From Candidatus Omnitrophota bacterium (GTDB taxonomy: Bacteria > Omnitrophota > Omnitrophia > Omnitrophales > JACROU01), in the NCBI GenBank assembly GCA_016214265.1, contig JACROU010000037.1, forward strand, positions 3,859 through 67,858: a DNA stretch of 64,000 nucleotides. The letters run 5' to 3'. Below the pieces are notes generated by a model, which saw only the letters and a list, made by a program, of their open reading frames with translations, did not search any database and was not told the origin of the DNA. The translations under genes and the position numbers were made by a program. Shown here piece by piece: positions 1-64,000 of this stretch. Numbering within the stretch: position 1 is the first letter of the stretch; each line of letters begins with the position of its first letter.

Positions 1-1
1 G

Positions 2-1531
2 GAGGAACTTGAAGAAGCCATTATTCGATTTTCTCGGTCAAAGAATGATTTGTCTTCTGAAATTCGATTGTTAAATTCTGATTCCGAAAACCTTTTTATC
101 GAAGAAGCTCTCGCTGCAATAGAAAACTTTTTGAGCGAAGATTATCAAATTTCCAAACGTTCGATCGGCCGTTTGCTTCTTAAAGAGGATCGGGAGGTCT
201 GGGATTTGATCGAAAAAAAAGAACCTCAGGCTTTGTTGAAAATTAAAAGCGTTATTGAAGAAACTAAAGCCCGATACAACCGTCCGCTGGAGCTTGAAAT
301 GGCGCTGGCATTGAAGCGGGAAGTTATTGGAATTTCGAACGAGGTGATTCGGCGAACAGCGGGGTTCCGCGGGCTCAAAAGCGAAAAGCGTGGGTTTGAA
401 GAATGGCTCAGTCGTCTGACCATGAATCCGGTCACAGGACTTCCGATTCTGTTTTTGATTTTGTATCTTGGGCTTTATCAGTTCGTAGGTGTGTTTGGTG
501 CCAAAACCGTCGTAGATTTTTTGGAGAGAACTATTTTTGAAGGCTACATCAACCCTTTCCTGATCAAGCTGTTTAGCCAGTTAATTCCGTGGCCGGTGTT
601 CCGGGATCTGTTTGTCGGTGAGTACGGAATGTTGACGCTCGGTGTGCGTTACGCGATTGCTTTGATTCTTCCGATTGTCTCCTTCTTTTTTCTAGTTTTT
701 GCTGTTATCGAAGATACGGGATATTTGCCGCGTCTGGCGATGCTGATCGATAGAATTTTCAAAAAAATTGGTTTGAGCGGGCGGGCCGTTATTCCAATGG
801 TTTTGGGATTTGGCTGTGACACGATGGCGACTATGGTGACGCGGACGTTGCCGACTCCGCGCGAGCGTGTGATTTCAACGATGCTGCTATCTCTGGCGAT
901 TCCGTGTTCAGCGCAGCTGGGCGTGATTTTCGCGCTGCTTACCGGCCATGTTTTGACGCTCTTTCTTTGGGCGTTTGTGGTGGGGTTGGTTTTTCTTTTT
1001 ATTGGATTTTTAACAGCGCAGATTATGCCGGGTGAGAAGCCTTCTTTTTATATGGAGTTGCCGCCGCTAAGATTTCCCAAAATCACCAACGTTCTGACAA
1101 AAACTTATGTGCGGGTGAAATGGTATTTTCTGGAAGTGCTGCCATTATTTATTGTCGCCAGCTCGCTGATATGGTTGGGGCAGTTGACCGGGGTTTTCGC
1201 GTTTTTAATCCGGTTGCTGGCTGTTCCTGTAAAAATGATCGGTTTGCCGGTAGAAGCTTCCAAAATGTTTTTGATGGGGTTTTTCAGGCGGGATTACGGA
1301 GCGGCGGGGCTGTATGATCTTGCGCGTGCGGGAAAATTGAATGAGGTGCAGCTTCTTGTCGCCTGCGTGACATTGACTCTCTTTCTTCCGTGTATTGCGC
1401 AGTTTCTGATGAATATGAAAGAGCGGGGCTGGAAAACGGGTCTGGGCATTTCGGCTTTCACGCTTTTCTTTTCGTTCTGGGTGGCGTTTTTTCTGAACTT
1501 TATTTTGGTCAGTCTGGGAGTACGGTTATGA
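2..1531 (+). CDS. feoB: Ferrous iron transporter FeoB, C-terminal membrane (gate) domain; 5' end (GTPase domain) lies upstream of the window
   Basis: Reading frame is open from base 2. Polytopic membrane protein with the conserved FeoB gate-domain motifs (GFGCDTMATMVTRTLPTPRERVIST, LIPWPVF). The annotated TTG at 50 is internal. Confidence 0.85.
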   Translation, partial: EELEEAIIRFSRSKNDLSSEIRLLNSDSENLFIEEALAAIENFLSEDYQISKRSIGRLLLKEDREVWDLIEKKEPQALLKIKSVIEETKARYNRPLELEMALALKREVIGISNEVIRRTAGFRGLKSEKRGFEEWLSRLTMNPVTGLPILFLILYLGLYQFVGVFGAKTVVDFLERTIFEGYINPFLIKLFSQLIPWPVFRDLFVGEYGMLTLGVRYAIALILPIVSFFFLVFAVIEDTGYLPRLAMLIDRIFKKIGLSGRAVIPMVLGFGCDTMATMVTRTLPTPRERVISTMLLSLAIPCSAQLGVIFALLTGHVLTLFLWAFVVGLVFLFIGFLTAQIMPGEKPSFYMELPPLRFPKITNVLTKTYVRVKWYFLEVLPLFIVASSLIWLGQLTGVFAFLIRLLAVPVKMIGLPVEASKMFLMGFFRRDYGAAGLYDLARAGKLNEVQLLVACVTLTLFLPCIAQFLMNMKERGWKTGLGISAFTLFFSFWVAFFLNFILVSLGVRL

Positions 1532-1968
1532 TTTGTGATTTATGTCATCATGAATTTAACGAGTCCGAAGCTCGAGGCGCATGTTCCGGCTGTGGCACGC
1601 AAAAAAGCTGTGGCGGCGTTCGCTGTCCCCGCTGTTACTACGAGATGGTTTCAGCGCCCGGATGGATTTCTGGAATTGCGAGATTTTTTAATCGAAAATC
1701 TGGGCGTGAGGCTGTGTGTGAAGAGAAGGAATTTTCAGAAAAATCCGGAGTTTCTCTGAATGAATTTGAAGTAAACCGATCCGCCGAAATCGTTGATTTG
1801 CGGACAGTGGACAATCTTATTCTCAGAAAGATTATTGCGATGGATGCGCTTCCCGGGGCAAAGATTACGCTTGTCCAAAAATTCCCCTCTTTGGTTTTCC
1901 GAATCAACGAGAGTTCATTCTCGATCGATAAAGAGCTGGCTTCTGTTATTTGCGTCAAACCGATTTAG
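1528..1968 (+). CDS. FeoA-domain protein with N-terminal Cys4 zinc-ribbon
   Basis: ATG at 1528 overlaps the feoB stop. N-terminus has CDLC...CSGCG...CPRC. C-terminus (IVDLRTVDNLILRKIIAMDALPGAKITLVQKFPSLVFRINESSFSIDKELASVI) matches the FeoA SH3-like fold. The longer 1390 ORF is an in-frame upstream extension overlapping feoB. Confidence 0.6.
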   Translation: MICDLCHHEFNESEARGACSGCGTQKSCGGVRCPRCYYEMVSAPGWISGIARFFNRKSGREAVCEEKEFSEKSGVSLNEFEVNRSAEIVDLRTVDNLILRKIIAMDALPGAKITLVQKFPSLVFRINESSFSIDKELASVICVKPI

Positions 1969-2843
1969 TCTCGAGCCAGCATGTTAATGAAAAGTTGAGC
2001 GGGGTGTGTCGGCACTCTTTCGTTTAAGGTGATAATGCCGATCGGTCGTGAAAGCTGCAAATCCGAAATCCGAATAGATGTTATCAGTCCCTGAGCCACT
2101 TCTTTTTCAACGGCTTTGCGGGGCACAATCGATATTCCTAATCCTACTTCCACAGCTTTTTTTATCGTGTCAATATTATCGTTGGTCATTCGAATGAAAA
2201 CTTTTACTTCCTTGCTATTTAGCGCTTCGTTGATGGCCTCCCTTGTGGGAATTCCTTCGTCAAAAGTGATGAAGTTTTCGTTATTAATTTCCTGCAATTT
2301 GATGCTGCGTTTTTTTGCCAGGTGGTGTTTGGGAGGGGCAATTAAAATAAGGTTATCTTTGCCGGCAGGGGTGATCTTGATTCTCGGTCGGTTCTTAGGA
2401 TAAGCAACAATGCCGAAATCAATTTTTTCTTGAAGAATAAGATCATAGATCAAGTCCGATCTACTGTATTGAAGATGAATGTAGATATCCGGATAGGCGC
2501 GAATAAATTTTTTCAGATTGGCAGCCAGCTCGTAGATGCCGATGCTATAGACTGTGGCAATCTTGACATTTCCCTTTAGTGTTTTGGTTTTGTTGGAGAG
2601 GTGGGATTTTAAATTTCCGATCCGGGTTAAGAGGTCTTCGACGTAAGGAAGCAAAAATTCCCCTTCCTTGGTCAGACTTACTTTTCGCGGCGCGCGGTCA
2701 AACAGCCGGCATCCCAGCAGCTCCTCAAGATTTTTAATGTGCGAGCTGACGGACGGCTGTGTCAGAAAATTCAATTTTCCGACTTTGGCAAAATTTTTCT
2801 CGTAGGCAATATCTTTGAATATTTTCAAGCTGAGGGTGTTCAT
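1965..2843 (-). CDS. LysR-family transcriptional regulator
   Basis: N-terminal HTH (LKIFKDIAYEKNFAKVGKLNFLTQPSVSSHIKNLEELLGCRLFDR) plus LysR substrate-binding domain. Divergent from the cytochrome cluster. Confidence 0.85.
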   Translation of the reverse strand: MNTLSLKIFKDIAYEKNFAKVGKLNFLTQPSVSSHIKNLEELLGCRLFDRAPRKVSLTKEGEFLLPYVEDLLTRIGNLKSHLSNKTKTLKGNVKIATVYSIGIYELAANLKKFIRAYPDIYIHLQYSRSDLIYDLILQEKIDFGIVAYPKNRPRIKITPAGKDNLILIAPPKHHLAKKRSIKLQEINNENFITFDEGIPTREAINEALNSKEVKVFIRMTNDNIDTIKKAVEVGLGISIVPRKAVEKEVAQGLITSIRISDLQLSRPIGIITLNERVPTHPAQLFINMLARD

Positions 2844-3036
2844 AGATAGAAATAATTTATCATTGCAATATTAAAAATCAATTATTTTTATCGATTGTAT
2901 CGTGCGATTATAATTTCCAGTGACACACGTTCATTCATTAAGCTATAATGATTTTCAGTCGTAACTATAAAACATCATTCAGTTTGAGCGGGTTTGTTAT
3001 TTTCTTCCTTTTCTCTTCAATAATTTCGGAGTTCGT
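2844..3036. promoter_or_regulatory. Divergent AT-rich promoter region between the LysR gene and the cytochrome cluster; contains dyad ATCAAT-N7-ATCGAT (T-N11-A-like) around 2876-2897
   Basis: AT-rich 190-bp intergenic with inverted repeat. Typical LysR autoregulatory/target architecture. Confidence 0.3.
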
Positions 3037-3828
3037 ATGGCAAAACAATTTTGTTGGGTGAAAGCGATTGGAGCATTTGCCTCAGTCGTTATTTTTTTGT
3101 TCGTAGTATCCGGCCAAGCGATGGGCGCCGAGCAGAAGAAAGAGAAATCTTACCCCTTCGAAGGTTTCGTTGGCGTTAAGGGATCAAAATATGTTGGTCA
3201 GGAAACCTGTGAAATGTGTCACGAAAAAGAAGCCCGCGAGTTTAAACTTTCCACCCATTCAAGACTCAATATCGAACATGGTCAGACAAAGGCGCAAGGA
3301 TGCGAAATGTGCCACGGCCCCGGAAGCATTCACGTGGATGCGGGCGGAGGCAAAGGAAAAGGGATTATCAACCCAAGAAAAAATCCTGAAGTTTGTTTTT
3401 CCTGCCATATGGATAAGAAAATGGAATTTCGCCTGCCGTTTCATCATCCCGTTTTGGAGGGTAAAATGGGGTGCGCGGACTGTCATTCCGCGCACGGTGC
3501 CGAAGTCAAGCCTTGGTCTGCGACGACGCTTAGCGGTATGAATGAAGCCTGCTATAAATGCCATAAGATTCAACGCGGTCCTTTTGTGTGGGAGCATGAG
3601 GCTCTTCGTGAAGGCTGCACCGCTTGTCATAAGGTTCATGGTTCGGTTAATGACAAGATGCTGCTTATTCGCGATAGCAATTTGTGCTTAAGATGTCATA
3701 CCCAAATGGATTTTCCAGTGATTGGAAGATCTAACCATGCGGCCCGAATGCCTCAAGGAACTTGCTTTAGTGCAGGGTGTCATACAGCGGTTCATGGATC
3801 GAATTTTGATGATCATCTGCGATATTAG
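3037..3828 (+). CDS. Octaheme c-type cytochrome, secreted (signal peptide)
   Basis: Seven CxxCH (CEMCH, CEMCH, CFSCH, CADCH, CYKCH, CTACH, CLRCH) plus one CxxxCH (CFSAGCH) in 263 aa. N-terminal signal/anchor. Confidence 0.85.
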   Translation: MAKQFCWVKAIGAFASVVIFLFVVSGQAMGAEQKKEKSYPFEGFVGVKGSKYVGQETCEMCHEKEAREFKLSTHSRLNIEHGQTKAQGCEMCHGPGSIHVDAGGGKGKGIINPRKNPEVCFSCHMDKKMEFRLPFHHPVLEGKMGCADCHSAHGAEVKPWSATTLSGMNEACYKCHKIQRGPFVWEHEALREGCTACHKVHGSVNDKMLLIRDSNLCLRCHTQMDFPVIGRSNHAARMPQGTCFSAGCHTAVHGSNFDDHLRY

Positions 3829-3837
3829 AGGGTTACG

Positions 3838-5919
3838 ATGAAAACTACTTTACGCATAGTGCTGGCAGAAATTTTAATCGGTGGATTGTTACTCGTACCT
3901 GGAACCGTTTCTGCGGGAGAGACCGGAACGGAAACAGCGCCTGTTACCTTTGCGCCAGTTCCAGTGCAATATGCTTTTGTGGATGGCGATATGGCCAAGT
4001 TCCAAAACCATAAATGGATGAAGGGTGATTATAACGCAGGGGCGGATAATTCTACGGCGGAGTATAAACTACCCAAAGGCGTAACGTTGTCGATGGAAGG
4101 AAGTGGTCTCGTCCCTCAAAACGATTTTGGTGCGAAAACATCTATTACCAAAGAAAACTTGGGATTTGTCAATTTTGATTTTAAACAATTCCGCCGGTAT
4201 TACGACACGACGGGCGGCGTTTACGACCGATTTGCGACGCTCAGGCACAATGAATTAGACAAAGGTCTTCACATGGATATCGGTCATTTGGGAGTGGATA
4301 CCGGAATTACTATCAAAAATTGGCCTCACTTGGGTTTCGAATACGATCGGGATTACCGGCTTGGCGCCAAATCGCGTCTTTCGTGGGGCGGTGTTACCGA
4401 AGGGGCTATTCTCCGCTACATTTTTCCTTCCTATCAGGAGATCAATCAAAGCGTGGATACTTTTGCTATCAAAGCGGATCACACCATCGGTGGATATAAA
4501 CTAAAAGCAGATCAACGATGGGAACTATTCCGGGCGGATACTTCGCGATGGGAGCAGTGGATGGCAACGACCGGAGTGGCTGCGGATAATAAAAGGCGCC
4601 TGCAGCATCAAGAACCCAGTGCTGATCTGATGACCACAACGGTTGGAGCTGAGCGGTGGTTCAAGAAAGACAAAGTGTTTGTGTCTTCCGGGTATCGTTA
4701 TGCTCAAATGAAAAATAAAGAAATCGAATCCATATTTGAATTTGATGCCGCGGGGAGGCTTTTCAATAACGCCAATGCCAAAAGTGCCCGTAATTCTATT
4801 GCTCACAATAATATGGAGGATAACAGCTGGGTTGGAAATGCTATGTGGACTCCCTGGCATTCTTTGAGTTTGATTGCCAAATTGAAAGGCGACGTGTACC
4901 GAAATTTGGGATTTTCCACAAATCCCATGGATACAAATGCCGGTGTTCCGAATGGAGGAATCGATACTACGGAGATCAGCAATCTCAGCAATAAGATTGG
5001 AAGCGTTGCCGAATCGGTATCCGTGCGTTTTACCGGAATTCCCCATACAGCGCTTTACTCAGAAATGGAATTGCAGGAAATTGGGAATCGACGATATGAA
5101 AATCGTTTGAGCGTTGCTGGTCAGGCGGCTACTAGTGCCAATGAAAACTATACCAATTTGGTAAACATAAATAGTTATCGCCAGATGTGGACTATTGGCG
5201 GAAATTTTGCGCCTTGGTATTTTGTAAATACCACGGCAGATGTTCGCATTCGCCGGGAAAACGATGATTACGATTACATCAAAAACTCACCGCCGACGGG
5301 CGGCGAGCTTTTTCGCGCGTTCTTTGATTCATTAAAAATCAACACTAACGAATTCAAAACCCGGACTACCTTAAGATTGGTGAAGTGGCTGCAGCCAGCC
5401 TTCCGTTATCAGTTTCAAGAAAAGGATTTTTATGCGTTGCCGTATCATGAGCCGGTTTATGTGACGACGCGTACGATATCAAATACTTATACATATGACC
5501 TGATGTATCAGCCATTGGCAGATTTAATGACAATGATTTCATTTTCCAGGCAAACAATTAAAACTGTAACGCCTGCTCATAATTCAGCCCGAACAATGGG
5601 AGTTCCTCCAACTTATAACACCAATGTAAACATGTGGATGTTCAGTGCGGATTACGCCTTAAGGCCCGATTTGATTCTTACGGGTAGCCTTGATTTTTCA
5701 AGAGCGCCTAATTTCAATGATTATTCCACAATCGGTTTACCGCTTGGTGTTGACTACAATCAGATAGATTTAAATTTGGGCGTGCGCTGGGCTTTGAATA
5801 AACGGATTACGTTGGAACCGAAGTACTCCTATTACCATTACAATCCGAATCAAAACGTGGAGTATGGTAAATATGATGCTCATGTAATTTCGCTTGAAAT
5901 GCTCCTACCCTGGGGTTGA
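3838..5919 (+). CDS. Predicted outer-membrane beta-barrel protein (porin-like), candidate partner of the preceding multiheme cytochrome
   Basis: Signal peptide (LLVPGTVSAGE). 693 aa with no Cys, rich in Y/T/N/G and alternating amphipathic beta-strand patterns. Starts 10 nt after the cytochrome gene. Confidence 0.5.
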   Translation: MKTTLRIVLAEILIGGLLLVPGTVSAGETGTETAPVTFAPVPVQYAFVDGDMAKFQNHKWMKGDYNAGADNSTAEYKLPKGVTLSMEGSGLVPQNDFGAKTSITKENLGFVNFDFKQFRRYYDTTGGVYDRFATLRHNELDKGLHMDIGHLGVDTGITIKNWPHLGFEYDRDYRLGAKSRLSWGGVTEGAILRYIFPSYQEINQSVDTFAIKADHTIGGYKLKADQRWELFRADTSRWEQWMATTGVAADNKRRLQHQEPSADLMTTTVGAERWFKKDKVFVSSGYRYAQMKNKEIESIFEFDAAGRLFNNANAKSARNSIAHNNMEDNSWVGNAMWTPWHSLSLIAKLKGDVYRNLGFSTNPMDTNAGVPNGGIDTTEISNLSNKIGSVAESVSVRFTGIPHTALYSEMELQEIGNRRYENRLSVAGQAATSANENYTNLVNINSYRQMWTIGGNFAPWYFVNTTADVRIRRENDDYDYIKNSPPTGGELFRAFFDSLKINTNEFKTRTTLRLVKWLQPAFRYQFQEKDFYALPYHEPVYVTTRTISNTYTYDLMYQPLADLMTMISFSRQTIKTVTPAHNSARTMGVPPTYNTNVNMWMFSADYALRPDLILTGSLDFSRAPNFNDYSTIGLPLGVDYNQIDLNLGVRWALNKRITLEPKYSYYHYNPNQNVEYGKYDAHVISLEMLLPWG

Positions 5920-5931
5920 TAATCACACCCC

Positions 5932-7725
5932 ATGAAGCCGAAATCGCAGGGCGTAAGTCCTTACTATATCTTGAGAAGCTTTCTTTTTTCCTTCTTTAAT
6001 TTCTTTGCCTCTTTAAAGCTCGCCGTGTTTCTTCTTGTCGTGTTGGGAGTGACTTTAGCTGCCGGTACTTTTATTGAATCTGCTTCAGGAACTAAAGCCG
6101 CGCAGCAGATGGTTTACCATACCGCTGCGTTTAGTTTGCTTCTTGGCGTGTTGGCGATGAATCTGGCTTTCGCCGCTTTGGCACGGCTACCCTGGCAGAA
6201 AAAGCATGTGGGATTTGTGATGACTCATGCTGGGATTATCATGATTATCTTTGGATCGTGGATGACCACTCGATTCGCGATTGACGGCCAGCTGGCGTTA
6301 GCGGAAGGGGAAAGAGGAAACCAGATTTCCGTTGATGTCCCGCTCCTCCAAATATTTAATTCCCAAACCAAGCAAAGCATTGAAGTTCCTTTTAAACTTC
6401 CACCACGGCAATGGGAGGGTAATAAACCATTTATTTTGCATGACTTTGATGATGTTGCGGTTAATCTTTTAGCTTTTTTCCCGCATTCCAAACCGGTTGA
6501 GAAAATTGTTCCCAAGGCGGGCGGTTCTTCTGCCGTAGAGTTTGATATTTTTAATGAAAATATGCGTATGGGCGGCAGGCTTCTGGAAGAACAAGGGAAA
6601 GACAGTATGGATTTGGGGCCGGCAGTGGTTCGGTTTTCTTCCCAGGAAATTCCTTTGCCTACGAAAAAATCTGCTTCTTCCGACTCTTTGGGTGATTTGA
6701 TATTCAATTATCAGGGCAAACAAAGCAGGGTGTCCGTATCGAAGGCGCTCACCAAAGAAGTTTCTATTCCCAACACACCCTTCAAAATAAAAATTAATCG
6801 TTATTTGTCTCACGCGATTGTTGAAAATAATCAGCTGGTTGACCGGGGTGAAGCGGCCGTGAATCCGGCCTGTGAATTTGTGATTCTGGGAAAGAAAACG
6901 GAAGAAAAACATACCGCCTTCGCTTTTTTTCCGGATTTTCCGACGCTTCACGGTCGCGCGCCATCACAGACCGGATTGAAAATTCATTTTGAGGCTTCCG
7001 GGTTGGAACAGGGCGCTTCTGCAAACGAACTTCGGATTATCAAGAATGCTTCCGGAAAACTTTTCTATCAGACAAAAACTCAACAAACTGTGATTCCGCC
7101 GGTCCCGGTGGAAGTGGGGAAGGAATACGCTACAGGCTGGATGCATCTGAAATTTCTGGTTAAAACATTTTTTCCTGAAGCGGAACTTAAGTCTTATTTT
7201 GAACCACTGCCTCTTTCACCCCAGGAGAAAAATCCACGGCCGGTAGTTTTGATGGGATTTCAGAAAAACGGCCAGGAAGCGAAACTTTGGCTTCAGCGCG
7301 GAGATCATCAATTTGTTTTTTCCGAAAGTGCACCGCTTCATGTCATTTACGGCGAGAAAAATATTCCTCTTGGATTTGATATTGAGCTTAAAAAATTTAT
7401 GATCGATTATTATCCCGGTTCAGAGCGGCCCGCTGCGTTTAAAAGCGCTGTCAAGTTAATCGACCCCTCAAAAGGCGTTGACCGAGAGGTTGAGATCAGC
7501 ATGAATAAGCCGCTTTCTTACCGTGGATTCAAGGTTTTTCAGTCGGGATATCAGTTGAGCGAAGGCCGGCCCAAAGTGTCCATTTTCTCCGTGGGGCGTG
7601 ACCCGGGCATTCCGGTAAAATATGCGGGCAGCATTGTCATGATTCTTGGCGTTTTATTTATGTTTTATTTGAAAAGATTTTCAAGCAGCAAGCCTCTCTA
7701 TTCAAACGAAAGTGAGAAAAAATGA
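5932..7725 (+). CDS. ccsB: Cytochrome c biogenesis protein CcsB/ResB (System II)
   Basis: N-terminal TM helices, LKLAVFLL...IESASGT..AAQQMVYHT motif, large periplasmic domain, C-terminal TM. Confidence 0.8.
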   Translation: MKPKSQGVSPYYILRSFLFSFFNFFASLKLAVFLLVVLGVTLAAGTFIESASGTKAAQQMVYHTAAFSLLLGVLAMNLAFAALARLPWQKKHVGFVMTHAGIIMIIFGSWMTTRFAIDGQLALAEGERGNQISVDVPLLQIFNSQTKQSIEVPFKLPPRQWEGNKPFILHDFDDVAVNLLAFFPHSKPVEKIVPKAGGSSAVEFDIFNENMRMGGRLLEEQGKDSMDLGPAVVRFSSQEIPLPTKKSASSDSLGDLIFNYQGKQSRVSVSKALTKEVSIPNTPFKIKINRYLSHAIVENNQLVDRGEAAVNPACEFVILGKKTEEKHTAFAFFPDFPTLHGRAPSQTGLKIHFEASGLEQGASANELRIIKNASGKLFYQTKTQQTVIPPVPVEVGKEYATGWMHLKFLVKTFFPEAELKSYFEPLPLSPQEKNPRPVVLMGFQKNGQEAKLWLQRGDHQFVFSESAPLHVIYGEKNIPLGFDIELKKFMIDYYPGSERPAAFKSAVKLIDPSKGVDREVEISMNKPLSYRGFKVFQSGYQLSEGRPKVSIFSVGRDPGIPVKYAGSIVMILGVLFMFYLKRFSSSKPLYSNESEKK

Positions 7726-9341
7726 AAATTTTTCGAGCTCTTTTGCTATTGATTCCTGTTTGTTTCTATTCTGCTCCTGCGATTTGCGGGTCTCACAGCA
7801 ATTTTGATATTAAGTCGCTCGAAAAGATGGCGGTGCAAAGCGGGGGGCGAATCAAGCCTTTCAGCAGTTTCTCAAAAGAAGTGGTTTTGTATGTAACAGG
7901 AAAAGAACGTTTCGCAGGTAAAGATGCCAACACCCTGCTTTTGGAATGGATCGCAAAACCTGAGCAGTGGGAAGCGCAGCCTCTGATTCCGGTTTCCAAT
8001 CAGGCATTAAGGACTTTTTTGGGAATTCCTGCTGAAACGAAAAGAGTCAGCCCGCATTTTCTTTCTTCGAGCCGTGTTTTTCTCGACAGCGTGGCGCAAA
8101 TCGATGCCAAACAATCGCAAGGGGAAGTGTTAAGCACGGTTGATAAAGCGGAGATTGAGCTTTATCAAAAAATGAGTCTGTTTTATGCCTCGTGCGAAGG
8201 AAAAAACTGGTCTGTTATTCCTAATCCATCTTCCCCTCATGACAAGTGGCTCTCCATCGATATGATTAAAACAGATCAGAGAATTGGCAGTCTGGCTGTT
8301 CCGCTCAATACGATGCTGGAAAGTTACCGCTCAAATGATCCGGTGAAATTCAAACAGGCGAGCGAAGAGTTTATCAATCGGTTGGGATTACAGAATTCTT
8401 TTACGCTGGAAATTCAATACAATCACTTAAGGCCTTTCGGATGGGCTTGGCATTTGTATTTGCTGGGATTTTTGATTTTTCTGATAAATTTTGTTTTAAA
8501 GAAATCGTTTTTATCATGGATTGGGGTGGGCAGCGTTATTTTGGGATTTCTGCTGCACACTTATGGATTTGTTCTGCGGTGCATTATTTCGGGCAGGCCT
8601 CCTGTTAGCAACATGTACGAGTCTGTTATCTGGGTTTCGTGGGCGGCGGTTTTGTTTGCGGTTATCCTTTTCTTCGTTTACCGCTCAACGTATGTCACTC
8701 TGGCAGCGTCGGCGATTGCTGCAGTCGGCTTAATTCTGGCAGATAGTTTGCCGGCGGTTTTGGATCCTTCGATCTCGCCTCTGGAACCGGTTTTAAGAAA
8801 TAATTTTTGGCTGACAATTCATGTTCTGACGATCACGTTAAGTTACGGCGCTTTTGCTCTGGCTCTAGCTATTGCACATATTTCTCTCCTCATGCATGTG
8901 TTTCAGACGAAAAATGAAAATCTTCTTCGCATTATCACCGAATTTCTTTACCGGGCGTTGCAAATCGGTGTTGTTCTTTTGGCGGCGGGAACTATTTTGG
9001 GTGGTGTTTGGGCAAATTACTCTTGGGGCCGGTTTTGGGGCTGGGATCCCAAAGAAACTTGGGCCTTAATCGCTCTTCTCGGATATTTGGCTATTCTTCA
9101 TTGCCGTTATGTCGGCTGGATCGGTCCGTTTGGTCTTGCTGTTGGCGCCTCAGTTGCATTTCTGGGCGTTCTGATGGCATGGTACGGTGTCAACTTTGTT
9201 CTTGCCGCGGGACTTCACAGTTATGGTTTTGCCGGCGGCGGACTTCCTTATGTCGGCGCTTTCGTCATCGCCGATTTATTGCTGGTGGCCTTACTCTCTT
9301 TTGTTTATTGGAAAAAGACGCAAATCAAAACTTCTCACTAA
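7722..9341 (+). CDS. ccsA: Cytochrome c biogenesis protein CcsA/ResC with ~240-aa N-terminal periplasmic extension
   Basis: Trp-rich heme-handling motif WGRFWGWDPKETWAL and multi-TM CcsA core. Start overlaps the ccsB stop. Confidence 0.8.
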   Translation: MKIFRALLLLIPVCFYSAPAICGSHSNFDIKSLEKMAVQSGGRIKPFSSFSKEVVLYVTGKERFAGKDANTLLLEWIAKPEQWEAQPLIPVSNQALRTFLGIPAETKRVSPHFLSSSRVFLDSVAQIDAKQSQGEVLSTVDKAEIELYQKMSLFYASCEGKNWSVIPNPSSPHDKWLSIDMIKTDQRIGSLAVPLNTMLESYRSNDPVKFKQASEEFINRLGLQNSFTLEIQYNHLRPFGWAWHLYLLGFLIFLINFVLKKSFLSWIGVGSVILGFLLHTYGFVLRCIISGRPPVSNMYESVIWVSWAAVLFAVILFFVYRSTYVTLAASAIAAVGLILADSLPAVLDPSISPLEPVLRNNFWLTIHVLTITLSYGAFALALAIAHISLLMHVFQTKNENLLRIITEFLYRALQIGVVLLAAGTILGGVWANYSWGRFWGWDPKETWALIALLGYLAILHCRYVGWIGPFGLAVGASVAFLGVLMAWYGVNFVLAAGLHSYGFAGGGLPYVGAFVIADLLLVALLSFVYWKKTQIKTSH

Positions 9342-9363
9342 AATCCAAGGTGATGTTTTGCCT

Positions 9364-10269
9364 ATGAGATGTATTGCTCCAATATCGGCACGAATTAGCG
9401 TTGTTGCCGCTTTTTTGCTTCTGCTTTTCGTCGGCGTACAAAAATTTGTGTGGGCGGTAGAAGCGCCTAAAAATAATTCGTGCGTCACGTGTCACATGGA
9501 TATTTGGGAAGAAACGAAAGACAGCATTCACTCTAGTGAGGGGATTACCTGCAACAATTGTCACGGCGGTGATCCGGCCAAAAAAGAAAAAGAACTCGCC
9601 AAAGCACCCGCCACGGGTTATATCGGAATTCCTGACAAAAAACAGATCGTGAATATGTGCGGTACCTGTCACGCCAACGTTGAGGTGATGAATTTTTATG
9701 GTATTCGTACCGATCAGCTGGCCCGGTATAAAACCAGTATGCATGGAAAAAAACTATTAATTGACGGTGATACACACGTTGCTGCTTGTGCGGATTGCCA
9801 TGGCTATCACAATATTCTTGGTATTGGCGACCCGCAAAGTTCCGTTTATCCTACAAATGTTCCAAAGACATGCAATAAGTGTCATGGCAATGAGAAATTG
9901 ATGGGGCGTTACCATCTTCCGTCAGACATCTTCAAACAATATGAAAATAGTGCCCACGGCGTTGCTTTACTCGTGAAAAACGATCTTTCTTCGGCAAACT
10001 GTGTTAGCTGTCACGGAAGTCACGGAGCCATGCCTCCTGGAGTGAAAGAAGTCAGTGACACTTGCGGCAAATGTCACATTAACGAAAAAAAATTCTTTTT
10101 GACCAGCGAACACGCCAAGTTGGCTGAAGGCAGCAAGTTTTCAGAATGTATATCCTGCCATGGTTTTCATGGCATTCAACACCCCACAATTCAATTGTTC
10201 AGTACGGCTTGCTCGAAATGTCATAATGTGAAAAGCTTGGCGGCGCAAAGAGCGCTTTCAATGCAATAA
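9364..10269 (+). CDS. Nonaheme c-type cytochrome, N-terminally membrane-anchored
   Basis: Nine CxxCH motifs (CVTCH, CNNCH, CGTCH, CADCH, CNKCH, CVSCH, CGKCH, CISCH, CSKCH). Likely ATG at 9364 (MRCIAPISARISVVAAFLLLLFVG). The 9187 ORF start is an upstream extension overlapping ccsA. Confidence 0.8.
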   Translation: MRCIAPISARISVVAAFLLLLFVGVQKFVWAVEAPKNNSCVTCHMDIWEETKDSIHSSEGITCNNCHGGDPAKKEKELAKAPATGYIGIPDKKQIVNMCGTCHANVEVMNFYGIRTDQLARYKTSMHGKKLLIDGDTHVAACADCHGYHNILGIGDPQSSVYPTNVPKTCNKCHGNEKLMGRYHLPSDIFKQYENSAHGVALLVKNDLSSANCVSCHGSHGAMPPGVKEVSDTCGKCHINEKKFFLTSEHAKLAEGSKFSECISCHGFHGIQHPTIQLFSTACSKCHNVKSLAAQRALSMQ

Positions 10270-10272
10270 CTG

Positions 10273-10638
10273 TTGTTAAAATCCCAAACGGAAGTTAGCG
10301 AGACAAAAGCCGTAGTGAAAGCAGCGGCGAATCAGGGTCTTTTTGTTGATGAAGAAAAAGCCGCTTTTGATGAAGCCAATACCAGTTTGATTGAGATGGG
10401 AATAACTCAGCATTCGCTTTCTGTCGGTGAGTTGTCAAAGCTTTCAAATAAAGTTGAAGCTACAACCGAACAAATCCGAAAAGGTATAAATCATAAGTAT
10501 CAAGGTTTGAAGTGGCGGAAAATTGCGCTTATTATTGTGTGGATTTTTGTCCTATTGATGGTTGTGGCGTTGTGGACTAAATATAAACGTTTAAAGTTTA
10601 TCAGGGATGAGAGAAAGAAAAAACACGACGATGAGTGA
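10273..10638 (+). CDS. Small hypothetical protein with C-terminal TM helix
   Basis: ORF has a non-ATG start, a single hydrophobic C-terminal segment (IALIIVWIFVLLMVVALW), and sits between the cytochrome and Rieske genes. Start uncertain. Confidence 0.3.
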   Translation: MLKSQTEVSETKAVVKAAANQGLFVDEEKAAFDEANTSLIEMGITQHSLSVGELSKLSNKVEATTEQIRKGINHKYQGLKWRKIALIIVWIFVLLMVVALWTKYKRLKFIRDERKKKHDDE

Positions 10639-11101
10639 TTCAGGTAAAGATCAAAATCTGGAGAAGCCTTTGTACGAAAAGTCTTTGTCGAGACGCGATT
10701 TTATCAGCTGGATTATCAAGGGCGGATTATTTATCACGTTTTTGAGCATGCTATTGCCCGCATTGGAATATATTTGGCCGGTGACTCGCCGTGGTCCAGT
10801 GGGCGGGGCTAATGATGTTGGTCGCGCCGATGACATTCCCGTTGGCAGCGCAAAAAAAGTAGATGTGTCCGGGACTCCGCTCATTTTAATTCACACACCG
10901 CAAGGATTTAATGCCTTCTCGGCGATTTGCACTCACCTTGGTTGTCTGGTGGGGTGGGATTCTCAGAAGCAATTAATTGCCTGCCCCTGTCATGCGGGAT
11001 TATTTGATACAACAGGCAGAGTGGTGGCGGGCCCGCCGCCAAGACCTTTGGCTTCTTATCCGGTGAATGTTGTGGATGGAAAAATTTTTATTAAACTCTA
11101 A
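10607..11101 (+). CDS. petA: Rieske [2Fe-2S] iron-sulfur subunit with twin-arginine signal (likely true start at 10631)
   Basis: SRRDFI Tat motif plus TM. Rieske boxes CTHLGC and CPCHAG. Confidence 0.85.
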   Translation: MRERKNTTMSDSGKDQNLEKPLYEKSLSRRDFISWIIKGGLFITFLSMLLPALEYIWPVTRRGPVGGANDVGRADDIPVGSAKKVDVSGTPLILIHTPQGFNAFSAICTHLGCLVGWDSQKQLIACPCHAGLFDTTGRVVAGPPPRPLASYPVNVVDGKIFIKL

Positions 11102-11124
11102 AACTCATTTTCAAAAAAATCCTC

Positions 11125-12294
11125 ATGATCAAACAATTTATTCAAAAGTGGTTTGAAGAGCGGTTTGACGTAGAGCAAATCAAACAGCCGCTAAAAAAGC
11201 AGATTGAGAAACCGCTTCCCCCGAACGTGGGTTGGCTTCACACACTGGGCAGTATGTCGTTGATCCTTTTTGTCAGTCAAGTCCTCACAGGGATTTTGCT
11301 GCTAATTTACTATCGTCCAACGGTCAACGAGGCGTTTGAAAGTGTGAAGTTCATCATGTCCAAAGCCTACATGGGATGGCTGTACCGGCAAATTCATGCC
11401 TGGGGCTCCAATCTCATGATCTTGATCGTATTTCTGCATATGCTGCGGACTTATATCATGGGATCTTTCAAGAAACCACGCGAGTTAACCTGGGTTTTTG
11501 GCGTTCTGCTTTTCTTTATAACACTTACTTTTGGTTTTACCGGATATCTTCTTCCCTGGAATCAGTTGTCATATTGGGCAACAACGGTGGGGACGGAACT
11601 GGCTGGGGGGGTTCCCTGGATTGGCTTGTTTATTAAAACCTTGCTGAGGGGAGGCCAGTCGGTGGGCGGTGAGACGCTTTCCCGTTTCTTTGTTGTGCAT
11701 GTCATCATATTGCCTTGGGCGCTTTTTTTCCTGATCATCATTCACATTTTTCTTGTTCGCTTTCAGGGAATTTCAACCATGGAGCCGGTTGGTGAGGAAA
11801 AGAAAGTTAAGCCCGATGAAGGAATTCCATTCTATCCCCATCATGCATTAAAAGAAGGCGTTGTGTTTTATCTTTTAATGGCCGTCCTGATTACGCTATC
11901 GATTTTAGTTCCTTTTGAGTTGGGAGAAAAAGCTGATCCCCTCCAAACGCCGGCTGGTATCAAACCCGAATGGTATTTTTTGCCCATGTATCAGGTGCTG
12001 AAATATTTCCCCAAAATGATAGGTATCTTTGTCGTTGGTTTGGCGCCGCTATTTTTGCTGTTCTGGGCTTTTTTGGATAACAGTAAACAACGCAATCCTC
12101 TTAAAAGACCCTTTTCGATAACGTTTTGCATTCTTGTCCTTATATCTCTGGTTGTGTTCGGAGTGATGGGGGCGTATTCAGAAACTAAAGTAACTTTATT
12201 TGGCAAAACTTACGATGTGGATGTGTACGGCGTTCCTCATCTGGCCGCCGCAAATATTATCGATCAAATTAATCCCGAGAAATCAACGACATGA
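11125..12294 (+). CDS. petB: Cytochrome b (fused b6/subunit IV-like, 389 aa)
   Basis: Canonical cytochrome b motifs (YMGWLYRQIHAWGSNLMILIVFLHMLRTY; LPWNQLSYWATTV). Multi-TM. Confidence 0.85.
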   Translation: MIKQFIQKWFEERFDVEQIKQPLKKQIEKPLPPNVGWLHTLGSMSLILFVSQVLTGILLLIYYRPTVNEAFESVKFIMSKAYMGWLYRQIHAWGSNLMILIVFLHMLRTYIMGSFKKPRELTWVFGVLLFFITLTFGFTGYLLPWNQLSYWATTVGTELAGGVPWIGLFIKTLLRGGQSVGGETLSRFFVVHVIILPWALFFLIIIHIFLVRFQGISTMEPVGEEKKVKPDEGIPFYPHHALKEGVVFYLLMAVLITLSILVPFELGEKADPLQTPAGIKPEWYFLPMYQVLKYFPKMIGIFVVGLAPLFLLFWAFLDNSKQRNPLKRPFSITFCILVLISLVVFGVMGAYSETKVTLFGKTYDVDVYGVPHLAAANIIDQINPEKSTT

Positions 12295-13790
12295 GTGAAG
12301 AAAAGAAACGAAATATTTATTTTCGAAACTGGATGAGTGTTATCGGCGGAATTCTCTCCGTAATTTTGTTTGCCGTTATTTTATTTCTGTTCGTTTTAGA
12401 CTTCCTTGATAAAGGGTTGAACCCTTATTTGGGAATTTTTACCTACGTTGTTGTGCCGGTTTTTTTGGTGATCAGTCTTTTGATGATTCCCATCGGCGCC
12501 TGGCGCGAGCGTGCACGATTTAAAAAACTTGGCCATGTTCAGCAATTTCCCCAGATTGATTTTAATAATCCCACACACCAGAAGATAGCATTTGCGGCTT
12601 GGGGCGTAGTTACGCTGTTTCTTCTTTTTTCAATGGTGGGTGCGTACCGGGCTTACGAGTTTTCGGAGTCTGTCACTTTTTGCGGGCGCACCTGTCATGG
12701 CGTGATGGGACCGGAATATATTGCGTACAAAAATTCCCCGCACGCGCATGTAGCCTGTGTGGAATGCCACATTGGGCCTGGGATTGACTGGTATATCCGT
12801 TCAAAACCTTCCGGAGCCCGTCAGGCTTATTTAACTCTTACAAACCGTTTTAATCGTCCTATTCCAACACCGATAAAGACGCTTCGCCCTGCTCGCGAAA
12901 CTTGTGAGCATTGCCATTGGCCCGAGCAGTTTTACGGGGATAAAGAAGTAAATCATAAATACTTTCTGCCTGATGAAACGAACACAGAATGGAAGGCTCG
13001 ATTACTTGTCCATGTGGGCGGTGCCAAGCCTCGTTATGGGCAGGGTGAAGGCATTCACTGGCATATGAAAGTTAATAATCAGGTTTATTACATCGCCACG
13101 GATGAGAAGAAAGAAAACATTCCATGGGTGCGGCAGATCAATCCTGATGGTAAAGAAGAGATATTTGTTGAAGAAAAATCCGGATACAGCGCTTCGAATC
13201 CGCCAAAAGGTGAAATCAAATTAATGGATTGTATGGATTGTCACAATCGCCCAAGCCATCACTTCAAAGCGCCATCGGAGTCCGTAAATGAAGCGATGGG
13301 CTTTGGACAGATTGACAGTTCACTGCCTTATATAAAACGTGAGGCGGTGAAAGCCTTGGTGGGGAATTACAAATCGAACTCAGAAGCAAAAGCCGAAATT
13401 CGCAAACGTCTCGAGACTTTTTACCGGGAAAAATACCCCGCAATTTGGGAGTCGAAAGGTAAAGAATTGCAGAGCAGTATTGACCGGGTGATTAATATTT
13501 ATAATGTCAACTTTTTCCCAGAAATGAAAACGTCATGGAAGGTGCATCCCAACAATATTGGGCATTTCATCTCTACGGGATGTTTTCGCTGCCACGATGA
13601 CAAACACAAAACTGCGGAAGGTAAAGTGATCCGGAAAGATTGTGCTATGTGTCATGCGATTATTGAGCAGGGCAAACCGGAGTTACTGGAAACTGCTGTG
13701 GCCGGGGTTGAATTCAAGCATCCCGAGGATATTGGCGAGGAATGGAAAGAGACGAAATGTTCTGATTGCCATACTGGCGAACTGGCTTAG
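12291..13790 (+). CDS. Membrane-anchored multiheme c-type cytochrome (about 7 hemes), c-type subunit of the Rieske/cyt b complex
   Basis: Two N-terminal TM helices. CxxCH x6 (CVECH, CEHCH, CMDCH, CFRCH, CAMCH, CSDCH) plus CGRTCH. Start overlaps the cyt b stop. Confidence 0.8.
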   Translation: MSEEKKRNIYFRNWMSVIGGILSVILFAVILFLFVLDFLDKGLNPYLGIFTYVVVPVFLVISLLMIPIGAWRERARFKKLGHVQQFPQIDFNNPTHQKIAFAAWGVVTLFLLFSMVGAYRAYEFSESVTFCGRTCHGVMGPEYIAYKNSPHAHVACVECHIGPGIDWYIRSKPSGARQAYLTLTNRFNRPIPTPIKTLRPARETCEHCHWPEQFYGDKEVNHKYFLPDETNTEWKARLLVHVGGAKPRYGQGEGIHWHMKVNNQVYYIATDEKKENIPWVRQINPDGKEEIFVEEKSGYSASNPPKGEIKLMDCMDCHNRPSHHFKAPSESVNEAMGFGQIDSSLPYIKREAVKALVGNYKSNSEAKAEIRKRLETFYREKYPAIWESKGKELQSSIDRVINIYNVNFFPEMKTSWKVHPNNIGHFISTGCFRCHDDKHKTAEGKVIRKDCAMCHAIIEQGKPELLETAVAGVEFKHPEDIGEEWKETKCSDCHTGELA

Positions 13791-13798
13791 CGCAGTTA

Positions 13799-13814
13799 TG
13801 TGACCTTCGTCACA
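13799..13814. promoter_or_regulatory. CRP-family-like binding site TGTGACCTTCGTCACA (TGTGA-N6-TCACA)
   Basis: Perfect CRP consensus half-sites. Extended 24-mer matches the site at 53012 at 21/24 positions, differing only within the spacer (shared ATGTGA plus CGTCACAGTTTT). About 150 bp upstream of the tetraheme cytochrome gene. Confidence 0.4.
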
Positions 13815-13967
13815 GTTTTAAACCGGGTTCTCTCGCTATAATTCGCTCTTGTCTTTGGAATTAGAGAACATTCCCATCGAATAGATTATTCGGTCGCACG
13901 TCTTATTAATTACAAAAGTTTTCGTTTTTCTATCAAAGTAGGCGAAGCGCAAACAAGGAGGATAGCG

Positions 13968-14522
13968 ATGAAGTCAGGTTATTTGTTGCCACAATTATTA
14001 AGGAGCTTTCTGGTTTTAACTGTTTTTGCTTTTTTGGCCACCCCCGTAGCTTTTGCCGCTGATCATGAATATGTCGGGGCGGCAAAATGCGGAATTTGCC
14101 ATAAGAAACCAGAGCAGGGCGAACAATATCGTATTTGGCAGGAATCAAAACATGCCAAGGCTTTTGAAGCACTGGGAACTCCCGAGGCAAAAGAAGTCGG
14201 CGCTAAACTGGGAATTGATGATCCTCAAAAGAGCGGAAAATGTTTGAAATGTCATTCCACGGCTTATGGACATACAGAACAAGTTGTTACGGATGCGATC
14301 CCGGTTGAAGAAGGCGTTTCTTGCGAAACATGCCATGGTGCCGGAAAAGATTATATGAAAAAGAGCGTCATGGAAGATGTTAACGCCGCGAAAGAAGCGG
14401 GATTAATTATTCCGGATGAGGCGACTTGCACAAAATGCCACAATTCGGAGAGCCCGACGTTCAAGCCGTTTGATTACAAAGAACGTTATGAGAAAATTAA
14501 ACATCCTAAACCCAATAAATAA
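13968..14522 (+). CDS. Periplasmic tetraheme c-type cytochrome
   Basis: Signal peptide. Four CxxCH (CGICH, CLKCH, CETCH, CTKCH). Strong RBS AAGGAGG upstream. Confidence 0.8.
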   Translation: MKSGYLLPQLLRSFLVLTVFAFLATPVAFAADHEYVGAAKCGICHKKPEQGEQYRIWQESKHAKAFEALGTPEAKEVGAKLGIDDPQKSGKCLKCHSTAYGHTEQVVTDAIPVEEGVSCETCHGAGKDYMKKSVMEDVNAAKEAGLIIPDEATCTKCHNSESPTFKPFDYKERYEKIKHPKPNK

Positions 14523-14704
14523 AATTTAACTAACGATACGTTTTCCTCCGTAAACGCCTCCTGGCGAAGAGTACAGAAATGAAAAGACTTCGTTTCTGCA
14601 AACTTCGTTCAGGGGGCGTTTTTATTTGTGATTGTGTAACCCGTGTCATTGGCACAAGTTGTAATCCTGGGGTACTATTTAGGTGGATTGAGTGGGAGGA
14701 TGGC

Positions 14705-15628
14705 ATGACAGAAGAAATGGAGTATTTTCAAAAATACCGTTCGCTCTATGAAGAGGCGGTGTTGCGGTATGTTTGTACCCGCTGCATTGACTTTGGAAAT
14801 GATGGCGTTTGTCATTCTGAAGATCCAAAAGGGTGTGCGGTATTCCGCTATTTGCCCGAATTGATAGCAATTGCAAGACGTATTCACGAACCCAGTATTG
14901 TCCCTTACGTTGATGCCGTGCGTCAAACTGTGTGTGTGCATTGCCGGGCCTTAACCCCTGAGGGGATGTGCCCATTGCGTGCCAAATTAGATTGCGGATT
15001 GGACCGCTACTTAATTCTTGTTATCGAAGCAATGGGGAAAGTGGATGCAATTTTGAAGAATGAGGAAAAAGACAGAGATAGATTGAGTAATGAATCGAAA
15101 AACATCACGTCACTTTTGATCCAACGTTGCCGGAGGGTGTTGGATAGAATTTTTTCATTGGATGAAATGCTGAGAGGATTTTGTTATTCAGGAGAGACGG
15201 CTTATCAGGAAAATTTAATACAAATGAATGAAGTTTCAAAATTTTTCTCAAGATTTTTCTCAAGAGAATGGAACAAGCATATGACGATTGAAAAGGAAAT
15301 ATTGTTTCCGTTTGCGATTGCACATTTGCCGCAAATAAGGCCGGCTATAGATTTTCTGGAATCAAAACACGCTGAATACAGAAAAAAACTTCAAGAATTA
15401 AGAACGCGATATGATGATTTTAAATGGGCAGTAGGTGATGAAGGGAGGAAAAAAGCGGTAGAAAAATTTCAAAATCTCGGAATTTCTTTGGCCAAGCTAT
15501 TCAATGAGTACATTGAGATTGAAGCAAAGAATGTGTATAAAGTGTTGGATCGCGAGCTTTCAGAAGATGACAAATTGGAGCTTATGAGAAAAATTTATCT
15601 CCGCAATGTCAGTCGTAGAGCGGCATAA
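14705..15628 (+). CDS. Cys-rich N-terminal domain / hemerythrin-like C-terminal domain protein
   Basis: GGAGG RBS before the ATG at 14705. N-terminus has CTRC...C...CVHC...C. C-terminus resembles a hemerythrin HHE cation-binding domain and is paralogous to 52196..52720 (shared EILFP[FY] and YKV[LI]DREL). Confidence 0.4.
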   Translation: MTEEMEYFQKYRSLYEEAVLRYVCTRCIDFGNDGVCHSEDPKGCAVFRYLPELIAIARRIHEPSIVPYVDAVRQTVCVHCRALTPEGMCPLRAKLDCGLDRYLILVIEAMGKVDAILKNEEKDRDRLSNESKNITSLLIQRCRRVLDRIFSLDEMLRGFCYSGETAYQENLIQMNEVSKFFSRFFSREWNKHMTIEKEILFPFAIAHLPQIRPAIDFLESKHAEYRKKLQELRTRYDDFKWAVGDEGRKKAVEKFQNLGISLAKLFNEYIEIEAKNVYKVLDRELSEDDKLELMRKIYLRNVSRRAA

Positions 15629-15631
15629 TCC

Positions 15632-16390
15632 ATGTCCGCATTTTTTTCTTCCAGACGACAAGAACAAGATCTTTACGTTGACACTAATTACAAAATCATT
15701 TTCGACGATGACTGTTTAATGGTAGTTGAAAAGCCCGCACCGCTTCCGGTCCACCGTGTCGGTCGTTTCCTCGAAAAAAATTTACTCTCGCTTCTCGAAA
15801 AAAATTTATCTCGCGAGACGGGTTCTTTGCATATCGTGAACCGCCTTGATTCAGAAACCAGCGGATTGGTGCTTGTTGCAAAGACACGTCAATCAGCGGC
15901 TCATTTGAAATCGCAGTTTCAAAATCGAAACGTGAAGAAAGAATATGCGGCTATCGTTTTCGGAATTCCAAAAAGTAAACGAGGGCGGATTGCCTTGCCG
16001 CTTGGAGCCGATATCCAGAATACGTTTCATCTGACGGTGCCTGATCCTGCCGGTCAAAGCGCAGAGACGTGTTATGAGATGATCGAAGAAAGGGAAGGAT
16101 ATGCCTTGCTGCGAGTCGAGCCGCTTACTGGGCGAACGCATCAAATTCGCGCGCATTTGGCTTCGATCGGACATCCGATTGTGGGCGATAAAATTTATAT
16201 CGACCTGTCAATTTATGAGCGGTATGTTCAGGAAGGGTGGCGGGAGGAAATGCTTGAGAAAATGAAATTACCGCGCCTGGCTTTGCATGCGACGGGTCTT
16301 GAATTTCGACATCCGTTGAGTGAGATAAAAATGATGTTTCAGAGCGAACTGCCGCCGATTCTCAAAAAATTCCCCTGTTTTTTGCCGTGA
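15632..16390 (+). CDS. RluA-family pseudouridine synthase
   Basis: Catalytic motif HRLDSETSGLVLVAKT. RluA-family length and layout. Confidence 0.8.
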   Translation: MSAFFSSRRQEQDLYVDTNYKIIFDDDCLMVVEKPAPLPVHRVGRFLEKNLLSLLEKNLSRETGSLHIVNRLDSETSGLVLVAKTRQSAAHLKSQFQNRNVKKEYAAIVFGIPKSKRGRIALPLGADIQNTFHLTVPDPAGQSAETCYEMIEEREGYALLRVEPLTGRTHQIRAHLASIGHPIVGDKIYIDLSIYERYVQEGWREEMLEKMKLPRLALHATGLEFRHPLSEIKMMFQSELPPILKKFPCFLP

Positions 16391-16424
16391 CTTTCATGTC
16401 CCTGGTAGATAAAATTTCCTCACT

Positions 16425-16994
16425 ATGGCAAATTTTTGGCATTGGCTGATTATTCAAGACCAAAGTTTCTTTCTTGCCGCGAATCATTTTCTGAATCAAA
16501 TTCCAGGATCCGAATACATTCTTGGATGGCCGACAATTTTGGGTCAGCCTCGATTTGCTCTTCCGCTCGCGGCCATATTTTTGTTTTTCGGGGATCGACC
16601 GAGATGGTGGCGAGTTTTCCTGATTGTATCAGCAGCCTACGTAATTTCAGGGGGCGCTTCGGAACTTCTTAAAGACCTTATACAGCGCGATCGTCCTTTC
16701 GAAACTTTTTCATCTGTTTGTACCCATTTCAAGTTGCCGACTACGAAGGCGTTTCCTTCCGGACATGTCGTCGTGGTGACCTGTGTGATTTTCGTGCTGA
16801 ATCAAATTTATAGCAATAAGCTGGTATGGTGTTATTTGTTAGTTTTTTGGATGGCGATAACCCGGATTTATGTTGGCGTGCATTATCCGTTGGATGTGAT
16901 CGCGGGTTTTTTTGTGGGGTTGACCGGAAGTTGGATCAGCTTGCGGCTTTTTCGAAGATCGGTGATCGGGGCAGAGCATGACAAAAGAAAATAA
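16425..16994 (+). CDS. PAP2-family phosphatase (membrane)
   Basis: KDLIQRDRP ... PSGH ... VGVHYPLDV acid-phosphatase motifs. Multi-TM. Confidence 0.7.
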   Translation: MANFWHWLIIQDQSFFLAANHFLNQIPGSEYILGWPTILGQPRFALPLAAIFLFFGDRPRWWRVFLIVSAAYVISGGASELLKDLIQRDRPFETFSSVCTHFKLPTTKAFPSGHVVVVTCVIFVLNQIYSNKLVWCYLLVFWMAITRIYVGVHYPLDVIAGFFVGLTGSWISLRLFRRSVIGAEHDKRK

Positions 16995-17046
16995 CGGAAG
17001 CGTCGATAATTAGACAGATGTTTATCCAAGTAACAAAGGAGGCGCA

Positions 17047-17463
17047 ATGTCGAATCCGTTTGAAGATATAAATTTTGCGGCTATTTTTTTTGCAGCTCTG
17101 GTTGGATTTGCTTTGGGATGGCTCTGGTATTCCCCATTTCTATTTGGAAAAATTTGGTGTGAAGAAGCCAAAGTAAAAGAAGAAGATATGAAGAAGAAAA
17201 ATAAGACTATTCTTCTTGCCAGCACATTCGGATTAACGCTTATTGCCGCCTTTATTCTTTCATCTTTCGTTGAAATTGCAGGTGCCAGCGGCGCTCTTTC
17301 GGGAGGAATTATTGGTCTTCTGGCGGGCGGGGGTTTTGTTGCGACAGCGGTTGCTACGAATTATCTTTTCGATGTCAAATCGATGAAAATGTTTTTTATT
17401 AATGCCGGACATCATGTGGCCTGTTATGTGGCGATGGGCACTGTTCTTGGAATGATGAGCTAA
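17047..17463 (+). CDS. DUF1761-like small membrane protein
   Basis: AGGAGG RBS. FAAIFFAALVGFALGWLWYSPFLFGKIW N-terminal helix typical of DUF1761. Confidence 0.5.
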   Translation: MSNPFEDINFAAIFFAALVGFALGWLWYSPFLFGKIWCEEAKVKEEDMKKKNKTILLASTFGLTLIAAFILSSFVEIAGASGALSGGIIGLLAGGGFVATAVATNYLFDVKSMKMFFINAGHHVACYVAMGTVLGMMS

Positions 17464-17595
17464 CCAACAAGAGAAGATAGTTGCTTTCCTGCCTATTTGG
17501 GGAAGGTAGAATTGTAGTAGAGGATTGATTAGGGATGTTAGCCCGGCTGATGAGAATGCTTTTTGGTGGAAACGAGAGTCCTGGGAGGGACGCGT

Positions 17596-18897
17596 TTAGC
17601 GCTCGAGGGTGTTCAAGCCGGGCTTTATTTTTAGCCCAACCAGAACCATCAGAAAAAGAATCGCGCCTGTAGCTGCAAACGGAAGACGATGCGCAACAGC
17701 GTAAAGAAAACCTCCCCAAGTCGGTCCAATCACGCGTCCAAGTGATGCCATTCCTTGCGAAATTCCCATCGTAGCGCCTACCTGAGAAGGATCCGCCTCT
17801 TTCGAAATCAGGCTCGACAACGTCGGAATGACCAAACTCCAGCCGATGGCCATTATTGCCAGAAAAAGAATCAGAATATTTTTTGAATGTGCTACAGAAA
17901 CAAGTGAAAATCCGGCGCTCATAAAAACGGCTCCGGAAAGAAATAAAACTTCCTCACTAAATCGTTTCAAAAGCATCCGGATCAACCCGCCTTGAACCAC
18001 GACATTAATCAATCCCATGAAGGCAAACATAAATCCGACATTTTCTGCCGAGACCTTAAATGACGATTCGCAGAAAAGCGGGAATGAGCTGTAAAGACTG
18101 GATTGTCCGAAACTCGACAGCAGCATGCAGCCGATCAGCATGGGGAAGAGAAATGGCACGCGGGATTTTTTGTCATGAAAAATCATATTCCAGAATTGAG
18201 GAGTGAAAATACTTATTTTCACCAGTTTGCCGTTGTCCGCAGGAGTTTTGCCGACTGTTTCGGGAAGTTTAAACATAACCAACAGGAAACTTACCGTTGA
18301 CATCAAGGCTGCAAAAAATCCGGGAATCGCAAAACGGTTATGCTCCGAGATGTGAAACAGTTTCATAAAAGCCGGATGAATCAAAACCGAAGCAATGGCA
18401 GGCCCAAGTAAAAATCCGATGCCAAACGCGGCGCCGATCAATCCCATGCCTTTGGCGCGGTCTTCTGGAGTGGTGACGTCTGCGACGTAAGCCTGAGCGG
18501 TAGAAATATTCCCCCCCATGATGCCGGCAATTAGACGTGATAAGAAAAGGATAAACAATGAATGGGCGAGGCCGAATAACACATAGGCGATGGCGGCTCC
18601 GAACGTACTGATTAGCATAATCGGCCGCCGGCCAATGCGGTCCGAAAGCCCACCCCAAATTGGCGCAAACACAAGTTGGGCAAACGAGTAGATGCTGTAG
18701 AGCAGTCCAATAGTGACCGGTGAAGCGTTAAAGGCTGAGGCGTAAAAGGGAAGCAGGGGAAGTACAATACCGAATCCCATCAAATCAATAAGGACGGCGA
18801 GGAAAACGGTTATAAGTGCTCCTGAATTTTTTTTCATCGGCATCTGTGATTCCTGATTCATGGCCGCGCATGATATCAAAGAAATCATGCAAATCAA
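17596..18897 (-). CDS. MFS transporter (drug/H+ antiporter-like)
   Basis: 12-TM. MFS signature GGLSDRIGRRPIMLIS. Confidence 0.8.
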   Translation of the reverse strand: MICMISLISCAAMNQESQMPMKKNSGALITVFLAVLIDLMGFGIVLPLLPFYASAFNASPVTIGLLYSIYSFAQLVFAPIWGGLSDRIGRRPIMLISTFGAAIAYVLFGLAHSLFILFLSRLIAGIMGGNISTAQAYVADVTTPEDRAKGMGLIGAAFGIGFLLGPAIASVLIHPAFMKLFHISEHNRFAIPGFFAALMSTVSFLLVMFKLPETVGKTPADNGKLVKISIFTPQFWNMIFHDKKSRVPFLFPMLIGCMLLSSFGQSSLYSSFPLFCESSFKVSAENVGFMFAFMGLINVVVQGGLIRMLLKRFSEEVLFLSGAVFMSAGFSLVSVAHSKNILILFLAIMAIGWSLVIPTLSSLISKEADPSQVGATMGISQGMASLGRVIGPTWGGFLYAVAHRLPFAATGAILFLMVLVGLKIKPGLNTLER

Positions 18898-18960
18898 ATA
18901 TGGACTTTAATTTTTTGGAATTCGTTATTATGATAACCGTCCATAAATAAGGAGAAGCGA

Positions 18961-19635
18961 ATGACTATGTCGACACAAAAACATAATGGAATAATCAGTC
19001 CCGAGGTCTTGTTGCAACAGCTCCGCTGGCGATATGCAGTAAAAAAGTTTGATGTTACCCGGAAAATTCCAGCGGATATCTGGCACGCCCTCGAAAAAAC
19101 GCTTGTACTCAGCCCCTCTTCATTCGGTCTTCAGCCTTGGAAATTTATCGTGGTTCAAGATCCGGCATTGCGCGAACGGCTCCTGCCGGTGTCCTGGAAA
19201 CAATCTCAAATTGTGGACGCGTCCCATTTGGTGGCATTTGCGCACAAAAAAGATATGAACGCGCATGATGTAGAGCGTTATGTGAAGCATACAGCAAAGG
19301 TACGTGAAATTCCCGCGGAGTCATTGGAAGGATACAAGCAATTGATGCTGGGGTTCGTTGGCCGGGCCGGCAAGGGATTTGATATTAATGATTGGGCCGC
19401 GCGTCAGCTGTATATCGCATTGGGAAATTTCTTAACGGCCTCCGCGGTGTTGGGCATCGATACCTGCCCGATTGAAGGCATTGACCCGAAGCAATATGAT
19501 GAAATTCTGGGGCTGGATAAGCAGGGATATCACGTGGTGTTTGTTGCCGCAGCCGGGTATCGCTCGAAGGAAGATGCTTCTGCGGCTCATCCCAAGGTGC
19601 GTTATGCCCACGAAGATGTTGTGGAATATCGTTAA
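18961..19635 (+). CDS. Nitroreductase-family NAD(P)H-dependent oxidoreductase
   Basis: RYAVKKFD...PSSFGLQPWKFIVV pattern of the nitroreductase fold. Confidence 0.75.
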   Translation: MTMSTQKHNGIISPEVLLQQLRWRYAVKKFDVTRKIPADIWHALEKTLVLSPSSFGLQPWKFIVVQDPALRERLLPVSWKQSQIVDASHLVAFAHKKDMNAHDVERYVKHTAKVREIPAESLEGYKQLMLGFVGRAGKGFDINDWAARQLYIALGNFLTASAVLGIDTCPIEGIDPKQYDEILGLDKQGYHVVFVAAAGYRSKEDASAAHPKVRYAHEDVVEYR

Positions 19636-19737
19636 AATTGTGAAAAATTGACAATTTTGTCATTCTGAGATCAGGACCCGTTCTGGAAAAAGTAGAGCTG
19701 TCCCTGGTTCGCCTACGTGCTTCCTTAACGTCCCCTC

Positions 19738-19752
19738 TGGCACTATTTTTGC
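19738..19752 (+). promoter_or_regulatory. Sigma-54 (-24/-12) promoter TGGCAC-N5-TTGC upstream of glnN
   Basis: Exact TGGCACTATTTTTGC match to the RpoN consensus, about 120 nt upstream of the GSIII start. Confidence 0.45.
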
Positions 19753-19873
19753 TATTCTCTACAAAGGCTTATTTTTTGTTGCCTGAGCCTTCCCAAGGGG
19801 CTAACATACGTGCTCCTTTTCTCGGGACAGTTTTTTCGAAAAACCACAAACCAATCAAGAAGGGAAAATTAAC

Positions 19874-22051
19874 ATGAGTGCCATCGATAGTCTTAGCAGT
19901 TTATTTAGCGAAAGCGCAGTGTTTGAAAGAAAATTTCCAAAAAACAATTCCAAAATTGACGTCACCGAAATTTTTGGTGCGAACGTATTCAGTGATAAAG
20001 TCATGAAAGAACGGCTCCCCAAGGATACGTACAAAGCTCTCAAAAAAGTAACCGAGCAGGGAGCTCCTTTGACCCTCGAAGTGGCTAATGTCGTTGCCAA
20101 TGCGATGAAAGATTGGGCGATTGAAAAAGGAGCCACACATTACACCCATTGGTTTCAACCTCTGACCGGAAGAACCGCCGAAAAACACGATTCATTTATT
20201 TCCCCGACTTCTGACGGCGGCGTTGTGATGGAATTTTCCGGCAAACAATTGATTCAGGGTGAGCCTGACGCGTCCTCATTTCCGAGTGGCGGACTCCGAG
20301 CCACCTTTGAAGCTCGCGGCTACACAGCTTGGGATTGCACCTCACCAGCTTTCTTGAAAGAAGACGGTGGCGGCAATGTGACGCTGTGCATTCCGACCGC
20401 GTTTTGTTCTTACACGGGCGGCGCGCTCGACAAGAAAACCCCGTTGCTTCGCTCGATGGAAGCAGTGAATAAACAGTCGATCCGCGTCCTGCGCGCTCTT
20501 GGAAACAGAACTTCCTCGCGCGTGACGGCGACCGTCGGTCCCGAACAGGAATATTTTTTGATCGACAAAAAAGCTTTTGATCAGCGCATCGATTTGATTA
20601 CTTCCGGCCGCACGCTTTTCGGCGCTCCAGCTCCGAAAGGACAGGAATTGGAAGATCAATATTTTGGCGCGATCAAGGACCGCATTTCCGCATTTATGAA
20701 AGATCTCGATACCGAGCTTTGGAAAATGGGTGTCTCGGCAAAAACCAAACACAATGAAGTGGCTCCAGCTCAGTTCGAACTGGCTCCAATTTTTTCAACG
20801 ACCAATATTGCCGCTGACCACAATCAGCTCGTGATGGAAACCATGCAGAAAGTGGCGTTGCGCCATGATCTGGTATGCCTCTTGCACGAAAAACCGTTTG
20901 CGGGCGTGAACGGTTCCGGCAAACACAATAACTGGTCGCTCGCGACGGATGACGGCATCAATTTACTTGAGCCGGGAAAAACGCCGCATGACAACGAACA
21001 GTTTTTGGTGTTCCTCGCTGCGTTGATTACTGCGGTTGATAAGCATGCCGACAAATTGAGAGCGGGTGCCGCCAATCCCGGCAACGATCTGCGTTTGGGT
21101 GCCAACGAAGCCCCTCCGGCCATCATCTCCATTTTCTTGGGGGAAGAATTGACCGATATCGTCGAAAATCTTGGCAAGGGAAAGAAAGCGTCCTCCAAAG
21201 GTCAGCATTTCCTGAACATTGGCGTTGACACACTGCCGTCTCTGCCGAAGGACAACACCGACCGCAACAGAACTTCGCCATTCGCGTTCACAGGAAACAA
21301 GTTCGAATTCCGCATGGTGCCTTCATCGGCTTCTATTTCGGGACCGAACACAATTCTGAACACGATCGTGGCGGAATCTTTGGATGAAATTGCGACACGT
21401 CTTGAAAAAGCAAAAGATATCAATAAAGAAGCCGCGGCGATTATCAAAGACGCGATCATCAAGCACGGCAAAATTATTTTTAACGGGAACAATTATTCCG
21501 AAGATTGGGTCAAGGAAGCCAAAAAACGCGGTATTCCAAATATCAAATCGACGGTGGATGCTTTGGGCGCGATGAACACGCCGGAAACCGTGAAGCTTTT
21601 TGAGAAATACAAAGTTCTCACGAAGGAAGAGCTTCATTCCCGTTACGAAGTTTATTTGGAAATTTATGCCAAGCATATCAACATTGAGGCCCAGGCTTCG
21701 ATTTCGATGGCGAAAAGACAGTACATTCCAGCGGTTTCGAAGTTTGCCGGATGTCTGGCCGACACCATTGCCAAATTGAAAGCGGCGGGAGCTTCGTCAA
21801 CGGTGCAGAAAGAGCATCTGACCAAAGTAACCGGATTGCTTGCTTCGGCTGTTGAAAAGTTGGGAGAGCTTGAAGCGGCATTGAAGAAAGCTCAAGGGAT
21901 TAGTGAAGCGCATGCCAAAGCCGTGGCTTATCGCGACAAGGTGTTCGTCGCTCAGGCTGCTTTTCGTGCGGATATTGATGCCCTCGAAGCAATTACCCCG
22001 GCGGAATTCTGGCCAGTGCCGACTTACGCGGAAATGCTCTTTGGGCTGTAA
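19874..22051 (+). CDS. glnN: Glutamine synthetase type III
   Basis: 725 aa. Similarity throughout to GSIII (N-terminal domain plus catalytic domain motifs, e.g. [11 protein letters not shown]). Confidence 0.9.
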
Positions 22052-22062
22052 TTGACACTTTG

Positions 22063-22135
22063 TGTCATCCCGGGCTTGACCCGGGATCCAGCGTCTTTGA
22101 ACGACACTGGATTCCCGCTTTCGCGGGAATGACAA
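22063..22135. repeat. MITE-like intergenic repeat with termini TGTCATCC...GGAATGACA and internal GGATCCAG/CTGGATTCC; copy 1
   Basis: Shares termini and internal inverted-repeat architecture with 35116-35265. Two nested stem-loops. Sits immediately after the glnN stop. Confidence 0.5.
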
Positions 22136-22206
22136 ACGATGTACAATTTGGCGTGGCTGCTTGATTGCGGCCACGCCATTTTTTTTGCCCACTCGCAGGA
22201 GGTTTT

Positions 22207-22552
22207 AATGGTTTTCGTTTTCAAAGTTCTTATTTCCGGAATCATCATTGCATTTAGCTCCTGGCTCGCCGGGCGCAAACCTGTTTTGGCCGGTTTTATC
22301 GTGGCACTTCCGCTTATTTCAATATTGAGTATTCTTTTCTCCTATCTGGAATACCGTGATATGGAGAAAGTGAATCAATTCGCCGCGTCGATATTTCTGG
22401 CGGTGCCACTATCGCTTTCATTTTTTATTCCATTTTTCCTGAATCGCTGGCTAAAAATGAATTTTGCGCTAACGTTTACGTCTGCTTTGCTGTGCATCGC
22501 AGTTTTTTATTTGGCTTATAATTTCATTTCAAAATCAGGATTGATGCGTTAA
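22207..22552 (+). CDS. Small 4-TM membrane protein, unknown function
   Basis: GGAGG RBS before the ATG at 22207. Hydrophobic profile. The upstream ATG at 22139 abuts the repeat. Confidence 0.4.
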
Positions 22553-22564
22553 TAGGAGTTGACT

Positions 22565-22999
22565 ATGAAAAACAAAATTTTTTCTCTCGTGGCAGTGGTT
22601 GTTTTTTTGATGGGTTGCGCTACCACTCAGCCCAGCGGTTACAAAATTGTGGTTTGGGAAACCTCTGATGTTCATCGGCCGTATGAAGTTCTCGGCCCTG
22701 TTTCCGTGACCGTCGACGTGACCGAAAAAACCGAAGATACTGTTCAGGGGCTTGCGGGATTTATTTCCAAGGATGGCCGTGTTTCGGATCAAATGCCTCC
22801 GGATATGAGAAAAGCGCTTGAACTTAAATCGCAGAAATATAAAGAGATGATTTTTGAGAAGCTGGGCGCGAAGGCCAAAGAGTATGGTGCCAGTGCTGTG
22901 ATCGGCGCCGACTATTTATATGTTCCCGCTTACGCGTCATTCTCGACCAAAGCCACAGTCTCCGCTAAAGGGACAATGATCATTTATAAACAAAAATAA
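22565..22999 (+). CDS. Lipoprotein with YbjQ/DUF74-like domain
   Basis: AGGAG RBS. Lipobox LMGC. C-terminal GASAVIGADYLYV resembles the YbjQ heavy-metal-binding-like family. Confidence 0.45.
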   Translation: MKNKIFSLVAVVVFLMGCATTQPSGYKIVVWETSDVHRPYEVLGPVSVTVDVTEKTEDTVQGLAGFISKDGRVSDQMPPDMRKALELKSQKYKEMIFEKLGAKAKEYGASAVIGADYLYVPAYASFSTKATVSAKGTMIIYKQK

Positions 23000-23012
23000 C
23001 AGGGGTGCGGCT

Positions 23013-24239
23013 GTGCCGAATTCAACTCGCGAAGTTGACGTCTGCATCGTGGGCGGCGGCCCAGCGGGGATGGTGCTGGGCCTCCTGCTCGCTCAACAGG
23101 GAATGAAGACACTTGTCCTGGAGCGTCACCGGAATTTTGATCGTGAATTTCGCGGTGAAGTGCTGATGCCCCGCTTTGTCCAGATGTTCCGCCAAATAGG
23201 CCTTTTTGATTTTCTGGAAAAATATCCTCACCTAAAACTCAACAATCTCGAGATTATTTTTAAGAATTGGCATTTGGCCAAATTTCAAATAGCCAAAATT
23301 GCGCCCGAAGCTCCGTTCGCGCTGTGGATGCCGCAGCCCATTCTCTTGGGCGCGCTTTATGACAAGGGAAAAACGCTTCCGAATTTCGATTTGTGGTTTA
23401 ACGCCTCTGCGCAGGATTTGATTGAAGAAAATGGAACCGTTACGGGTGTGCAAGTGGAGCTTAACGGCAAAATGGTGGAGGTGCGTTCCCGGATTACCGT
23501 GGGAACGGACGGGCGTGCCTCGATGGTGCGCCGTGCGGGCGGTTTTGAGACGGAGTCTGAAAGCCATAATTTCGATGTGATGTGGTTTGCGATTCCGCGT
23601 CCGGAAGGATATGAACAAACCGTTCGCGCATTTCTTTCAACCGGAATTAACTATTTGATTCTTCCGAAATATCCGGACTTGCTTCAATGCGGATTGATTG
23701 TTCCCAAAGGAGAGATGATCCGCTTCAAAGAAAAAGGCATTGAATCGCTTCGCAAAGCACTGTTTAAAGCTTATGCCATTCTTCACCCGTTTGCGGCTGA
23801 GCTTAAAGATTTTAGCCATTTCAATGTGCTGCAAGCCCGCATGAGTTTCGTGAAACGCTGGGCTAAGAATGGTTGTCTTCTGGTCGGTGATTCCGCGCAC
23901 ACGTGCTCGCCGGCCGGGGCCATCGGTGTATCCGTTGCGGTGGGTTCGGCGATTGTTGCGGCGGATGTGATTCGTAAAGCATTGAAAGCAAATGATGTTT
24001 CCGCTGAATTTCTGGATCAGGTTCAACGCATCCGCGGAATGGAAGTTCGGGAAATCCAGAAAATGCAGAAAGAGGTTACCGACGGCCTGATTTTTGCCCC
24101 GCGGGCTTATAAATGGCTGGTACCGTTCTTATTTTACCTCTTCGCTAAGACTCCGCTCCTGCGTCAGTTTCAGCGAAAACTCCTCGTGATGAAAGAACCC
24201 CTGCCGATAGATCAAAGTCTTCAAAGTCTTCATTTTTGA
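23013..24239 (+). CDS. FAD-dependent monooxygenase/oxidoreductase (UbiH / geranylgeranyl reductase-like)
   Basis: N-terminal dinucleotide fold DVCIVGGGPAGMVLGLLLAQQG. GDSAH motif. Confidence 0.75.
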   Translation: MPNSTREVDVCIVGGGPAGMVLGLLLAQQGMKTLVLERHRNFDREFRGEVLMPRFVQMFRQIGLFDFLEKYPHLKLNNLEIIFKNWHLAKFQIAKIAPEAPFALWMPQPILLGALYDKGKTLPNFDLWFNASAQDLIEENGTVTGVQVELNGKMVEVRSRITVGTDGRASMVRRAGGFETESESHNFDVMWFAIPRPEGYEQTVRAFLSTGINYLILPKYPDLLQCGLIVPKGEMIRFKEKGIESLRKALFKAYAILHPFAAELKDFSHFNVLQARMSFVKRWAKNGCLLVGDSAHTCSPAGAIGVSVAVGSAIVAADVIRKALKANDVSAEFLDQVQRIRGMEVREIQKMQKEVTDGLIFAPRAYKWLVPFLFYLFAKTPLLRQFQRKLLVMKEPLPIDQSLQSLHF

Positions 24240-24272
24240 CAAATCCGCCAAGGAATGTTATGTTTGTCGGCT

Positions 24273-26096
24273 ATGACACAGCCAATTAAGATCCGTAATA
24301 TCGCTATCATCGCCCACGTTGACCACGGAAAGACCACGCTGGTCGACGCCATTCTGCGCCAGACGCACGTCCACAGGAACGTTGCGGAGATGGGTGAGCG
24401 TATTATGGACTCGATGGATTTGGAACGTGAACGCGGCATTACGATTCGTGCGAAGAACGCTAGCGTCACCTACAAAGGGACGAAGATTAATATTGTCGAC
24501 ACGCCCGGCCACGCGGATTTTGGCGGCGAGGTCGAACGCACGCTCCGGATGGTGGACGGGGTGCTCCTCGTGGTGGATGCCAAAGATGGGCCAATGCCGC
24601 AAACCCGATTCGTGCTTCGGAAAGCGCTGGAGTTGGGTCACAAAGCCATCGTCGTCATCAACAAAATTGATCGCCCCGACGCGCAGACCGAAGACGTCGT
24701 CAACCGCACATTCGATCTTTTTGTGGAGCTGGGCGCCCACGATGATCAGCTCGACTTCCCAATTATTTACGCTTCAGCAATCAATGGAACAGCCACGCTT
24801 GATTTGCACAAGCCTTCTGACATTATCGATCCCCTTCTGGACACGATTCTTGAAAAAATTCCGTCTCCCAAAGTTGATCCTGATGCGCCTCTTCAAATTT
24901 TAGTGCTCGCGCTTTTAGCGGATTTTTACAAAGGCCGCATGGGCATCGGAAAAATCACGGCTGGTTTGCTTAAAAAGGGCGACAACTGCGCGCTCGTGAA
25001 ACGGGATGGCAAGCAAGTCGTCGCCAAAATCATGAGCATTCTGGTTTATGAAGGTCTGGAGCGCACCGAAGTAGATGAGGCCGTTGCCGGGGATATCGTC
25101 GCGATTGCTGGATTTGCCGATATCGGTATCGGAGACACCATCACTGATGCTGGAAATCCGCGTCCGCTTCCGCCGCCTCAAATTGATGAGCCGACAGTGC
25201 AGATGACCTTCGGCACCAACACCAGCCCTTTCGTCGGCAAGGAAGGAAAATTTATTACTAGCCGCGTTTTGCGTGACCGGTTGTTCAAAGAATTGGAAAC
25301 CAATGTTTCGCTCCGCGTCAAGGAAACAGACAGTCCCGACACGTTTCTTGTGGCCGGCCGCGGTGAGCTTCACCTGGCCATTTTGATTGAGCAAATGCGC
25401 CGCGAGGGTTTTGAACTGCAAGTGTCGAAACCCGAAGTGATTTTTCACGATCGGGACGGAGTAAAATCCGAACCATTTGAATTTCTGGTGGTCGATGTGC
25501 CCGCGGAATATCAGGGTGCCGTGATTGAAGAAATTGGACGTCGAAAAGGTTTGCTCAAACACATGGTGCAAACCCCCACCTGTGAGCTGCATCTGGAATA
25601 TCAGATTTCAACACGGGGTGTGATCGGCTTGAAGGGCGCGCTGATGACCAAAACGCGCGGCACAGCGATTATCCACCACGTTTTCGATGAATACAAACCT
25701 GTTGAAGATCTGGCGTTTATCAACGAATCGCACGGTTCGCTGATTTCCGCGGAGATGGGAACCTCGAATCCCTACGGCCTGAACAACGCGCAGGAACGCG
25801 GCGAATTGTTTATTGGATCGGGCGTTGAAGTATATCAAGGCATGATTATCGGAGAAAATTCCCGTCCCGAAGATCTAGAATTAAGTCCCTGCAAAACCAA
25901 GAAGTTGTCCAACATGCGTTCCACCGGATCTGACGATGCGATTATGCTGGCCCCTCCGCGTGAGCTGACGCTGGAGCTGGCGATTGAATATATCGGCACC
26001 GACGAGCTGGTGGAAGTCACTCCCAAAAATATCCGCATGCGCAAAAAACTTCTTGATCCTACTTTGCGTAAGCGCGCCAAAAAACAGACTGCTTAA
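24273..26096 (+). CDS. typA: Translational GTPase TypA/BipA
   Basis: [30 protein letters not shown]-motifs. EF-G-like domain organisation, about 600 aa. Confidence 0.9.
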
Positions 26097-26219
26097 CTGC
26101 CCAGATTCTTTCCTTCAATATAAAAATTTTTTGCACCTGCAAAATTTTTTTAATTTTTCTTCCCGCTAAGCCCCCGTTTTTGTCATTCTGGTGATAGCCT
26201 TAAATTGGGGGTGTAGACC

Positions 26220-27002
26220 ATGAATTGGAAGCGTCACAAACCCAATTCTTTTCCGGAGCCGCCGCCGTGGGAAACGGGAGTCGAGAAAAAGCAGCTGGAA
26301 CTGTTCGCAGATGTTGCTTCTCATGATTTGCGGGAGCCATTAGAAAAAATTATTTTTTTTGGAGATTTTATCAAGCAGCGTTATGGCGCGGGAATGGATG
26401 AAAAGGGGAGGGACTATCTGGAACGAATGATAGGTTCTGCGATGCGCATGAGCCGGTTAATCGAGGATATTCTTGAGTTCTCGCGCCTGACGTCTCGAAC
26501 CTTCGAGATGAAACCGGTTGATTTGATGGGTATCGTGCGTGAAGTTATTTCTGATTTGGAGGTCCGTATTCAGGAGTCGAATGCGTTGATAGAGGTGGGG
26601 AAGCTCCCGGCTATAACTGCCGACAGCAAGCAAATTTATCATCTTTTTCTTAACTTAATTTCAAACGCAATAAAATTCCGAAAAAAAGAGGAATCACCCC
26701 GCATTATTGTGCGCTCACTCGAGGAGGAAGAAGCAGGGCATGTTACTATTGTGGTAGAGGATAACGGGATTGGCTTTGAACAGCAATTTGCAGATCAGAT
26801 TTTTAAACCCTTCGAACGACTGCATTCCCAATCGGACTATGAAGGAAGCGGCCTTGGATTATCCATTTGTCAGCGTATTGTCATGGCGCATGGCGGTTGT
26901 ATCAATGCAAGGGGTGTTGCGGGGAAAGGTTCTATGTTTATTATAACGCTTCCCAAAGTAGAAAAGGAGGCCGGCCGTGGAGAAAAAAGTTTTGATTGTT
27001 GA
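26220..27002 (+). CDS. Sensor histidine kinase (HisKA + HATPase_c, no obvious sensor domain)
   Basis: H-box SHDLREPL. N, G1, G2 boxes (LISNAIKF, DNGIGF, GSGLGL). Confidence 0.8.
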   Translation: MNWKRHKPNSFPEPPPWETGVEKKQLELFADVASHDLREPLEKIIFFGDFIKQRYGAGMDEKGRDYLERMIGSAMRMSRLIEDILEFSRLTSRTFEMKPVDLMGIVREVISDLEVRIQESNALIEVGKLPAITADSKQIYHLFLNLISNAIKFRKKEESPRIIVRSLEEEEAGHVTIVVEDNGIGFEQQFADQIFKPFERLHSQSDYEGSGLGLSICQRIVMAHGGCINARGVAGKGSMFIITLPKVEKEAGRGEKSFDC

Positions 27003-27357
27003 TGATGATCGGGAAATGTGCACAGTTCTGGGAGATATTTTAGAGTGCCATCATTATCAGGTTAATGTGGCGTATGACGGACTTCAGGCGATTAAAAAAA
27101 CTCACGAACAGAAGTTCGATCTGATTTTGCTGGATGTCTGCATGCCCATTTTTTCCGGATTCTGGTTTTGTTCCGCGTTCAAAAATAAACCAGATACGAA
27201 AAACGTTCCCATTGTTATTATGTCCGGACTTCCCACCGAGAAAAATGAAGAGCAAGCCGCGAATTTAGGTGCCATTGCTTACCTGAAAAAACCGTTTAAA
27301 ATCGAGCTGCTTCTAAAAGTTTTGGCAAAAGCACTGAACGAAAATGCCGAAAATTAG
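26977..27357 (+). CDS. Stand-alone response-regulator receiver (CheY-like)
   Basis: KVLIVDDD ... LILLDVCMP ... K motifs. Overlaps the kinase gene. Confidence 0.8.
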   Translation: MEKKVLIVDDDREMCTVLGDILECHHYQVNVAYDGLQAIKKTHEQKFDLILLDVCMPIFSGFWFCSAFKNKPDTKNVPIVIMSGLPTEKNEEQAANLGAIAYLKKPFKIELLLKVLAKALNENAEN

Positions 27358-27697
27358 AAGTATGCATTCCACCTACAAACGCATGCTTAAAGTTATGGAG
27401 GCCAAAGAGAAGAAGTCCAAGCGTATCAAGCGCGAAGACTGGTATTTATACCTTCTTGAGTGCTGTGACGGTTCGTTTTACACAGGCATCACCAATAATC
27501 TGGAACGCCGTTTTAAAATGCACAATGACGGCAAGGCCTCGCGATTTACGCGATCCCGCCGGCCCGTTAAAATGTTATATCAAGAAAAATTAAAAAGCCG
27601 CACGCAGGCGTTGGTCCGCGAGTGTGCTGTCAAGGCACTGCCACGGAAGAAAAAAGAGGAATTGATCGGCTTATGCCAAAAAAATTCCGGCCTGTGA
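27344..27697 (+). CDS. GIY-YIG nuclease-family protein (YhbQ/UPF0213-like)
   Basis: WYLYLLECCDGSFYTGITNNLERRFKMHN matches the GIY-YIG motif. Real start may be internal (MLKVM...). Confidence 0.6.
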   Translation: MPKIRSMHSTYKRMLKVMEAKEKKSKRIKREDWYLYLLECCDGSFYTGITNNLERRFKMHNDGKASRFTRSRRPVKMLYQEKLKSRTQALVRECAVKALPRKKKEELIGLCQKNSGL

Positions 27698-27753
27698 TTT
27701 ATCTAGCTTAGAAGGCTTGCCAGGCTAAAGTTCCGCGGTTCGCCCGTTTCGTT

Positions 27754-28119
27754 TTGGGTGCGGATACGGTTGTGGTTTTCAAAGAGCATATTTTGGGAAA
27801 ACCAAAAAATAAAAAAGATGCCGTTCGTATGCTCACAATATTGTCTGGAAGAACGCATTCGGTGTTTACCGGAGTTTCGATTCTGGACCGCAAACATCAC
27901 AGCCTTATCACCGGATATGCGCGTACGGACGTGTTTTTTAAAAAGCTGAGCGCCAAAGCAATTCTTGATTACATTGAAAAGGTGCATGTGCTAGACAAGG
28001 CCGGCGCGTACGCGATTCAAGAGGGCCCAAAAATTGCAGCCAATATCAAAGGCTCCTACTCGAATGTGGTTGGACTGCCAACAGAGCTTCTTCGGAGTAT
28101 GTTGAAGGAAATCTCATGA
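27754..28119 (+). CDS. maf: Maf-like nucleotide pyrophosphatase, C-terminal ~135 aa only (N-terminal SPRR region apparently missing)
   Basis: VLGADTVVVF...ILGKP...GRTHSVFTGV...AYAIQ Maf motifs. The frame is closed by TAG 14 codons upstream, with no ATG. Confidence 0.55.
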   Translation: MGADTVVVFKEHILGKPKNKKDAVRMLTILSGRTHSVFTGVSILDRKHHSLITGYARTDVFFKKLSAKAILDYIEKVHVLDKAGAYAIQEGPKIAANIKGSYSNVVGLPTELLRSMLKEIS

Positions 28120-29618
28120 AACGAAATTTTAATTTTCTCAAAAATAAAAAATTTGATGTGCTCGTGATTGGCGGCGGAATCAACGGTGCCGCGATTGCGA
28201 ATATTGCGGCCGCGCATGGTCAGTCCGTCTGCCTCGTCGAAAAGCGCGATTTTGCGAGCGGGACCTCCAGCAAGTCATCGAAACTGATTCACGGAGGTAT
28301 CCGATACCTGGAAAATTTTGAATTCAAGCTCGTGCACGAGGCGCTTGTTGAGCGCGCAATTCATCTGACAGAAGTTCCATATCTGGTAAAGCCGATTTCT
28401 TTTTTGATTCCGGTTTACAAAGGCGACCGGCGACCACTCTGGATGATGCGGCTTGGCGTTTTTTTGTACGATATTCTGGCTGGCCGGCACAACATTGCCC
28501 GGCATCAGGCATTCAGCGCCAAACAATTATTGAAGCTGGAGCCGGCGCTAAAACCAGATGGACTTACCGGCGGGGTGATGTATTTCGACGCCCAAATGGA
28601 TGACGCGCGGCTCTGCCTCGAAAATGTTCTGGCCGCAAAATCCCGGGGTGCGGAAACACTGAATTATGTGGAAACGGTTTCATTCCTGAAAGAAAATGGC
28701 CGCGTGGTCGGCGTGACCGCGCGCGATGTGCTGAATCCGGATCAAAAAACTTTCGAGGTGAGAGCCCGAAAAACAATTGTGGCGGTGGGGCCGTGGACCA
28801 ATATTCTTCTGAAAATGGACAACCCCGAAGCACCAGAGCTGGTGAGGACAACGAAAGGCATCCACATCGTTTATCCCAAACGGATTTCAAGTCACGCCCT
28901 CTTGATTCCGTCTGCGCGTGATAATCGGATCTTTTTTGTGATCCCGTGGGAACATGACAATACGTTGATTGGAACAACGGATACTGATTTCCGCGGCAAT
29001 CCCGATGATGTTGAGGCGAATGCGGAGGATATCCAGTACTTGATTGAGGAAACGAAACGGGTGTTCCCGTCCGTGTTGATCGATCAAAATGAAATCGTGA
29101 CGTTTGCTGGTCTCCGGCCTTTGGTGCAGTCGCCTGCCGGTTCGCCTTCAAAAATTTCGCGCGAACATTCTATTTTCGCCACCGCCTCCGGAATTATTTT
29201 CGTCACCGGTGGAAAATATACGACGTACCGCATTATTGCGCGCGAAGCGTTGTCAAGGTTCATCCCGCTGAAGAAGGATGAGCGGTATCCGCTGTACGGA
29301 AGCGGCGAAATTCACGAGACTGTGGAACAAGTCGCTCGGGAATTTGGCGTGGAGCGTGTGGTGACTCAATTGCTTATGGAGAAATACGGCGCACGCTACC
29401 GGGATATTCTAAAACTCACAATAGAAAATCCGGAGCTTAAGGAACGCATTTGTCCGCATATGCCGGTCATCAAAGCGCAAATTGCCTACGCGATTCAAAC
29501 GGAAATGGCGCAATGTGCGGAAGACATTATCATGCGCCGTCTTTCGCTTGGCTACAATGCGTGTGTGATGAAAGAATGTCAAAAGGCAATTCAACAGGCG
29601 GTTTCCCAATTTTTATGA
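28116..29618 (+). CDS. glpD: FAD-dependent glycerol-3-phosphate dehydrogenase
   Basis: FDVLVIGGGINGAAIA dinucleotide motif. GlpD/GlpA-like length and conserved blocks. Confidence 0.8.
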   Translation: MKRNFNFLKNKKFDVLVIGGGINGAAIANIAAAHGQSVCLVEKRDFASGTSSKSSKLIHGGIRYLENFEFKLVHEALVERAIHLTEVPYLVKPISFLIPVYKGDRRPLWMMRLGVFLYDILAGRHNIARHQAFSAKQLLKLEPALKPDGLTGGVMYFDAQMDDARLCLENVLAAKSRGAETLNYVETVSFLKENGRVVGVTARDVLNPDQKTFEVRARKTIVAVGPWTNILLKMDNPEAPELVRTTKGIHIVYPKRISSHALLIPSARDNRIFFVIPWEHDNTLIGTTDTDFRGNPDDVEANAEDIQYLIEETKRVFPSVLIDQNEIVTFAGLRPLVQSPAGSPSKISREHSIFATASGIIFVTGGKYTTYRIIAREALSRFIPLKKDERYPLYGSGEIHETVEQVAREFGVERVVTQLLMEKYGARYRDILKLTIENPELKERICPHMPVIKAQIAYAIQTEMAQCAEDIIMRRLSLGYNACVMKECQKAIQQAVSQFL

Positions 29619-30106
29619 ACATGGCCAGTTCCGTTCCATATCTCGGTAAACATCATGCGCTTAATCTGGTTTTTGGCCGCGCTGGTGTGATCGAAGCGCG
29701 CGAAGACGAAATTGTGGTGCCCGTGCCTTTTCCGGAGCAGGGCTATGATCACTCAAAATACATTGATACGCGGTTGAATCAATGGGGCCGGATGAAGGCG
29801 ATCGAGATTTTGAAAGACCGGATTTCTTTTTACGAGGCCGTGATGGGCGTTCAATCGTCCCAGCTTCGGATTAAGTCCGTGAAGACATTGTGGGGAAGTT
29901 GCAACTCGAAAGGCCGGGTGATGTTTAACTGGCGGCTCGTGATGGCGCCGATTCCCGTGATCGATTATGTTGTTGTGCACGAGCTGGCGCATCTGATTCA
30001 TCGTAATCATTCCGAAAAATTCTGGAAAACCGTGGAGTCCGTGATTCCCGATTACAAACAGCGCAGAAAATGGCTTCGTCTGAATGAAAAGTCGATGACA
30101 TGGTAG
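29615..30106 (+). CDS. YgjP/DUF45-family metal-dependent hydrolase (HExxH)
   Basis: WGSCN...VVHELAHLIHRNHS motif. ATG at 29615 overlaps the glpD stop. Confidence 0.65.
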   Translation: MNMASSVPYLGKHHALNLVFGRAGVIEAREDEIVVPVPFPEQGYDHSKYIDTRLNQWGRMKAIEILKDRISFYEAVMGVQSSQLRIKSVKTLWGSCNSKGRVMFNWRLVMAPIPVIDYVVVHELAHLIHRNHSEKFWKTVESVIPDYKQRRKWLRLNEKSMTW

Positions 30107-31332
30107 TCGAAACAGTTTGGGATTGTGTGATTGTGGGCGCGGGCGCGGCGGGGCTTATGACCGCGATTACGGCCGCGCGGGGCGGGGCGAAAGTCCTCGT
30201 TCTCGACGGCAAAGAAAAAATTGGCGCGAAAATTTTAATGTCGGGCGGCACGCGCTGCAATGTGACGAACCGGTTGGTGAGCGAAAAAGATTATGAGGGT
30301 GAAAACAAACACGCCATTCGTAATGTGCTTCGTGCTTTTCCGTCCGACCAGGCGGTTGAATTTTTTAGGGAACTTGGCGTTCGTCTTGAACTGGAACCGG
30401 GCGGAAAATATTTTCCGGCCACACATTCGGCTAAAACGGTTCTGCATGCCCTCACGAAAGAAATCGATCGCCTTGGCGTCACGCTTTATCCGCATCACAA
30501 AGTGAATTGCGTTGCCTTTGACGGAGCGTGTTTTCATATTTCGGGAAAAAATTTTCTTTGTGCGGCAAAAACGCTGGTTCTTACGACTGGGGGATTGTCG
30601 CATCCGACGACCGGAAGCGACGGCTCGGGCTATCAGCTGGCGCATTCTCTAGGGCATGATTTGATCCGGACGACGCCGGCTTTGACGCCGCTTGTGACTA
30701 CGGATGCCGGCTGGAAACAACTTGCGGGGATCACGCTTGAGAATGTCCGGCTGACACTTTGGGTGAATCAAAAAAAGGGTATTTCATTCGCGGGCGGGTT
30801 TTTGTTCACCCATTTTGGATTCAGCGGTCCAGCGGCGCTGAATATCAGCCGGCACTGGATTCATTGGAAAAATCAGGGTGCGGATGTGACGCTTGCCGTG
30901 AACTTTTTGCCAGACCAAACAGAAGAATCTATTCGTAAATACATTACCGGTTCCAAAAAGACCGCTAAAAATTTCTTGTCGGATTTATTCCCGGACCGTT
31001 TGGCCGCTATGCTGGTGAAAAAAAATAAAATTTCAGAGTCCGAAACGTTGAGTCAATTAAAGCGCGAGGAACGCGAACTGCTTATTCGTTCTCTGTTTCA
31101 TTTTCCGCTGGTGGTGGCGCGGCTTTACGGCTACGAGAAGGCGGAAGCGACCGCCGGCGGGGTGGATTTAAGCGAAGTGGATACCCGGACGATGGAATCG
31201 AGAATTCAGCCGAGGCTTTTTTTTGCAGGAGAAATTTTGGATGCCGATGGCGTGATCGGAGGGTTTAATTTTCAATGGGCGTGGGCCAGCGGCTATCTGG
31301 CCGGTCGCGCTGTGGCGGAAAAGAAACAATGA
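30100..31332 (+). CDS. HI0933/YhiN-family NAD(FAD)-utilising flavoprotein
   Basis: WDCVIVGAGAAGLMTAI...LMSGGTRCNVTN, diagnostic of the family. Confidence 0.8.
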   Translation: MVVETVWDCVIVGAGAAGLMTAITAARGGAKVLVLDGKEKIGAKILMSGGTRCNVTNRLVSEKDYEGENKHAIRNVLRAFPSDQAVEFFRELGVRLELEPGGKYFPATHSAKTVLHALTKEIDRLGVTLYPHHKVNCVAFDGACFHISGKNFLCAAKTLVLTTGGLSHPTTGSDGSGYQLAHSLGHDLIRTTPALTPLVTTDAGWKQLAGITLENVRLTLWVNQKKGISFAGGFLFTHFGFSGPAALNISRHWIHWKNQGADVTLAVNFLPDQTEESIRKYITGSKKTAKNFLSDLFPDRLAAMLVKKNKISESETLSQLKREERELLIRSLFHFPLVVARLYGYEKAEATAGGVDLSEVDTRTMESRIQPRLFFAGEILDADGVIGGFNFQWAWASGYLAGRAVAEKKQ

Positions 31333-32030
31333 ATCTTGTTCAATTTAATTTTCAGACATCGCCGGTTATTTCAAAGCTCTTCCGTTTTGAGTCGATAATC
31401 TATCGGGGCGAATTAAAGCCAAAAATCCAGCATTTCGAGACAGTGCGTGAAGGCGAAACGTTTCACCTCATCACGACTACGCTGATTCGAAAAGAAGAAA
31501 GTCTGGTCTGGAAATCGTGTCTGGATATGCTCGAATTTACGATGAAAACCGCCGCGGCCGGCATGCAGGGACTTTTCGGGTTTGATTTACTCGCCATCGA
31601 TTTCGGCAAAGGGATCGATCATTTTAATTGGAATGATTTGGCTGCGCTCATTGTGAACCGCTCCCGCAAACTGGCCGTGGGTGAGGAAGTGCTGATTCAA
31701 TACGGTTCGCTTTTCGGCATGCTCAAGAAACGGGTCAGCGAAACCTGGGGCAAAATTGATTTTCACACGGCGGTGGAGGTATTCGGTAAGGATTCCGCTC
31801 AGTTTGATTTGGTGATCAAAAAATTAATCAACGACAGTGCCGAGTTAACGGGAGCCAAAATCATCGCGGTTTTAGACTTGAGTCAGGACCCGATATTTAA
31901 ATTCGGCTTGGAAGAACAGACCGAACGGCTGGCGAAACTGCTTGCGTCGCAGGCATCGCAGGTGATGGACATTTACGTCATCCACCGCGACAAGGCCGTT
32001 GAACTCAAAGCCCAGTTTGGGGTTGATTAG
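31329..32030 (+). CDS. Hypothetical protein, translationally coupled to the flavoprotein gene
   Basis: ATG overlaps the upstream stop. No recognisable motifs. Confidence 0.35.
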   Translation: MNLVQFNFQTSPVISKLFRFESIIYRGELKPKIQHFETVREGETFHLITTTLIRKEESLVWKSCLDMLEFTMKTAAAGMQGLFGFDLLAIDFGKGIDHFNWNDLAALIVNRSRKLAVGEEVLIQYGSLFGMLKKRVSETWGKIDFHTAVEVFGKDSAQFDLVIKKLINDSAELTGAKIIAVLDLSQDPIFKFGLEEQTERLAKLLASQASQVMDIYVIHRDKAVELKAQFGVD

Positions 32031-32084
32031 AAAGTAAGAGTTTCAGCAAGTATACTTGTCACAGATACAGTCAAGGAGGACGGT

Positions 32085-32456
32085 ATGAAGAAAGTGTTCG
32101 CCGCGGTTTTTTTCTTTTCCCTCGTGATGTTCGCGAATGGGTGCTCTCAAGCGCCTTCTCAATCCTCCGATGAATATCTGGGCGTCTGGAAAATTACCGA
32201 TATGAATGGCCGCGTATCCCAATTAACAATCAATGAAAACGGCACGATTCAAAGCGATCAAAAAAGTTTAACCGGCGGAACATGGACGATGGATGGTGCC
32301 AGAGTTCATATTGTCTGGTCGAACGGACGAAACGATTTTCTGTATCACAGTGGAAACAAGTTCAAGGTGATCACTTATTTGCCGGGAGTTTCGGTGGACG
32401 CGACTGTGGGCGTGAACGCGGATGCCGAGCGCGTTAGCGATTTAGCGGGAAAATAA
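32085..32456 (+). CDS. Lipoprotein carrying one copy of a novel ~70-aa YxGVWK...NGT...W..NG.NDFL domain
   Basis: AGGAGG RBS. Signal plus Cys. Domain is paralogous to both halves of the next gene. Confidence 0.5.
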   Translation: MKKVFAAVFFFSLVMFANGCSQAPSQSSDEYLGVWKITDMNGRVSQLTINENGTIQSDQKSLTGGTWTMDGARVHIVWSNGRNDFLYHSGNKFKVITYLPGVSVDATVGVNADAERVSDLAGK

Positions 32457-32476
32457 TTTTAATCAAGGAGGATGTC

Positions 32477-33166
32477 ATGAAAATCAGAATGTTTACCGTA
32501 TTGATGTTGCTTTCATTTATCTCTTTTCTCGGAGTTCAAAGTATTTACGCCCAGATGCCGCCCGCATGGCCTGACGAATATGTGGGTGTCTGGAAACTGA
32601 AACGACAAGGAACCGAAGCGCGCTACATTGTGCTCGCAAAAAATGGCACCTGCAAAACCACGTTCAATATCGACGCGCAAGGAAAATGGCAATTCGATGT
32701 GGATCAACAAGAACTTCGCATTAACTGGAGTGACGGTTGGACGGATATTCTTCTTAAGCAGGGCGGCGAATATAAAAATTATGGTTATTCAGGCAATGCA
32801 TCTGCTGGGGATAAACCAAAAGATAAATTTAAGGCCGTCAAAGTGGATTTGGATCCGTTCGGTTATCTGGGCGTTTGGAAACTAATGATGAAAGACGGCA
32901 CAACCCATCAAATCACGATTAACCCCGATGGTACCGCCACGACGGATATGAGCAGTGGACAAAAAGGCGGATGGGAAATTAGCGGAGAAAAAGTTCATAT
33001 TTCCTGGAACAACGGCGGCAATGATTTTTTAATCAAAACCAAGAACGGGATGTATAAATTGGAACTTAATCCGCCCACGACAAAAGGGGCCGGTTCATCC
33101 ATCGCGTTGCCGATTGAGCGGACTAAAGCATTCTTGAGGGGCGGTGTTACGGCCTCCGTGATTTGA
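32477..33166 (+). CDS. Secreted protein with two tandem copies of the same ~70-aa domain
   Basis: AGGAGG RBS, signal peptide. YVGVWKLKRQG...INWSDGWTDILL and YLGVWKLMMKDG...ISWNNGGNDFLI repeats. Confidence 0.5.
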   Translation: MKIRMFTVLMLLSFISFLGVQSIYAQMPPAWPDEYVGVWKLKRQGTEARYIVLAKNGTCKTTFNIDAQGKWQFDVDQQELRINWSDGWTDILLKQGGEYKNYGYSGNASAGDKPKDKFKAVKVDLDPFGYLGVWKLMMKDGTTHQITINPDGTATTDMSSGQKGGWEISGEKVHISWNNGGNDFLIKTKNGMYKLELNPPTTKGAGSSIALPIERTKAFLRGGVTASVI

Positions 33167-33184
33167 GAAAGAAAACGCGTTTCA

Positions 33185-35110
33185 ATGAAAAAAGCTGAGA
33201 ATATTAATTCGGAAGACCATTTTGAATTTTTGAAAAAACTAATCGAGCTCGAGGAAGCGGATGAAATCGAGCGCTTCCGCGACGAGTTTACCCACCGCAC
33301 TCCCGAAGAACGCGAACGCGCCGGCAAAGCGCTGCTTCGCTTGAATGCCGTCGAATTTCACTTCAATCCCGCAGGTCACAGGCTAGTCACATTTCAATAT
33401 GTCGATCGACGGCCGTTTCCGCTTTATTCTCCGGATACCGGCGACGTGGTCACCGTATCCCGAAACACCGGCGAGTTTTTCGATTTGCCGATCGGAACCG
33501 TTTACGAAAAGCGGCGCGAAGAAATTATCGTCGCGTTCAACCGCGATTTGCCCGAGTGGGTGGACGAAAATGGAATTTATCACCTGAACATTGCGGGCAA
33601 TCGCTCGACCTACAAAAAAATCTTCGACACGCTGCGTCTGGTTCGGACGGCGAAAGACAGCCGGCTGGCCCAGCTTCGCGATATCAGCTTAGGCCTGAAA
33701 AAAGCGGAGGAAAGCGATTTAACAGTTCCCGAGATCGACAAGATTCCGTTTTTCAACGCTCACCTGAACCCATTCCAAAAAGAAGCCGTGAAAATGGCGA
33801 TGGAAGCGCGCGATGTGGCGCTGGTGCACGGTCCGCCGGGCACCGGAAAGACGACAGTGCTCGTCGAAATTATCCGCCAGGAAGTCGCGCTTGGGCATTC
33901 GGTGTTCGTGACGGCCCCGTCCAACGCGGCGTGCGATCATTTACTGGCGTGTCTGGTGGCGGCCGGAGTTGCTGTATTCCGGCTCGGTCATCCGGCGCGT
34001 ATCATGAAACATTTGCGCGAGTACACGCTCGATTTTAAATTGGCGAAACATCCGTACGCCGAAGCGGTCGATGAATACGAGTCGGAACTCCGCGCGCTCT
34101 ACAAAAAACGCGATCGCCGCAGTGAGCGCGTCTGGATCGAAAAAGAAGAATGGGGGCAGATTGCCGAAGAAGCGAAAATGCTGAAGTCCCAAATTCGCGA
34201 GCTGGAAAGCACTATCCTGAAACAGGTGCTGGCCGATACGCCGGTAATTATCGGAACGCACACGAGTGCTCTCGATCCGGTGATCCGCGGCCGGAAATTT
34301 GATTTGGTGGTGATGGACGAGGCCACACAGAGCACTGAGCCCAGCTCGTGGATTCCGATGCTGATCGCGCAAAAGGCGATTTTGGCCGGCGACCATTTTC
34401 AACTGCCGCCCACGATTCTGTCGCAAAAAGCGGCGGAAATGGGACTGGCGGTGACGCTCTTCGAGCGGCTCCACAAAATCCTCCCGAAAAAATTCAAAAC
34501 CCTGCTACGGGTTCAATACCGCATGCACGAAAAAATTATGAATTTTTCCTCCAAAGAATTTTATGGCGGCGATTTGATCGCGGATGAATCCGTCAGATTG
34601 CACACGCTCTCTGATGTCAAACACGTCAAGCGCTGTCCGGTGACGGAAGAAGTTGTGATTTTTCTCGACACCGCCGGCCGGGGATTTTTGGAACACGGAA
34701 GTCAGAGCCGATTTAATGTGGAAGAATCCGATTTGGTGGTTCTGGAACTGGCGAAACTGCTTGAGGCGGGAGTCCGGCCCGAAGATATTGCCGTGATCAG
34801 TCCGTACAGCGCGCAGGTGCGCCTCCTGGCCGATCAAGTGAATAATCCGAATATCGAAGTCGACAGCGTCGACAGTTTTCAGGGACGGGAAAAAGAAGTC
34901 GTCATCGTTTCGCTGGTCCGGTCGAATTTGGAAGGCGAGCTGGGATTTTTAAATGACACGCGCCGCATGAATGTCGCGATGACGCGCGCCCGCCGGAAAC
35001 TTTTCGTGATCGGCGACAGCGCCACCTTGGCCAGCATTCCGTTTTACGCCGATTTCCTCAAATACGCCGAAACGATCGGCGCCTACCGCAGCAGCTGGGA
35101 AGGGGTTTAG
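33185..35110 (+). CDS. Superfamily-1 Upf1/DNA2-like helicase (AAA_11/AAA_12) with ~190-aa N-terminal domain of unknown function
   Basis: Walker A HGPPGTGKTT, DEATQ motif II, VDSFQGREKEVVIVSLVRSN motif. RecD/Upf1-like C-terminal core. Confidence 0.8.
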   Translation: MKKAENINSEDHFEFLKKLIELEEADEIERFRDEFTHRTPEERERAGKALLRLNAVEFHFNPAGHRLVTFQYVDRRPFPLYSPDTGDVVTVSRNTGEFFDLPIGTVYEKRREEIIVAFNRDLPEWVDENGIYHLNIAGNRSTYKKIFDTLRLVRTAKDSRLAQLRDISLGLKKAEESDLTVPEIDKIPFFNAHLNPFQKEAVKMAMEARDVALVHGPPGTGKTTVLVEIIRQEVALGHSVFVTAPSNAACDHLLACLVAAGVAVFRLGHPARIMKHLREYTLDFKLAKHPYAEAVDEYESELRALYKKRDRRSERVWIEKEEWGQIAEEAKMLKSQIRELESTILKQVLADTPVIIGTHTSALDPVIRGRKFDLVVMDEATQSTEPSSWIPMLIAQKAILAGDHFQLPPTILSQKAAEMGLAVTLFERLHKILPKKFKTLLRVQYRMHEKIMNFSSKEFYGGDLIADESVRLHTLSDVKHVKRCPVTEEVVIFLDTAGRGFLEHGSQSRFNVEESDLVVLELAKLLEAGVRPEDIAVISPYSAQVRLLADQVNNPNIEVDSVDSFQGREKEVVIVSLVRSNLEGELGFLNDTRRMNVAMTRARRKLFVIGDSATLASIPFYADFLKYAETIGAYRSSWEGV

Positions 35111-35115
35111 ATTAT

Positions 35116-35265
35116 TGTCATCCCAGACAACACTGCGCGGTTTTATGCGCAGGGAGATCTGGGATCCAGTGTCTTCTCCGCCACGGCGGATCCGCCCAAT
35201 GGTGGAAAAGCCTCTGGATTCCGGATCACGGACGCTCTACGAGCGTCTCTTGTCCGGAATGACAA
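35116..35265. repeat. MITE-like repeat, copy 2 (TGTCATCC...GGAATGACA), longer variant
   Basis: Same termini and GGGATCCAG / CTGGATTCC internal boxes as 22063-22135. Lies between convergent helicase and dusB genes. Confidence 0.5.
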
Positions 35266-35268
35266 AGT

Positions 35269-36228
35269 TTAGAAGTTTTCGATCAGCCGGCGCAAGTCCT
35301 CGGCGAGGGTGGTGGCATTGATTTTATTGCGGAATTCGGCGGCTCCGGGTTGTCCGGCAAAGTACCAGCACAAAATTTTCCGGCATTTCAAGACGCCCAT
35401 TTTTTCGCCTTCGGTTTCGATTTCGAGTTCAAAATGTCTGAGCGCCGTTTTTTTGATGGTCTCCAAATCCGGTTTCGTCGTGGGCACGCCGCCGTTTAAC
35501 ACCGATTCAATCGATTTATAAATCCAGGGATTCCCGAGCGCGCCGCGTCCGATCATCACGCCGTCGCATCCCGTTTCCTCCAGCAGGCGTTTCGCGTCGT
35601 CGCCGCACATCACATCCCCATTGCCGAACACCGGAATCTTCACGGTTTCTTTCACTCGGCGAATCGACTGCCAGTCCGCGGTGCCGCTGTAGCCTTGAGC
35701 GCGGGTCCGGCCGTGAACGGTGATCGCGGAAAGGCCGGCATCTTCAGCCAGTTTCGCGATGCGCACGGCCTCCGCGCCGGAAGGATCGAAGTAGCCTTTT
35801 CGCATTTTCACGGTGACGGGGATGCGCTTCACATTCTTAACGACGCTCTCGAAAATTTTTTTCGTGGTGTCGGGTTCGATCAAGAGGGCCGAGCCGCCGC
35901 CGGGACCCGTGATTTTGGGAACCGGGCATCCGCAATTGATATCGATCAAATCAAAACCCATATCTTCGATAATACGCGCGGCTTCGCCCATCACCTCGGG
36001 CCGGGCCCCGACAATTTGCGCGCCCAGCGGCCGGTCGTTTTCGACGCGTTTCAAAATCCCGTTCGTGCGCCGCGCCTCGCGTACCAAGGCTTCCGAACTG
36101 AGCATCTCGAGGAAGGCAAACTCCATCCCGTGCTCGCGCGCCACCAGCCGGAACGCCAGATCGGTACATCCTGCCATCGGGGATTGAATGATGTTGGTTT
36201 TGAGTGTGAGAGTTTTTAGCTGCAACAT
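35269..36228 (-). CDS. dusB: tRNA-dihydrouridine synthase
   Basis: IQSPMAGCTDLAFR...IDINCGCP...VTVKMR conserved Dus motifs. Confidence 0.85.
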   Translation of the reverse strand: MLQLKTLTLKTNIIQSPMAGCTDLAFRLVAREHGMEFAFLEMLSSEALVREARRTNGILKRVENDRPLGAQIVGARPEVMGEAARIIEDMGFDLIDINCGCPVPKITGPGGGSALLIEPDTTKKIFESVVKNVKRIPVTVKMRKGYFDPSGAEAVRIAKLAEDAGLSAITVHGRTRAQGYSGTADWQSIRRVKETVKIPVFGNGDVMCGDDAKRLLEETGCDGVMIGRGALGNPWIYKSIESVLNGGVPTTKPDLETIKKTALRHFELEIETEGEKMGVLKCRKILCWYFAGQPGAAEFRNKINATTLAEDLRRLIENF

Positions 36229-36474
36229 AAGCTCGTATTGTACTCGATTTTGTGATTTTGCCCTCTCCCTTTTCCGTCATTGGGAGGATCCGCCGCGGCG
36301 GCCAATACTTCATCACGCTCCAGAAGGTTGTGGACGCCCTAGTCCAGACCGCCATTCAAGCCAGAAGCCTCGCCGTTGCCGCGTAAGTATTATTCAAAAA
36401 ATACATATTTTAATTATATATAATTTATGGTACCTTCATGCCCTCGGAAAACAGTACGAAGAAAGGTGGGCGTT

Positions 36475-37299
36475 ATGGAAACGACAAAGGTTGCTTTATT
36501 CAAGGGCAAAAAAATCAGGAAAACGATTTCTAACAATGAGTGGTGGTTTGTTATTGAAGATGTTATTGCAGTGCTCACTGATTCAGCGCAGCCGGCAGGA
36601 TACATCAAGGATATGCGGCGCAGAGATCCTGAGCTTGCTAAAGGGTGGGGGCAAATTGCCACCCCCCTTCCTATTGAAACCGTCGGCGGCAAACAGAATG
36701 TGAGCTGTGCCAATATCGAAGGTATCTTCCGAATTATCCAATCGATTCCTTCTCCCAAAGCCGAACCTTTTAAGCGCTGGCTGGCAAAAGTCGGATACGA
36801 GCGGGTACAGGAAATAGAAAATCCCGAACTGGCAACGAAACGCACTCGGATGCTTTATAAACTTAAAGGTTATAGCGAAGATTGGATTGAAAAGCGGATG
36901 CGGGGTATTGCCATCCGCGAAGAATTGACCGATGAGTGGAAGAAGCGCGAGGCGAGAGAGCAAAAAGATTACGAGATACTGACAGCCGAAATTTCCAAAG
37001 CCACGTTTGGCATAACGCCGGTCGAGTACAAAAAATTAAAGGGGTTAAAAAGAGAAAACTTGCGTGACCACATGAATGATTTTGAGTTGATCTTTACCAT
37101 GCTTGGTGAGCGCGCCACAACCGAAATACACCGGACCGAAGATTCGAAAGGTGTGGAAAAACTGAAAAATGATGCCAAAGCGGGCGGCGATATTGCCGGA
37201 GGTGCGAGGAAGCAGCTGGAAAGGCGTCTCGGTCGATCTGTCGTGTCAGGGAAAAATTTTCTACAGAAGCCGCAAAGCAAAAAATCACTCCAAAAGTAA
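36475..37299 (+). CDS. DinD-like / Bro-N domain protein (DNA-damage-inducible protein D family)
   Basis: GGTGGG RBS. N-terminal Bro-N-like region and C-terminus are alignable to E. coli DinD (…GYQGLYGG…KGLKK… pattern). Preceded by an AT-rich promoter-like intergenic. Confidence 0.6.
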   Translation: METTKVALFKGKKIRKTISNNEWWFVIEDVIAVLTDSAQPAGYIKDMRRRDPELAKGWGQIATPLPIETVGGKQNVSCANIEGIFRIIQSIPSPKAEPFKRWLAKVGYERVQEIENPELATKRTRMLYKLKGYSEDWIEKRMRGIAIREELTDEWKKREAREQKDYEILTAEISKATFGITPVEYKKLKGLKRENLRDHMNDFELIFTMLGERATTEIHRTEDSKGVEKLKNDAKAGGDIAGGARKQLERRLGRSVVSGKNFLQKPQSKKSLQK

Positions 37300-37587
37300 G
37301 CATTAATCGGTGGCTGGCGGGGAAGATTTTAATGGCCGCTTTTGACTATGCTCGCGAAAAAGGGTATAAACTTGTTTCGTTTGTATCCATCCGGCGAAGT
37401 CCCATTCGCTTTAATCGAGGTTGTTATGAGTAACAAAAAAACAAGATTACAGCAACTTGAAGAGCGTTATCAGGATGGGTACAAAAGAATGCCAGAAAAA
37501 GTCGATAATGTAGAACCTTTGTTCCGTGCAGGTCTTGAAAGTTTCACCCCGGAAATAGAGTTATAAAAATAAAATAAGGAGGCTCTT

Positions 37588-37824
37588 ATGCCATACGATG
37601 CCGCATTAGATGACAAGTTGTTCAACAAAGCGTTTGAGGGTGAGGGAACACGGGTGAGCGTTAGCGTGTACTCTTACAACAAAGGCGCCAAAAAACTTCA
37701 GATTTCGCGCGAAAATTATAGCGCTGAAGGTGAAGCGCGTTTCGCCAAGCTCGGACGTCTGACAAAGCCGGAATTAGTCGCGATCCTTCCTTTTCTTCAG
37801 GAAGCCATTTCGCAAATGGATTAA
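37588..37824 (+). CDS. PC4/YdbC-like single-stranded-DNA-binding small protein
   Basis: AGGAGG RBS. RVSVSVYSYNKGAKKLQISRENY...RLTKPELVAILPFLQEAI resembles the bacterial PC4-like YdbC family. Confidence 0.4.
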   Translation: MPYDAALDDKLFNKAFEGEGTRVSVSVYSYNKGAKKLQISRENYSAEGEARFAKLGRLTKPELVAILPFLQEAISQMD

Positions 37825-38792
37825 TGGATTCAGCGTTTCGCCCTGCCTGGTGGTGTCCCGGCCCACATCTGCAGTCGATTTTTGCTCATTTTTTCCGCTC
37901 CGTGCCTCGACTGTGTTTGACACGAAAACGGATTGAAACTCCGGATCACGATTTTCTTGATCTGGATTTTCTGGATTTCGAGAAGGAAGCCCCCCTGGTC
38001 GTGGTGTTGCACGGACTCGAGGGCTCTTCTGACGCGCGTTATATCCAAAGTTTGATGGGAGTGGTTCGTGCCCGCGGTTGGCGAGGCGTTGCCGTGAATC
38101 TGCGCGGCTGCTCGGGCGAACAAAATCGCCAGCGGTATTCCTACCATGCCGGCAAATCCGAAGATCTTGATTTCGTGGTGAACTATCTGATTCAGCGCGA
38201 GAAGGTGACATCCATTTATCTTGTCGGATTTTCTCTCGGCGGAAATATGCTGTTGAAATGGCTGGGCGAGTCGGGCGGCCAAGTGCCTAAGCAGGTGATG
38301 CGAGCCGCGGTGGTTTCCGTTCCTTTCGATCTTGCTAAATCCACGGAAATTATGGACCGGGGTTTTCATCGGGCGGTGTACACGTCGGGAATGCTCAAAA
38401 CGCTGAAGGTGAAAGCCCTCGAAAAGGAAAAACAATTTCCCGGCTGTGTCGATATCGCGAAAGTCCGCCGGGCGCGCACCTTCGGGGAGTTCGATTCGTA
38501 CGTGACGGCGCCCGTCAATGGCATCGAAAGCGCCATGACATACTGGATTCAGTCGAGCGCGATTCATTATTTGGACCAGATTCGCGTCCCAACCCTCGTG
38601 ATTCATGCCGAAGACGACCCCTTTTTCCCCGGACGGCTCTTACCGCGTGAAAAATGGAAAGCTTCCAATTACCTCCAAGCTGTGGTAACGTCTTCCGGTG
38701 GGCATCTGGGATTCGTCTCGGGTGCCTGGCCCTGGCAACAGGAGCTCTGGCTCGAAAATTCAATGTTAGGATTTTTTAATGGAACCCACTGA
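37824..38792 (+). CDS. Alpha/beta-fold hydrolase (YheT-like)
   Basis: LVVVLHGLEGSS...GFSLGGNML nucleophile elbow. Family-typical length. Confidence 0.75.
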   Translation: MDSAFRPAWWCPGPHLQSIFAHFFRSVPRLCLTRKRIETPDHDFLDLDFLDFEKEAPLVVVLHGLEGSSDARYIQSLMGVVRARGWRGVAVNLRGCSGEQNRQRYSYHAGKSEDLDFVVNYLIQREKVTSIYLVGFSLGGNMLLKWLGESGGQVPKQVMRAAVVSVPFDLAKSTEIMDRGFHRAVYTSGMLKTLKVKALEKEKQFPGCVDIAKVRRARTFGEFDSYVTAPVNGIESAMTYWIQSSAIHYLDQIRVPTLVIHAEDDPFFPGRLLPREKWKASNYLQAVVTSSGGHLGFVSGAWPWQQELWLENSMLGFFNGTH

Positions 38793-40071
38793 AGTAAGTT
38801 TTGATTCTCTCAAACTGCATCCGAACCTCCTCAAAGGAATTCATAGTCTCGGATTTATACGCCCAACCCCTATTCAGGCGCAGGCCATTCCGCACATTTT
38901 GGCCGGCCGTGATTTGATCGGTTGCGCCCAGACGGGATCCGGAAAAACGGCGGCATTCGTTCTGCCTATTCTTCACAAGCTGCTCCACAGTCATCTGAAA
39001 AAAAATTGCCGCTCACTGATTTTAGCGCCGACGCGCGAGTTGGCGCTTCAATCGATGGATCACTTGAAGGCGCTCTCGAAGTTCGTGCATTTGCGCGGCA
39101 CCGCGATATTCGGCGGCGTGCCCATGCAGCCGCAAATCAAAGATCTGGAACGTGGGGTTGATATCATTTCAGCGACGCCCGGCCGGTTGCTTGACCACAT
39201 TTACGCTGGTCGCATTGATTTTGCCGATTTGGAAGTTTTTGTGCTGGACGAAGTGGATCGCATGCTCGACATGGGATTTCTTCCGGACATCAAAAGCATT
39301 TTGCGATTGCTGCCGCATAAACGTCAGAATCTGGTTTTCTCAGCGACGCTCGCGCCCGACATTCGCCGACTGGTGGATGAAATTTTGAAAGATCCCGTGG
39401 TGATTCAGATCGGCCGTCCGCAGACTGTCGCTGTGGGGCTTCGTCATGCTATTTATCCGGTGCCGAGACATTTGAAAACGGATCTTCTGTTGGAACTGCT
39501 CCACGGGCAAAAGATGACGTCGGTTCTGATTTTTTCGCGAACCAAACATTTTGCCGACAAGCTAGCCTCAATGTTGGAGCGTCGCGGACTAAAAGTGTCC
39601 GTGCTGCATGGCGACCGCAGTCAGGGACAGCGGCTCCGGGCATTGGAAAGTTTCCGTCAAGGCCGGAATCAAATTATGGTGGCCACCGATATCGCCGCGC
39701 GCGGCATCGACATCGATAACATTTCGCACGTCGTTAACTATGATATTCCCGCGACACCGGAAGATTACATTCACAGGATCGGCCGGACGGCGCGTGGGGA
39801 AGATGCTACCGGAGACGCTTTTTCGCTGGTGGACCGGGAAGAAGAACCGCTGGTCAAAGATATCGAGCGTGCACTCAAACAAACGTTGCCCAGAGTTACA
39901 CTGCCCGATTTTGATTATAAAAAATCAGCGCCTCCAAAAACTCATCATGAATCGCATCATCAGCGTCCGTCGCATCATGGCCCAAGAAGAAATCATTCTG
40001 GAGGCGGGGGCGGCGGGGGATCTCAGCATCGCCATGGCCGCGATCGCAGGGGCAATCGAGAAAGTCGTTGA
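38779..40071 (+). CDS. rhlE: DEAD-box ATP-dependent RNA helicase with RG-rich tail
   Basis: Q-motif. AQTGSGKTAAF, DEVD, SAT, HRIGRTAR. C-terminal GGGGGGGSQHRHGRDRRGN. Confidence 0.9.
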   Translation: MEPTEVSFDSLKLHPNLLKGIHSLGFIRPTPIQAQAIPHILAGRDLIGCAQTGSGKTAAFVLPILHKLLHSHLKKNCRSLILAPTRELALQSMDHLKALSKFVHLRGTAIFGGVPMQPQIKDLERGVDIISATPGRLLDHIYAGRIDFADLEVFVLDEVDRMLDMGFLPDIKSILRLLPHKRQNLVFSATLAPDIRRLVDEILKDPVVIQIGRPQTVAVGLRHAIYPVPRHLKTDLLLELLHGQKMTSVLIFSRTKHFADKLASMLERRGLKVSVLHGDRSQGQRLRALESFRQGRNQIMVATDIAARGIDIDNISHVVNYDIPATPEDYIHRIGRTARGEDATGDAFSLVDREEEPLVKDIERALKQTLPRVTLPDFDYKKSAPPKTHHESHHQRPSHHGPRRNHSGGGGGGGSQHRHGRDRRGNRESR

Positions 40072-40237
40072 CACAAACCCGCATAAAGTTTAGTCTACAA
40101 CACAGTTAATTGTTTTTATTTTCCGTTTTTTCAGAAAGGCCGGTTTTAGTTTTTTGTAATCCGTAAATGTTAATGATCTACAAGTTCCTACCTACACTCC
40201 AAATCAAGTTTCTTTTTCCTACGGTATCTTCCCAACA

Positions 40238-40654
40238 ATGATTGAAAATGGTAAGCGGGTTAAAATTCATTACACTTTGACCGTTGAGGGTTTTGTGGTG
40301 GACAGTTCCGAAGGACAGGAACCACTTCAGTACACTCAGGGCAATGGAGAAATTATCGTTGGTCTTGAAAGACAGCTTTTAGAATTAAATGTGGGCGACA
40401 GACGCGAGATCACGGTGTCTCCCGAAGATGGTTATGGCCTAGAAGATCCGGCTGCTTTTGTTGAAGTTGCCAAAGATCGTTTGCCGGAAGGGGACCTTCT
40501 TCCGGGGATGCAGTTTTTGGTGACGCGTCAGGACGGAAGCAAAATGCCGGTTACGATTACGGAAGTTAAAGAAGATTCGGTCATCCTGAATTTAAATCAT
40601 CCGCTGGCGGGCAAAGAGCTTATTTTTACCATTGAGATTATTGCGATTGATTAG
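40238..40654 (+). CDS. FKBP-type peptidyl-prolyl isomerase (SlyD/FkpB-like)
   Basis: KIHYTLTVEGFVVDSS...EGDLLPGMQF FKBP fold with IF insert. Confidence 0.8.
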   Translation: MIENGKRVKIHYTLTVEGFVVDSSEGQEPLQYTQGNGEIIVGLERQLLELNVGDRREITVSPEDGYGLEDPAAFVEVAKDRLPEGDLLPGMQFLVTRQDGSKMPVTITEVKEDSVILNLNHPLAGKELIFTIEIIAID

Positions 40655-40709
40655 CATTTGAAATTATCATTGTAGGTGTAGTAGAAGTGTAACAAATAAA
40701 GAAAGGAAC

Positions 40710-40916
40710 ATGAACATGGCAAAAGGTACCGTAAAGTGGTTTAACGATTCAAAAGGATATGGCTTCATTACTCCCGAGAATGGAAAAGATGTATTCGTGC
40801 ATCATTCCGCGATTTTGGGCGAAGGATTCAAAACACTGAAAGAGGGTGAAGTGGTCAGTTTTGAAATCGTTGCCGGTCCCAAGGGTGATCAAGCGGTTAA
40901 TGTCAAGCGCGGGTAA
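40710..40916 (+). CDS. cspA: Cold-shock protein, CspA family
   Basis: [15 protein letters not shown] and [11 protein letters not shown] motifs. Confidence 0.9.
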
Positions 40917-41012
40917 TTAATCCAGCTGCTCGTCAATCGCATACTTTAAAAGGGCGGGGTCATTTACTTGGCTCCGCCCTTTTTTTTCGAACAATTTCAA
41001 CAGGAGACGTTC

Positions 41013-41633
41013 ATGAACCGCCAGGTTTCCACCGACAAAGATTCTCTCAGAGAAAAAACGCTCGAAGTGACCAAGCGCCACAAGGCCTCATGGGTTGAGC
41101 TGGGCCAATATCTTTATTCGATTTATCACGACAAAATGTACAAAGATTGGGGATTCTTGTCTTTCGAGGCATATTGCTGGAAAGAGCTGCGTCTGAAACA
41201 GCCGACGGCGATGAAGCTTCTGAAATCCTATTATTTTCTTGAGAAGGAAGAGCCCAAGTTTTTGAACGAAGCCAGTTCCCCGGAAACGGCGCCGCGGGAA
41301 ATTCCAAATTATGAGTCGGTGAATTTGTTGAGGCTCGCCAAAGAAAATAAAAGTGTGACTGAAAGCGATTACCGGGATTTGCGCGAAGTGGTGATCGAGA
41401 AAGCCAGTGAGCCGAAAGAGGTGCGGGCTCAGGTGAAAAAAATCATTGCCGAGCAGGAAGAAGAAAAAAATCCCGCCGAGGTTCGTAAATCACGAAGAAA
41501 TTCTGCGATCAAGAGACTGATCACAGTTTTGGCCAGCGCCAAGCGGCAGTTGGCCAGCGAGAATCTCATTCCCGAACATCTCGTCAAACAAATTGACGCT
41601 TTGACGGCAAAGCTCGAAGATCAGCTGGAATAA
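41013..41633 (+). CDS. Hypothetical protein (charged, helical), unknown function
   Basis: ORF with internal ATG at 41013 preceded by AGGAG. No recognisable motif. Confidence 0.35.
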   Translation: MNRQVSTDKDSLREKTLEVTKRHKASWVELGQYLYSIYHDKMYKDWGFLSFEAYCWKELRLKQPTAMKLLKSYYFLEKEEPKFLNEASSPETAPREIPNYESVNLLRLAKENKSVTESDYRDLREVVIEKASEPKEVRAQVKKIIAEQEEEKNPAEVRKSRRNSAIKRLITVLASAKRQLASENLIPEHLVKQIDALTAKLEDQLE

Positions 41634-41653
41634 CCGAGAAGGTAGCCGCAATA

Positions 41654-41687
41654 AAAGGTTCCTGGAACCTAGGTTCCAGGAACCTTT
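41654..41687. terminator. Perfect 34-nt palindrome AAAGGTTCCTGGAACCTAGGTTCCAGGAACCTTT between convergent genes
   Basis: Self-complementary. Placed at convergent 3' ends. The core AGGTTCCTGGAACCT recurs at 61951-61965, also between convergent genes. Confidence 0.4.
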
Positions 41688-42357
41688 AACTGGAATGAAG
41701 ATATTCTTCGAGGGTGTCGGCGATGGCGTTACCTATTTTCCGGTATCCCGTGATGTCGGGATGAAGACCGTCAGGTGATGCGGCTAAAAACCCATGTTTT
41801 TCGGGGTCTTCGACGATGCTGAATGTGTCACAAAATCCCAACCCCTTTTCTTGCGCGTAAAATTTAATCCAGCGATTCAGCACCATCATATCGTCCAGTA
41901 CGTCTGGAGTTATGTTATTGTAGGGCAGAAGAGTGCAGGCAATGACCTTGATATTTTTTTCGAGGGCCATCGCATAAATCTTTTTTAAATTTTCCTGAAC
42001 TTCTTCAACCGGCCGGCCTTGATACAAATCATTCACACCTGCCAGCACGATAACGACTTCCGGTTTGTAGGGAAGCGCTTCTGAATCGAATTTCCTCAAA
42101 ATTTTATCCGACCGCCAGCCATTGACACCGCGGTTGATGACCTGCCACTCCGGGTGCCGTTGCATGATCCAGTATTCATACTGGCTTTGAGGATTCCCCG
42201 CGCCATCCGGTGGAGCTTCTGCCGGAGAGCGGAATCCCGGTGTTCCCGCTGTCGTGGAATCGCCCAGAGCTACAATGGTTACGGCTTTATCTGCGATAGC
42301 AGCCAATAACAGAATAGCTAGTGCCAAAATCAATAAAATGAGCAGTATTCTCTTCAT
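41686..42357 (-). CDS. Secreted SGNH/GDSL-family hydrolase (arylesterase/lipase-like)
   Basis: Signal peptide. GDSTTAG block I, GVNDL block III, DGLHP block V. Confidence 0.75.
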   Translation of the reverse strand: MKRILLILLILALAILLLAAIADKAVTIVALGDSTTAGTPGFRSPAEAPPDGAGNPQSQYEYWIMQRHPEWQVINRGVNGWRSDKILRKFDSEALPYKPEVVIVLAGVNDLYQGRPVEEVQENLKKIYAMALEKNIKVIACTLLPYNNITPDVLDDMMVLNRWIKFYAQEKGLGFCDTFSIVEDPEKHGFLAASPDGLHPDITGYRKIGNAIADTLEEYLHSS

Positions 42358-42383
42358 AGGAATTACCCTAAGAATCGGCTAAA

Positions 42384-43703
42384 ATGCACCTTTTATCCAG
42401 TGGAGAAAAGATGATTCTGCGCGCGTTGTCCCACCAAAATTATCGCCTATTTTTCAGCGGGCAATCAGTGTCGCTTATCGGCACATGGATATCCCGGGTG
42501 GCGATGAGCTGGCTGGTGTACCGTTTGACGGATTCAGCGTTTGTTCTTGGTGTGGTCGGATTTGCCAATCAAATCCCCACATTTTTTCTGGTGCCGTTTG
42601 CCGGTGTGCTCGTGGATCGTTGGAGCCGGCACCGGATGCTGGTGATGACACATTCGCTTCTGATGGCGCATTCATTTATCTTGGCGGTTCTGGCACTCAC
42701 GCACACTATTCAAGTTTGGCAAATTATTTTACTTAGCATTCTTCAGGGAATTATTCACTCGTTTGAAATCCCGGCCCGGCAGTCTTTCGTTTCAGAAATG
42801 GTGGGGAAAAAAGAAGATTTGGCCAATGCCATTGCGCTTAACTCCTCGCTGTTCAACGCGACGCGTCTGGTCGGTCCCGCTTTGGCCGGAGTTTTAATTT
42901 CCGCCTTGGGTGAGGGGATGTGTTTTTTGCTGGACGGAATTAGTTATATCGCAGTGATCGTTTCATTGCTTTCCATGACGATTATTCCAAGACCCATAAA
43001 AAATATAAAAACCAATGTATTTCAGGGAATCAAAGAAGGAATCGATTTTGCTTTTGGTTTTGCGCCGGTTCGAGCCATCCTTCTTCTGGTTGCGTTGGCC
43101 AGCCTGACGGGAATTTCGTACACTGTATTATTGCCGGTGATCGCCCGGGACGTGCTGCACGGAGACGCGCATATTCTGGGGGTGCTTACGTCTGTTGCGG
43201 GATTTGGTGCGTTGATGGGCGCGCTTTATCTGGCTTCTCGAAAATCGGTACGGGGACTTGGACAATACATCGCGATTTCTTCGGGGCTTGCCGGTCTGGG
43301 ACTTATCTTTTTTGCTCTGTCACATGCGCTGTGGTTTTCGCTTGTGACCATTTTTGTGGTAGCTTTTGGTTTTATGATTCAGCTGGCGTCTTCGAATACG
43401 GTGATACAAACAGTCGTCGATGAAGATAAACACGGCCGTGTTCTCAGTCTTTATATTTTGGCGCTTATGGGGATGTCCCCTTTTGGTAATTTACTTGCGG
43501 GTTGGTTAGCGTATAAAATCGGGGCTGGAAATACCTTGATCATCGGCGGTATTTCCTGTATTACCGGAGCTTTTCTGTTTGCGATAAAATTACCCGAGTT
43601 CCGGGAAAAAATCCGGCCGATTTATATCAAAAAAGGAATTATTCCCGAGGTGGCAAAAGGAATTCAGGAAGCCGAGAAAGCAGCTGAGTTGACTCAGGAT
43701 TAA
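42384..43703 (+). CDS. MFS transporter (EntS-like family)
   Basis: 12 predicted TM. MFS loop motifs. Confidence 0.75.
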   Translation: MHLLSSGEKMILRALSHQNYRLFFSGQSVSLIGTWISRVAMSWLVYRLTDSAFVLGVVGFANQIPTFFLVPFAGVLVDRWSRHRMLVMTHSLLMAHSFILAVLALTHTIQVWQIILLSILQGIIHSFEIPARQSFVSEMVGKKEDLANAIALNSSLFNATRLVGPALAGVLISALGEGMCFLLDGISYIAVIVSLLSMTIIPRPIKNIKTNVFQGIKEGIDFAFGFAPVRAILLLVALASLTGISYTVLLPVIARDVLHGDAHILGVLTSVAGFGALMGALYLASRKSVRGLGQYIAISSGLAGLGLIFFALSHALWFSLVTIFVVAFGFMIQLASSNTVIQTVVDEDKHGRVLSLYILALMGMSPFGNLLAGWLAYKIGAGNTLIIGGISCITGAFLFAIKLPEFREKIRPIYIKKGIIPEVAKGIQEAEKAAELTQD

Positions 43704-43754
43704 ATTTGGTGAGAAGGTATCTGATACCTTCTTCGTAAAAAAAGGAGAATCTTA

Positions 43755-44069
43755 ATGAAAAAAATAATGATGGTATTTGTGTTGTCGGGTTTTTTGTTTA
43801 ATTTTTCGGGTTTGGCGCTGGCGGGTGATGCCTGTTGTCCTCAAGGTGCCAACCCCGGCACGGCTCAAAGCGCTCCAACAAAGGAGTGGGTTCTTCAGAA
43901 GCGACACGACCGGCTTGAAAGGAAAATTGCTCAAGCGAAAGAACGTAGAGAGAAACTGGTGGCTGACAAAGCTTCACAAGAGAAACTGGCGAAAATTGAT
44001 GCCCGGATCTCCAAGCTCCAAACCAGCCTGGATGAGGTAAATGCCAAGCTGGCAACGCCTCAGCAATAA
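43755..44069 (+). CDS. Small secreted coiled-coil protein with Cys-Cys near the N-terminus
   Basis: GGAG RBS. Signal peptide. KERREKLVADKASQEKLAKIDARISKLQ heptads. Confidence 0.4.
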   Translation: MKKIMMVFVLSGFLFNFSGLALAGDACCPQGANPGTAQSAPTKEWVLQKRHDRLERKIAQAKERREKLVADKASQEKLAKIDARISKLQTSLDEVNAKLATPQQ

Positions 44070-44083
44070 TCCTCTTTCCCAAA

Positions 44084-44126
44084 AAGGTAGCGGCCTACCT
44101 TGTTCTCCAAGGTAGGCCGCTACCTT
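44084..44126 (+). terminator. Perfect 18-bp stem / 7-nt loop hairpin downstream of 43755..44069
   Basis: AAGGTAGCGGCCTACCTT-gttctcc-AAGGTAGGCCGCTACCTT. No U-tract, so it may act as a stability element rather than a classic intrinsic terminator. Confidence 0.4.
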
Positions 44127-44217
44127 TCTTCCAACGTTAACACCTATTAACCTCATTTTAAGATTGTCTTTATATCTTCCTGCGAGAGTTCTAACGAATA
44201 GCGAAGGGAGAAGTAAG

Positions 44218-45081
44218 ATGAGAGCATCGATTCGTGGTAATGAATGGAAACAAGCGGCCGGAAAAAGAAGAATACATTTCTTGATTGCCGGTTTGTTGGC
44301 TTTCGTTTTTGTAGCGGTATTTCTGATTCCTGAAAAATTCATTCAAGCGCAATCCATATCAATTCTTCCGGGGATGAAACAATCTTCGGGCATAGTAGAT
44401 AAGGTTGTTCCCCAGGAAAGAAATCCAAAATTTTTGACTCAACGGGTTCAAGAGCGGACATCGGCGTTATCTCCTCGTTCAAAGGTCTCTAACGAGATCG
44501 CAACAACTTCAGTTTCTATTTTGAATGAGGCTGTGACAATAAAGCGGGAGGAGGGCCTGCTTCAGAAGTCATTGACTGATGTCCGCTCTAAATTTATTCC
44601 ATCTCAAGTTCCAGTCGCTCCTCGCGTTAAAGAAATTCCGAAAGCGGTTGAGACGAACACGATTGTCATTCCTCAAAAACTTGAGGTGTTGTCAGCGGCT
44701 CTCATCAATCAAAACATCAAAGGCCTGGCTGGATTAAAGCTGGATCAATTCATGAGTGACTATCTTGCCGCCATTGGTGTTGAGTTGGGCGCCTGGATGG
44801 AAGACAACGGAAAAGAGCAATATTTTCTTGATTTGTTCAAAATCAAAGGACCTTGGGTTCTGGTGTTTTTGGCGATGTCGCCGACCAGCATGCACGAATA
44901 TATGCAGGATCTGGATTTGCCGAGTTCGGTAGGGGATATTCTCGAAGCCAAAAAACTCCGGGTCAATATGACTATTGAACAGCACGGCCGCGACATTCTG
45001 GTGGAAACTCAGGGTGCCTATGACATGTGGATTACCTTCCGAATCAATGAAAACAATCAGGTATCTGTCGAGAAAGAGTAA
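44218..45081 (+). CDS. Hypothetical N-terminally membrane-anchored protein
   Basis: GGGAGAAG RBS. Single TM (IHFLIAGLLAFVFVAVFLI). No known motifs. Confidence 0.4.
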   Translation: MRASIRGNEWKQAAGKRRIHFLIAGLLAFVFVAVFLIPEKFIQAQSISILPGMKQSSGIVDKVVPQERNPKFLTQRVQERTSALSPRSKVSNEIATTSVSILNEAVTIKREEGLLQKSLTDVRSKFIPSQVPVAPRVKEIPKAVETNTIVIPQKLEVLSAALINQNIKGLAGLKLDQFMSDYLAAIGVELGAWMEDNGKEQYFLDLFKIKGPWVLVFLAMSPTSMHEYMQDLDLPSSVGDILEAKKLRVNMTIEQHGRDILVETQGAYDMWITFRINENNQVSVEKE

Positions 45082-45148
45082 GGCAACGCGGCACTTTTTG
45101 AAGAAAAGGTATCCGGTACCTGCTAAAATACCCGCCAATTAATGCACT

Positions 45149-45802
45149 ATGAATCAACAATCCATTCTTAACAAAACGGTTGAGCACGTAAAGAAAACTT
45201 TGTCAGGCGAAGGGTCCGGCCATGACTGGTGGCATATTTACCGCGTGTGGCAGAATGCCCGTGAGATTGGTGTGCGCGAGAAGGCCGATATGTTCGTCGT
45301 CGAGTTGGCCGCGCTCTTACACGATATTGCCGATTGGAAATTTCATGGCGGCGATGATTCGAAAGGCCCGAAGGCCGCGCGCGAATGGATGATTTCCTGC
45401 GGGGTGGATGAAATAACTATTCAGCATGTTTGCGAAATTATTTCCGAGATATCCTTCAAAGGCGCTGGTGTTGCTTCCAAAATCAACACCAAAGAGGGCA
45501 TGGTGGTTCAGGACGCCGATCGTCTTGACGCGATTGGCGCCATCGGTATTGCCCGCACGTTTGCTTACGGCGGTCACAAAGGTCGGGAAATGTACAACCC
45601 CGAGATTAAGCCAGAACAGCATGATACATTTGATCAGTACAAAAAAAATTCCGGTCCTACCGTTAATCATTTTTATGAAAAACTTTTGCTTCTCAAAGAT
45701 CGAATGAATACCCGTTCGGCGCGCGAGCTTGCCGAAAGCCGGCATCGGTTTATGGAGGAATTCTTGGTTCGTTTTTACGCAGAATGGGAAGGTCGGCAGT
45801 GA
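45149..45802 (+). CDS. HD-domain metal-dependent phosphohydrolase
   Basis: H...HD...D motif (WWHIYRVW...LLHDIAD...DADRLDA). Confidence 0.75.
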   Translation: MNQQSILNKTVEHVKKTLSGEGSGHDWWHIYRVWQNAREIGVREKADMFVVELAALLHDIADWKFHGGDDSKGPKAAREWMISCGVDEITIQHVCEIISEISFKGAGVASKINTKEGMVVQDADRLDAIGAIGIARTFAYGGHKGREMYNPEIKPEQHDTFDQYKKNSGPTVNHFYEKLLLLKDRMNTRSARELAESRHRFMEEFLVRFYAEWEGRQ

Positions 45803-47367
45803 ATCGAAAAGTCTATCTGATCGCCGCTTTGTTGATTGTTCTTGCCGGCGCCTTGATTAATTTTAAGGTTCTGCGCGGGGGGCAAAGCCTTAGCCCGGAA
45901 GTCACGCGGCATTTGTGGCGTGTCAAAATTATCGCTAATATTACCGGCAAAGGCGAGCATGCACGGGTACGTTTGACACTGCCCAAAAATAATGCGCATC
46001 AGAAAATCTATAACGAGCATTTCGAAAACGATGAAATGGTTTTTTACGTGCGGACTCAGGTGAAGTCTGGAAATCGCATCGGCACTTGGCGTGCGGAAAT
46101 TTTGGACGGCTCCAAATCCCTTCAGTACACATTCTCGGCGCAGCTCAGAAGAATCCAGTACGAAATTCCTGAAAATCTAACGCTCCCCGAAAATCCCGAA
46201 AAAGCATATCCGCCCGAGATGAAACAGTGGCTGGATCCCTCAAAGTTTATTCAATCAAAAGATCTTCTGATTCAGGATCATTTAAAAGCAATCATCGGCC
46301 ATGATAAAAATGTTGCCCAGGACATACGGAAAATTTTTAATTTTGTGCATGGCGATATCCGGTATCAGACGGAAAAGAAAAGCAAAGACGCGAAGGAAAC
46401 CTTGCTTAATCTGGAGGCCAATTGCGGCGGCAAGGCCAGGCTTTTTGCTGCGCTGGCTCAGGCGGCAGGAATTCCCACGCGCCTTGTCGGCGGCATGATT
46501 ATGACGCCCAGCATCAAAACGATTACGCATGTGTGGGTGGAAAGTTATATCGGCGGGAAATGGATTCCCTTCGATGTGGTAAATAATTATTTTGCGTACA
46601 TGCCCAATCATTATGTGGAGCTTTATCGCGGCGATTATCCGCTTTTCAAACACGTGGGACTTTTGAAATTCGATTATTATTTTGTGATCACGAAAGAGCG
46701 GATCCCGCCGCTTGATAATCCCTGGTCGCTTTATGTCCTGCCGATTCATTTTCAGAAAATGATCAAAGTGCTGCTTCTGATTCCCCTGGGTGCTGTGATC
46801 GTGGCGTTATTCCGGACGATCGTTGGAATTCCCACTTTCGGTACGTTTGCGCCGGTTCTGCTGGCGCTTGCGTTTCGCGAAGTGTCGCTTGGCGTGGGGC
46901 TGCTTTTTCTGGCGATGGTTGTTGCGATCGGATGCGCGTTCCGGAATTTGCTGGACTGGCTGAAAATTTTGGTGATACCGCGGCTTTCGATTGTGGTGAC
47001 ACTCGTAATTATGGTAGTGCTTGCGTCGCTGGTGCTTTTCTATCAGATCGGTCAGCAGAGGGTGCTTTACGTGACGCTCTTTCCGATGATTATCATCACC
47101 TGGACCATCGAACGGTTTTCCGTGCTTCAGATTGAAGACGGCACGCGAGCGGCCATTCAAAGTGCCGTCGGCACCGCGATTGTTGCGACCGCCGCCTATT
47201 TTGTGATGGGCATTCGCACGGTGCGGATTTATCTGTTTGCGTTTCCCGAACTTCTTTTGGTGATTATGGCGGTGCTGTTAATTTTGGGCCGCTACACAGG
47301 AATCCGCTTTTCGGAACTCTATCGTTTCCGGGAGTTTTACAATATTAGCGGCAGAAAAAAACTATGA
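45784..47367 (+). CDS. Transglutaminase-like domain fused to C-terminal 7-TM domain (7TM-TGase family)
   Basis: Cys-His-Asp candidate triad (EANCGGKARLF ... HVWVE ... D) followed by seven hydrophobic helices. Start overlaps the HD-gene end. Confidence 0.65.
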   Translation: MGRSAVNRKVYLIAALLIVLAGALINFKVLRGGQSLSPEVTRHLWRVKIIANITGKGEHARVRLTLPKNNAHQKIYNEHFENDEMVFYVRTQVKSGNRIGTWRAEILDGSKSLQYTFSAQLRRIQYEIPENLTLPENPEKAYPPEMKQWLDPSKFIQSKDLLIQDHLKAIIGHDKNVAQDIRKIFNFVHGDIRYQTEKKSKDAKETLLNLEANCGGKARLFAALAQAAGIPTRLVGGMIMTPSIKTITHVWVESYIGGKWIPFDVVNNYFAYMPNHYVELYRGDYPLFKHVGLLKFDYYFVITKERIPPLDNPWSLYVLPIHFQKMIKVLLLIPLGAVIVALFRTIVGIPTFGTFAPVLLALAFREVSLGVGLLFLAMVVAIGCAFRNLLDWLKILVIPRLSIVVTLVIMVVLASLVLFYQIGQQRVLYVTLFPMIIITWTIERFSVLQIEDGTRAAIQSAVGTAIVATAAYFVMGIRTVRIYLFAFPELLLVIMAVLLILGRYTGIRFSELYRFREFYNISGRKKL

Positions 47368-48308
47368 TCCAGTTTCTTCGAACGTTTTATCAAGCGGGTC
47401 TCCTTGGCATGAACCGGCGAAACGGCAATTACACCCTCGTGCGCAACCCAAGAAAACTTTATCCTTTTGTGGATGATAAGCTGAAAACTAAGGAGTTGCT
47501 GATCGCCAATGGCATTGCCTCGCCGGAGCTGTATTTCACCATCGAGCGCAATTCTGAATTAAATAACCTGAGCCGGCTGAACATGTTCAAAGATTTTGTG
47601 ATCAAACCAGCCCGTGGGGCGGCGGGCCGCGGTATTTTTGTGATTGTCGATAAAGTCGGCGATTACTGGAAAAAGGCAAGCGGCGAGCTGGTATCGATGG
47701 AAGACATTGAGTATCACGTCACCAACATTATTGCCGGACTGTATTCGCTGGGTGGCGTGAGCGACCGGGCGTTTGTGGAATATCGGGTGCAAAGTCATGA
47801 AGTGTTTCTTCCCGTCACCTTTCAAGGCGTTCCAGATATTCGGATGATTCTTTATCGCGGGGTGCCCGTGATGTCGATGCTACGTCTGCCGACGAAAGAA
47901 TCTGGCGGCCGGGCGAATTTGCATCAGGGTGCCGTGGGCGCTGGTGTTGACATGCTGGACGGCGTGACGCTTGGCGGTGTTTATCACGATCAATTGATTG
48001 AACATCATCCGGATACGAATGTTTCTATCCGGGGAATTAAAATTCCTTTTTGGCCGGAGCTTCTGGAAGCGGCAGCGAAAATTTATGATGTGTTCAAACT
48101 GGGATATGTCGGCGTTGATTTTGTCATTGATCAAGAGCTGGGCCCGCTGATTCTTGAGCTGAACGCCCGGCCGGGCCTTAATATTCAGCTTGCCAACCGG
48201 ACAGGGCTGCTGCCCCGGCTTAATGCGATCGATCGATGGGGTGGTTTAGTCGAAAATCTGGCTTGGGAAAAGAGAATGGAAATCTCACGAAAAGTGATTA
48301 AGCTGTAA
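47364..48308 (+). CDS. Alpha-L-glutamate ligase-like ATP-grasp protein (RimK-related)
   Basis: ATP-grasp features. Overlaps the stop of the 7TM-TGase gene. This is the known pairing of these two families. Confidence 0.65.
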
Positions 48309-48339
48309 GGGTGTCACCAGTCAAAAGGAGAAGCTATTC

Positions 48340-50346
<2,007 letters not shown>

Positions 50347-50374
50347 AATAATAGTAAGAAGAGAGGTTGGTACG

Positions 50375-51049
50375 ATGGCGCTGAAATTAAAAGATATTCC
50401 CTTATTTCATGGTCTTTCTGAAAGCGAACTTGCAGTAGTAAGACTCTGCTTGAAAGAGAAAACGTTCCAAAAAGGCGAGCTTCTATTTAATGAAGGGAAA
50501 TCCTGCGAGCGGGTGTTCATCGTTCAGCAGGGTCGCGTGAAACTGTACCGGATCGCCTCGTCGGGCCGCGAGCAAATTCTTGAAACCTTGGGGCCCGGTG
50601 ATACATGCGCCTGCAATCCCGGCGCCCAGGTTTGGTGTTGTACGACAACTGCGGAAGCGGTGACGCCGTGCAAGGTGTGGTTTTTGTCGCGGGAAGATTA
50701 TGTGAAAATGGTGCAAACCAATTCAAAAGTCAGCCAGGCCCTCAACCGGCTTTTTGCGGACCGTCTGAAAGCCTTCAGTTCACTTATCGAGGAAGTTTCG
50801 CTTAAAGACGTCAAAAAACGCCTCATCAAATTTCTTTTAGAGATGCACGCTGAGCGGAAAAGAAAATACGGGCAGGGTGACGCGATGTTTATTCCTTTCA
50901 CGCGCGAAGAAATTGCCCAAAGAATCGGTTCGGCCCGTGAGACAGTGGTGCGTTATCTTATGCAGTTGAAACGTTGTAAGCTCATCGATTTAAAACCGCA
51001 TCAAATTATCATTTGCGATCAGCACGGCCTCGAAAAACTCCTTCAGTAA
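50375..51049 (+). CDS. Crp/Fnr-family transcriptional regulator (cNMP-binding + C-terminal HTH)
   Basis: LFHGLSESELAVV...FNEGKSCERVFIVQQGRVKLY cNMP fold. C-terminal HTH REEIAQRIGSARETVVRYL. Confidence 0.8.
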   Translation: MALKLKDIPLFHGLSESELAVVRLCLKEKTFQKGELLFNEGKSCERVFIVQQGRVKLYRIASSGREQILETLGPGDTCACNPGAQVWCCTTTAEAVTPCKVWFLSREDYVKMVQTNSKVSQALNRLFADRLKAFSSLIEEVSLKDVKKRLIKFLLEMHAERKRKYGQGDAMFIPFTREEIAQRIGSARETVVRYLMQLKRCKLIDLKPHQIIICDQHGLEKLLQ

Positions 51050-51202
51050 TTGTCTTTTTTTTCGCATAACCAGTTCTGAAGGAGAAATCTCGCCGTGAGT
51101 TCTCCTTCGGAGTTGCTCGCAAGCCTTAGATTGTGACCCTGGTCACTGCTTAAAACGAAAGCTTTGTGTATCTTTGCCACATCAAAACAGGAGGTTGTTA
51201 TG

Positions 51203-51373
51203 GCTACTCCAAAAATCCAGAAATCGATGCCTCAAACAAAAAAAGAAAAGAAGATCTCTCGCGAAGAAATTGCCCGGCTGGCCTTCGAGCTCTACGAGAA
51301 AGACGGCAGGGAAGAGGGTAAGGATCTTGAGCATTGGTTTGAAGCCGAAAGGATTTTGAGGTCGCATCAATAA
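51203..51373 (+). CDS. DUF2934-like small protein
   Basis: AGGAGG RBS. EEIARLAFELYEKDGREEGKDLEHWFEAERIL matches the DUF2934 signature. Confidence 0.4.
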   Translation, partial: ATPKIQKSMPQTKKEKKISREEIARLAFELYEKDGREEGKDLEHWFEAERILRSHQ

Positions 51374-51382
51374 GCAAATAAC

Positions 51383-52171
51383 ATGACCATTCCGCTTCAA
51401 AATTCGGTTGTCTATGGCCCCATACAATCCCGCCGACTGGGGAATTCTTTGGGCATCAATGTGCTTCCGACTGACATTAAATTTTGCCTTTCAAGCTGCA
51501 TCTATTGCCAATATGGCTGGACTGACTTGAGCGCGATGCAAAAAGTGAAACTTCATCCTGCCACAGAGCTGGTGAAGGAAATCGAGGACAGTTTTAAAAA
51601 AATATTTTCAACCGGCACCATCATTGACTCCATCACTTTTTCCGGCAACGGTGAGTCCACGCTGCATCCCGAATTCGGAACTTTAGTCCGGGAAGTTAAG
51701 CGATTGCGCAATCACTATTTTCCTGCCATCCCCGTTTCAATCCTTTCAGATTCTTCCCGGGTTTATCTTCCCGAAGTGCGTGAAGCCCTGGAGAAATTGG
51801 ACGAGCGGTATATGAAACTAGACACGGGCGATCAGGAAATGTATCAGAAAATAAACAATCCGGTTGTAAAGGCGGATTGGAACCGGATCGTCGACGGGCT
51901 CAGCCGTCTTTCTCAGGTGACATTGCAGAGTCTTTTTCTATCAGAGCCTGTAGATAATTCAAGCGGGGAAGCTCTTAACCGCTGGCTTGCAGCGCTCGCA
52001 CGTATTCATCCTGTCGGCCTTCAAATTTATACTGTATACCGTGATACGGCGGATCCGAAAGTAAAGTCGGTGACGTCGAAACGGCTGTCTGAAATCGCGC
52101 ATTTGGCCTGTCAAGTAACGGACTTGAGTACGGTGACTGCGGTCACAGATACTTTTTTGGAATTGATGTAG
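51383..52171 (+). CDS. Radical SAM domain protein
   Basis: CLSSCIYCQ (Cx3Cx2C) preceded by a GPIQSRRLGNSLGIN block. Confidence 0.55.
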   Translation: MTIPLQNSVVYGPIQSRRLGNSLGINVLPTDIKFCLSSCIYCQYGWTDLSAMQKVKLHPATELVKEIEDSFKKIFSTGTIIDSITFSGNGESTLHPEFGTLVREVKRLRNHYFPAIPVSILSDSSRVYLPEVREALEKLDERYMKLDTGDQEMYQKINNPVVKADWNRIVDGLSRLSQVTLQSLFLSEPVDNSSGEALNRWLAALARIHPVGLQIYTVYRDTADPKVKSVTSKRLSEIAHLACQVTDLSTVTAVTDTFLELM

Positions 52172-52195
52172 CTTTTTTCCGAGAGGTCGGACGAG

Positions 52196-52720
52196 ATGGC
52201 GCACAAGAAAAAAGAATTTAATGTGGTTCAATTACTCGAAAAAAGTCACGATGAGACTTTTCAGAGGACCGATCAATTTCGTGATCTGTTAATCAATCTG
52301 CGTTACGAAGGCAAGTTGTCACTGGGCAAAAACCTAAAGCAGGCCGAAGATGTGCTTAAGTTTTTTAGCCAGGAGCATGCCGGGCATATGCAGTTCGAAG
52401 AAGAAATCCTTTTCCCTTATTTAAAATCTCACGTGCCGAAACTTGAGCCGGTAATTTATCTTCTTCATGCGGAACATTTGGATTTTAAGAACAACCTGAA
52501 AAATTTTGAGAATCTCATCGGTGAGCTTTCCAAAGAAAGGCAGGAAAGCGACCGCGCCGTCATTTTTGAAAAAATCAGAGAAACAGGGGCTTATCTTATT
52601 TTCCTTCTCAGAAGTCACAATCAGTCTGAAAGTGAAAGCGTGTATAAAGTGATCGATCGTGAACTCCATGACGATGAGAAGGAAGAGCTTGCTGAAAAAA
52701 TAGAGAAGTTTCTGCCGTAA
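52196..52720 (+). CDS. Hemerythrin-like (HHE cation-binding) domain protein
   Basis: H/E-rich pairs (EHAGHMQFEEEILFPYL; HAEHLDF). Paralogous to the C-terminus of 14705..15628. Confidence 0.55.
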   Translation: MAHKKKEFNVVQLLEKSHDETFQRTDQFRDLLINLRYEGKLSLGKNLKQAEDVLKFFSQEHAGHMQFEEEILFPYLKSHVPKLEPVIYLLHAEHLDFKNNLKNFENLIGELSKERQESDRAVIFEKIRETGAYLIFLLRSHNQSESESVYKVIDRELHDDEKEELAEKIEKFLP

Positions 52721-52738
52721 CCGGAAAAACCCAAATCC

Positions 52739-52981
52739 ATGAAGCAAACTTACAAATGGCTGCCCGTAATAAAAAAAGAAAATTGTACGGGCTGTGGTTT
52801 ATGCGTTGAAGCATGTACGCCAAAATGTTTAGAGGTTGTCGATGGTGTTGTTGTTCTCACGCTTCCGATTCTTTGCGGAAGTGAGGAGCATTGCATTTCA
52901 CCTTGTAACTATGAAGCCATTGAGATGAAATGGGTGCCTGCGCCCGGACGTGACTATATCGGTTTGTGGCACGAAAAATAG
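52739..52981 (+). CDS. Small ferredoxin-like [4Fe-4S] protein
   Basis: CTGCGLCVEACTP Cx2Cx2Cx3CP motif plus additional Cys. Confidence 0.5.
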   Translation: MKQTYKWLPVIKKENCTGCGLCVEACTPKCLEVVDGVVVLTLPILCGSEEHCISPCNYEAIEMKWVPAPGRDYIGLWHEK

Positions 52982-53011
52982 TTTTCCCTCCATATTTATA
53001 TTCTGACATTA

Positions 53012-53027
53012 TGTGATCACCGTCACA
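53012..53027. promoter_or_regulatory. CRP-family-like site TGTGATCACCGTCACA upstream of rrf2-nosZ
   Basis: TGTGA-N6-TCACA. Extended match ATGTGANNNNCGTCACAGTTTT with the site at 13799. About 95 bp upstream of the Rrf2 start. Confidence 0.4.
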
Positions 53028-53121
53028 GTTTTTGATCTTCTTGAAATGTATGATAATAATGTGGATGTTAGTATCCATAATTTGAACGTTTATTCGTTTC
53101 TGTCTGAAGGGAATCTGAATT

Positions 53122-53589
53122 ATGTTCCGCCTGTATTCAAAAGGCTGTGAGTACGTAATCCGCGCATTGGCGCTTGTGAATGCCTCAAAAGAGGGGCGGT
53201 GTTTTTCTGTTAAGGATATTTGCAGAAAGGCCCGGTTGCCGGAATGGTATACCCGGAAGGTTTTTCAATCGTTGGTTCGAAACGGTTATTTAGAGGCTTC
53301 GCGCGGCCCGGGGGGTGGTTACACGTTAAAAGTCCACCCCAGTAAAATTTCGCTGTTAAATATGATCCGCGCAGTTGATGGTAAGGATGTTTTAGATCAA
53401 TGCATGATGAGTTCGGGAAAATGCAAGAACAAGAAATCCTGTGTGATGCATAACAAGTGGATTAGGATAAAAGAAAGTGTGGTTCGGGAATTAAAGTCGG
53501 TTACGGTTCAAGATCTAATGGATTTAACTTCTGGCAGAAGCAAACATGTTTCAACATTAAAAAGGAGGCATGAATCAAATGGGCATTAA
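53122..53589 (+). CDS. Rrf2-family transcriptional regulator (NsrR/IscR-like, 3-Cys)
   Basis: N-terminal wHTH (CEYVIRALALV...VKDICRKARLPEWYTRKVFQSLVRNGYLEASRGPGGGYTL) plus three C-terminal Cys. Confidence 0.8.
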   Translation: MFRLYSKGCEYVIRALALVNASKEGRCFSVKDICRKARLPEWYTRKVFQSLVRNGYLEASRGPGGGYTLKVHPSKISLLNMIRAVDGKDVLDQCMMSSGKCKNKKSCVMHNKWIRIKESVVRELKSVTVQDLMDLTSGRSKHVSTLKRRHESNGH

Positions 53590-55597
53590 AAACTGGAAAT
53601 GGTTTGCCGTGCTGGTCGCGGTGATTTTTGCGGGAGGTTTGTTTTTTCTCGGCAAGCCCGCAATGAAGGAGGTCAGCGCCGTGCAGGCGCCTGGACTCCC
53701 TGCGGACTCCATGCAGGTTATCCAAAAGAGAGGATTGAGCCCAGATGATGTTTTTGGCGCTCTGTCAACGTATGTGCCAACCGGGAAATATGATGAATAT
53801 TATATGTTTGCGTCGGGTGGGCATGGCGGACAAGTTTTGGTGATAGGCCTTCCTTCGATGAGACTGCTTCGAGTGATTGCCGTGTTTGAGCCGGAGTCAT
53901 GGCAGGGATACGGATTTGGCGTGAAAGAAAATCCGCTGGTCAATAAAACAGAAACTATTCCGGGACAGAAACCCAAAGATCTGTCTTGGGCGGATACGCA
54001 TCATCCCGGCCTCAGTGAAACAGACGGAAAATATGACGGCCAGTTTTTGTTTATCGGGGATAAAGCAAATGGCCGTTTAGCGGTAATTGATTTACGGGAT
54101 TTTGAAACGAAGCAGATTGTGGATAATCCCGTAGTCAATAACGATCACGGAGCCGCGTTTGTCACGCCAAACACGGAATATGTGGTGGAGTCGACGCAAT
54201 TTTCAGTTCCGCTCGGAGGCAAATACGCGCCGATTTCAGATTATCAAAAAGAATATCGCGGATTGGCTACGTTCTGGAAATTCGACCGGGCCAAAGGCCG
54301 TATTGATGGGGAAAAATCATTCGCGCTTGAATTGCCTCCGTACTGGCAGGATTTAGCCGATGCGGGAAAAGGGCCCAGCGACGGGTTTGTGTTCATCAAC
54401 TCGTTTAATACAGAAATGGCGACAGGGGGCATTGAGGAAGGAAATCCTCCGTTTGAGGCCGGCGTGTCTCAGCGGGATATGGATTATCTGCACGTGATTA
54501 ATTGGAAGAAAGCGGAAGAAGTAGTGCAGCAGGGCAAGTTCAAAGTCGTGAACGGGATGAAAGTGATTCCGCTCGATGTTTCCGCTGCGGAAGGGCTTCT
54601 TTATTTTATTCCCGAGCCGAAGAGTCCGCACGGAGTCGACATCACACCGAGCGGGAAGCATATCGTGATTGGCGGCAAGTTGGATCCGCACGTGACGATT
54701 TACGCCATCGATTTGATCCAGCAGGCGATTGAGAAAAAAGATTATGAGGGCACGGATCCGTACGGCATTCCGATTCTGAGATTCGATGCCGTGAAAAAAG
54801 CGCAGGTCGAATTGGGGTTGGGACCGCTACACACGCAGTTTGACAATCACGGTTACGCGTACACCAGCTTGTTTCTGGAAAGCGCCGTTGCCCGATGGAC
54901 GTTGGGCGACGATAAGTTTCAAGCCCCGGAAAAACCCTGGACGTTGGTGAGCAAAATCCCCGTTTCGTACAACGTGGGGCATATCGCTGTGGCTCAGGGC
55001 GACACAGTGGAGCCGGACGGGAATTATTTGGTCGCGCTCAACAAATGGTCGGTGGACCGGTTTCCCAACATCGGACCGCTTTTGCCGCAGAATCTTCAGC
55101 TGATCGACATCGCGCAAACCGGAGATCACATGAAGCTTCTGTACGATATGCCGATCGGGATGGCGGAGCCGCATTACGCTCAAATTGTCAGGGCCGACAA
55201 AATCAAAGCCTGGGAAGTGTATCCGGAAGTTGGGTGGAACGCGGAGACGCAATCGAAGAGTAATACCGCGGCTACTGAAAGCAAGGTCGTGCGGAGTGGC
55301 AACAATGTGGAAATTTTTATGACCGCTTTGCGCAGTCACTTTGATCCGGAACATATTAAGGTCAAACAGGGCGATCACGTGACGCTTCACATCACCAACA
55401 TGGAAAGAACCCGCGACGCCACCCACGGTTTCAACATTTCGAATTATAACATTGCGGCCAGTATGGAACCGGGTGAGACTGTGGATATTGATTTTATCGC
55501 CGATAAACCGGGCGTGTTTCCGTATTACTGCCTGGAGTTTTGTTCTGCGCTGCATCTGGAAATGATGGGTTATCTGATGGTAGAACCTGCGGAATAG
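53570..55597 (+). CDS. nosZ: Nitrous-oxide reductase NosZ with Sec-type signal (clade II-like); ATG at 53579 is the better-spaced start
   Basis: Seven-bladed propeller CuZ-domain His-containing blocks. C-terminal CuA motif CLEFCSALHLEMMGY. No RR motif in the signal peptide. Confidence 0.92.
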   Translation: MNQMGIKNWKWFAVLVAVIFAGGLFFLGKPAMKEVSAVQAPGLPADSMQVIQKRGLSPDDVFGALSTYVPTGKYDEYYMFASGGHGGQVLVIGLPSMRLLRVIAVFEPESWQGYGFGVKENPLVNKTETIPGQKPKDLSWADTHHPGLSETDGKYDGQFLFIGDKANGRLAVIDLRDFETKQIVDNPVVNNDHGAAFVTPNTEYVVESTQFSVPLGGKYAPISDYQKEYRGLATFWKFDRAKGRIDGEKSFALELPPYWQDLADAGKGPSDGFVFINSFNTEMATGGIEEGNPPFEAGVSQRDMDYLHVINWKKAEEVVQQGKFKVVNGMKVIPLDVSAAEGLLYFIPEPKSPHGVDITPSGKHIVIGGKLDPHVTIYAIDLIQQAIEKKDYEGTDPYGIPILRFDAVKKAQVELGLGPLHTQFDNHGYAYTSLFLESAVARWTLGDDKFQAPEKPWTLVSKIPVSYNVGHIAVAQGDTVEPDGNYLVALNKWSVDRFPNIGPLLPQNLQLIDIAQTGDHMKLLYDMPIGMAEPHYAQIVRADKIKAWEVYPEVGWNAETQSKSNTAATESKVVRSGNNVEIFMTALRSHFDPEHIKVKQGDHVTLHITNMERTRDATHGFNISNYNIAASMEPGETVDIDFIADKPGVFPYYCLEFCSALHLEMMGYLMVEPAE

Positions 55598-55600
55598 TTT

Positions 55601-58363
55601 ATGTCAGGACCAGGTCTTGAAAATCAAGACCTGGTCCTGGATTGGGAATCGTTCATGGAAAAAAAGACGGGAGTAAGGGCGCCTCGCGAGGCGCCCCTAC
55701 TGACGAGCCTATTGCTTGTGGCGGGAATTATTTTACTGCTTTTTTCTCTCGTTTTTCCTTACTGGAAAATTCACGTCATCGCTCCGCAGTACCCGAAGGG
55801 ATTAAACATTTCGATATTTGTCAATCATCTTGAAGGCGATGTTCAAGAAATTGACATGTTGAATCACTATATTGGAATGAAAATGCTGGGCAAAGCCGCT
55901 CAGATTGAGCGCAGCGTTGCGATTGCGGGTATTTCAACCATCACACTTTCGCTTCTTGTCGCACTTTTTTTGCGGCGCCGATGGTCGATTTTGTTTATTC
56001 TTCCGGCTATTTTCTTTCCCTCCATTTTCGCGCTAGACCTTTTTCTCTGGTTAAGAGATTACGGGCTTCACCTGGATCCGCATGCTCCGTTAAGTTCTTC
56101 CATCAAACCTTTTGTCCCGACGCTTTTCGGGAAAGGGATTATCGGTCAGTTTAAATCCATTTCATCGTTTGAAATCGGATTTTATTTCAGTGTTCTTGCG
56201 GCATTGTTAGCTTCCGTCGCTTCGATTCTGCGTTTCGGCGGCGGGAAAAAAATAGCGCATCAAATAATTCCCCTCGCTATCGGCCTTTCAGTCCTTTTCG
56301 GATCTTCTTCGGCCATCGCTAAAACAATTGATGTGATGACCGAATGTCCGGTGATGGATATTCAGCATGCTCTTGCCATTGCCGAACCCGGGGACACGAT
56401 TCGAGTTCACGGCGGCCGGGTGTATCACGGCCCGTGGGTGATTGATAAATCGGTAAAACTTGTCGGAGAAAATTTCCCCGTGATTGACGGCGGGGGAAAA
56501 GGAACCGTGGTGGATCTCCGGGCGCCTAACATTGAGATGCGGGGATTCGAGATTCGCGGGAGCGGCAATTCCCTCGTGGGCGAGGACACGGGAATTGTGG
56601 CGGAGGCGCCCGGCATTTTATTGGAAGACAATCGCCTGGATGACGTTCTTTTCGGGATTTCTCTGAAGCGCGCGCCGAAGTCGACCCTACGCGGCAATAC
56701 ACTTCACGGCAAAAGTCTTCCCGAGGCCCGCCGCGGCGATTTGATTCGCGTTTGGTACAGCGATGATGTGGTGCTGGACGGTAATCACACGACGGAAGGC
56801 CGCGACGCCGTGATCTGGTTTTCAAAACACGTGCTCCTTGAAAATAATATTTTTGAAGGCGGTCGTTACGGCCTGCATTACATGTATTGCGATGATTCCA
56901 CGGTGAAAAATAATATGTTCACCGGAAATTCCGTGGGTGTTTATATGATGTACAGTGAGCGCATTCAAATTCTTGGGAACCGGATTCTGAATAATCGCGG
57001 GCCCAGCGGATTTGGAATCGGCTTGAAAGATATGAGCAATGCTAAAGTTGAAAATAACATCATCGCGAATAACCGGGTGGGGATGTTCTTTGACGGGGCA
57101 ACGGGGGATTACCAACGAAATCTGATCGCGTTTAATGATATCGGCATTACCTTGCTTTCATCCTCTCAGCGCAATCATTTTAAGGAAAATAGTTTTGTCG
57201 AAAACGCCGAACAGGTGATTATCGAAGGCATGGGATCCACGATGTTGAATGACTGGAACGGGAATTTCTGGAGTGATTATCGCGGTGTGGATGCGAATCA
57301 AGACGGAGCGGGTGACAGACCGTATCAATCGAGAAAGCTATTCGAAAGACTGGTGGACCGGTATCCCGTTCTCAAACTTTTTTCGGCCAGTCCGTCCACG
57401 CAGGCGATTGATTTTGCCTCATCCACGTTTCCCGTTTTTGCGCCTCAGTCCCGGTTCCAGGATGCTGCCCCGCTTACGAATCCGGTTTTGCCCGAGGTGC
57501 GTGTTGAAACCGGGAAGCGATCATGGCCGTTTGTGATGATTTCGGGGATGTTGTTTTTGCCCATTTTGGGGCTTACAATCAGGAATCGATCGGACCTAAA
57601 ACACGGACTACCAATGCCATCAACCTCGACATCTTCAACTTTAGAATCCAACATCGCGATTCAAGTTTCCGAACTCACAAAAAATTTCGGAAAAGTCCAC
57701 GCGCTGAAACAAGTCAGCTTTCAGGTGAAACAGGGAGAAACGCTGGTGTTGTGGGGGCCGAACGGGGCCGGCAAGACGACGGTGCTTCGCTCGCTGCTCG
57801 GCATTATTCCATTTGAGGGCCAATTGAATGTTTGGGGGCTTGATGTGCGCTCGGCCGGAAAAGCCGTGCGGCGCGAGATCGGTTACGTGCCGCAGGAAAT
57901 CCGGTTTTACAACGATCAAACGGTTTGGGAGACGATTTGTTTTTTTGGACGGCTTCGCCGGGTCAGCAAAGAACGGGCGAAGCAGCTTCTCAAGGAATGG
58001 GATTTGGAAGCCTCCGTTCAAAAAAAAGTGAACGCGCTTTCGGGCGGGATGAAACAGCGGCTGGCTTTGGTGGTTTCTCTGTTGTCGGATCCGCCGATTA
58101 TTTTTCTGGATGAAGCCACCAGTCATTTGGATGTTCAGTCCCGCCGTGAATTTATCGCCCTGCTCGAGCGTCTTAAAAAAATGGGGAAGACTCTGATGTT
58201 GTGTTCACACCGTTCCAGCGAAGTGTGGAAATTGGCCGACCGGGTGCTCGTTCTGGATCAGGGGCTTAAAGTGATCGAGGGTTCGCCGGAAGAAGTGGTG
58301 CTTCATTTGGGCAAGGGAGCCTCCAATTGGTCCGCCGGCGGACCAATTGAGAGGGGCGATTGA
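55601..58363 (+). CDS. nosDF: Single 920-aa ORF: N-terminal 5-TM NosB-like domain + periplasmic NosD (parallel beta-helix) + TM + cytoplasmic ABC ATPase NosF
   Basis: Uninterrupted frame. NosD-type beta-helix repeats (…NNIFEGGRYGLHYMY…NNMFTGNSVGVYMMY…). Walker A GPNGAGKTT, ABC signature LSGGMKQRLAL, Walker B IIFLDEATSHLD. Hydropathy gives a topologically consistent arrangement. Confidence 0.8.
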   Translation: MSGPGLENQDLVLDWESFMEKKTGVRAPREAPLLTSLLLVAGIILLLFSLVFPYWKIHVIAPQYPKGLNISIFVNHLEGDVQEIDMLNHYIGMKMLGKAAQIERSVAIAGISTITLSLLVALFLRRRWSILFILPAIFFPSIFALDLFLWLRDYGLHLDPHAPLSSSIKPFVPTLFGKGIIGQFKSISSFEIGFYFSVLAALLASVASILRFGGGKKIAHQIIPLAIGLSVLFGSSSAIAKTIDVMTECPVMDIQHALAIAEPGDTIRVHGGRVYHGPWVIDKSVKLVGENFPVIDGGGKGTVVDLRAPNIEMRGFEIRGSGNSLVGEDTGIVAEAPGILLEDNRLDDVLFGISLKRAPKSTLRGNTLHGKSLPEARRGDLIRVWYSDDVVLDGNHTTEGRDAVIWFSKHVLLENNIFEGGRYGLHYMYCDDSTVKNNMFTGNSVGVYMMYSERIQILGNRILNNRGPSGFGIGLKDMSNAKVENNIIANNRVGMFFDGATGDYQRNLIAFNDIGITLLSSSQRNHFKENSFVENAEQVIIEGMGSTMLNDWNGNFWSDYRGVDANQDGAGDRPYQSRKLFERLVDRYPVLKLFSASPSTQAIDFASSTFPVFAPQSRFQDAAPLTNPVLPEVRVETGKRSWPFVMISGMLFLPILGLTIRNRSDLKHGLPMPSTSTSSTLESNIAIQVSELTKNFGKVHALKQVSFQVKQGETLVLWGPNGAGKTTVLRSLLGIIPFEGQLNVWGLDVRSAGKAVRREIGYVPQEIRFYNDQTVWETICFFGRLRRVSKERAKQLLKEWDLEASVQKKVNALSGGMKQRLALVVSLLSDPPIIFLDEATSHLDVQSRREFIALLERLKKMGKTLMLCSHRSSEVWKLADRVLVLDQGLKVIEGSPEEVVLHLGKGASNWSAGGPIERGD
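55607..55637 (+). terminator. Perfect 14-bp stem / 3-nt loop hairpin immediately 3' of the nosZ stop, inside the annotated 5' end of the next ORF
   Basis: GGACCAGGTCTTGA-aaa-TCAAGACCTGGTCC. Likely an mRNA 3' stabiliser or partial terminator. Suggests the downstream gene starts at ATG 55655. Confidence 0.4.
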
Positions 58364-59193
58364 TGGATCTTGTGAATGTCGGAATTATTTTGAGGAAGGA
58401 AATCGAGGATGCCCGGCGCAATCGCTGGTTTATTCTGCTTTCCGTTATTTTTTCAGGCCTGACTCTGACACTTTGTCTGTTTGGCTATTCCGGACTCGGC
58501 AATTTCGGTGTGGCGGGGTTCGGAAGAACGGCCGCGAGCATTCTCAATCTGGTGCTCTTGATTGTGCCGCTGATGGGACTCGTGCTCGGCGCGGTGAGCA
58601 TTTCCGGGGAGCGGGAGCACGGAACCTTGCTGATGCTCCTGGCGCAGCCCGTGACATCGTCGGAAATTCTCGTGGGAAAATATTTGGGTGTCGCGATCGC
58701 GGTGAGCGGCTCGCTTTTACTCGGTTTCGGATTAAGCGGCATGGTGATCGGATGGTACGGCGGCGCGGCTAATGTCGCCGGATATTTGATTTTGGTGGGA
58801 TTCACGTTGCTGCTTGGACTGGTGACGCTCGGACTCGGATTTTGTTTATCGGTATTTAATCACAAAAGCGCGACTGCTATCGGAGGCGCCATTTTCGTGT
58901 GGTTTTTGCTTTTGTTCATCAGTGATTTGGGCATGATGGGAACGGCGATGGTGCTGAAATTGGCTCCGCGAGTCCTGCTGTGGTTTACTTTTCTTAATCC
59001 TGTTCAGGTATTCCGATTGGCGGTGATCAATCTTCTGCACGGTGATTTGGAAAGCTTGGGCGGAGTCGGAACTTATGCGATGGAGGTTTTCGGCAGCGGA
59101 GCAACCTGGTTCTTTGCCGGTTTCTTATTTTTATGGGTTGTTGTACCATTGGTGTTATCATTGGTTGTTTTCAAAAGGAAATGTGTTTTATGA
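58360..59193 (+). CDS. nosY: ABC-2 type permease NosY
   Basis: 6-TM. Start overlaps the nosDF stop (ATGA). Confidence 0.8.
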   Translation: MMDLVNVGIILRKEIEDARRNRWFILLSVIFSGLTLTLCLFGYSGLGNFGVAGFGRTAASILNLVLLIVPLMGLVLGAVSISGEREHGTLLMLLAQPVTSSEILVGKYLGVAIAVSGSLLLGFGLSGMVIGWYGGAANVAGYLILVGFTLLLGLVTLGLGFCLSVFNHKSATAIGGAIFVWFLLLFISDLGMMGTAMVLKLAPRVLLWFTFLNPVQVFRLAVINLLHGDLESLGGVGTYAMEVFGSGATWFFAGFLFLWVVVPLVLSLVVFKRKCVL

Positions 59194-59642
59194 CGCGAAT
59201 TTTTATCGCCGGACTTCTTTTTTTGCTGATCGGATGCGGGAATAACGCCTTGAATCTTGAGCCGCATATCCGCTACGGCAATGACACGTGCAGTGATTGC
59301 CGCATGATTATCAATGAAGAGCCGTTTGCCGCCGCCATTATTGTTTCGCCTGAGCTTACGGTGAAATTCGACAGCATCAGTTGTTTGCTTCGTTACCATC
59401 AGGAAAACCCGTCCGTCGGTGGAACTATGTGGGTTCACGATTTTGATACGCGGCAGTGGGTGAATGCGCGCTCGGCGTTTTTTGTGCAGAGTAAAGATAT
59501 TTTGACGCCGATGGGCGACGGCTTGCTGGCGTTTTCAAGCCGGGATTCTGCTCAGGCCTGGGTTAACAAGACAAAGGGAACCTTTTACGAATTCTCAGAA
59601 CTTTCCAAAATACAAATCTCAAAGGGAGGCGTTGTTTCATGA
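59190..59642 (+). CDS. nosL: Copper chaperone lipoprotein NosL
   Basis: Lipobox LIGC. CSDCRM…M copper-binding pattern. ATG overlaps the nosY stop. Confidence 0.8.
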   Translation: MTRIFIAGLLFLLIGCGNNALNLEPHIRYGNDTCSDCRMIINEEPFAAAIIVSPELTVKFDSISCLLRYHQENPSVGGTMWVHDFDTRQWVNARSAFFVQSKDILTPMGDGLLAFSSRDSAQAWVNKTKGTFYEFSELSKIQISKGGVVS

Positions 59643-60355
59643 TTAAGAAAATGTTCTTCGGCTTAATGTTGGCGGGAATCGTTTTTAGTTTCCTTTCATC
59701 TGCGATGGCGGACGGCGGGGGGACTATTACGGGAAAAGTTGTTTACAAAGGCGAGGCCATTACACCTCAACCGATCAATTTTGGTCCCGAGAAGGCATGT
59801 GCGGCATCACATAAGGACAAAATGCCGGTAAATGAAGATATTGTAATTAACCCAGACAATACTGTAAAATGGGCCTTTGTACGCATCAAGGAAGATGTCC
59901 CTGGTGATTATCCCGCCCCTACGGATCCTGTCATCATTGAGCAAAACGGATGTATTTTTACTCCACACGGCGCTGCTGTTCGCGTTGGACAGCCAGTGGA
60001 ATTTCATAATAATGATGAGGTGCTGCACAACGTACGCGGAGCGTCAAAAGAGGGGCAGGCTTTTAATGTGGCTCAGCCACTCAAGGGGATGAAGACCAAA
60101 AAGACATTCGCGAAGCCGGAAATGGGGATGCAGCTGAAATGCGATGTTCATTTCTGGATGGCGGCCTATCTTCACGTTATGGCGAATCCGTTTTATGCCA
60201 TCACGGGTGACGACGGCTCTTTTACGATCAAAGATCTTCCGCCGGGCGATTACACGCTGGAGCTTTGGCACGAAAAATTGGGAATACTTACGAAACCTGT
60301 CAGCGTCAAAGCGGGCGAAACGCAAACAGTAGATTTTGAGCTCGAGAAAAAATAA
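59639..60355 (+). CDS. Secreted cupredoxin-like protein (candidate type-1 Cu site His…Cys-x2-His-x2-Met)
   Basis: Signal peptide. HNNDEVLHNV … KCDVHFWM gives an amicyanin-like ligand spacing. Flanking beta-sandwich segments. Translationally coupled to nosL. Confidence 0.5.
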   Translation: MIKKMFFGLMLAGIVFSFLSSAMADGGGTITGKVVYKGEAITPQPINFGPEKACAASHKDKMPVNEDIVINPDNTVKWAFVRIKEDVPGDYPAPTDPVIIEQNGCIFTPHGAAVRVGQPVEFHNNDEVLHNVRGASKEGQAFNVAQPLKGMKTKKTFAKPEMGMQLKCDVHFWMAAYLHVMANPFYAITGDDGSFTIKDLPPGDYTLELWHEKLGILTKPVSVKAGETQTVDFELEKK

Positions 60356-60363
60356 TAAACTTA

Positions 60364-61947
60364 ATGAGAAAACTTCTTTTAACCTCTGTTTGTCGTCCTT
60401 TGGGTGAGGATTTCGGCGATTCGAAATCTGTCGGATACGAACTTCTTCACGGTCAGGTGACGAGGGCGCAGGGCATTTTCAGCCTACGCACCGTGATTCA
60501 TCATTTCTCTCTGGAATATATCGCGCACAATCTCGACACGCCCACGACTGTCCTTCAATATCCTTCCGAAAAGGAATTTATTCGCGAATTAAAACACGGT
60601 TATGACTACGTCGGCATTTCCTTCGTGCTGGCCACGCTGCATCACATGCAGAGAATGTCGGCCTTGATCCGCAAATACTCACCCAAAAGCAAAATTATTT
60701 TGGGCGGATACGGCACCGTGCTGACGGATGAAGAGCTGAATCCTTACGGAGATTTTATCTGCCGTGAGGAAGGTATCGGATACCTCCGAAGGTTGTTGGG
60801 CGAACCGGAAAAGAAAATGCCGTATGATCACCCGGTCATCACGAATCGCCTCAAAATTTTCTCGGTGCCTTTCGGCGAGAACGGAATGATTTTCGCGGGA
60901 CTGGGATGTCCGAACGGCTGTGACTTCTGCTGTACCTCGCACTTTTTCAAGCGTCAGCACATCCGGCTGTTACCCACCGGCGATGATATTTTCTATACCA
61001 TAAAGAAATATTTGAACCAAAATCCGAAAATGAATTTCACCGTCCTCGACGAAGACTTTTTGCTGAATCAGGCACGCTCGCGGCGTTTTCTGGAATTGGT
61101 GCGCCAGGAGGGGATCACGCCGTCGATGTTCGTATTCTCCAGCATCAAAGCACTGTCGCAGTACGACGTGAAAGAACTGGTTGAGATGGGCATTACGGGG
61201 CTTTGGATCGGCTACGAGGGTAAGCATTCCAACTTTGAGAAACAGAAGGGTCGGAATCCGCAGGAATTGTTCAAAGATCTCCGTGATCACGGCATCGTCA
61301 TTCTGGCTTCGATGGTGATCGGGTTTGATTATCAGTCTCCGGAAATTATCAGCTCTGAGCTGGAAGAATTGTTGAGCCTTCATCCGACATTTACGCAGAC
61401 GCTGATTTACGGTCCGACTCCCGGCACGCCGTTTTATGATCGGATTGTGAAGGAAAAACGATTGGTGAGTGCCCTGGCTCAGGACCGCGCGTTGTACTAC
61501 AAACGCTGCACAGGATTTTATGGCATGATCCAGCATCCCAAATTGTCCCCGGAAGATCTTCAGCAAATTCAGGCGCGTTGTTTCCGGACCGATTTTGAAA
61601 AATTAGGCCCCTCGATTTTGCGCTCGATCGAAAATTGGTTTTTGGGATATCAAAAATTATATCAGGAAAAAAGCGAAGCGCTCCGCCGCCGCGCGGAAAG
61701 TTATCGGAAAGATATTCTGGACGCTGTTCCCATTTTTCTCTCGATTCGATTGCTGGGTCCGACGAAAGCAGTTCGCGCGAAAGCCAAAGAGCTTTATCGC
61801 CAGATCAACAAACATTTCGGCCGGCCTTCGTTGAAAGTTCACGTTTTGTCGTGGGGCGCGCTGGTCATGGCCTTCTGGACCGATCTGTGCCTCCGCTTCA
61901 AATGGTTTCAACACCCATCCCTAGTCCGCATTTCTTATCGAAGATAA
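60364..61947 (+). CDS. B12-binding-domain radical SAM protein
   Basis: N-terminal Rossmann-like B12-binding region (ILGGYG). CPNGCDFCC Cx3Cx2C. Confidence 0.6.
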   Translation: MRKLLLTSVCRPLGEDFGDSKSVGYELLHGQVTRAQGIFSLRTVIHHFSLEYIAHNLDTPTTVLQYPSEKEFIRELKHGYDYVGISFVLATLHHMQRMSALIRKYSPKSKIILGGYGTVLTDEELNPYGDFICREEGIGYLRRLLGEPEKKMPYDHPVITNRLKIFSVPFGENGMIFAGLGCPNGCDFCCTSHFFKRQHIRLLPTGDDIFYTIKKYLNQNPKMNFTVLDEDFLLNQARSRRFLELVRQEGITPSMFVFSSIKALSQYDVKELVEMGITGLWIGYEGKHSNFEKQKGRNPQELFKDLRDHGIVILASMVIGFDYQSPEIISSELEELLSLHPTFTQTLIYGPTPGTPFYDRIVKEKRLVSALAQDRALYYKRCTGFYGMIQHPKLSPEDLQQIQARCFRTDFEKLGPSILRSIENWFLGYQKLYQEKSEALRRRAESYRKDILDAVPIFLSIRLLGPTKAVRAKAKELYRQINKHFGRPSLKVHVLSWGALVMAFWTDLCLRFKWFQHPSLVRISYRR

Positions 61948-61982
61948 CTAAGGTTCCTGGAACCTAAGTGCCACGTTGGATT

Positions 61983-63152
61983 TTATTGAAACGCAGGTAA
62001 GCCGGTGAGGCGCTCGCCGATGATCAGCGTGTGGATTTCGTGCGTGCCTTCGTAGGTGAGAACCGATTCCAAATTCATCATGTGGCGCATGATGCCATAT
62101 TCGCCCATGATGCCGTTGGCGCCGAGAATGCCGCGTGAGACGCGGGCAGTATCGAGGGCCATGGCAACATTGTTGCGTTTGGCCATGCTGACTTGATCAA
62201 ACGTAGCCGCGCCTTTTTCTTTTAATTGGCCCAACCGGTAGACGAGAAGCTGAGCTTTTGTGATCTCTGTGGCCATGTTAGCCAGTTTTTCCTGAGTGAT
62301 TTGGAAGGCGCCGATGGGTTTCCCAAATTGCGTGCGGTTTTTCGCGTACCGAAGAGCTGTCTCAAAACATGCTTGAGCCGCTCCGATGGCGCCCCAGGCA
62401 ATTCCGTAACGCGCTTGAGTCAGGCAGGCCAGCGCGGTTTTGAGTCCTTTGGCGCCTGGTAATAAATTTTTTTCCGGAATTTCGCAGTGATCAAAAATAA
62501 GTTCCGAAGTCACCGAAGCGCGAAGCGAATATTTATCTTTTGTCTCCGGCGCGCTGAATCCGGGCGTTCCTTTTTCCACCAAAAATCCGCAGATTTCTCC
62601 GTCCAGTTTCGCCCAAACAACCGCAACATCCGCAACCGTGCCGTTCGTGATCCACATTTTAGCGCCATTCAGCTCGAACGCATTTCCTTTTTTCTTGGCG
62701 TTGGTGAGCAGGCTGGAGGGATCAGAGCCTGAGTCGGGTTCTGTCAAACCAAAGCAGCCGATTTTTTTGCCCGAGGCCAGTTCCGGCAGCCATTTCTTTT
62801 TTTGGGATTCACTGCCGAATTGAAAAATGGGGAACATGACCAGCCCGCTTTGAACGGAAACAAAACTTCTGAGTCCGCTATCGCCCCGCTCGAGTTCTTG
62901 CATCATCAGTCCGTAAGCGATATCACCTACGCCCGGACATCCGTAGCCCTGAAGATTTGCACCCAAAAGGCCCAACTCGGCGATTTTGGGAATTAGCGGG
63001 GAGGGAAACGTAGCTTCTTCGAAATGCTTTCCAATAATAGGAAGAACACGATCGTTGACGAATCGCCTCACAGTGTCGCGGATAGTCCGCTCGTCTTGAG
63101 TGAGGAGATCGTTTAAAAAAAAATAGTCGAGTTCTGAAAAATTTTCGTTTAT
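61983..63152 (-). CDS. Acyl-CoA dehydrogenase (glutaryl-CoA dehydrogenase-like)
   Basis: ACAD N, middle and C domains (GCFGLTEPDSGSD, YEGTHEIHTLIIGERLTG). Start taken at MINENF…; the ORF extension to 63233 is probably non-coding. Confidence 0.85.
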   Translation of the reverse strand: MNENFSELDYFFLNDLLTQDERTIRDTVRRFVNDRVLPIIGKHFEEATFPSPLIPKIAELGLLGANLQGYGCPGVGDIAYGLMMQELERGDSGLRSFVSVQSGLVMFPIFQFGSESQKKKWLPELASGKKIGCFGLTEPDSGSDPSSLLTNAKKKGNAFELNGAKMWITNGTVADVAVVWAKLDGEICGFLVEKGTPGFSAPETKDKYSLRASVTSELIFDHCEIPEKNLLPGAKGLKTALACLTQARYGIAWGAIGAAQACFETALRYAKNRTQFGKPIGAFQITQEKLANMATEITKAQLLVYRLGQLKEKGAATFDQVSMAKRNNVAMALDTARVSRGILGANGIMGEYGIMRHMMNLESVLTYEGTHEIHTLIIGERLTGLPAFQ

Positions 63153-63227
63153 CATAAGTACTGGATACCTTTTAGTTAAAAAGTGCCACATCACTTTGCT
63201 GCGGAATTCTAACAATTGGTAAATAAA

Positions 63228-64000
63228 ATGCAACAGAAGAAGAATTATGTTTTCTGCCTGATGACTTTGGTATTTATCGCGATTACCGTTGCGGTTTCAA
63301 ACAAGGCTTTTCCCGCGAATGTGCCCGCAGAATCCCAAATACCCGCTTTTGGCATGTCACATGAAGAGGCGGTTCTCATTAAAGGGAAGAAATCCTACGA
63401 TACCTATTGCATCGGCTGCCATGGCGTTAAAGGAGACGGTAAGGGGGTTGCGGCCTCTTTTCTGAATCCCAAACCTCGGAATTTCATGCTCGCCGAGTTT
63501 CGTAACAGCACGCGTCCCTCCGGATCACTCCCGACCGATCAGGATCTGTATAATTCTATCGCAAACGGTTTGCACGGGACGTCCATGCCGACATGGAGAC
63601 TACTGCCGGAGTCGGAGCGCTGGGCTTTGGTAGCCTACATTAAGACTTTTGCTCCAGACAGGTGGAAAGAAGAAGGTGAAAGAATTTCGACCCCAATTCC
63701 TGAAGATCCTTTTGCCGGCCGGCGCGAAGAGGGAATCAAGAAGGGTGAAATTGCTTATCATGGTATCGCCGCCTGCTACAGCTGTCATCCGTCCTACTGG
63801 AGCCCCCAGAAAATTAATGAGGCCCGGGCCACGTATCAAATGCCGCCAATTGCCGGCCTCAGGCAAAACATTGCTTTATCCGAAGCCAAGCCCGACAGTG
63901 AAGGAAATCCGATTACTCCGCCTGACTTTACGTGGGATACGCTCAAACGAGGAACGGAGCTGGAAACTTTGTATCAGGCCATTGCCAACGGAATTTCAGG
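63228..64000 (+). CDS. Diheme class-I c-type cytochrome (c4/CcoP-like), 3' end beyond window
   Basis: ATG at 63228 with signal/TM. Two CxxCH (CIGCHG, CYSCHP), each in a typical cytochrome c domain context (GKKSYDTYCIGCHG…SMPTW). Frame is open to the window end. Confidence 0.7.
   Translation, partial: MQQKKNYVFCLMTLVFIAITVAVSNKAFPANVPAESQIPAFGMSHEEAVLIKGKKSYDTYCIGCHGVKGDGKGVAASFLNPKPRNFMLAEFRNSTRPSGSLPTDQDLYNSIANGLHGTSMPTWRLLPESERWALVAYIKTFAPDRWKEEGERISTPIPEDPFAGRREEGIKKGEIAYHGIAACYSCHPSYWSPQKINEARATYQMPPIAGLRQNIALSEAKPDSEGNPITPPDFTWDTLKRGTELETLYQAIANGIS

Follow-up and report, generated by a model that had tools for sequence, protein, structure and literature searches.

A predicted outer-membrane electron conduit associated with quinone-pool modules in an uncultured Omnitrophota bacterium

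Results

Layout of the cluster

The window analysed here, a stretch of 64,000 nucleotides, comes from the metagenome-assembled genome of an uncultured Candidatus Omnitrophota bacterium, and the locus is known from its genes alone. Between positions 3037 and 14522 all cluster genes lie on the forward strand (Table 1), with intergenic gaps of, in order, 9, 12, -4, 22, 3, -32, 23, -4 and 177 bp. The first-pass annotation of this DNA had described ten co-directional, tightly packed genes; orientation and packing hold, but the tenth "gene" is the detached tail of the nonahaem cytochrome. The same annotation's estimate of about 28 haem c sites agrees with our motif count of 28 (26 CxxCH, one CX4CH and one CX3CH), with 8 motifs in the octahaem protein, 9 in the nonahaem protein, 7 in a 499-aa protein and 4 in the tetrahaem protein. 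Since just three CxxCH motifs (in ORFs of at least 60 aa) occur in the remaining ~50 kb of the window, this density does not reflect chance. Neither the cluster nor the rest of the window has a gene for a lipoprotein or extracellular cytochrome. The gene unit probably extends beyond 14522 to 15628, thereby gaining a gene for a Cys-rich/hemerythrin protein.

Table 1. Features of the cluster and its immediate surroundings (positions in the window).
Feature	Position	Strand	Evidence and remarks
LysR-family regulator, divergent from the cluster	1965..2843	-	PF00126 and PF03466
Best sigma-70-like promoter match	2920..2949	+	GTGACA-18-TATAAT, ~90 bp 5' of the octahaem gene
Periplasmic octahaem c-type cytochrome	3037..3828	+	MtrA/DmsE-family homolog minus one dihaem unit
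Outer-membrane ~26-strand beta-barrel, putative sheath for the octahaem protein	3838..5919	+	Predicted MtrB-like fold
CcsB/ResB, System II cytochrome c biogenesis	5932..7725	+	PF05140, E 1.2e-22; 4 transmembrane segments
CcsA, System II haem-handling subunit	7722..9341	+	PF01578, TIGR03144, WGRFWGWD motif
Nonahaem c-type cytochrome, TAA-truncated	9364..10269	+	9 CxxCH, signal peptide
Detached C-terminal linker and transmembrane anchor of the nonahaem protein	10273..10638	+	Same reading frame
Rieske 2Fe-2S subunit	10607..11101	+	PF00355; SRRDF Tat motif; CTHLGC and CPCH boxes
Cytochrome b (b6 fused to subunit IV)	11125..12294	+	PF00033, PF13631, PF00032; 7 transmembrane helices
ImcH-family heptahaem inner-membrane cytochrome, NapC/NirT-related, quinol-interacting	12291..13790	+	3 transmembrane helices
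Soluble periplasmic tetrahaem c554-like cytochrome, candidate shuttle	13968..14522	+	PF13435, E 2.6e-18
Cytoplasmic Cys-rich domain fused to a hemerythrin domain	14579..15628	+	Hemerythrin PF01814

The octahaem cytochrome and the barrel

The octahaem protein has a signal peptide, seven CxxCH motifs and a CFSAGCH (CX4CH) site, the latter recurring in the related locus L004. It matches MtrA (PDB 6r2q_A) with an E-value of 8.5e-33, scores 166.7 bits against TIGR03508 (under the cut-off of 192.2) and is 60-74% identical to its Omnitrophota relatives. The 693-aa protein encoded directly downstream carries a signal peptide and no cysteines; its sequence matched no Pfam or NCBIfam family and neither the MtrB/PioB models nor PDB sequences. 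Its AlphaFold2 model (pLDDT 79.8) is all-beta, with ~26 long strands and with neither a plug domain nor an N-terminal extension. The best structural match is MtrB (6r2q_B), the sole structure aligning to nearly the full length of the barrel (556 residues), followed by TonB-dependent transporters. The connection to MtrB is carried by the predicted fold, together with weak PF11854 matches among remote relatives. Some relatives carry a monohaem cytochrome domain fused to the barrel, and the barrel-family profile reaches Verrucomicrobiota proteins (E ~1e-65). The outer-membrane barrel that had been proposed here is upheld: rather than alpha-helical or cytoplasmic, the protein is secreted, with an MtrB-like predicted fold, and encoded next to an MtrA homolog.

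Maturation genes and the inner-membrane modules

A ResB domain and a CcsA with an intact WGRFWGWD motif confirm that the cluster has System II maturation machinery of its own. The likeliest start of the nonahaem gene is at 9364, and not at the GTG at 9187, and in the window the gene is interrupted by an in-frame TAA (10267-10269). The product of the following open reading frame has a transmembrane segment at residues 84-102 and aligns to the C-termini of the fused nonahaem proteins of L017 and L004; being in the same frame, it was rejected as a separate gene. The nonahaem homologs (427-442 aa) end in a C-terminal transmembrane anchor and adjoin the Rieske/cytochrome b genes. The nonahaem protein, anchored in this way in relatives, is likely to take the place of c1/f in the Rieske/cytochrome b complex, and is a better analog than the 499-aa protein. 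The Rieske and cytochrome b motifs are intact, the latter protein having His pairs spaced 13 and 14 residues (b6-like) and a PEWY motif. Partial NCBIfam matches in the cluster are to ExtP, ExtQ and ExtM, the ExtP model giving 220.7 bits on cytochrome b (under the cut-off of 290).

The 499-aa protein has a CX3CH motif at 131 and CxxCH motifs at 156, 205, 314, 431, 451 and 490, the corresponding positions in Geobacter GSU3259 (ImcH) being 132, 156, 205, 311, 428, 448 and 486 (PMC6295460 Table S3). By its sequence it is a member of the ImcH family, with the same architecture as GSU3259. ImcH of Geobacter is regarded as a quinol oxidase in its own right, and with this architecture the heptahaem protein was rejected as the c subunit of the bc complex. 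Of the bc-type oxidoreductase originally proposed, the Rieske/cytochrome b6-type pair stands, whereas the ~7-haem c subunit does not.

The tetrahaem protein has a signal peptide but no lipobox, and homologs 62-70% identical to it adjoin cytochrome b in L017, L024 and L025. The Cys-rich/hemerythrin protein is a candidate O2/NO/iron sensor; its Cys-rich domain recurs beside the barrel in L001, L003, L020 and L025, and hemerythrin-like genes lie near the octahaem-barrel pair in L001 and L017.

Surroundings of the cluster

The LysR gene and, upstream of the cluster, genes for FeoB and FeoA are present in the window as first described, but this setting is not kept: no related locus has a LysR homolog and none conserves the feoAB linkage. 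The promoter match serves only as a positional hint, since sigma-70-like sites in the region are not more numerous than the shuffled expectation. A clade II NosZ is encoded at 53570-55597, in a nos cluster with no c-type cytochrome or quinol-dehydrogenase genes of its own, which makes it more plausible, as a speculation, that the conduit cluster feeds NosZ.

Conservation in related loci

The octahaem and barrel genes are adjacent in all 19 assessable related loci, the barrel gene always lying 3' of the MtrA homolog, so the homologs are co-localised and not scattered. Rieske/cytochrome b genes occur in the sequence flanking the pair in 12 of 18 assessable loci (the other six have the pair without them), usually with nonahaem, ImcH-like, CbcL-like and ResB/CcsA genes; the linked set of Rieske/cytochrome b, multihaem cytochromes and ccsBA proposed from the window therefore recurs. 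The modules run directly on from one another in the same orientation, with some tens of bases between them, in the window and in L004, L006, L007, L009, L012, L016, L017 and L021, and the association persists in relatives with a barrel only 34-46% identical. In L024 and L025 a two-component/sigma-54 regulator pair separates the conduit and bc modules, and in L025 aa3 oxidase genes lie immediately beside the bc module. Other relatives have different partners, either a monohaem c and NirK or NapAB. The type-A relatives have the order octahaem-barrel-monohaem c, with NirK 1.5 kb downstream; in L003, napA starts 15 bp after the barrel gene, and a PhsA/ArrA-like molybdoenzyme that lacks an anchor is encoded upstream together with an Fe-S subunit.

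Discussion

A probable conduit coupled to the quinone pool

Because the barrel proved secreted and all-beta and its homologs remain paired with MtrA homologs, the "electron wire" from quinone pool to outer membrane suggested by the first-pass annotation is the best reading of the locus. We consider it probable that this respiratory island encodes an MtrAB/Mto-type trans-envelope conduit coupled to quinone-pool modules. On the inner-membrane side, the sequences indicate two such modules, a Rieske/cytochrome b6-type complex and the ImcH-family heptahaem protein. The nonahaem protein would act as the c1/f-type subunit of the former, the tetrahaem cytochrome would shuttle electrons across the periplasm, and the octahaem protein would be threaded into the barrel, like MtrA into MtrB, and expose a haem at the cell surface. 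In this way extracellular redox substrates would be linked to the quinone pool and to the cytochromes of the periplasm (and plausibly to the clade II NosZ).

As to direction, we lean slightly, and tentatively, towards an MtoAB/PioAB-like uptake of electrons from reductants dissolved outside the cell, Fe(II) for example. The lean comes from the lack of a lipoprotein or extracellular cytochrome in the window, the resemblance of the type-A arrangement (with its nearby NirK) to mtoA-mtoB-mtoD, the position of napA in L003 and the nos cluster without electron-supplying genes of its own. Two points speak against uptake: the only process to which ImcH homologs have so far been linked is the oxidation of quinol in Fe(III) reducers (PMC6295460), and the anchor-less molybdoenzyme of L003, with its Fe-S subunit, resembles Shewanella DmsEFAB, an outward system.

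These same observations make it possible, though we rather doubt it, that the system works outward only, as in Geobacter dissimilatory reduction, with ImcH, the Rieske/cytochrome b complex or both oxidising quinol, and the nonahaem and tetrahaem cytochromes relaying the electrons to the octahaem-barrel pair, which would pass them to high-potential extracellular acceptors (chelated Fe(III), Mn(IV) oxides, humic quinones). Geobacter requires ImcH for its high-potential extracellular acceptors (PMC6295460), CbcL-like genes belong to the same cluster in relatives, the several quinol modules recall the potential-dependent set of Geobacter, humics reduction was proposed for analogous Verrucomicrobia octahaem-porin clusters (PMC5615132), and "metal-reducing cytochromes" have been reported for Omnitrophia (FeGenie-based). 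Nevertheless, the surface cytochrome needed to reach insoluble minerals is absent, and in relatives the pair is linked to NapAB, NirK and a monohaem c. Moreover, Rieske/cytochrome b complexes feed high-potential chains, and to our knowledge no characterised metal reducer uses one for extracellular electron transfer.

The absence of Rieske/cytochrome b from one third of the related loci raises another question, since it may be a general complex III merely clustering with the conduit. The nonahaem, Rieske/cytochrome b, ImcH and tetrahaem genes would then make up a general complex III with its cytochrome c pool, on which NosZ and oxidases draw, independent of the octahaem-barrel pair, as the regulator pair in L024 and L025, the aa3 oxidase genes in L025 and the need of the nos cluster for an external donor might suggest. 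We regard this as unlikely, considering the contiguous modules of the window and eight relatives and their persistence despite barrel divergence; besides, such a pool would still connect both modules functionally. Very improbable, finally, is that the barrel is a transporter or porin (for iron or another solute) and not a cytochrome sheath. The TonB-dependent matches and the upstream feoAB genes are what such a role would have in its favour, but the barrel model is plug-less, only MtrB aligns over nearly its whole length, the gene always follows an MtrA homolog, feoAB is not conserved beside it and some relatives bear the fused cytochrome domain.

Comparison with known systems

We compared the predicted conduit with Shewanella MtrCAB (6R2Q), Sideroxydans/Gallionella mtoAB-mtoD-cymA/mtoC and Rhodopseudomonas pioABC. 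Like MtrAB, MtoAB and PioAB, it pairs an MtrA-homologous periplasmic multihaem cytochrome with a plug-less, 26-strand-type barrel of ~650-700 aa; as in Mto and Pio, an MtrC-like surface cytochrome is absent from the cluster, and Omnitrophota relatives add a small MtoD-like monohaem c or a CbcL/MtoC-family protein (PMC6295460). It differs in having eight haems and not ten, the last site being CX4CH, in a barrel undetected by PF11854 or TIGR03509 and with no cysteine/CXXC, in its host phylum and in the in-cis coupling to Rieske/cytochrome b and ImcH; Zhong & Shi 2018 found no mtrAB adjoining imcH.

Complexes of Rieske/cytochrome b with multihaem c subunits replacing monohaem c1/f occur in anammox Planctomycetes and Deltaproteobacteria. 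The present locus likewise combines a Rieske protein and a b6-type cytochrome b with multihaem cytochromes, but the predicted partners are a C-terminally anchored nonahaem and an ImcH-family protein, and the module is linked to an outer-membrane conduit.

The heptahaem protein shares with Geobacter sulfurreducens ImcH (GSU3259) three transmembrane helices and a CX3CH plus six CxxCH with near-identical spacing, and the relatives' multihaem + dihaem-b protein resembles CbcL (GSU0274); in Geobacter, however, these genes adjoin neither porin-cytochrome nor Rieske/cytochrome b genes, and the Omnitrophota function is a predicted one. A LysR gene in divergent orientation is found at Geobacter extHIJKL-type clusters too, and extHIJKL-MNOPQS combines it with an outer-membrane conduit that has no cytochrome at the surface and with a module of b6-like cytochrome b and multihaem proteins (PMC6148476). 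Its components are not orthologous (ExtI is 21-stranded, ExtK a pentahaem), the Omnitrophota cluster has no rhodanese lipoprotein, and LysR is missing in the Omnitrophota relatives.

Similar by description, and from the same PVC superphylum, are the "novel porin-multihaem cytochrome c" clusters of Verrucomicrobia (Trout Bog/Opitutus genes; He et al. 2017, mSphere, PMC5615132), where a large porin, of 20 or more transmembrane segments, has as its neighbour a periplasmic cytochrome in which eight haem sites are conserved. Unlike the Omnitrophota cluster, they sometimes include an extracellular multihaem cytochrome, and Rieske/cytochrome b, ImcH and ccsBA were not reported there. With these clusters described in 2017, ImcH/CbcL homologs listed for Omnitrophica in 2018 and "metal-reducing cytochromes" flagged in Omnitrophia in 2023, calling the locus an undescribed system was too strong; it appears to be a variant of the known Shewanella/Geobacter-type electron-conduit systems rather than a new kind of machine.

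Results

Gene content of the cluster

A dense multihaem gene cluster had been proposed at 3037-14522 in the first-pass annotation, and this proposal was confirmed: the genes (see table) are co-directional, with spacings of -32 to +23 bp except for a 177-bp gap preceding the last one, and they hold 28 haem-c motifs (26 CxxCH, plus a CX4CH in the octahaem cytochrome and a CX3CH in a 499-aa protein). Since the remainder of the window has just three CxxCH motifs (in ORFs of at least 60 aa), the clustering is real and non-random. The G+C content is even over the cluster region (0.42-0.47). No matches were obtained when the entire window was scanned against Rfam, the promoter and terminator scans did not exceed the shuffled background, no lipobox was found in any of the four cluster cytochromes, and the window has no multihaem ORFs besides those of the cluster.

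Features of the cluster and of the downstream nos region (window coordinates)
Feature	Position	Strand	Basis or content
Octahaem cytochrome, secreted	3037-3828	+	Signal peptide, 8 haem sites, MtrA match
Predicted barrel, 693 aa	3838-5919	+	Signal peptide, cysteine-free, AlphaFold2 fold
ResB/CcsB and CcsA	5932-9341	+	PF05140; PF01578/TIGR03144; WGRFWGWD in CcsA
Nonahaem cytochrome	9364-10269	+	Stops at in-frame TAA 10267-10269
Rieske protein and cytochrome b	10607-12294	+	Tat motif SRRDF, CTHLGC, CPCH; 7 helices, PEWY
ImcH-like protein, 499 aa	12291-13790	+	3 N-terminal transmembrane helices, CX3CH and 6 CxxCH, PF03264, NrfH-like matches
Tetrahaem c554-like cytochrome, soluble	13968-14522	+	Sequence match
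Cys-rich domain fused to hemerythrin domain	14579-15628		Cytoplasmic ~110-aa domain, 9 cysteines, no Pfam match
Clade II (Sec-type) nos cluster	52196-60355		Hemerythrin, Rrf2, NosZ, 920-aa NosD-NosF fusion, NosY, NosL, CarboxypepD_reg protein

The System II (CcsBA) maturation machinery is formed by a ResB/CcsB membrane protein and a CcsA with the WWD motif, the latter being a divergent member of its family, because its TIGR03144 score (156.9) lies below the cut-off (187.6). We extended the unit to 15628 because the Cys-rich domain, which may be a sensor of redox state, O2, NO or iron, recurs beside the barrel in related loci of other genomes and contigs (L001 12536-12916, L003 2615-2977, L020 1690-2034 and L025 20011-20313). 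Separate hemerythrin-like genes are found near the octahaem-barrel pair in L001 and L017, and also near nosZ in the window (52196-52720).

The nos cluster encodes no c-type cytochrome, no quinol dehydrogenase and no NosGH/NosB-type electron-donor proteins. Besides the cluster proteins, the window has a single further c-type cytochrome, a dihaem class I protein (PF00034/PF13442) whose ORF, at the end of the window, is incomplete (63213-63998); it might be a donor to NosZ or to an oxidase.

The octahaem cytochrome and the barrel

The octahaem cytochrome matches MtrA of the solved Shewanella Mtr complex (6r2q_A, E 8.5e-33) and scores 166.7 bits (E 6.5e-49) against TIGR03508, the MtrA/DmsE/MtoA decahaem family, without reaching the curated cut-off of 192.2; at the sequence level its homology to MtrA is nevertheless clear. 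It has eight haem sites (seven CxxCH and CFSAGCH) versus the ten of that family, and haems 3-4 align to MtrA haems 3-4 and also to 5-6, which indicates that one dihaem unit has been lost. The protein has a signal peptide without a lipobox and its gene lies 9 bp from that of the barrel, as expected for a secreted soluble cytochrome encoded beside its barrel.

The 693-aa protein is identical (100%) to the 'hypothetical protein HZC17_03995' of a Candidatus Omnitrophica MAG. It gave no match at E <= 0.01 in Pfam and NCBIfam (including PF11854 and TIGR03509, the MtrB/PioB models) and none among the PDB sequences, either as a single sequence or as a 16-sequence family profile, and for this reason its identity came through fold comparison only. 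The AlphaFold2 model (16 homologs, pLDDT 79.8) is all-beta and plug-less, with approximately 26 long strands, a predicted size large enough to sheathe a multihaem cytochrome, as in MtrB/PioB. Its top Foldseek match is MtrB (6r2q_B, E 7e-11, TM 0.60/0.63), with all others below 0.45. Together with the signal peptide, the all-beta model rules out an alpha-helical or cytoplasmic protein, in agreement with the barrel initially suggested. A TonB-dependent transporter was also considered, and rejected given the missing plug and the shorter length of the alignment.

A word-index search retrieved 17 barrel relatives, suggesting a tiny family; this was corrected by an exhaustive profile search with hits in 857 representative clusters, mostly without annotation, of which 342 reached E <= 1e-30. 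The named members include Verrucomicrobiota and a Deltaproteobacteria-labelled MAG. About one in six of the best 149 representatives (25) carry a fused PSCyt1 monohaem domain, and weak PF11854 (MtrB_PioB) matches occur in remote relatives only (P0286, P0307), among these PSCyt1-fused members; judged by sequence, they are the sole bridge to MtrB/PioB at that level.

The PSCyt1-fused proteins (~770-915 aa) combine one, sometimes two, PSCyt1 ('Planctomycete cytochrome c') domains with a whole MtrB-size barrel. Examples are P0224, P0240, P0253, P0265, P0307 and others, as well as L023 8001-10487, the named ones being from Verrucomicrobiota (Roseibacillus, Verrucomicrobiales). At 7245-7913 in L023, just 5' of the fused barrel, there is a homolog of the octahaem (48% identity) that had not been called as a gene. 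On another contig, the MAG of the 693-aa protein has a second barrel paralog (P0288, HZC17_05790), 905 aa long and extended at the N-terminus by ~260 aa. In L026 (3885-7592), a near-identical contig represented by a 90%-cluster mate, the gene after this paralog encodes a 325-aa MtrA-like multihaem cytochrome; the order of the two is thus reversed, and they lie among glycolysis genes.

Gene order in related loci

The related loci were drawn from one genome-collection scan and from exact-protein look-ups. The octahaem gene is immediately 5' of the barrel gene in all the loci with upstream sequence (19/19), and a Rieske/cytochrome b module lies inside the available flank in 12 of the 18 assessable loci (type B), so the possibility that the homologs are scattered fails and the co-localisation anticipated from the window holds in relatives. 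Octahaem identity amounts to 60-74% for the Omnitrophota loci (48-54% in the two outliers, L023 and L024), the barrel identity being lower across related loci (31-46%). Type B loci usually run from the octahaem and barrel genes through those for Rieske, cytochrome b, anchored nonahaem, ImcH-like and CbcL-like proteins to ResB and CcsA further on; the closest relatives (L017, L024 and L025) have nonahaem, Rieske, cytochrome b, tetrahaem and ImcH, with the nonahaem ahead of the Rieske, like the window. The remaining loci, of type A (L001 8633-14576, L005, L010, L013, L015, L018 and L022), encode a histidine-rich Aq_1264_TM membrane protein upstream of the pair and, on its downstream side, a monohaem cytochrome c of 115 aa with the motif CILCH.

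Respiratory enzymes are also encoded near the pair. L001 has a copper nitrite reductase (NirK; TIGR02376, 324 bits) 1.5 kb downstream. In L003, a NapA gene (994 bits) begins 15 bp past the barrel gene and is followed by one for a four-haem NapB-like protein, while the upstream genes encode a PhsA/ArrA-like molybdoenzyme without an anchor, a 4Fe-4S subunit and a NarJ-like chaperone; the pair lies there between two respiratory enzyme sets (4815-14915).

The linkage to a LysR regulator and to feoAB, on which the early description had drawn, is particular to the window, given that neither is conserved beside the cluster in related loci. The FeoA-domain protein downstream of FeoB (1528-1968) has an N-terminal Cys/His-rich extension (CDLCHH...CSGCG...CPRC), which looks like a zinc-ribbon or metal-sensing addition. 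A gene for glutamyl-tRNA reductase (HemA, haem biosynthesis) is found just 5' of the cluster in L004 (7736-8794), L017 (7256-8296) and L024 (1474-2838), and is absent in the window.

Inner-membrane and periplasmic cytochromes

The Rieske/cytochrome b module has a Tat signal, both Rieske boxes, two bis-His haem sites (His91/His105 and His192/His207, with the b6-type spacing of 13 and 14 residues) and PEWY at 281. No monohaem cytochrome c1 or f, the usual third core subunit, is encoded in the cluster.

The 499-aa protein, earlier regarded as a simple c subunit with about seven haems, has instead the architecture of ImcH. Its helices (17-35, 48-66 and 99-117) and haem motifs (CX3CH at 131; CxxCH at 156, 205, 314, 431, 451 and 490) follow those reported for Geobacter ImcH GSU3259 (507 aa; helices 13-35, 45-67 and 100-122; motifs at 132, 156, 205, 311, 428, 448 and 486; PMC6295460), so that size, helices, motif spacing and the NapC/NirT-like region all agree, as they do with the ImcH homologs that Zhong & Shi 2018 tabulated for Omnitrophica (PMC6295460). 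Both this match and the anchored nonahaem beside cytochrome b in relatives led us to reject it as the primary c1 replacement.

Nonahaem homologs have a C-terminal anchor and adjoin Rieske/cytochrome b in every relative, which is why the nonahaem appears to be the best c1/f analog, with the ImcH-like protein as the other candidate. In the window, its reading frame is continued after the stop codon by a 121-aa ORF (10273-10638), which aligns with the C-terminal coiled-coil and transmembrane anchor of fused homologs (L004 and L017, 427-433 aa) and, being in frame, was not accepted as a small membrane protein in its own right. When compared with these homologs, both halves are still well conserved, and this indicates that the split stems from a recent nonsense mutation, from an assembly error or from read-through.

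Discussion

Based on component homology, the fold predicted for the barrel and the conserved gene linkage, we consider that the cluster is probably a trans-envelope electron conduit coupled to the quinone pool. In this arrangement, the octahaem would be inserted in the barrel, as MtrA is in MtrB (the invariant gene adjacency suggests this), the tetrahaem would ferry electrons across the periplasm, electrons would leave the Rieske/cytochrome b complex through the anchored nonahaem as its output subunit, a second entry to, or an exit from, the quinone pool might be provided by ImcH, and CcsBA would mature all 28 haem sites. Of the initial interpretation (an undescribed electron wire from the quinone pool to the outer membrane), the conduit is retained, while the heptahaem c subunit and the LysR/feoAB linkage are not.

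If the cluster is such a conduit, the direction of electron flow has to be considered. Uptake of electrons, which we place close to an even chance, is suggested by the window encoding no surface cytochrome, by a chain that is Rieske-based and hence high-potential, by a nos cluster that brings neither a cytochrome nor a quinol dehydrogenase, by NapAB and NirK adjoining the pair in relatives, and by the octahaem, barrel and monohaem c of the type A loci, an arrangement similar to mtoA-mtoB-mtoD. Export, to which we assign a clearly less than even chance, is favoured by membership of the ImcH and CbcL families, by the humic reduction proposed for the Verrucomicrobia clusters (PMC5615132) and by the layout of L003, similar to that of Shewanella dmsEFAB. 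One elaboration of the inward conduit, rather unlikely in its full form, is that dissolved Fe(II), mineral surfaces or even partner cells supply electrons which pass through the octahaem-barrel pore to periplasmic N-oxide reductases, with Rieske/cytochrome b and ImcH exchanging with the quinone pool, possibly in reverse; the recipients would be the clade II NosZ in the window and the NapAB and NirK directly beside the pair in relatives.

The uncultured phylum Omnitrophota is common in groundwater, and its cells are mostly ultra-small and in part host-dependent; were the inward reading true, those of groundwater would be lithotrophic or 'electron-parasitic' partial denitrifiers. More generally, if the conduit reading is right, MtrAB-type extracellular electron transfer extends to Omnitrophota, the barrel family escapes the standard MtrB/PioB models and the iron-gene annotators, and the cluster offers candidates for how high-potential respiratory chains reach extracellular substrates. 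That the pair has different partners in different relatives (NapAB, NirK, molybdoenzymes, monohaem c) suggests a conduit of modular make-up, which would bear on the coupling of the iron and nitrogen cycles in aquifers.

In our literature search, the Omnitrophota cluster itself was not described in any paper. FeGenie-type 'metal-reducing cytochromes' have been reported in 10 of 23 Omnitrophia species (Seymour et al. 2023, PMC10066038), and ImcH and CbcL homologs from Omnitrophica appear in the survey of Zhong & Shi 2018, which did not find mtrAB/mtoAB adjoining imcH (PMC6295460); the present cluster, if correctly read, would join an ImcH homolog, Rieske/cytochrome b and an outer-membrane conduit, a combination reported absent there. 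The 'novel porin-MHC' clusters that He et al. 2017 reported from Verrucomicrobia have an eight-haem periplasmic cytochrome and a porin of at least 20 transmembrane segments (PMC5615132). A search from a Verrucomicrobiota member of the barrel family returned PSCyt1-fused relatives only and no named Opitutus protein, and the link to these published clusters is indirect.

Among known conduits, the pair is likened in function to MtrAB, MtoAB and PioAB; because the curated sequence criteria of both the MtrA and the MtrB families failed, it is a divergent relative, and not a member, of these families. The Geobacter Pcc/Ext conduits (OmaB-OmbB-OmcB, ExtABCD, ExtHIJKL) encode, together with the porin and its periplasmic cytochrome, an outer-surface lipoprotein (a cytochrome or a rhodanese), whereas the window cluster has none; like the window cluster, the extHIJKL-type ones have a LysR gene that is divergent and, next to them, a module with a b-type cytochrome. 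Cyc2 has an N-terminal monohaem domain fused to its barrel, in contrast to the window barrel, which lacks any cysteine, and it is the PSCyt1-fused subfamily that forms a giant analog of this cytochrome-porin. Every component of the cluster is of a known kind; the particular combination and the divergent barrel family set it apart as a variant not described before.

Follow-up and report, generated by a model that had tools for sequence, protein, structure and literature searches.

The closest described systems to the locus presented here are the electron conduits of the Mtr type, among which the MtrCAB complex of Shewanella, a member of the Proteobacteria, combines the decaheme cytochrome MtrA with the barrel protein MtrB and a surface decaheme cytochrome (MtrC or OmcA), with CymA as its quinol-side partner. 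In the solved Mtr complex, hemes 5-10 of MtrA are the part that lies inside the barrel and reaches the cell surface. The distribution of mtrCAB was restricted to only three phyla in a survey of 2022, the PVC superphylum not being represented among them (PMC8805035). MtoAB of Sideroxydans and PioAB of Rhodopseudomonas are two-component Fe(II)-oxidation systems of the same superfamily that lack a surface cytochrome; their cytochromes are decaheme, their barrels are predicted to have 26 strands (PMC10654088; PMC6344600) and are recognized by the Pfam model PF11854, and their partners are CymA/MtoD or PioC (PMC10654088). In Zixibacteria RBG-1, homologues of MtrAB are accompanied by PetAB and several multiheme cytochromes of the periplasm or inner membrane, again without a surface cytochrome (PMC3903129; Castelle et al. 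2013). The Pcc system of Geobacter, OmaB-OmbB-OmcB, contains instead a periplasmic octaheme protein, OmaB, encoded beside a porin-like gene, and two-gene Pcc clusters without a surface cytochrome are present in Anaeromyxobacter and Kuenenia (kuste4024/4025), with cytochromes of 12-14 hemes and 338-344 aa (PMC4245776). Pcc proteins have been reported to be non-homologous to Mtr proteins (PMC6344600).

We have analyzed a 64-kb stretch from the genome of an uncultured Omnitrophota bacterium, hereafter called the window, in which two adjacent genes of the + strand encode a secreted octaheme c-type cytochrome (3037-3828) and a predicted outer-membrane β-barrel (3838-5919). On the evidence set out below, we consider that this pair constitutes an electron conduit across the outer membrane, of the same type as MtrAB, MtoAB and PioAB, with a probability of about 80%, and that it is most likely wired to the quinone pool. 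A first-pass annotation of the same DNA had treated the pair as the core of a putative novel system; this has to be revised, since its homology to MtrAB, MtoAB and PioAB makes it a divergent version of a known conduit, a new branch that introduces no new principle.

The cytochrome has 263 aa, a Sec-type signal peptide that can be read from its sequence (...VVSGQAMG/AEQ) and CXXCH motifs at residues 58, 89, 120, 146, 172, 194 and 217, followed by a CX4CH motif (CFSAGCH) at residue 243. The length originally given for it is thus correct, whereas its count of eight hemes is reached only by adding the atypical CX4CH site to the seven CXXCH motifs. This site is kept in 84 of 88 homologues, and the pattern of seven CXXCH plus one CX4CH in 75 of the 88. 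By sequence comparison, the protein is a homologue of MtrA: it matches MtrA of the solved Mtr complex (6r2q_A) with an E value of 8.5e-33 in phmmer, and shares 40% identity over 155 aa (BLASTP, E 3e-33) with the MtrA of Photobacterium, which was taken from a genuine mtrCAB cluster (locus L090). In the alignment with the latter protein the last six hemes of the octaheme, numbers 3-8, pair one-to-one with hemes 5-10 of MtrA, and the sequence homology extends to the barrel-embedded C-terminal pentaheme half of structurally characterized MtrA. The NCBIfam model of the MtrA/DmsE decaheme family (TIGR03508) scores the protein at 166.7 bits (E 6.5e-49), clearly related yet under the curated cutoff of 192.2; instead of the ten CXXCH motifs of that family, the protein has eight heme sites. 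Its heme density of approximately 33 aa per heme is nevertheless like that of MtrAB.

The downstream gene encodes a protein of 693 aa that contains no cysteine and also bears a Sec-type signal peptide (...VPGTVSA/GET). The positions of both ORFs, the two signal peptides, and the size and composition of the barrel agree with the initial description. NCBI labels it 'hypothetical protein'. Searches of Pfam, NCBIfam and PDB sequences, HMM-versus-PDB included, return no match for the protein, and PF11854 (gathering score 23 bits) does not recognize it at E values up to 0.1, even if 7 of 62 members of its family touch this model weakly (best E 4.3e-6). To this extent the earlier statement that the barrel resembles no recognizable named family is accurate, but it does not survive profile-profile comparison: when the 62 sequences of the barrel family were compared by hhalign with 27 proteins of PF11854 (true MtrB/PioB), the probability was 99.5% with an E value of 5.1e-23 over 601 aligned columns, and the alignment was colinear end to end (positions 34-686 versus 41-701). 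A single MtrB sequence used as template gave a probability of 34% and an alignment out of register. Judged from these profiles, the relationship of the barrel family (857 cluster representatives at 50% identity) to MtrB/PioB is one of remote homology over the full length. The window barrel is therefore related to those of MtoAB and PioAB through the PF11854 family profile, whereas the latter are recognized by this model directly; it differs also in being free of cysteine, an N-terminal CXXC being present in the MtrB of L090 and in the majority of the PF11854 set.

A fold of 26 strands, as in MtrAB, is predicted for the protein. The AlphaFold2 model (mean pLDDT 79.8, pTM 0.68) shows 26 long antiparallel strands between residues 43 and 692 without a plug domain, in line with the β-barrel that had been proposed. 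Its top match in a Foldseek comparison with the PDB is MtrB (6r2q_B), with TM scores of 0.60/0.63 over 556 aligned residues, whereas other matches do not exceed 0.45 and those to transporters extend over only about 400 residues. TonB-dependent transporters possess an N-terminal plug domain followed by a barrel of 22 strands; we rejected this identification, for the protein has no match to the Plug and TonB_dep_Rec models of Pfam, no plug, and 26 strands that start at approximately residue 43.

The two ORFs are separated by 9 nt (AGGGTTACG), one fewer than had been reported, and this spacer includes a GAGGG stretch resembling a Shine-Dalgarno sequence. Both the order of the genes, cytochrome then barrel, and a gap of about 10 nt are shared with MtrAB (compare L090). 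Eighty species-representative loci were collected via the cytochrome, three of which are cut by contig ends, and a barrel-family ORF lies immediately 3' of the cytochrome in all the 77 assessable loci. The same arrangement is found in the six loci collected via the barrel (6/6) and in a deltaproteobacterial relative with 21% identity. The adjacency of cytochrome and barrel is not due to chance, because the downstream barrel is present in 77 of the 80 loci and the other three are truncated. The paired loci carry the labels of Omnitrophota, Planctomycetota (including the anammox genus Scalindua), Verrucomicrobiota, Deltaproteobacteria and Haliangiales, and in some Verrucomicrobiota monoheme cytochrome c domains are fused to the barrel. 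Between the two proteins, pairwise distances show a correlation of r 0.89 (Mantel p 0.001), which co-inheritance alone could yield and which does not establish physical contact. The co-occurrence of an MtrA homologue with a remote MtrB/PioB homologue across genomes supports the MtrAB/PioAB-style reading that the first-pass annotation had put forward, and of the two outcomes that it had named as contrary, a missing barrel or a known nutrient-porin family, neither was observed.

These results bear upon the alternative in which the barrel would be a common channel for nutrients or for export, such as a TonB-dependent transporter, an LptD-like protein or a general porin, with the cytochrome as a soluble periplasmic electron carrier and their adjacency structurally meaningless. 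We regard it as very improbable. Full-length profile homology to MtrB/PioB (E 5e-23) and the longer and closer superposition with MtrB than with transporters argue against membership of a nutrient-porin family, and invariable pairing over several phyla would be unexpected for proteins of unrelated function; fold, profile homology and gene pairing together largely refute this possibility.

The pair forms the head of an operon (3037-13790) that is tightly organized, with gaps of 25 nt or less or overlaps. Upstream of it, a gene transcribed divergently on the - strand (1965-2843) encodes a LysR-family regulator with the Pfam domains HTH_1 and LysR_substrate, which scores 79.6 bits, hence sub-threshold (cutoff 210), with the NCBIfam model 'multiheme cytochrome-associated LysR' and which its position makes a candidate regulator of the operon. 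A sigma-70-like promoter match on the + strand (2920-2949), 88 nt 5' of the cytochrome start and with 11 of 12 consensus positions, is the best in the region 2700-16500, but constitutes weak evidence as such sites are not above shuffled expectation. The remaining genes described here all lie on the + strand. After a gap of 12 nt from the barrel gene come two genes of cytochrome c maturation System II, one for the ResB partner of CcsA (5932-7725; Pfam ResB, 80.9 bits) and the other, overlapping it by 4 nt, for a CcsB-type heme-handling protein (7722-9341; Pfam Cytochrom_C_asm, TIGR03144). They are followed by a secreted nonaheme cytochrome (9364-10269) with nine CXXCH, an N-terminal hydrophobic segment, and Paired_CXXCH_1 and cytochrome c3 domains, a candidate periplasmic relay that has strong homologues in about 20 of the 80 related loci, mostly adjoining Rieske and cytochrome b genes. 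The next ORF (10273-10638) encodes a small protein that has a single transmembrane helix near its C-terminus (TM-like segment at residues 78-96) and no family match in Pfam or NCBIfam; in eight related loci it is fused to the nonaheme cytochrome, one and the same ORF being similar to the two proteins.

Two putative quinol-oxidizing modules complete the operon. The first consists of a Rieske [2Fe-2S] subunit (10607-11101; Pfam Rieske, 56.4 bits), for which the closest models are PetC of the b6f type, and of a cytochrome b of the fused b6 plus subunit IV type (11125-12294), which matches the Pfam models Cytochrome_B (187.6 bits) and Cytochrom_B_C (70 bits) and, below the cutoff of 290, an ExtP-like model of NCBIfam (220.7 bits); the cytochrome b would be the quinol-oxidizing subunit, judging from these family matches. 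The combination recalls the cluster of RBG-1, which follows the same operon logic when likened by gene content as described in the paper, although it belongs to another phylum and its MtrA is presented there as homologous to the decaheme protein. The second module is an inner-membrane heptaheme cytochrome of 499 aa (12291-13790), which contains NapC/NirT and NrfH domain matches, three N-terminal TM-like segments (residues 11-29, 42-60 and 98-116), CX3CH at 131 and six CXXCH at 156, 205, 314, 431, 451 and 490. In Geobacter sulfurreducens, ImcH is the inner-membrane quinol oxidase for high-potential extracellular acceptors. The published signature of this protein comprises 495-519 aa, three N-terminal transmembrane helices, CX3CH close to the third of them and then six CXXCH, and its Omnitrophica homologues have their motifs at 135, 159, 208, 317, 434, 454 and 494 (PMC6295460). 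By motif layout, the window protein fits this architecture, with the spacing of the Omnitrophica homologues at an offset of 3-4 residues, and is thus a candidate quinol oxidase of the ImcH type. It is encoded in the same operon as an MtrAB-type pair, unlike the situation in the 2018 survey of imcH genes, which had found no mtrAB or mtoAB adjacent to them (PMC6295460).

Beyond the end of the operon, another candidate periplasmic relay is a secreted tetraheme c554-like cytochrome (13968-14522; Pfam Cytochrome_C554, 67.2 bits, four CXXCH); in the loci of Scalindua and further Brocadiia of the anammox lineage (L071-L074, L080), a homologue of it is encoded directly 5' of the octaheme. Genes for ImcH-type, Rieske/cytochrome b or System II proteins recur beside the pair in many related loci, the ImcH-type homologue being present in 36 of the 80 and often immediately 3' of the barrel gene. 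It is conceivable, though we advance it tentatively, that the octaheme and barrel represent an MtrAB-type lineage, so far unrecognized, that extends through the PVC superphylum and outside it and that would regularly be associated with quinol oxidases of the ImcH and Rieske/cytochrome b kinds; the pair is present in Omnitrophota, Scalindua, other Brocadiia, Verrucomicrobiota and some Deltaproteobacteria and Myxococcota. On the quinol side, these proteins take in the window the place that CymA has in Shewanella, and CymA/MtoD or PioC in the MtoAB and PioAB systems.

Domain searches and a CXXCH scan detected no surface decaheme of the MtrC/OmcA kind in the operon or in the whole 64-kb window, and the scan found no 12-heme OmcB-like gene in the window. 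Two or more CXXCH occur only in the octaheme, nonaheme, ImcH-type and tetraheme cytochromes and in an ORF with two motifs at the window end. The MtrC/MtrF domain model gives the nonaheme 32.7 bits (cutoff 30) with no individually significant stretch, and scores the octaheme and tetraheme cytochromes under the cutoff. While both window proteins are homologous to their counterparts in Shewanella MtrCAB (PDB 6R2Q), the pair therefore differs from that complex in lacking the surface cytochrome and in having eight heme sites, the last of which is CX4CH, instead of the ten of MtrA; the layout nearest to it is that of the two-component MtoAB and PioAB, from which it is distinguished by its octaheme cytochrome. 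Since the pair is homologous to Mtr proteins and Pcc proteins are reported not to be, its resemblance to Geobacter OmaB-OmbB in heme number and size would be a functional analogy only.

In the mechanism that we propose, the octaheme cytochrome would be exported by Sec, receive its hemes from the co-encoded System II (ResB/CcsB) and be threaded into the lumen of the predicted 26-strand barrel, so that eight close-packed hemes could cross the outer membrane with the barrel as insulation. Its C-terminal six hemes would correspond to the portion of MtrA with hemes 5-10, its periplasmic N-terminal end being two hemes shorter; by analogy with the octaheme OmaB of Geobacter, the precedent in the literature, eight hemes may be enough to span barrel and membrane. 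On the inner side, the operon would contribute the Rieske/cytochrome b complex and the ImcH-type heptaheme, and the soluble nonaheme and tetraheme cytochromes could bridge the periplasm. Since there is no gene for an MtrC-like surface cytochrome, the CX4CH heme at the end of the chain might itself give electrons to, or receive them from, a redox partner outside the cell or accessible at its surface, possibly Fe(III)/Fe(II), Mn oxides or humic quinones.

Conduits of the Mtr type are reversible in vitro, and sequence therefore cannot decide the direction of electron flow. We lean slightly towards the outward direction, from quinol to an extracellular acceptor, since the operon encodes both a Rieske/cytochrome b complex and an ImcH-type protein. 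The same conduit run inward, as in MtoAB and PioAB, would use extracellular Fe(II), reduced minerals or a partner cell as electron donors and pass the electrons by way of periplasmic cytochromes to terminal reductases, and also to the quinone pool by reversal of the Rieske/cytochrome b complex. This we regard as a serious possibility that falls short of being probable. Several features speak in its favor. No MtrC/OmcA-like cytochrome is present in operon or window, which gives the pair the same two-component organization as MtoAB/PioAB, and it was from such an absence that Fe(II) oxidation was argued for the MtrAB plus PetAB cluster of RBG-1 (PMC3903129). An N2O reductase cluster on the same contig needs an electron supply, and FeoB genes lie just upstream. 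Against this, the forward reaction of the Rieske/cytochrome b complex is quinol oxidation, and ImcH-type cytochromes were confined to Fe(III)-reducing organisms capable of extracellular electron transfer in the 2018 survey, which viewed them as quinol oxidases (PMC6295460). Crp/FNR-type regulators, which neighbor the pair in related loci, fit either direction of flow.

Some of those related loci raise another alternative, namely a DmsEF-like conduit whose electrons would go to a dedicated terminal reductase at the cell surface, such as a molybdoenzyme or a copper enzyme, rather than to minerals. The Omnitrophota locus L004/L030 has two molybdopterin oxidoreductases flanking the pair, the first accompanied by a 4Fe-4S subunit and a NarJ-like chaperone and the second by a NapB-like cytochrome. 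In L001, the gene after the pair is that of a two-domain copper oxidase. Among the curated models of NCBIfam, those nearest to the octaheme are named 'GSU2203 family decaheme' and 'DmsE family decaheme'. We nevertheless deem such a function improbable for the window pair, as there is no gene for an enzyme of this kind in or beside its operon and, across the 80 loci, it is the ImcH-type, Rieske/cytochrome b and System II genes that are conserved, not those of such enzymes. Moreover, adjacency to Nap-type genes may merely reflect the clustering of respiratory genes, because Nap-type enzymes are ordinarily periplasmic.

Returning to the Mtr-type conduit, at least 77 species-level genomes have kept the pair, which is missed by standard annotation, because the barrel scores nothing in Pfam and NCBIfam and the cytochrome remains under its curated cutoff; surveys of extracellular electron transfer depend on the existing models of MtrA, MtrB and MtrC. 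Its recognition would stretch the range of Mtr-type conduits into the PVC superphylum and tie quinol oxidases of the ImcH type physically to an outer-membrane module of the Mtr type. The pair would also demonstrate that eight hemes can make up a wire of the Mtr type. If the conduit is functional, the capacity for extracellular electron transfer would extend to several hundred species in which this locus is at present annotated with a 'hypothetical protein'. For Omnitrophota, it would offer a concrete candidate for the iron-related ecology that has repeatedly been suggested for them; these bacteria are often host-associated, and the conduit, if truly of this type, could serve direct electron exchange with a partner cell.

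The octaheme cytochrome gene (positions 3037-3828, + strand; 263 aa in the ORF listing) and the barrel gene directly following it (3838-5919, + strand; 693 aa) had been read in the first-pass annotation as a candidate trans-outer-membrane conduit of the MtrAB/PioAB/OmaB-OmbB style, a reading now supported by the homology of both proteins, the predicted barrel and the pairing of the genes. The immediate adjacency holds, even if the spacing is 9 nt (AGGGTTACG) rather than 10; this gap contains a Shine-Dalgarno-like GAGGG. The N-termini of both proteins read as Sec-type signal peptides, as had been proposed, and the second protein does contain zero cysteines. The cytochrome has CXXCH motifs at residues 58, 89, 120, 146, 172, 194 and 217 and a further, non-canonical CX4CH site at residue 243 (CFSAGCH), so that the term octaheme is correct when the latter is counted, CXXCH alone giving seven hemes.

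Among NCBIfam models, the cytochrome scores 166.7 bits with the DmsE-family decaheme (cutoff 192.2) and 173 bits with the GSU2203-family decaheme (cutoff 325). In phmmer searches of PDB sequences it matches chain A of the solved Mtr complex (6R2Q) with E 8.5e-33, and it shares 40% identity over 155 residues (E 3e-33) with MtrA from a genuine Photobacterium mtrCAB cluster (locus L090), which was reached by tblastn of plasmids. The pairwise alignment with this MtrA pairs hemes 3-8 of the window protein with hemes 5-10. According to the multiple alignment, the two hemes missing relative to MtrA belong to the N-terminal, periplasm-facing end, while HMMER local alignment also permits a placement in which the N-terminal half lacks two of its internal hemes; under both, nothing is missing from the C-terminal six-heme stretch. 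On the basis of these sequence comparisons, the window cytochrome is a relative of MtrA.

The cytochrome family is highly conserved, with the C-terminal motif HGSNFD(D/E)HLRY invariant among Omnitrophota-type members and the 7+1 pattern of heme motifs present in 75 of 88 proteins. Nine of the 88 (L005, L007, L024, L039, L040, L043, L057, L060 and L070; ~380-425 aa) carry an N-terminal extension of ~130 aa with a DxDGDG-like segment and one extra CXXCH, which makes them nonaheme. In the window's clade the signal peptide of the octaheme is of the ordinary type, whereas a lipoprotein-type signal (e.g. LLSC or ITSC) is found in anammox, Verrucomicrobiota, Deltaproteobacteria/Haliangiales and some Omnitrophota loci (L071-L073, L075-L089, L015, L021, L032, L058, L065 and L067). 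Since MtrA itself is no lipoprotein, the wire may be anchored differently from clade to clade.

The barrel protein shares 100% identity with a 'hypothetical protein' from a Candidatus Omnitrophica MAG and gave no match in Pfam, NCBIfam, phmmer searches against the PDB or searches of family HMMs against PDB sequences. A word-indexed search retrieved 17 relatives, the named ones all from Omnitrophica, and fewer when rerun with a 62-sequence alignment; exhaustive profile searching returned 857 cluster representatives at E <=1e-3, 342 of them at E <=1e-30. The AlphaFold2 model built from a 16-sequence alignment (pLDDT 79.8, pTM 0.68) shows 26 long strands spanning residues 43-692 without a plug, in agreement with the beta-barrel originally proposed. 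A Foldseek search of the PDB with this model, as the first-pass annotation had advised, ranked MtrB first (E 7e-11, TM 0.60/0.63), every other match having TM <=0.45. On the strand number, the lack of a plug and this ranking, a TonB-dependent transporter or LptD-like identity was rejected, and the alternative that the barrel serves as a nutrient porin is effectively excluded.

The Pfam family MtrB_PioB (PF11854) was touched weakly by only 7 of 62 diverse members of the barrel family. We then gathered 69 PF11854 proteins, taking Photobacterium MtrB as the starting point, and aligned 27 diverse ones; hhalign of this profile with that of the 62-member barrel family gave a probability of 99.5% (E 5.1e-23) over 601 aligned columns, the match being colinear in both profiles between the N-terminal strand and the C-terminal residue. 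Alignment of the barrel-family profile with one MtrB sequence gave 34%, out of register. The earlier statement that the barrel has no recognisable similarity to a named family is therefore accurate for sequence and HMM searches but does not extend to structure comparison and profile-profile alignment, by which the protein is a full-length, very remote homologue of MtrB/PioB. The mean pairwise distance is 0.68 for the barrel versus 0.37 for the cytochrome, equivalent to evolution about twice as fast, which accounts for the failure of the Pfam model to recognise it. The window barrel also differs from Photobacterium MtrB and most of the PF11854 set in missing their N-terminal CXXC.

Distant members of the barrel family include cytochrome-fused forms of ~770-915 aa (P0104, P0118, P0120, P0133, P0145, P0150 and L008:1024-4613), with one or two PSCyt1 domains (Planctomycete-type monoheme cytochrome c) at the barrel N-terminus. 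These are reminiscent of Cyc2 as cytochrome-fused, MtrB-like barrels, but their scaffold is 26-stranded. In L008, from a Roseibacillus-type Verrucomicrobiota, the octaheme gene (7 CXXCH plus CX4CH) is still present upstream of the fused barrel and was overlooked by the gene caller.

Co-occurrence of the two genes across genomes, another check advised at the outset, could be followed from either partner. At six loci reached via barrel homologues, the gene directly upstream is always the conserved octaheme, and a deltaproteobacterial barrel only 21% identical to that of the window is also directly preceded by an octaheme gene. A scan with the alignment of the cytochrome, covering a single GTDB genome for each species, yielded at least 565 loci confirmed by tblastn, a figure that represents an upper bound for this subfamily because inspection covered the best 80. 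In 77 of these 80 a barrel-family ORF lies directly downstream (hmmsearch of six-frame ORFs), and the other three end <200 nt past the cytochrome stop. Record titles assign the best 80 loci to Omnitrophota, 'Planctomycetales/Planctomycetia' MAGs, Scalindua, Brocadiaceae, Brocadiia, Deltaproteobacteria, Haliangiales, Verrucomicrobiota/Chthoniobacterales, Eisenbacteria and unclassified bacteria. For the 67 complete pairs, cytochrome and barrel distances are correlated (r 0.89, Mantel p 0.001), showing that the pair is inherited as a unit; contact between the proteins is not proven by this correlation alone.

Genes between 3037 and 13790 are separated by gaps of <=25 nt or overlap, in the order octaheme, barrel, ResB and CcsB (System II cytochrome c maturation), a secreted nonaheme cytochrome (9364-10269), a small single-TM protein (10273-10638), a Rieske protein, a cytochrome b of the fused cytochrome b6/subunit-IV type and a 499-aa ImcH-type protein (12291-13790). 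Downstream of the latter are genes for a tetraheme c554-like cytochrome (13968-14522) and a hemerythrin-domain protein, and a divergently transcribed LysR regulator lies upstream of the pair. The small single-TM protein, encoded separately in the window, is fused to the nonaheme C-terminus in eight related loci (L012, L014, L019, L035, L038, L045, L055 and L061), which suggests that the nonaheme cytochrome is membrane-anchored beside the Rieske/cytochrome b complex. In the ImcH-type protein, three N-terminal TM-like helices are followed immediately by a CX3CH and then by six CXXCH, exactly the architecture by which ImcH has been defined (PMC6295460); its motif spacing matches that of three Omnitrophica ImcH homologues in the supplement of the same study, with a constant offset of 3-4 residues. 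Among the 80 related loci, ImcH-type homologues occur in 36 (often directly 3' of the barrel gene), System II genes in 22-23, cytochrome b in 16, Rieske in 15 and the c554-like gene in 12, the last lying directly upstream of the octaheme in Scalindua and other anammox-lineage (Brocadiia) loci.

Two further features of the window deserve mention. The FeoB ORF at 50-1531, the end of which is overlapped by a Cys-rich ORF (1390-1968), aligns with the FeoB model at positions 171-593 only and thus lacks the N-terminal GTPase domain, which may be encoded by a separate gene upstream of the window. A nitrous-oxide reductase cluster at 53570-58363 encodes a 675-aa NosZ-like protein (nos_propeller plus cupredoxin) and, next to it downstream, a 920-aa protein in which NosD is fused to a NosF-like ABC ATPase; its presence shows that at least one further respiratory electron sink is available to the organism.

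With a probability of roughly 80%, we consider the pair to function as an outer-membrane electron conduit. In the best-supported reading, the cytochrome would be inserted in the barrel to provide an insulated heme wire of the MtrAB/MtoAB/PioAB type, connecting a partner outside the cell with periplasmic multiheme cytochromes and, through these, with the two quinol-oxidising modules of the inner membrane. Our lean towards outward electron flow is only slight: it derives from the forward chemistry of the Rieske/cytochrome b complex and from the ImcH-type protein in the operon, the ImcH family having been found only in Fe(III) reducers in a 2018 survey (PMC6295460). Inward flow through the same conduit would be nearly as probable, given that no MtrC/OmcA-like surface cytochrome is present among the ORFs of the entire window, a layout shared with MtoAB/PioAB, that Castelle et al. 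reasoned in this direction for an analogous case, the MtrAB+PetAB cluster in Zixibacteria RBG-1 (PMC3903129), and that the nitrous-oxide reductase cluster lies on the same contig.

Molybdoenzyme neighbours at one related locus suggest a DmsEF-like role in which the pair would supply a surface reductase with electrons, though the window offers this no support. This locus (L004/L030, Omnitrophota MAG, JACQQY010000013.1; ~4800-14900 in L004) has the pair between two molybdopterin oxidoreductases, with a 4Fe-4S subunit, Mo enzyme, NarJ-like chaperone and TPM protein upstream and a Mo enzyme plus NapB-like cytochrome downstream, an arrangement that recalls dmsEFAB. A different context surrounds the barrel most similar to that of the window (46% identity; L001:12107-14576), where four small ORFs without family match and a two-domain multicopper oxidase follow the pair in place of the Rieske/cytochrome b module, and a Crp/FNR regulator, a hemerythrin and an Aq_1264-type membrane protein are found upstream.

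Being homologous to MtrAB yet below the curated thresholds and outside the ten-heme definition, the pair represents a divergent subfamily of the MtrAB/MtoAB/PioAB superfamily, not the novel system initially envisaged; as judged by the same sequence models, it falls outside the curated MtrA/MtrB families. Other porin-cytochrome systems could be rejected: Geobacter-type Pcc is reported to be non-homologous to Mtr (PMC6344600), the cytochrome of the Kuenenia kuste4024/4025 Pcc pair has 12-14 hemes in 338-344 aa (PMC4245776), and the PCC3/PCC4 systems of Fe(II) oxidisers, which also differ by a five-helix inner-membrane protein, have cytochromes with at least ~21 hemes or sets of 4, 5 and 10 hemes. 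A 2022 survey located mtrCAB in three phyla only, none of the PVC superphylum (PMC8805035), and the 2018 survey of quinol oxidases reported no mtrAB beside imcH (PMC6295460). In the searchable literature on Omnitrophota/Omnitrophica and MtrA, MtrB, porins or multiheme proteins, the pair is not described. Unnamed genes of Verrucomicrobia classed as 'other putative PCC', with a 7-CXXCH and a 9-CXXCH cytochrome beside a porin, appear in a supplementary table by He et al. (2019) and may belong to the same family.

The pair is an octaheme, MtrC-less and Pfam-invisible branch of Mtr-type conduits that occurs widely within the PVC superphylum, with coupling to ImcH-type and Rieske/cytochrome b modules. 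No new principle emerges from it; what it does expose is a sizeable blind spot in the way extracellular electron transfer is currently annotated, and it provides a testable candidate for iron-linked metabolism in Omnitrophota and their relatives.

Follow-up and report, generated by a model that had tools for sequence, protein, structure and literature searches.

The window analysed here is a 64-kb stretch of Candidatus Omnitrophota DNA. On its + strand it carries an operon (approximately 3037-14522) in which the genes for a nine-heme cytochrome, a Rieske protein, cytochrome b, a 499-aa cytochrome and a four-heme cytochrome follow one another in that order. The features of the operon are as follows.

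3037..3828, + strand: MtrA-like periplasmic cytochrome, 263 aa, with signal peptide (seven CxxCH and one CxxxxCH)
3838..5919, + strand: MtrB-like outer-membrane beta-barrel, 693 aa, with signal peptide and no cysteine (AlphaFold and PDB comparison)
5932..7725, + strand: ResB/CcsB-type cytochrome c maturation protein, system II (Pfam ResB, 1.2e-22)
7722..9341, + strand: CcsA-type heme lyase/heme exporter, system II (Pfam Cytochrom_C_asm, 1.6e-30; NCBIfam CcsB, 156.9 bits)
9364..10269, + strand: nine-heme cytochrome c, heme domain and signal peptide (nine CxxCH; TAA end at 10267-10269)
10273..10638, + strand: nine-heme cytochrome, C-terminal helical region and membrane anchor, a 121-aa frame (hydrophobic segment 78-105)
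10607..11101, + strand: Rieske 2Fe-2S protein, 164 aa, with twin-arginine signal/anchor (Pfam Rieske, E=2.8e-15)
11125..12294, + strand: cytochrome b, 389 aa, b6-like part fused to subunit IV (Pfam and NCBIfam matches)
12291..13790, + strand: predicted ImcH-family heptaheme inner-membrane quinol dehydrogenase, 499 aa (three helices; one CX3CH and six CX2CH)
13968..14522, + strand: cytochrome c554-like periplasmic tetraheme cytochrome, 184 aa, with signal peptide (four CxxCH; Pfam Cytochrome_C554, 2.6e-18)

The original prediction had described part of this arrangement, i.e., a Rieske/cytochrome b pair followed, with overlapping stop and start codons, by a 499-aa cytochrome with about seven heme sites, the whole flanked by a nine-heme cytochrome upstream and a four-heme cytochrome downstream. 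The coordinates and the ATGA overlap (cytochrome b stop TGA at 12292-12294, ATG of the 499-aa gene at 12291-12293) agree with that description, and a motif census gave seven heme sites, not fewer, in the 499-aa protein and nine and four CxxCH motifs in the flanking cytochromes. The arrangement had also been thought unusual; when about 165 related loci were compared, the same gene set was found again in at least seven phyla. Among promoter-like sequences in the region, the highest-scoring (11/12) is at 2920-2949, just 5' of the MtrA-like gene, and ferrous iron transporter genes lie just upstream of the operon. The whole 64-kb window encodes only four multiheme cytochromes, and neither an MtrC-like surface cytochrome nor a terminal oxidase was found within it.

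The first two genes resemble the MtrAB, MtoAB and PioAB systems, in which the gene for a periplasmic multiheme cytochrome also lies directly 5' of the gene for a barrel of about 700 aa. The MtrA-like cytochrome matched Pfam Paired_CXXCH_1 (3.9e-24) and is also NrfB-like; it has eight hemes, whereas the known proteins have ten, and the pair differs further in having no MtrC-like partner in the window. The barrel protein had no match in NCBIfam or in Pfam, MtrB_PioB included. Its AlphaFold model (pLDDT 79.8) is an all-beta barrel that comes closest, among PDB structures, to MtrB (6r2q_B; E=3e-10, TM 0.60/0.64, 11% identity), compared with 0.33-0.44 for TonB-dependent receptors. MtrA-like homologues adjoin a barrel gene in loci L003, L056, L166 and L168, and in all four the pair recurs with the island. 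That the operon encodes these two proteins supports the earlier proposal of an electron acceptor other than a soluble monoheme cytochrome. In many loci, genes of the ImcH type or of the Rieske/cytochrome b module have a homologue of the c554-like cytochrome (34-70% identity) next to them, and in L168 the island adjoins the heme-copper oxidase assembly genes COX3, SCO1 and UbiA.

The Rieske protein has both cluster-binding boxes, CTHLGC and CPCHAGLF, along with a twin-arginine motif (SRRDF) and a hydrophobic segment at 32-59, and it matched the b6f iron-sulfur subfamily of NCBIfam (76 bits); an alternative ATG is at 10631. Because cytochrome b matched both Cytochrome_B (2.7e-55) and Cytochrom_B_C (2.2e-19) in Pfam, b6 and subunit IV are fused. 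The heme ligands are His91/His105 and His192/His207, the second pair with b6-type spacing. The quinol-oxidation motif, PEWY, lies at 281, and seven hydrophobic segments (seven helices) are present. The four ligand histidines and PEWY are invariant in nine module homologues, and the protein shares 37-72% identity with the module's cytochromes b from other phyla. The N-terminal cysteine that binds heme ci in cytochrome b6 is absent, the sole cysteine among the 389 residues being Cys335. No monoheme cytochrome c1 or f accompanies the Rieske/cytochrome b core.

The heme sites of the 499-aa protein are six CxxCH motifs (at 156, 205, 314, 431, 451 and 490) and a CxxxCH (CGRTCH, at 131). All 14 cysteines of the protein lie within these motifs, so that they are not due to chance, and none of the seven varies among 50 homologues. 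Two transmembrane segments had been predicted; both hydropathy (segments 11-44, 42-73 and 98-119) and the AlphaFold model (helices 14-39, 45-79 and 94-125) gave three N-terminal helices, with the CX3CH directly after helix 3. The published architecture of the ImcH family is described in the same terms (PMC6295460); membership of the family was taken to require a length of about 495-519 aa and three transmembrane helices at the N terminus. In Geobacter sulfurreducens ImcH, GSU3259, the helices are at 13-35, 45-67 and 100-122 and the first heme cysteines at 132, 156, 205, 311, 428, 448 and 486 (PMC6295460, Table S3). The two proteins are thus alike in length (507 vs 499 aa), in their three N-terminal helices, in the CX3CH at helix 3 and in the six CX2CH motifs, which agree within 0-4 residues. 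The likeness extends to an NrfH-like region, a His/Gln heme-1 pocket and a conserved Glu and Lys. The heme-1/quinol pocket of ImcH comprises His137, Gln179, Glu127, Lys173 and Tyr188 (bioRxiv 10.1101/2023.05.03.539133), and the counterparts here, assigned by numbering and spacing and not by alignment to GSU3259, are His136, Gln178, Glu126, Lys172 and Phe187. In the 50 homologues these positions are H in 50, Q in 48, E in 43 (and D in six), K in 50, and Y in 40 or F in nine, so that the Phe in place of Tyr188 is a difference both from GSU3259 and from most relatives.

Relationship to the NapC/NirT/NrfH proteins was seen at several levels. Pfam PF03264 matched the 499-aa protein with 25.4 bits (cut-off 24.1), and residues 116-210 align with NrfH 2j7a_C (E=8e-5), heme 1 on heme 1, with a shared CX(2-3)CH..M motif and quinol-site lysine. 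The likeness covers a membrane helix and the first hemes; NrfH, CymA and NapC have four hemes and one helix, whereas seven hemes and three helices are found here. Given these differences and an NCBIfam NrfH score of 53.9 bits (residues 104-209) vs a cut-off of 134.2, the protein was rejected as NrfH proper. Pfam and NCBIfam searches found no nrfA near the gene. When the model was compared with the PDB by Foldseek, nothing matched significantly. The best 120 matches of two homology searches, and the 150 best representatives, included no Geobacter protein. The 499-aa sequence and MBI4970991.1, which belongs to a Candidatus Omnitrophica MAG, are 100% identical; ImcH homologues were already listed for that group (PMC6295460). 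By its architecture and the positions of its motifs, the predicted protein is probably a member of the known, NapC/NirT/NrfH-related ImcH family. It differs from known ImcH in that its gene overlaps that of cytochrome b and belongs to the same operon as an MtrAB-like pair; no mtrAB or mtoAB was reported next to imcH (PMC6295460).

The most likely start of the nine-heme protein is 9364, just past the ccsA gene. The frames 9364-10269 and 10273-10638 are in the same reading frame, with a single in-frame TAA between them. Over its whole length, the heme domain in the window aligns with the first 300 residues of the unsplit nine-heme proteins of L003, L005 and L168 (442, 423 and 425 aa), and the heme domain and C-terminal region are fused in L003, L167 and L168. 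All 59 complete homologues (median 444 aa) are unsplit; nine hemes are present in 44, 11 in ten and five in four, and 55 of the 59 have the C-terminal hydrophobic segment, a c1-like anchor. Since TAA is the commonest ordinary stop in the window (23 of 46 long frames), the candidate nine-heme c subunit may, in this organism, be either non-functional or made as two polypeptides.

Gene order was compared in 32 metagenome loci that encode the nearest relatives of the cytochrome b and that extend 2 kb or more to each side. A nine-heme homologue was directly adjacent to Rieske/cytochrome b in 27, lying 3' of cytochrome b in 21 and 5' of Rieske in six. An ImcH-type gene directly after cytochrome b was found in none of the 32 metagenome loci and none of 51 genome loci; that order was seen only in the window and in L167, an Omnitrophota relative with the window's gene order, an intact nine-heme gene and a 23-bp gap between cytochrome b and the ImcH-type gene. 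The ATGA overlap and the 23-bp gap are couplings of a kind frequent between subunits of one complex. Across 37 loci, the pairwise distances of cytochrome b correlated with those of Rieske (0.95) and of the nine-heme protein (0.78), and Rieske correlated with the nine-heme protein (0.79); for ImcH-type protein vs cytochrome b the correlation was 0.53 (Spearman 0.20). Gene order and co-variation thus point to the nine-heme cytochrome as the more likely c-type subunit of the Rieske/cytochrome b complex.

ImcH-type genes are often near the Rieske/cytochrome b module, in seven phyla and in variable positions, and CbcL-type genes are their neighbours more often. An ImcH-type gene was within 10 kb in 11 of 17 long-flank cytochrome b loci, an association stronger than expected for unrelated genes. 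Among 51 long-flank loci viewed from the ImcH side, a CbcL-type gene was present in 43 and cytochrome b in only 13, the other 38 having no cytochrome b in their flanks. The ImcH-type gene adjoins Rieske genes, with gaps of 0-180 bp, in eight loci; it is directly 5' of Rieske in L011, L015, L025 and others, 5' of the nine-heme gene in L088-L090, after c554 in L168 and after an NrfCD-like pair in L003. The original prediction had named, as grounds for abandoning it, that the 499-aa protein be of the NapC/NrfH family and unrelated to the bc complex. The family relationship is supported by PF03264 and by NrfH 2j7a_C, but unrelatedness to the bc module does not fit an ImcH-type gene near 11 of 17 such loci.

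We think it probable that the operon is an extracellular electron transfer island with two separate, parallel quinol oxidases, i.e., a Rieske/cytochrome b module with a nine-heme c subunit and an independent ImcH-type enzyme, and with an MtrAB-like exit. Electrons would move between the menaquinone pool and the cell surface, crossing both membranes. The Rieske/cytochrome b module would run a Q cycle, conserving energy, and the Rieske cluster would pass electrons to the nine-heme cytochrome (9364-10638), held by its C-terminal anchor in a topology like that of cytochrome c1. In the 499-aa protein, helix 3 and the first heme would make up a menaquinol site like that of NrfH, at the periplasmic face, and the other six hemes a wire to a periplasmic partner. 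Purified Geobacter ImcH oxidises menaquinol without a Rieske/cytochrome b partner, with PpcA as electron acceptor and with proton release into the periplasm; by analogy, the 499-aa protein would oxidise menaquinol alone, without charge separation. Both quinol oxidases would reduce the c554-like tetraheme cytochrome (13968-14522), a candidate periplasmic carrier, which in turn would reduce the MtrA-like cytochrome inside the MtrB-like barrel (3037-5919). The ResB/CcsA pair would attach the 28 hemes. The ATGA overlap would then reflect co-expression from one operon and not a shared complex.

The flow might instead be reversed, electrons from outside, e.g., from Fe(II) oxidation, entering through the MtrAB-like pair and the periplasmic cytochromes, with part of them driven uphill to quinone through Rieske/cytochrome b or the ImcH-type protein. 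In iron oxidisers, MtoAB and PioAB have a layout without an MtrC-like surface cytochrome, as does the window with its four multiheme cytochromes. The neighbouring ferrous iron transporter genes, and COX3, SCO1 and UbiA beside the island in L168, would also suit this direction, and relatives of CymA and CbcL/MtoC are known in reducers and oxidisers alike (PMC6295460). ImcH homologues, however, were reported only from Fe(III) reducers and were taken as quinol oxidases (PMC6295460). The hemes of ImcH are reported to titrate from -350 to -150 mV, which is low for electrons from Fe(II). Given also the absence of a terminal oxidase from the window, we regard reverse flow as unlikely.

Somewhat less likely still is that the 499-aa heptaheme protein is a membrane c-type subunit that replaces cytochrome c1 and receives the Rieske electrons, possibly since the nine-heme gene is broken. 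The original prediction had placed it there, and the overlap with cytochrome b, the same order in L167, the in-frame stop in the nine-heme frame, the eight loci with an ImcH-type gene beside Rieske and its proximity to cytochrome b in 11 of 17 loci would agree. But L167 has the same order and an intact nine-heme gene, and elsewhere the ImcH-type gene is variable in position, co-varies weakly with cytochrome b and in 38 of 51 loci has no Rieske/cytochrome b nearby. Further, the protein has kept a complete predicted NrfH/ImcH-type quinol site, and in Geobacter the family works without Rieske/cytochrome b. Its ImcH architecture, with the nine-heme protein as the constant neighbour of the module, argues against the c1 role. 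Equally doubtful is decay of the Rieske/cytochrome b module, with a nonsense codon inactivating the c subunit and only the ImcH-type route functional: a single in-frame TAA, a normal stop in the window, stands where relatives have a sense codon, and the 59 complete homologues are unsplit, but Rieske, cytochrome b and both nine-heme halves keep all motifs, including nine CxxCH and the anchor, one substitution or a MAG assembly error is at least as likely, and a soluble nine-heme protein with a separate anchor might still assemble.

For the preferred reading, with two parallel quinol oxidases, c1-less Rieske/cytochrome b complexes among multiheme cytochromes offer the closest comparisons. In the anammox bacterium Kuenenia (Kuste4569-4574 and Kustd1480-1485), cytochrome b is likewise b6-like and a hexa- or octaheme cytochrome c replaces cytochrome f; an NAD(P) oxidoreductase and an HAO-like octaheme protein are present there, and Pfam and NCBIfam found neither here. 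The Geobacter bc cluster GSU2930-2937 (ExtKLMNOPQS), from a metal-respiring organism, includes the Rieske protein ExtO, cytochrome b ExtP, the membrane protein ExtQ and cytochromes with 10, 12, 5 and 2-4 hemes. It resembles the window in its c1-less core among multiheme cytochromes and in a many-heme cytochrome of about 430 aa encoded directly 5' of Rieske. The window cytochrome b scored 220.7 bits on the ExtP model, below the cut-off of 290, and is thus not the same orthologue. The window has no rhodanese, ExtI porin or selenoprotein, and the Geobacter cluster has no ImcH gene. The b6 and subunit IV parts, fused here, are split in Geobacter, and the cytochrome 5' of Rieske has nine hemes here vs ten there.

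The cytochrome operon of the window and its flanks hold the features below; the remaining 50 kb of the window carries housekeeping genes.

50-1531: C-terminal part of FeoB; the window begins inside the gene
1390-1968: small frame with a putative FeoA-like C-terminus, identified by eye
1965-2843, minus strand: LysR-type regulator, divergent, between the Feo genes and the cytochrome operon
3037-3828: cytochrome with a signal peptide and eight heme sites
3838-5919: 693-aa protein, cysteine-free, no Pfam or NCBIfam match; AlphaFold model a large beta-barrel (pLDDT 79.8)
5932-9341: ResB (597 aa) and CcsA (539 aa)
9364 (probable start) to TAA 10267-10269, plus strand: nine-heme frame, nine CxxCH
10273-10638, plus strand: 121-aa frame with a membrane anchor, in the same reading frame as the nine-heme frame
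10607-11101, plus strand: Rieske protein, 164 aa, with boxes CTHLGC and CPCH and a twin-arginine motif (Pfam Rieske, 2.8e-15)
11125-12294, plus strand: cytochrome b, 389 aa (Pfam b/b6 N-terminal domain, 2.7e-55; C-terminal/subunit IV domain, 2.2e-19)
12291-13790, plus strand: c-type cytochrome, 499 aa, with six CxxCH, one CxxxCH and three N-terminal helices
13968-14522: c554-like tetraheme protein with a signal peptide
14579-15628: 349-aa protein with a hemerythrin domain (Pfam, 5.8e-07) and 14 cysteines, mostly in the N-terminal half

The original prediction was that a Rieske/cytochrome b pair is followed, with overlapping stop and start, by a 499-aa multiheme cytochrome that replaces cytochrome c1. 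The three-gene order is borne out by the coordinates and by the ATGA common to the cytochrome b stop and the start of the 499-aa gene. The predicted heme counts of nine, seven and four agree with the nine CxxCH of the upstream cytochrome, the six CxxCH and one CxxxCH of the 499-aa protein, and the four CxxCH of the downstream cytochrome. Two membrane helices had been proposed for the 499-aa protein; hydropathy and AlphaFold give three, all N-terminal. As to the replacement itself, there is no c1 and the partners are multiheme, but the seven-heme protein appears to be of a known autonomous quinol dehydrogenase type.

That type is ImcH, the inner-membrane cytochrome that Geobacter requires to use extracellular acceptors of high potential. 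Zhong and Shi (PMC6295460) described ImcH homologues of 495-519 aa with three helices, six CX2CH and, beside the membrane domain, a CX3CH that is the atypical motif of these proteins; homologues from Candidatus Omnitrophica were among those reported. In the 499-aa protein all 14 cysteines sit in the seven heme motifs, at 131, 156, 205, 314, 431, 451 and 490, and the helices span residues ~14-39, 45-79 and 94-125. The motifs of GSU3259, the ImcH of Geobacter sulfurreducens, are at 132, 156, 205, 311, 428, 448 and 486, and its helices at 13-35, 45-67 and 100-122 (PMC6295460 Table S3). A preprint on purified ImcH (10.1101/2023.05.03.539133) gave His137 and Gln179 as heme-1 ligands and Glu127, Lys173 and Tyr188 as a conserved pocket; the matching residues here are His136, Gln178, Glu126, Lys172 and Phe187. 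Among 50 homologues His136 and Lys172 were conserved in all 50, Gln178 in 48 and Glu126 in 43 (Asp in six more), and position 187 was Tyr in 40 and Phe in nine. Judged by architecture, motif positions and pocket residues, the protein is probably an ImcH family member, with the full ImcH architecture. Residues 101-188 matched the Pfam NapC/NirT family barely over threshold, the NCBIfam NrfH model aligned to residues 104-209 far under its equivalog cut-off, and the sole solved structure matched by sequence was NrfH (2j7a_C), heme 1 falling on heme 1. Heme number, helix number and the sub-cut-off scores exclude NrfH proper, TorC, NapC and CymA.

Among the candidates scored, the family (~500 aa) comprised more than 7,900 clusters at 90% identity; at 50% identity there were 3,542 clusters at E<=0.001 and 741 at E<=1e-30, and species-representative genomes held at least 598 matching stretches. 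Its members came from Omnitrophota, Acidobacteriota, Ignavibacteriota, Bacteroidota, KSB1, Zixibacteria, Gemmatimonadota, Calditrichota and other phyla. Every one of the best 120 matches of the 499-aa protein was environmental, and MBI4970991.1, annotated 'cytochrome C' in a Candidatus Omnitrophica metagenome-assembled genome, is 100% identical to it. The accessions of the Omnitrophica relatives differ from those in PMC6295460 Table S3. The exact Geobacter motif spacing was absent among the proteins listed as relatives, and a search seeded with P0161, a Deltaproteobacteria-like relative of 613 aa, returned environmental 600-aa forms only. For the window itself the outcome is mainly a correction, the seven-heme family having already been noted in Omnitrophica.

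In the window cytochrome b the b/b6 and subunit IV domains form a single chain (Pfam), with His91/His105, His192/His207, PEWY at 281 and seven hydrophobic segments. Because Cys335 is its sole cysteine, the protein cannot bind heme ci in the b6f fashion, and a b6f-type complex with heme ci was ruled out, the required cysteine being missing. The Ser and Tyr of Rieske box II hydrogen-bond to the cluster in bc1 and b6f complexes and raise the cluster potential in bc1. Box II of the window protein (residues 126-133) reads CPCHAGLF, with no Ser or Tyr of the bc1/b6f type, which suggests a low-potential cluster and would fit a lower-potential, menaquinol-based chain; in relatives outside the Omnitrophota-like group box II is CACHNGxY. 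The window cytochrome b scored 220.7 bits, under the cut-off of 290, against the model for ExtP, the cytochrome b of the Geobacter GSU2930-2937 cluster; on this score it is a relative of ExtP, though a different orthologue.

Gene neighbourhoods were surveyed around ImcH-type genes and around cytochrome b. On the ImcH side, 85 loci were collected (80 species-representative genomes and five contigs found via homologues), and counts were made on the 51 loci with at least 6 kb either side. A CbcL-type gene, whose product joins a b-type membrane domain to many c hemes, was present in 43 of the 51, cytochrome b in 13 and a c554-like gene in 14. The Rieske gene lay directly downstream of the ImcH-type gene in eight of these loci, and in none of the 51 was cytochrome b directly upstream of it. 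The gene directly preceding the ImcH-type gene is of CbcL type in most loci (L001, L005, L009-L085). Geobacter imcH (GSU3259) and cbcL (GSU0274) are presumably far apart, judging from their gene numbers. No CbcL-type gene occurs in the 64-kb window, where multiheme cytochromes total just four.

On the cytochrome b side, the 80 metagenome loci nearest to the window protein were taken and counts were made on the 32 with at least 2 kb either side. A nine-heme homologue was directly adjacent to the Rieske/cytochrome b pair in 27 of the 32 loci, after cytochrome b in 21 and before Rieske in six, and an ImcH-type gene was directly after cytochrome b in 0 of 32. Somewhere in the flanks, an ImcH-type gene was found at 11 of the 17 cytochrome b loci with at least 6 kb either side. 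In the order seen most often, which occurs in Ignavibacteriota, Bacteroidota and Zixibacteria, a CbcL-type and then an ImcH-type gene come first, followed by Rieske, cytochrome b, a nine- or eleven-heme cytochrome and a c554-like gene. Among Omnitrophota, Rieske is preceded by the nine-heme gene and the position of the ImcH-type gene varies: after c554 (locus L168), after an NrfCD-like pair (L003) or before the nine-heme gene (L088-L090). Only the window and the related locus L167 have it directly after cytochrome b. In the Omnitrophica relative L003, a 251-aa multiheme cytochrome, a 4Fe-4S protein and an NrfD-type membrane protein (7232-9965) precede the ImcH-type gene; this trio would be a fourth kind of quinol-interacting module in that island.

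Topology was assessed in 59 complete nine-heme homologues, with a median length of 444 aa, that adjoin Rieske/cytochrome b pairs. CxxCH motifs number nine in 44, eleven in 10 and five in four, and a hydrophobic segment lies within the last 70 residues of 55 of the 59. Like cytochrome c1, these proteins are predicted to have their heme domain in the periplasm and to be anchored at the C-terminus. Across 37 four-gene loci, with species history included and with the heme domain of a CbcL-type protein perhaps scored as the nine-heme protein in a few of them, pairwise distances correlated at 0.95 for cytochrome b and Rieske, 0.78 for cytochrome b and the nine-heme protein, 0.79 for Rieske and the nine-heme protein, and 0.53 (Spearman 0.20) for the ImcH-type protein and cytochrome b. 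Despite those caveats, the gap in co-variation between the nine-heme and ImcH-type proteins is nevertheless large. Because of neighbourhoods, topology and co-variation, and because Geobacter ImcH works alone, the nine-heme cytochrome is a better c-subunit candidate than the ImcH-type protein, which is best regarded as an additional quinol oxidase that works independently and is encoded in the same operon.

All close relatives have one C-anchored nine-heme cytochrome of 411-473 aa; in the window the gene is split by a single in-frame TAA. When joined, the two window frames align over their full length with unsplit proteins of 442 aa (L003) and 423 aa (L005, another related locus), the TAA at 10267-10269 standing opposite a sense residue, and the gene is intact in L167 and L168. 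Recoding of this TAA is unlikely and was ruled out, because TAA serves as an ordinary stop in the window and is the one used most (23 of 46). Its presence here reflects either a genuine nonsense mutation or an error of assembly.

In the Geobacter GSU2930-2937 cluster (ExtKLMNOPQS) a Rieske/cytochrome b core likewise lies amid multiheme cytochromes, with a 10-heme cytochrome gene before Rieske; a proposal of 2010 made this bc-type cluster a possible site of proton translocation, and it has stayed uncharacterised since. Anammox bacteria have Rieske/cytochrome b cores with hexa- or octaheme cytochromes in the place of cytochrome f, and a multiheme acceptor for early bc complexes was proposed by Dibrova et al. 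2013, as cited in PMC5317091. The Rieske/cytochrome b clade with the nine-heme C-anchored cytochrome shares islands with ImcH- and CbcL-type genes in at least seven phyla (Omnitrophota, Ignavibacteriota, Bacteroidota, Acidobacteriota, KSB1, Zixibacteria and Calditrichota), which suggests that extracellular electron transfer has a third route of quinol oxidation, one that is widespread and conserves energy. No description was found in the searchable literature of the clade with this subunit, of its seven-phylum spread or of its habitual co-location with ImcH- and CbcL-type genes. The interest lies mostly in this cross-phylum module rather than in the window's ImcH-type gene, and understanding of how electrons leave the quinone pool, and with what energy yield, in mineral- and electrode-respiring bacteria is still partial.

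Against the PDB, the barrel model (3838-5919) best matched Shewanella MtrB, from the Mtr complex (E=3e-10, TM 0.60/0.64); TonB-dependent receptors reached 0.33-0.44. Seventeen relatives of the protein were found, the few source-named ones being Candidatus Omnitrophica, and it appears to represent an undescribed sequence family of MtrB-like barrels. The cytochrome-barrel pair also occurs in the islands of L003, L166, L168 and L056 (Planctomycetia); the L056 barrel copy, 31% identical, ends 45 bp before the ImcH-type gene. A survey covering only neighbouring c-type cytochrome genes gave no mtrAB-type genes beside imcH (PMC6295460).

In the mechanism that we propose, two modules would oxidise menaquinol, the Rieske/cytochrome b complex and the ImcH-type protein. 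The former would split the electrons, one passing via the Rieske cluster to the nine-heme subunit and the other returning to the pool through the two b hemes, with protons translocated; we infer this Q cycle because the mechanism is established for the superfamily and because PEWY and the histidine ligands are intact. The ImcH-type protein would oxidise menaquinol at heme 1 and send both electrons down its heme wire, with protons released to the periplasm and zero charge moved across the membrane, by analogy with Geobacter ImcH, which on its own oxidises menaquinol and reduces the periplasmic cytochrome PpcA, freeing protons into the periplasm, reportedly in an electroneutral manner. Both modules would reduce the periplasmic tetraheme cytochrome, which would then feed the MtrA-like cytochrome (3037-3828) inside the barrel. 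A live alternative is that the same parts serve electron uptake instead of export, and this reading is kept alive by the lack of an MtrC-like surface cytochrome and by the oxidase assembly genes that adjoin the island in L168. In that Omnitrophica relative (CG11), genes for a UbiA-type heme O synthase, COX3, SCO1/SenC and DUF420 occupy 1-3581, with the island directly after, and these heme-copper oxidase accessory genes leave open an aerobic or electron-uptake role. It is improbable that the recurrent co-location of ImcH-type genes with the Rieske/cytochrome b-nonaheme module reflects a physical or obligate functional pairing of an electroneutral quinol oxidase of ImcH type with a Q-cycle complex that conserves energy, with one shared heme wire or a supercomplex. 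Were such a pairing true, the proton yield per electron would be adjustable to the potential of the outside acceptor, and the arrangement would bear on energy conservation in the respiration of high-potential extracellular acceptors.

Homologues of the c554-like protein recur beside ImcH-type or Rieske/cytochrome b genes at many loci. The ResB and CcsA of the relatives' islands are far shorter than those of the window, at 338-368 and 261-265 aa, and among the islands only the Planctomycetia locus L056 has copies of >90% length. A promoter and terminator scan gave one good promoter-like site, the best of the region, just before 3037, and was otherwise uninformative, with counts near those of shuffled sequence. 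The ferrous iron transport (Feo) genes just upstream hint at a link between the cytochrome operon and iron. The cytochrome genes are directly followed by the gene for the 349-aa hemerythrin-domain protein, which may be a sensor of iron, oxygen or redox state; the Ignavibacteriota locus L011 encodes a weak relative of this protein at 6.8 kb from its ImcH-type gene.
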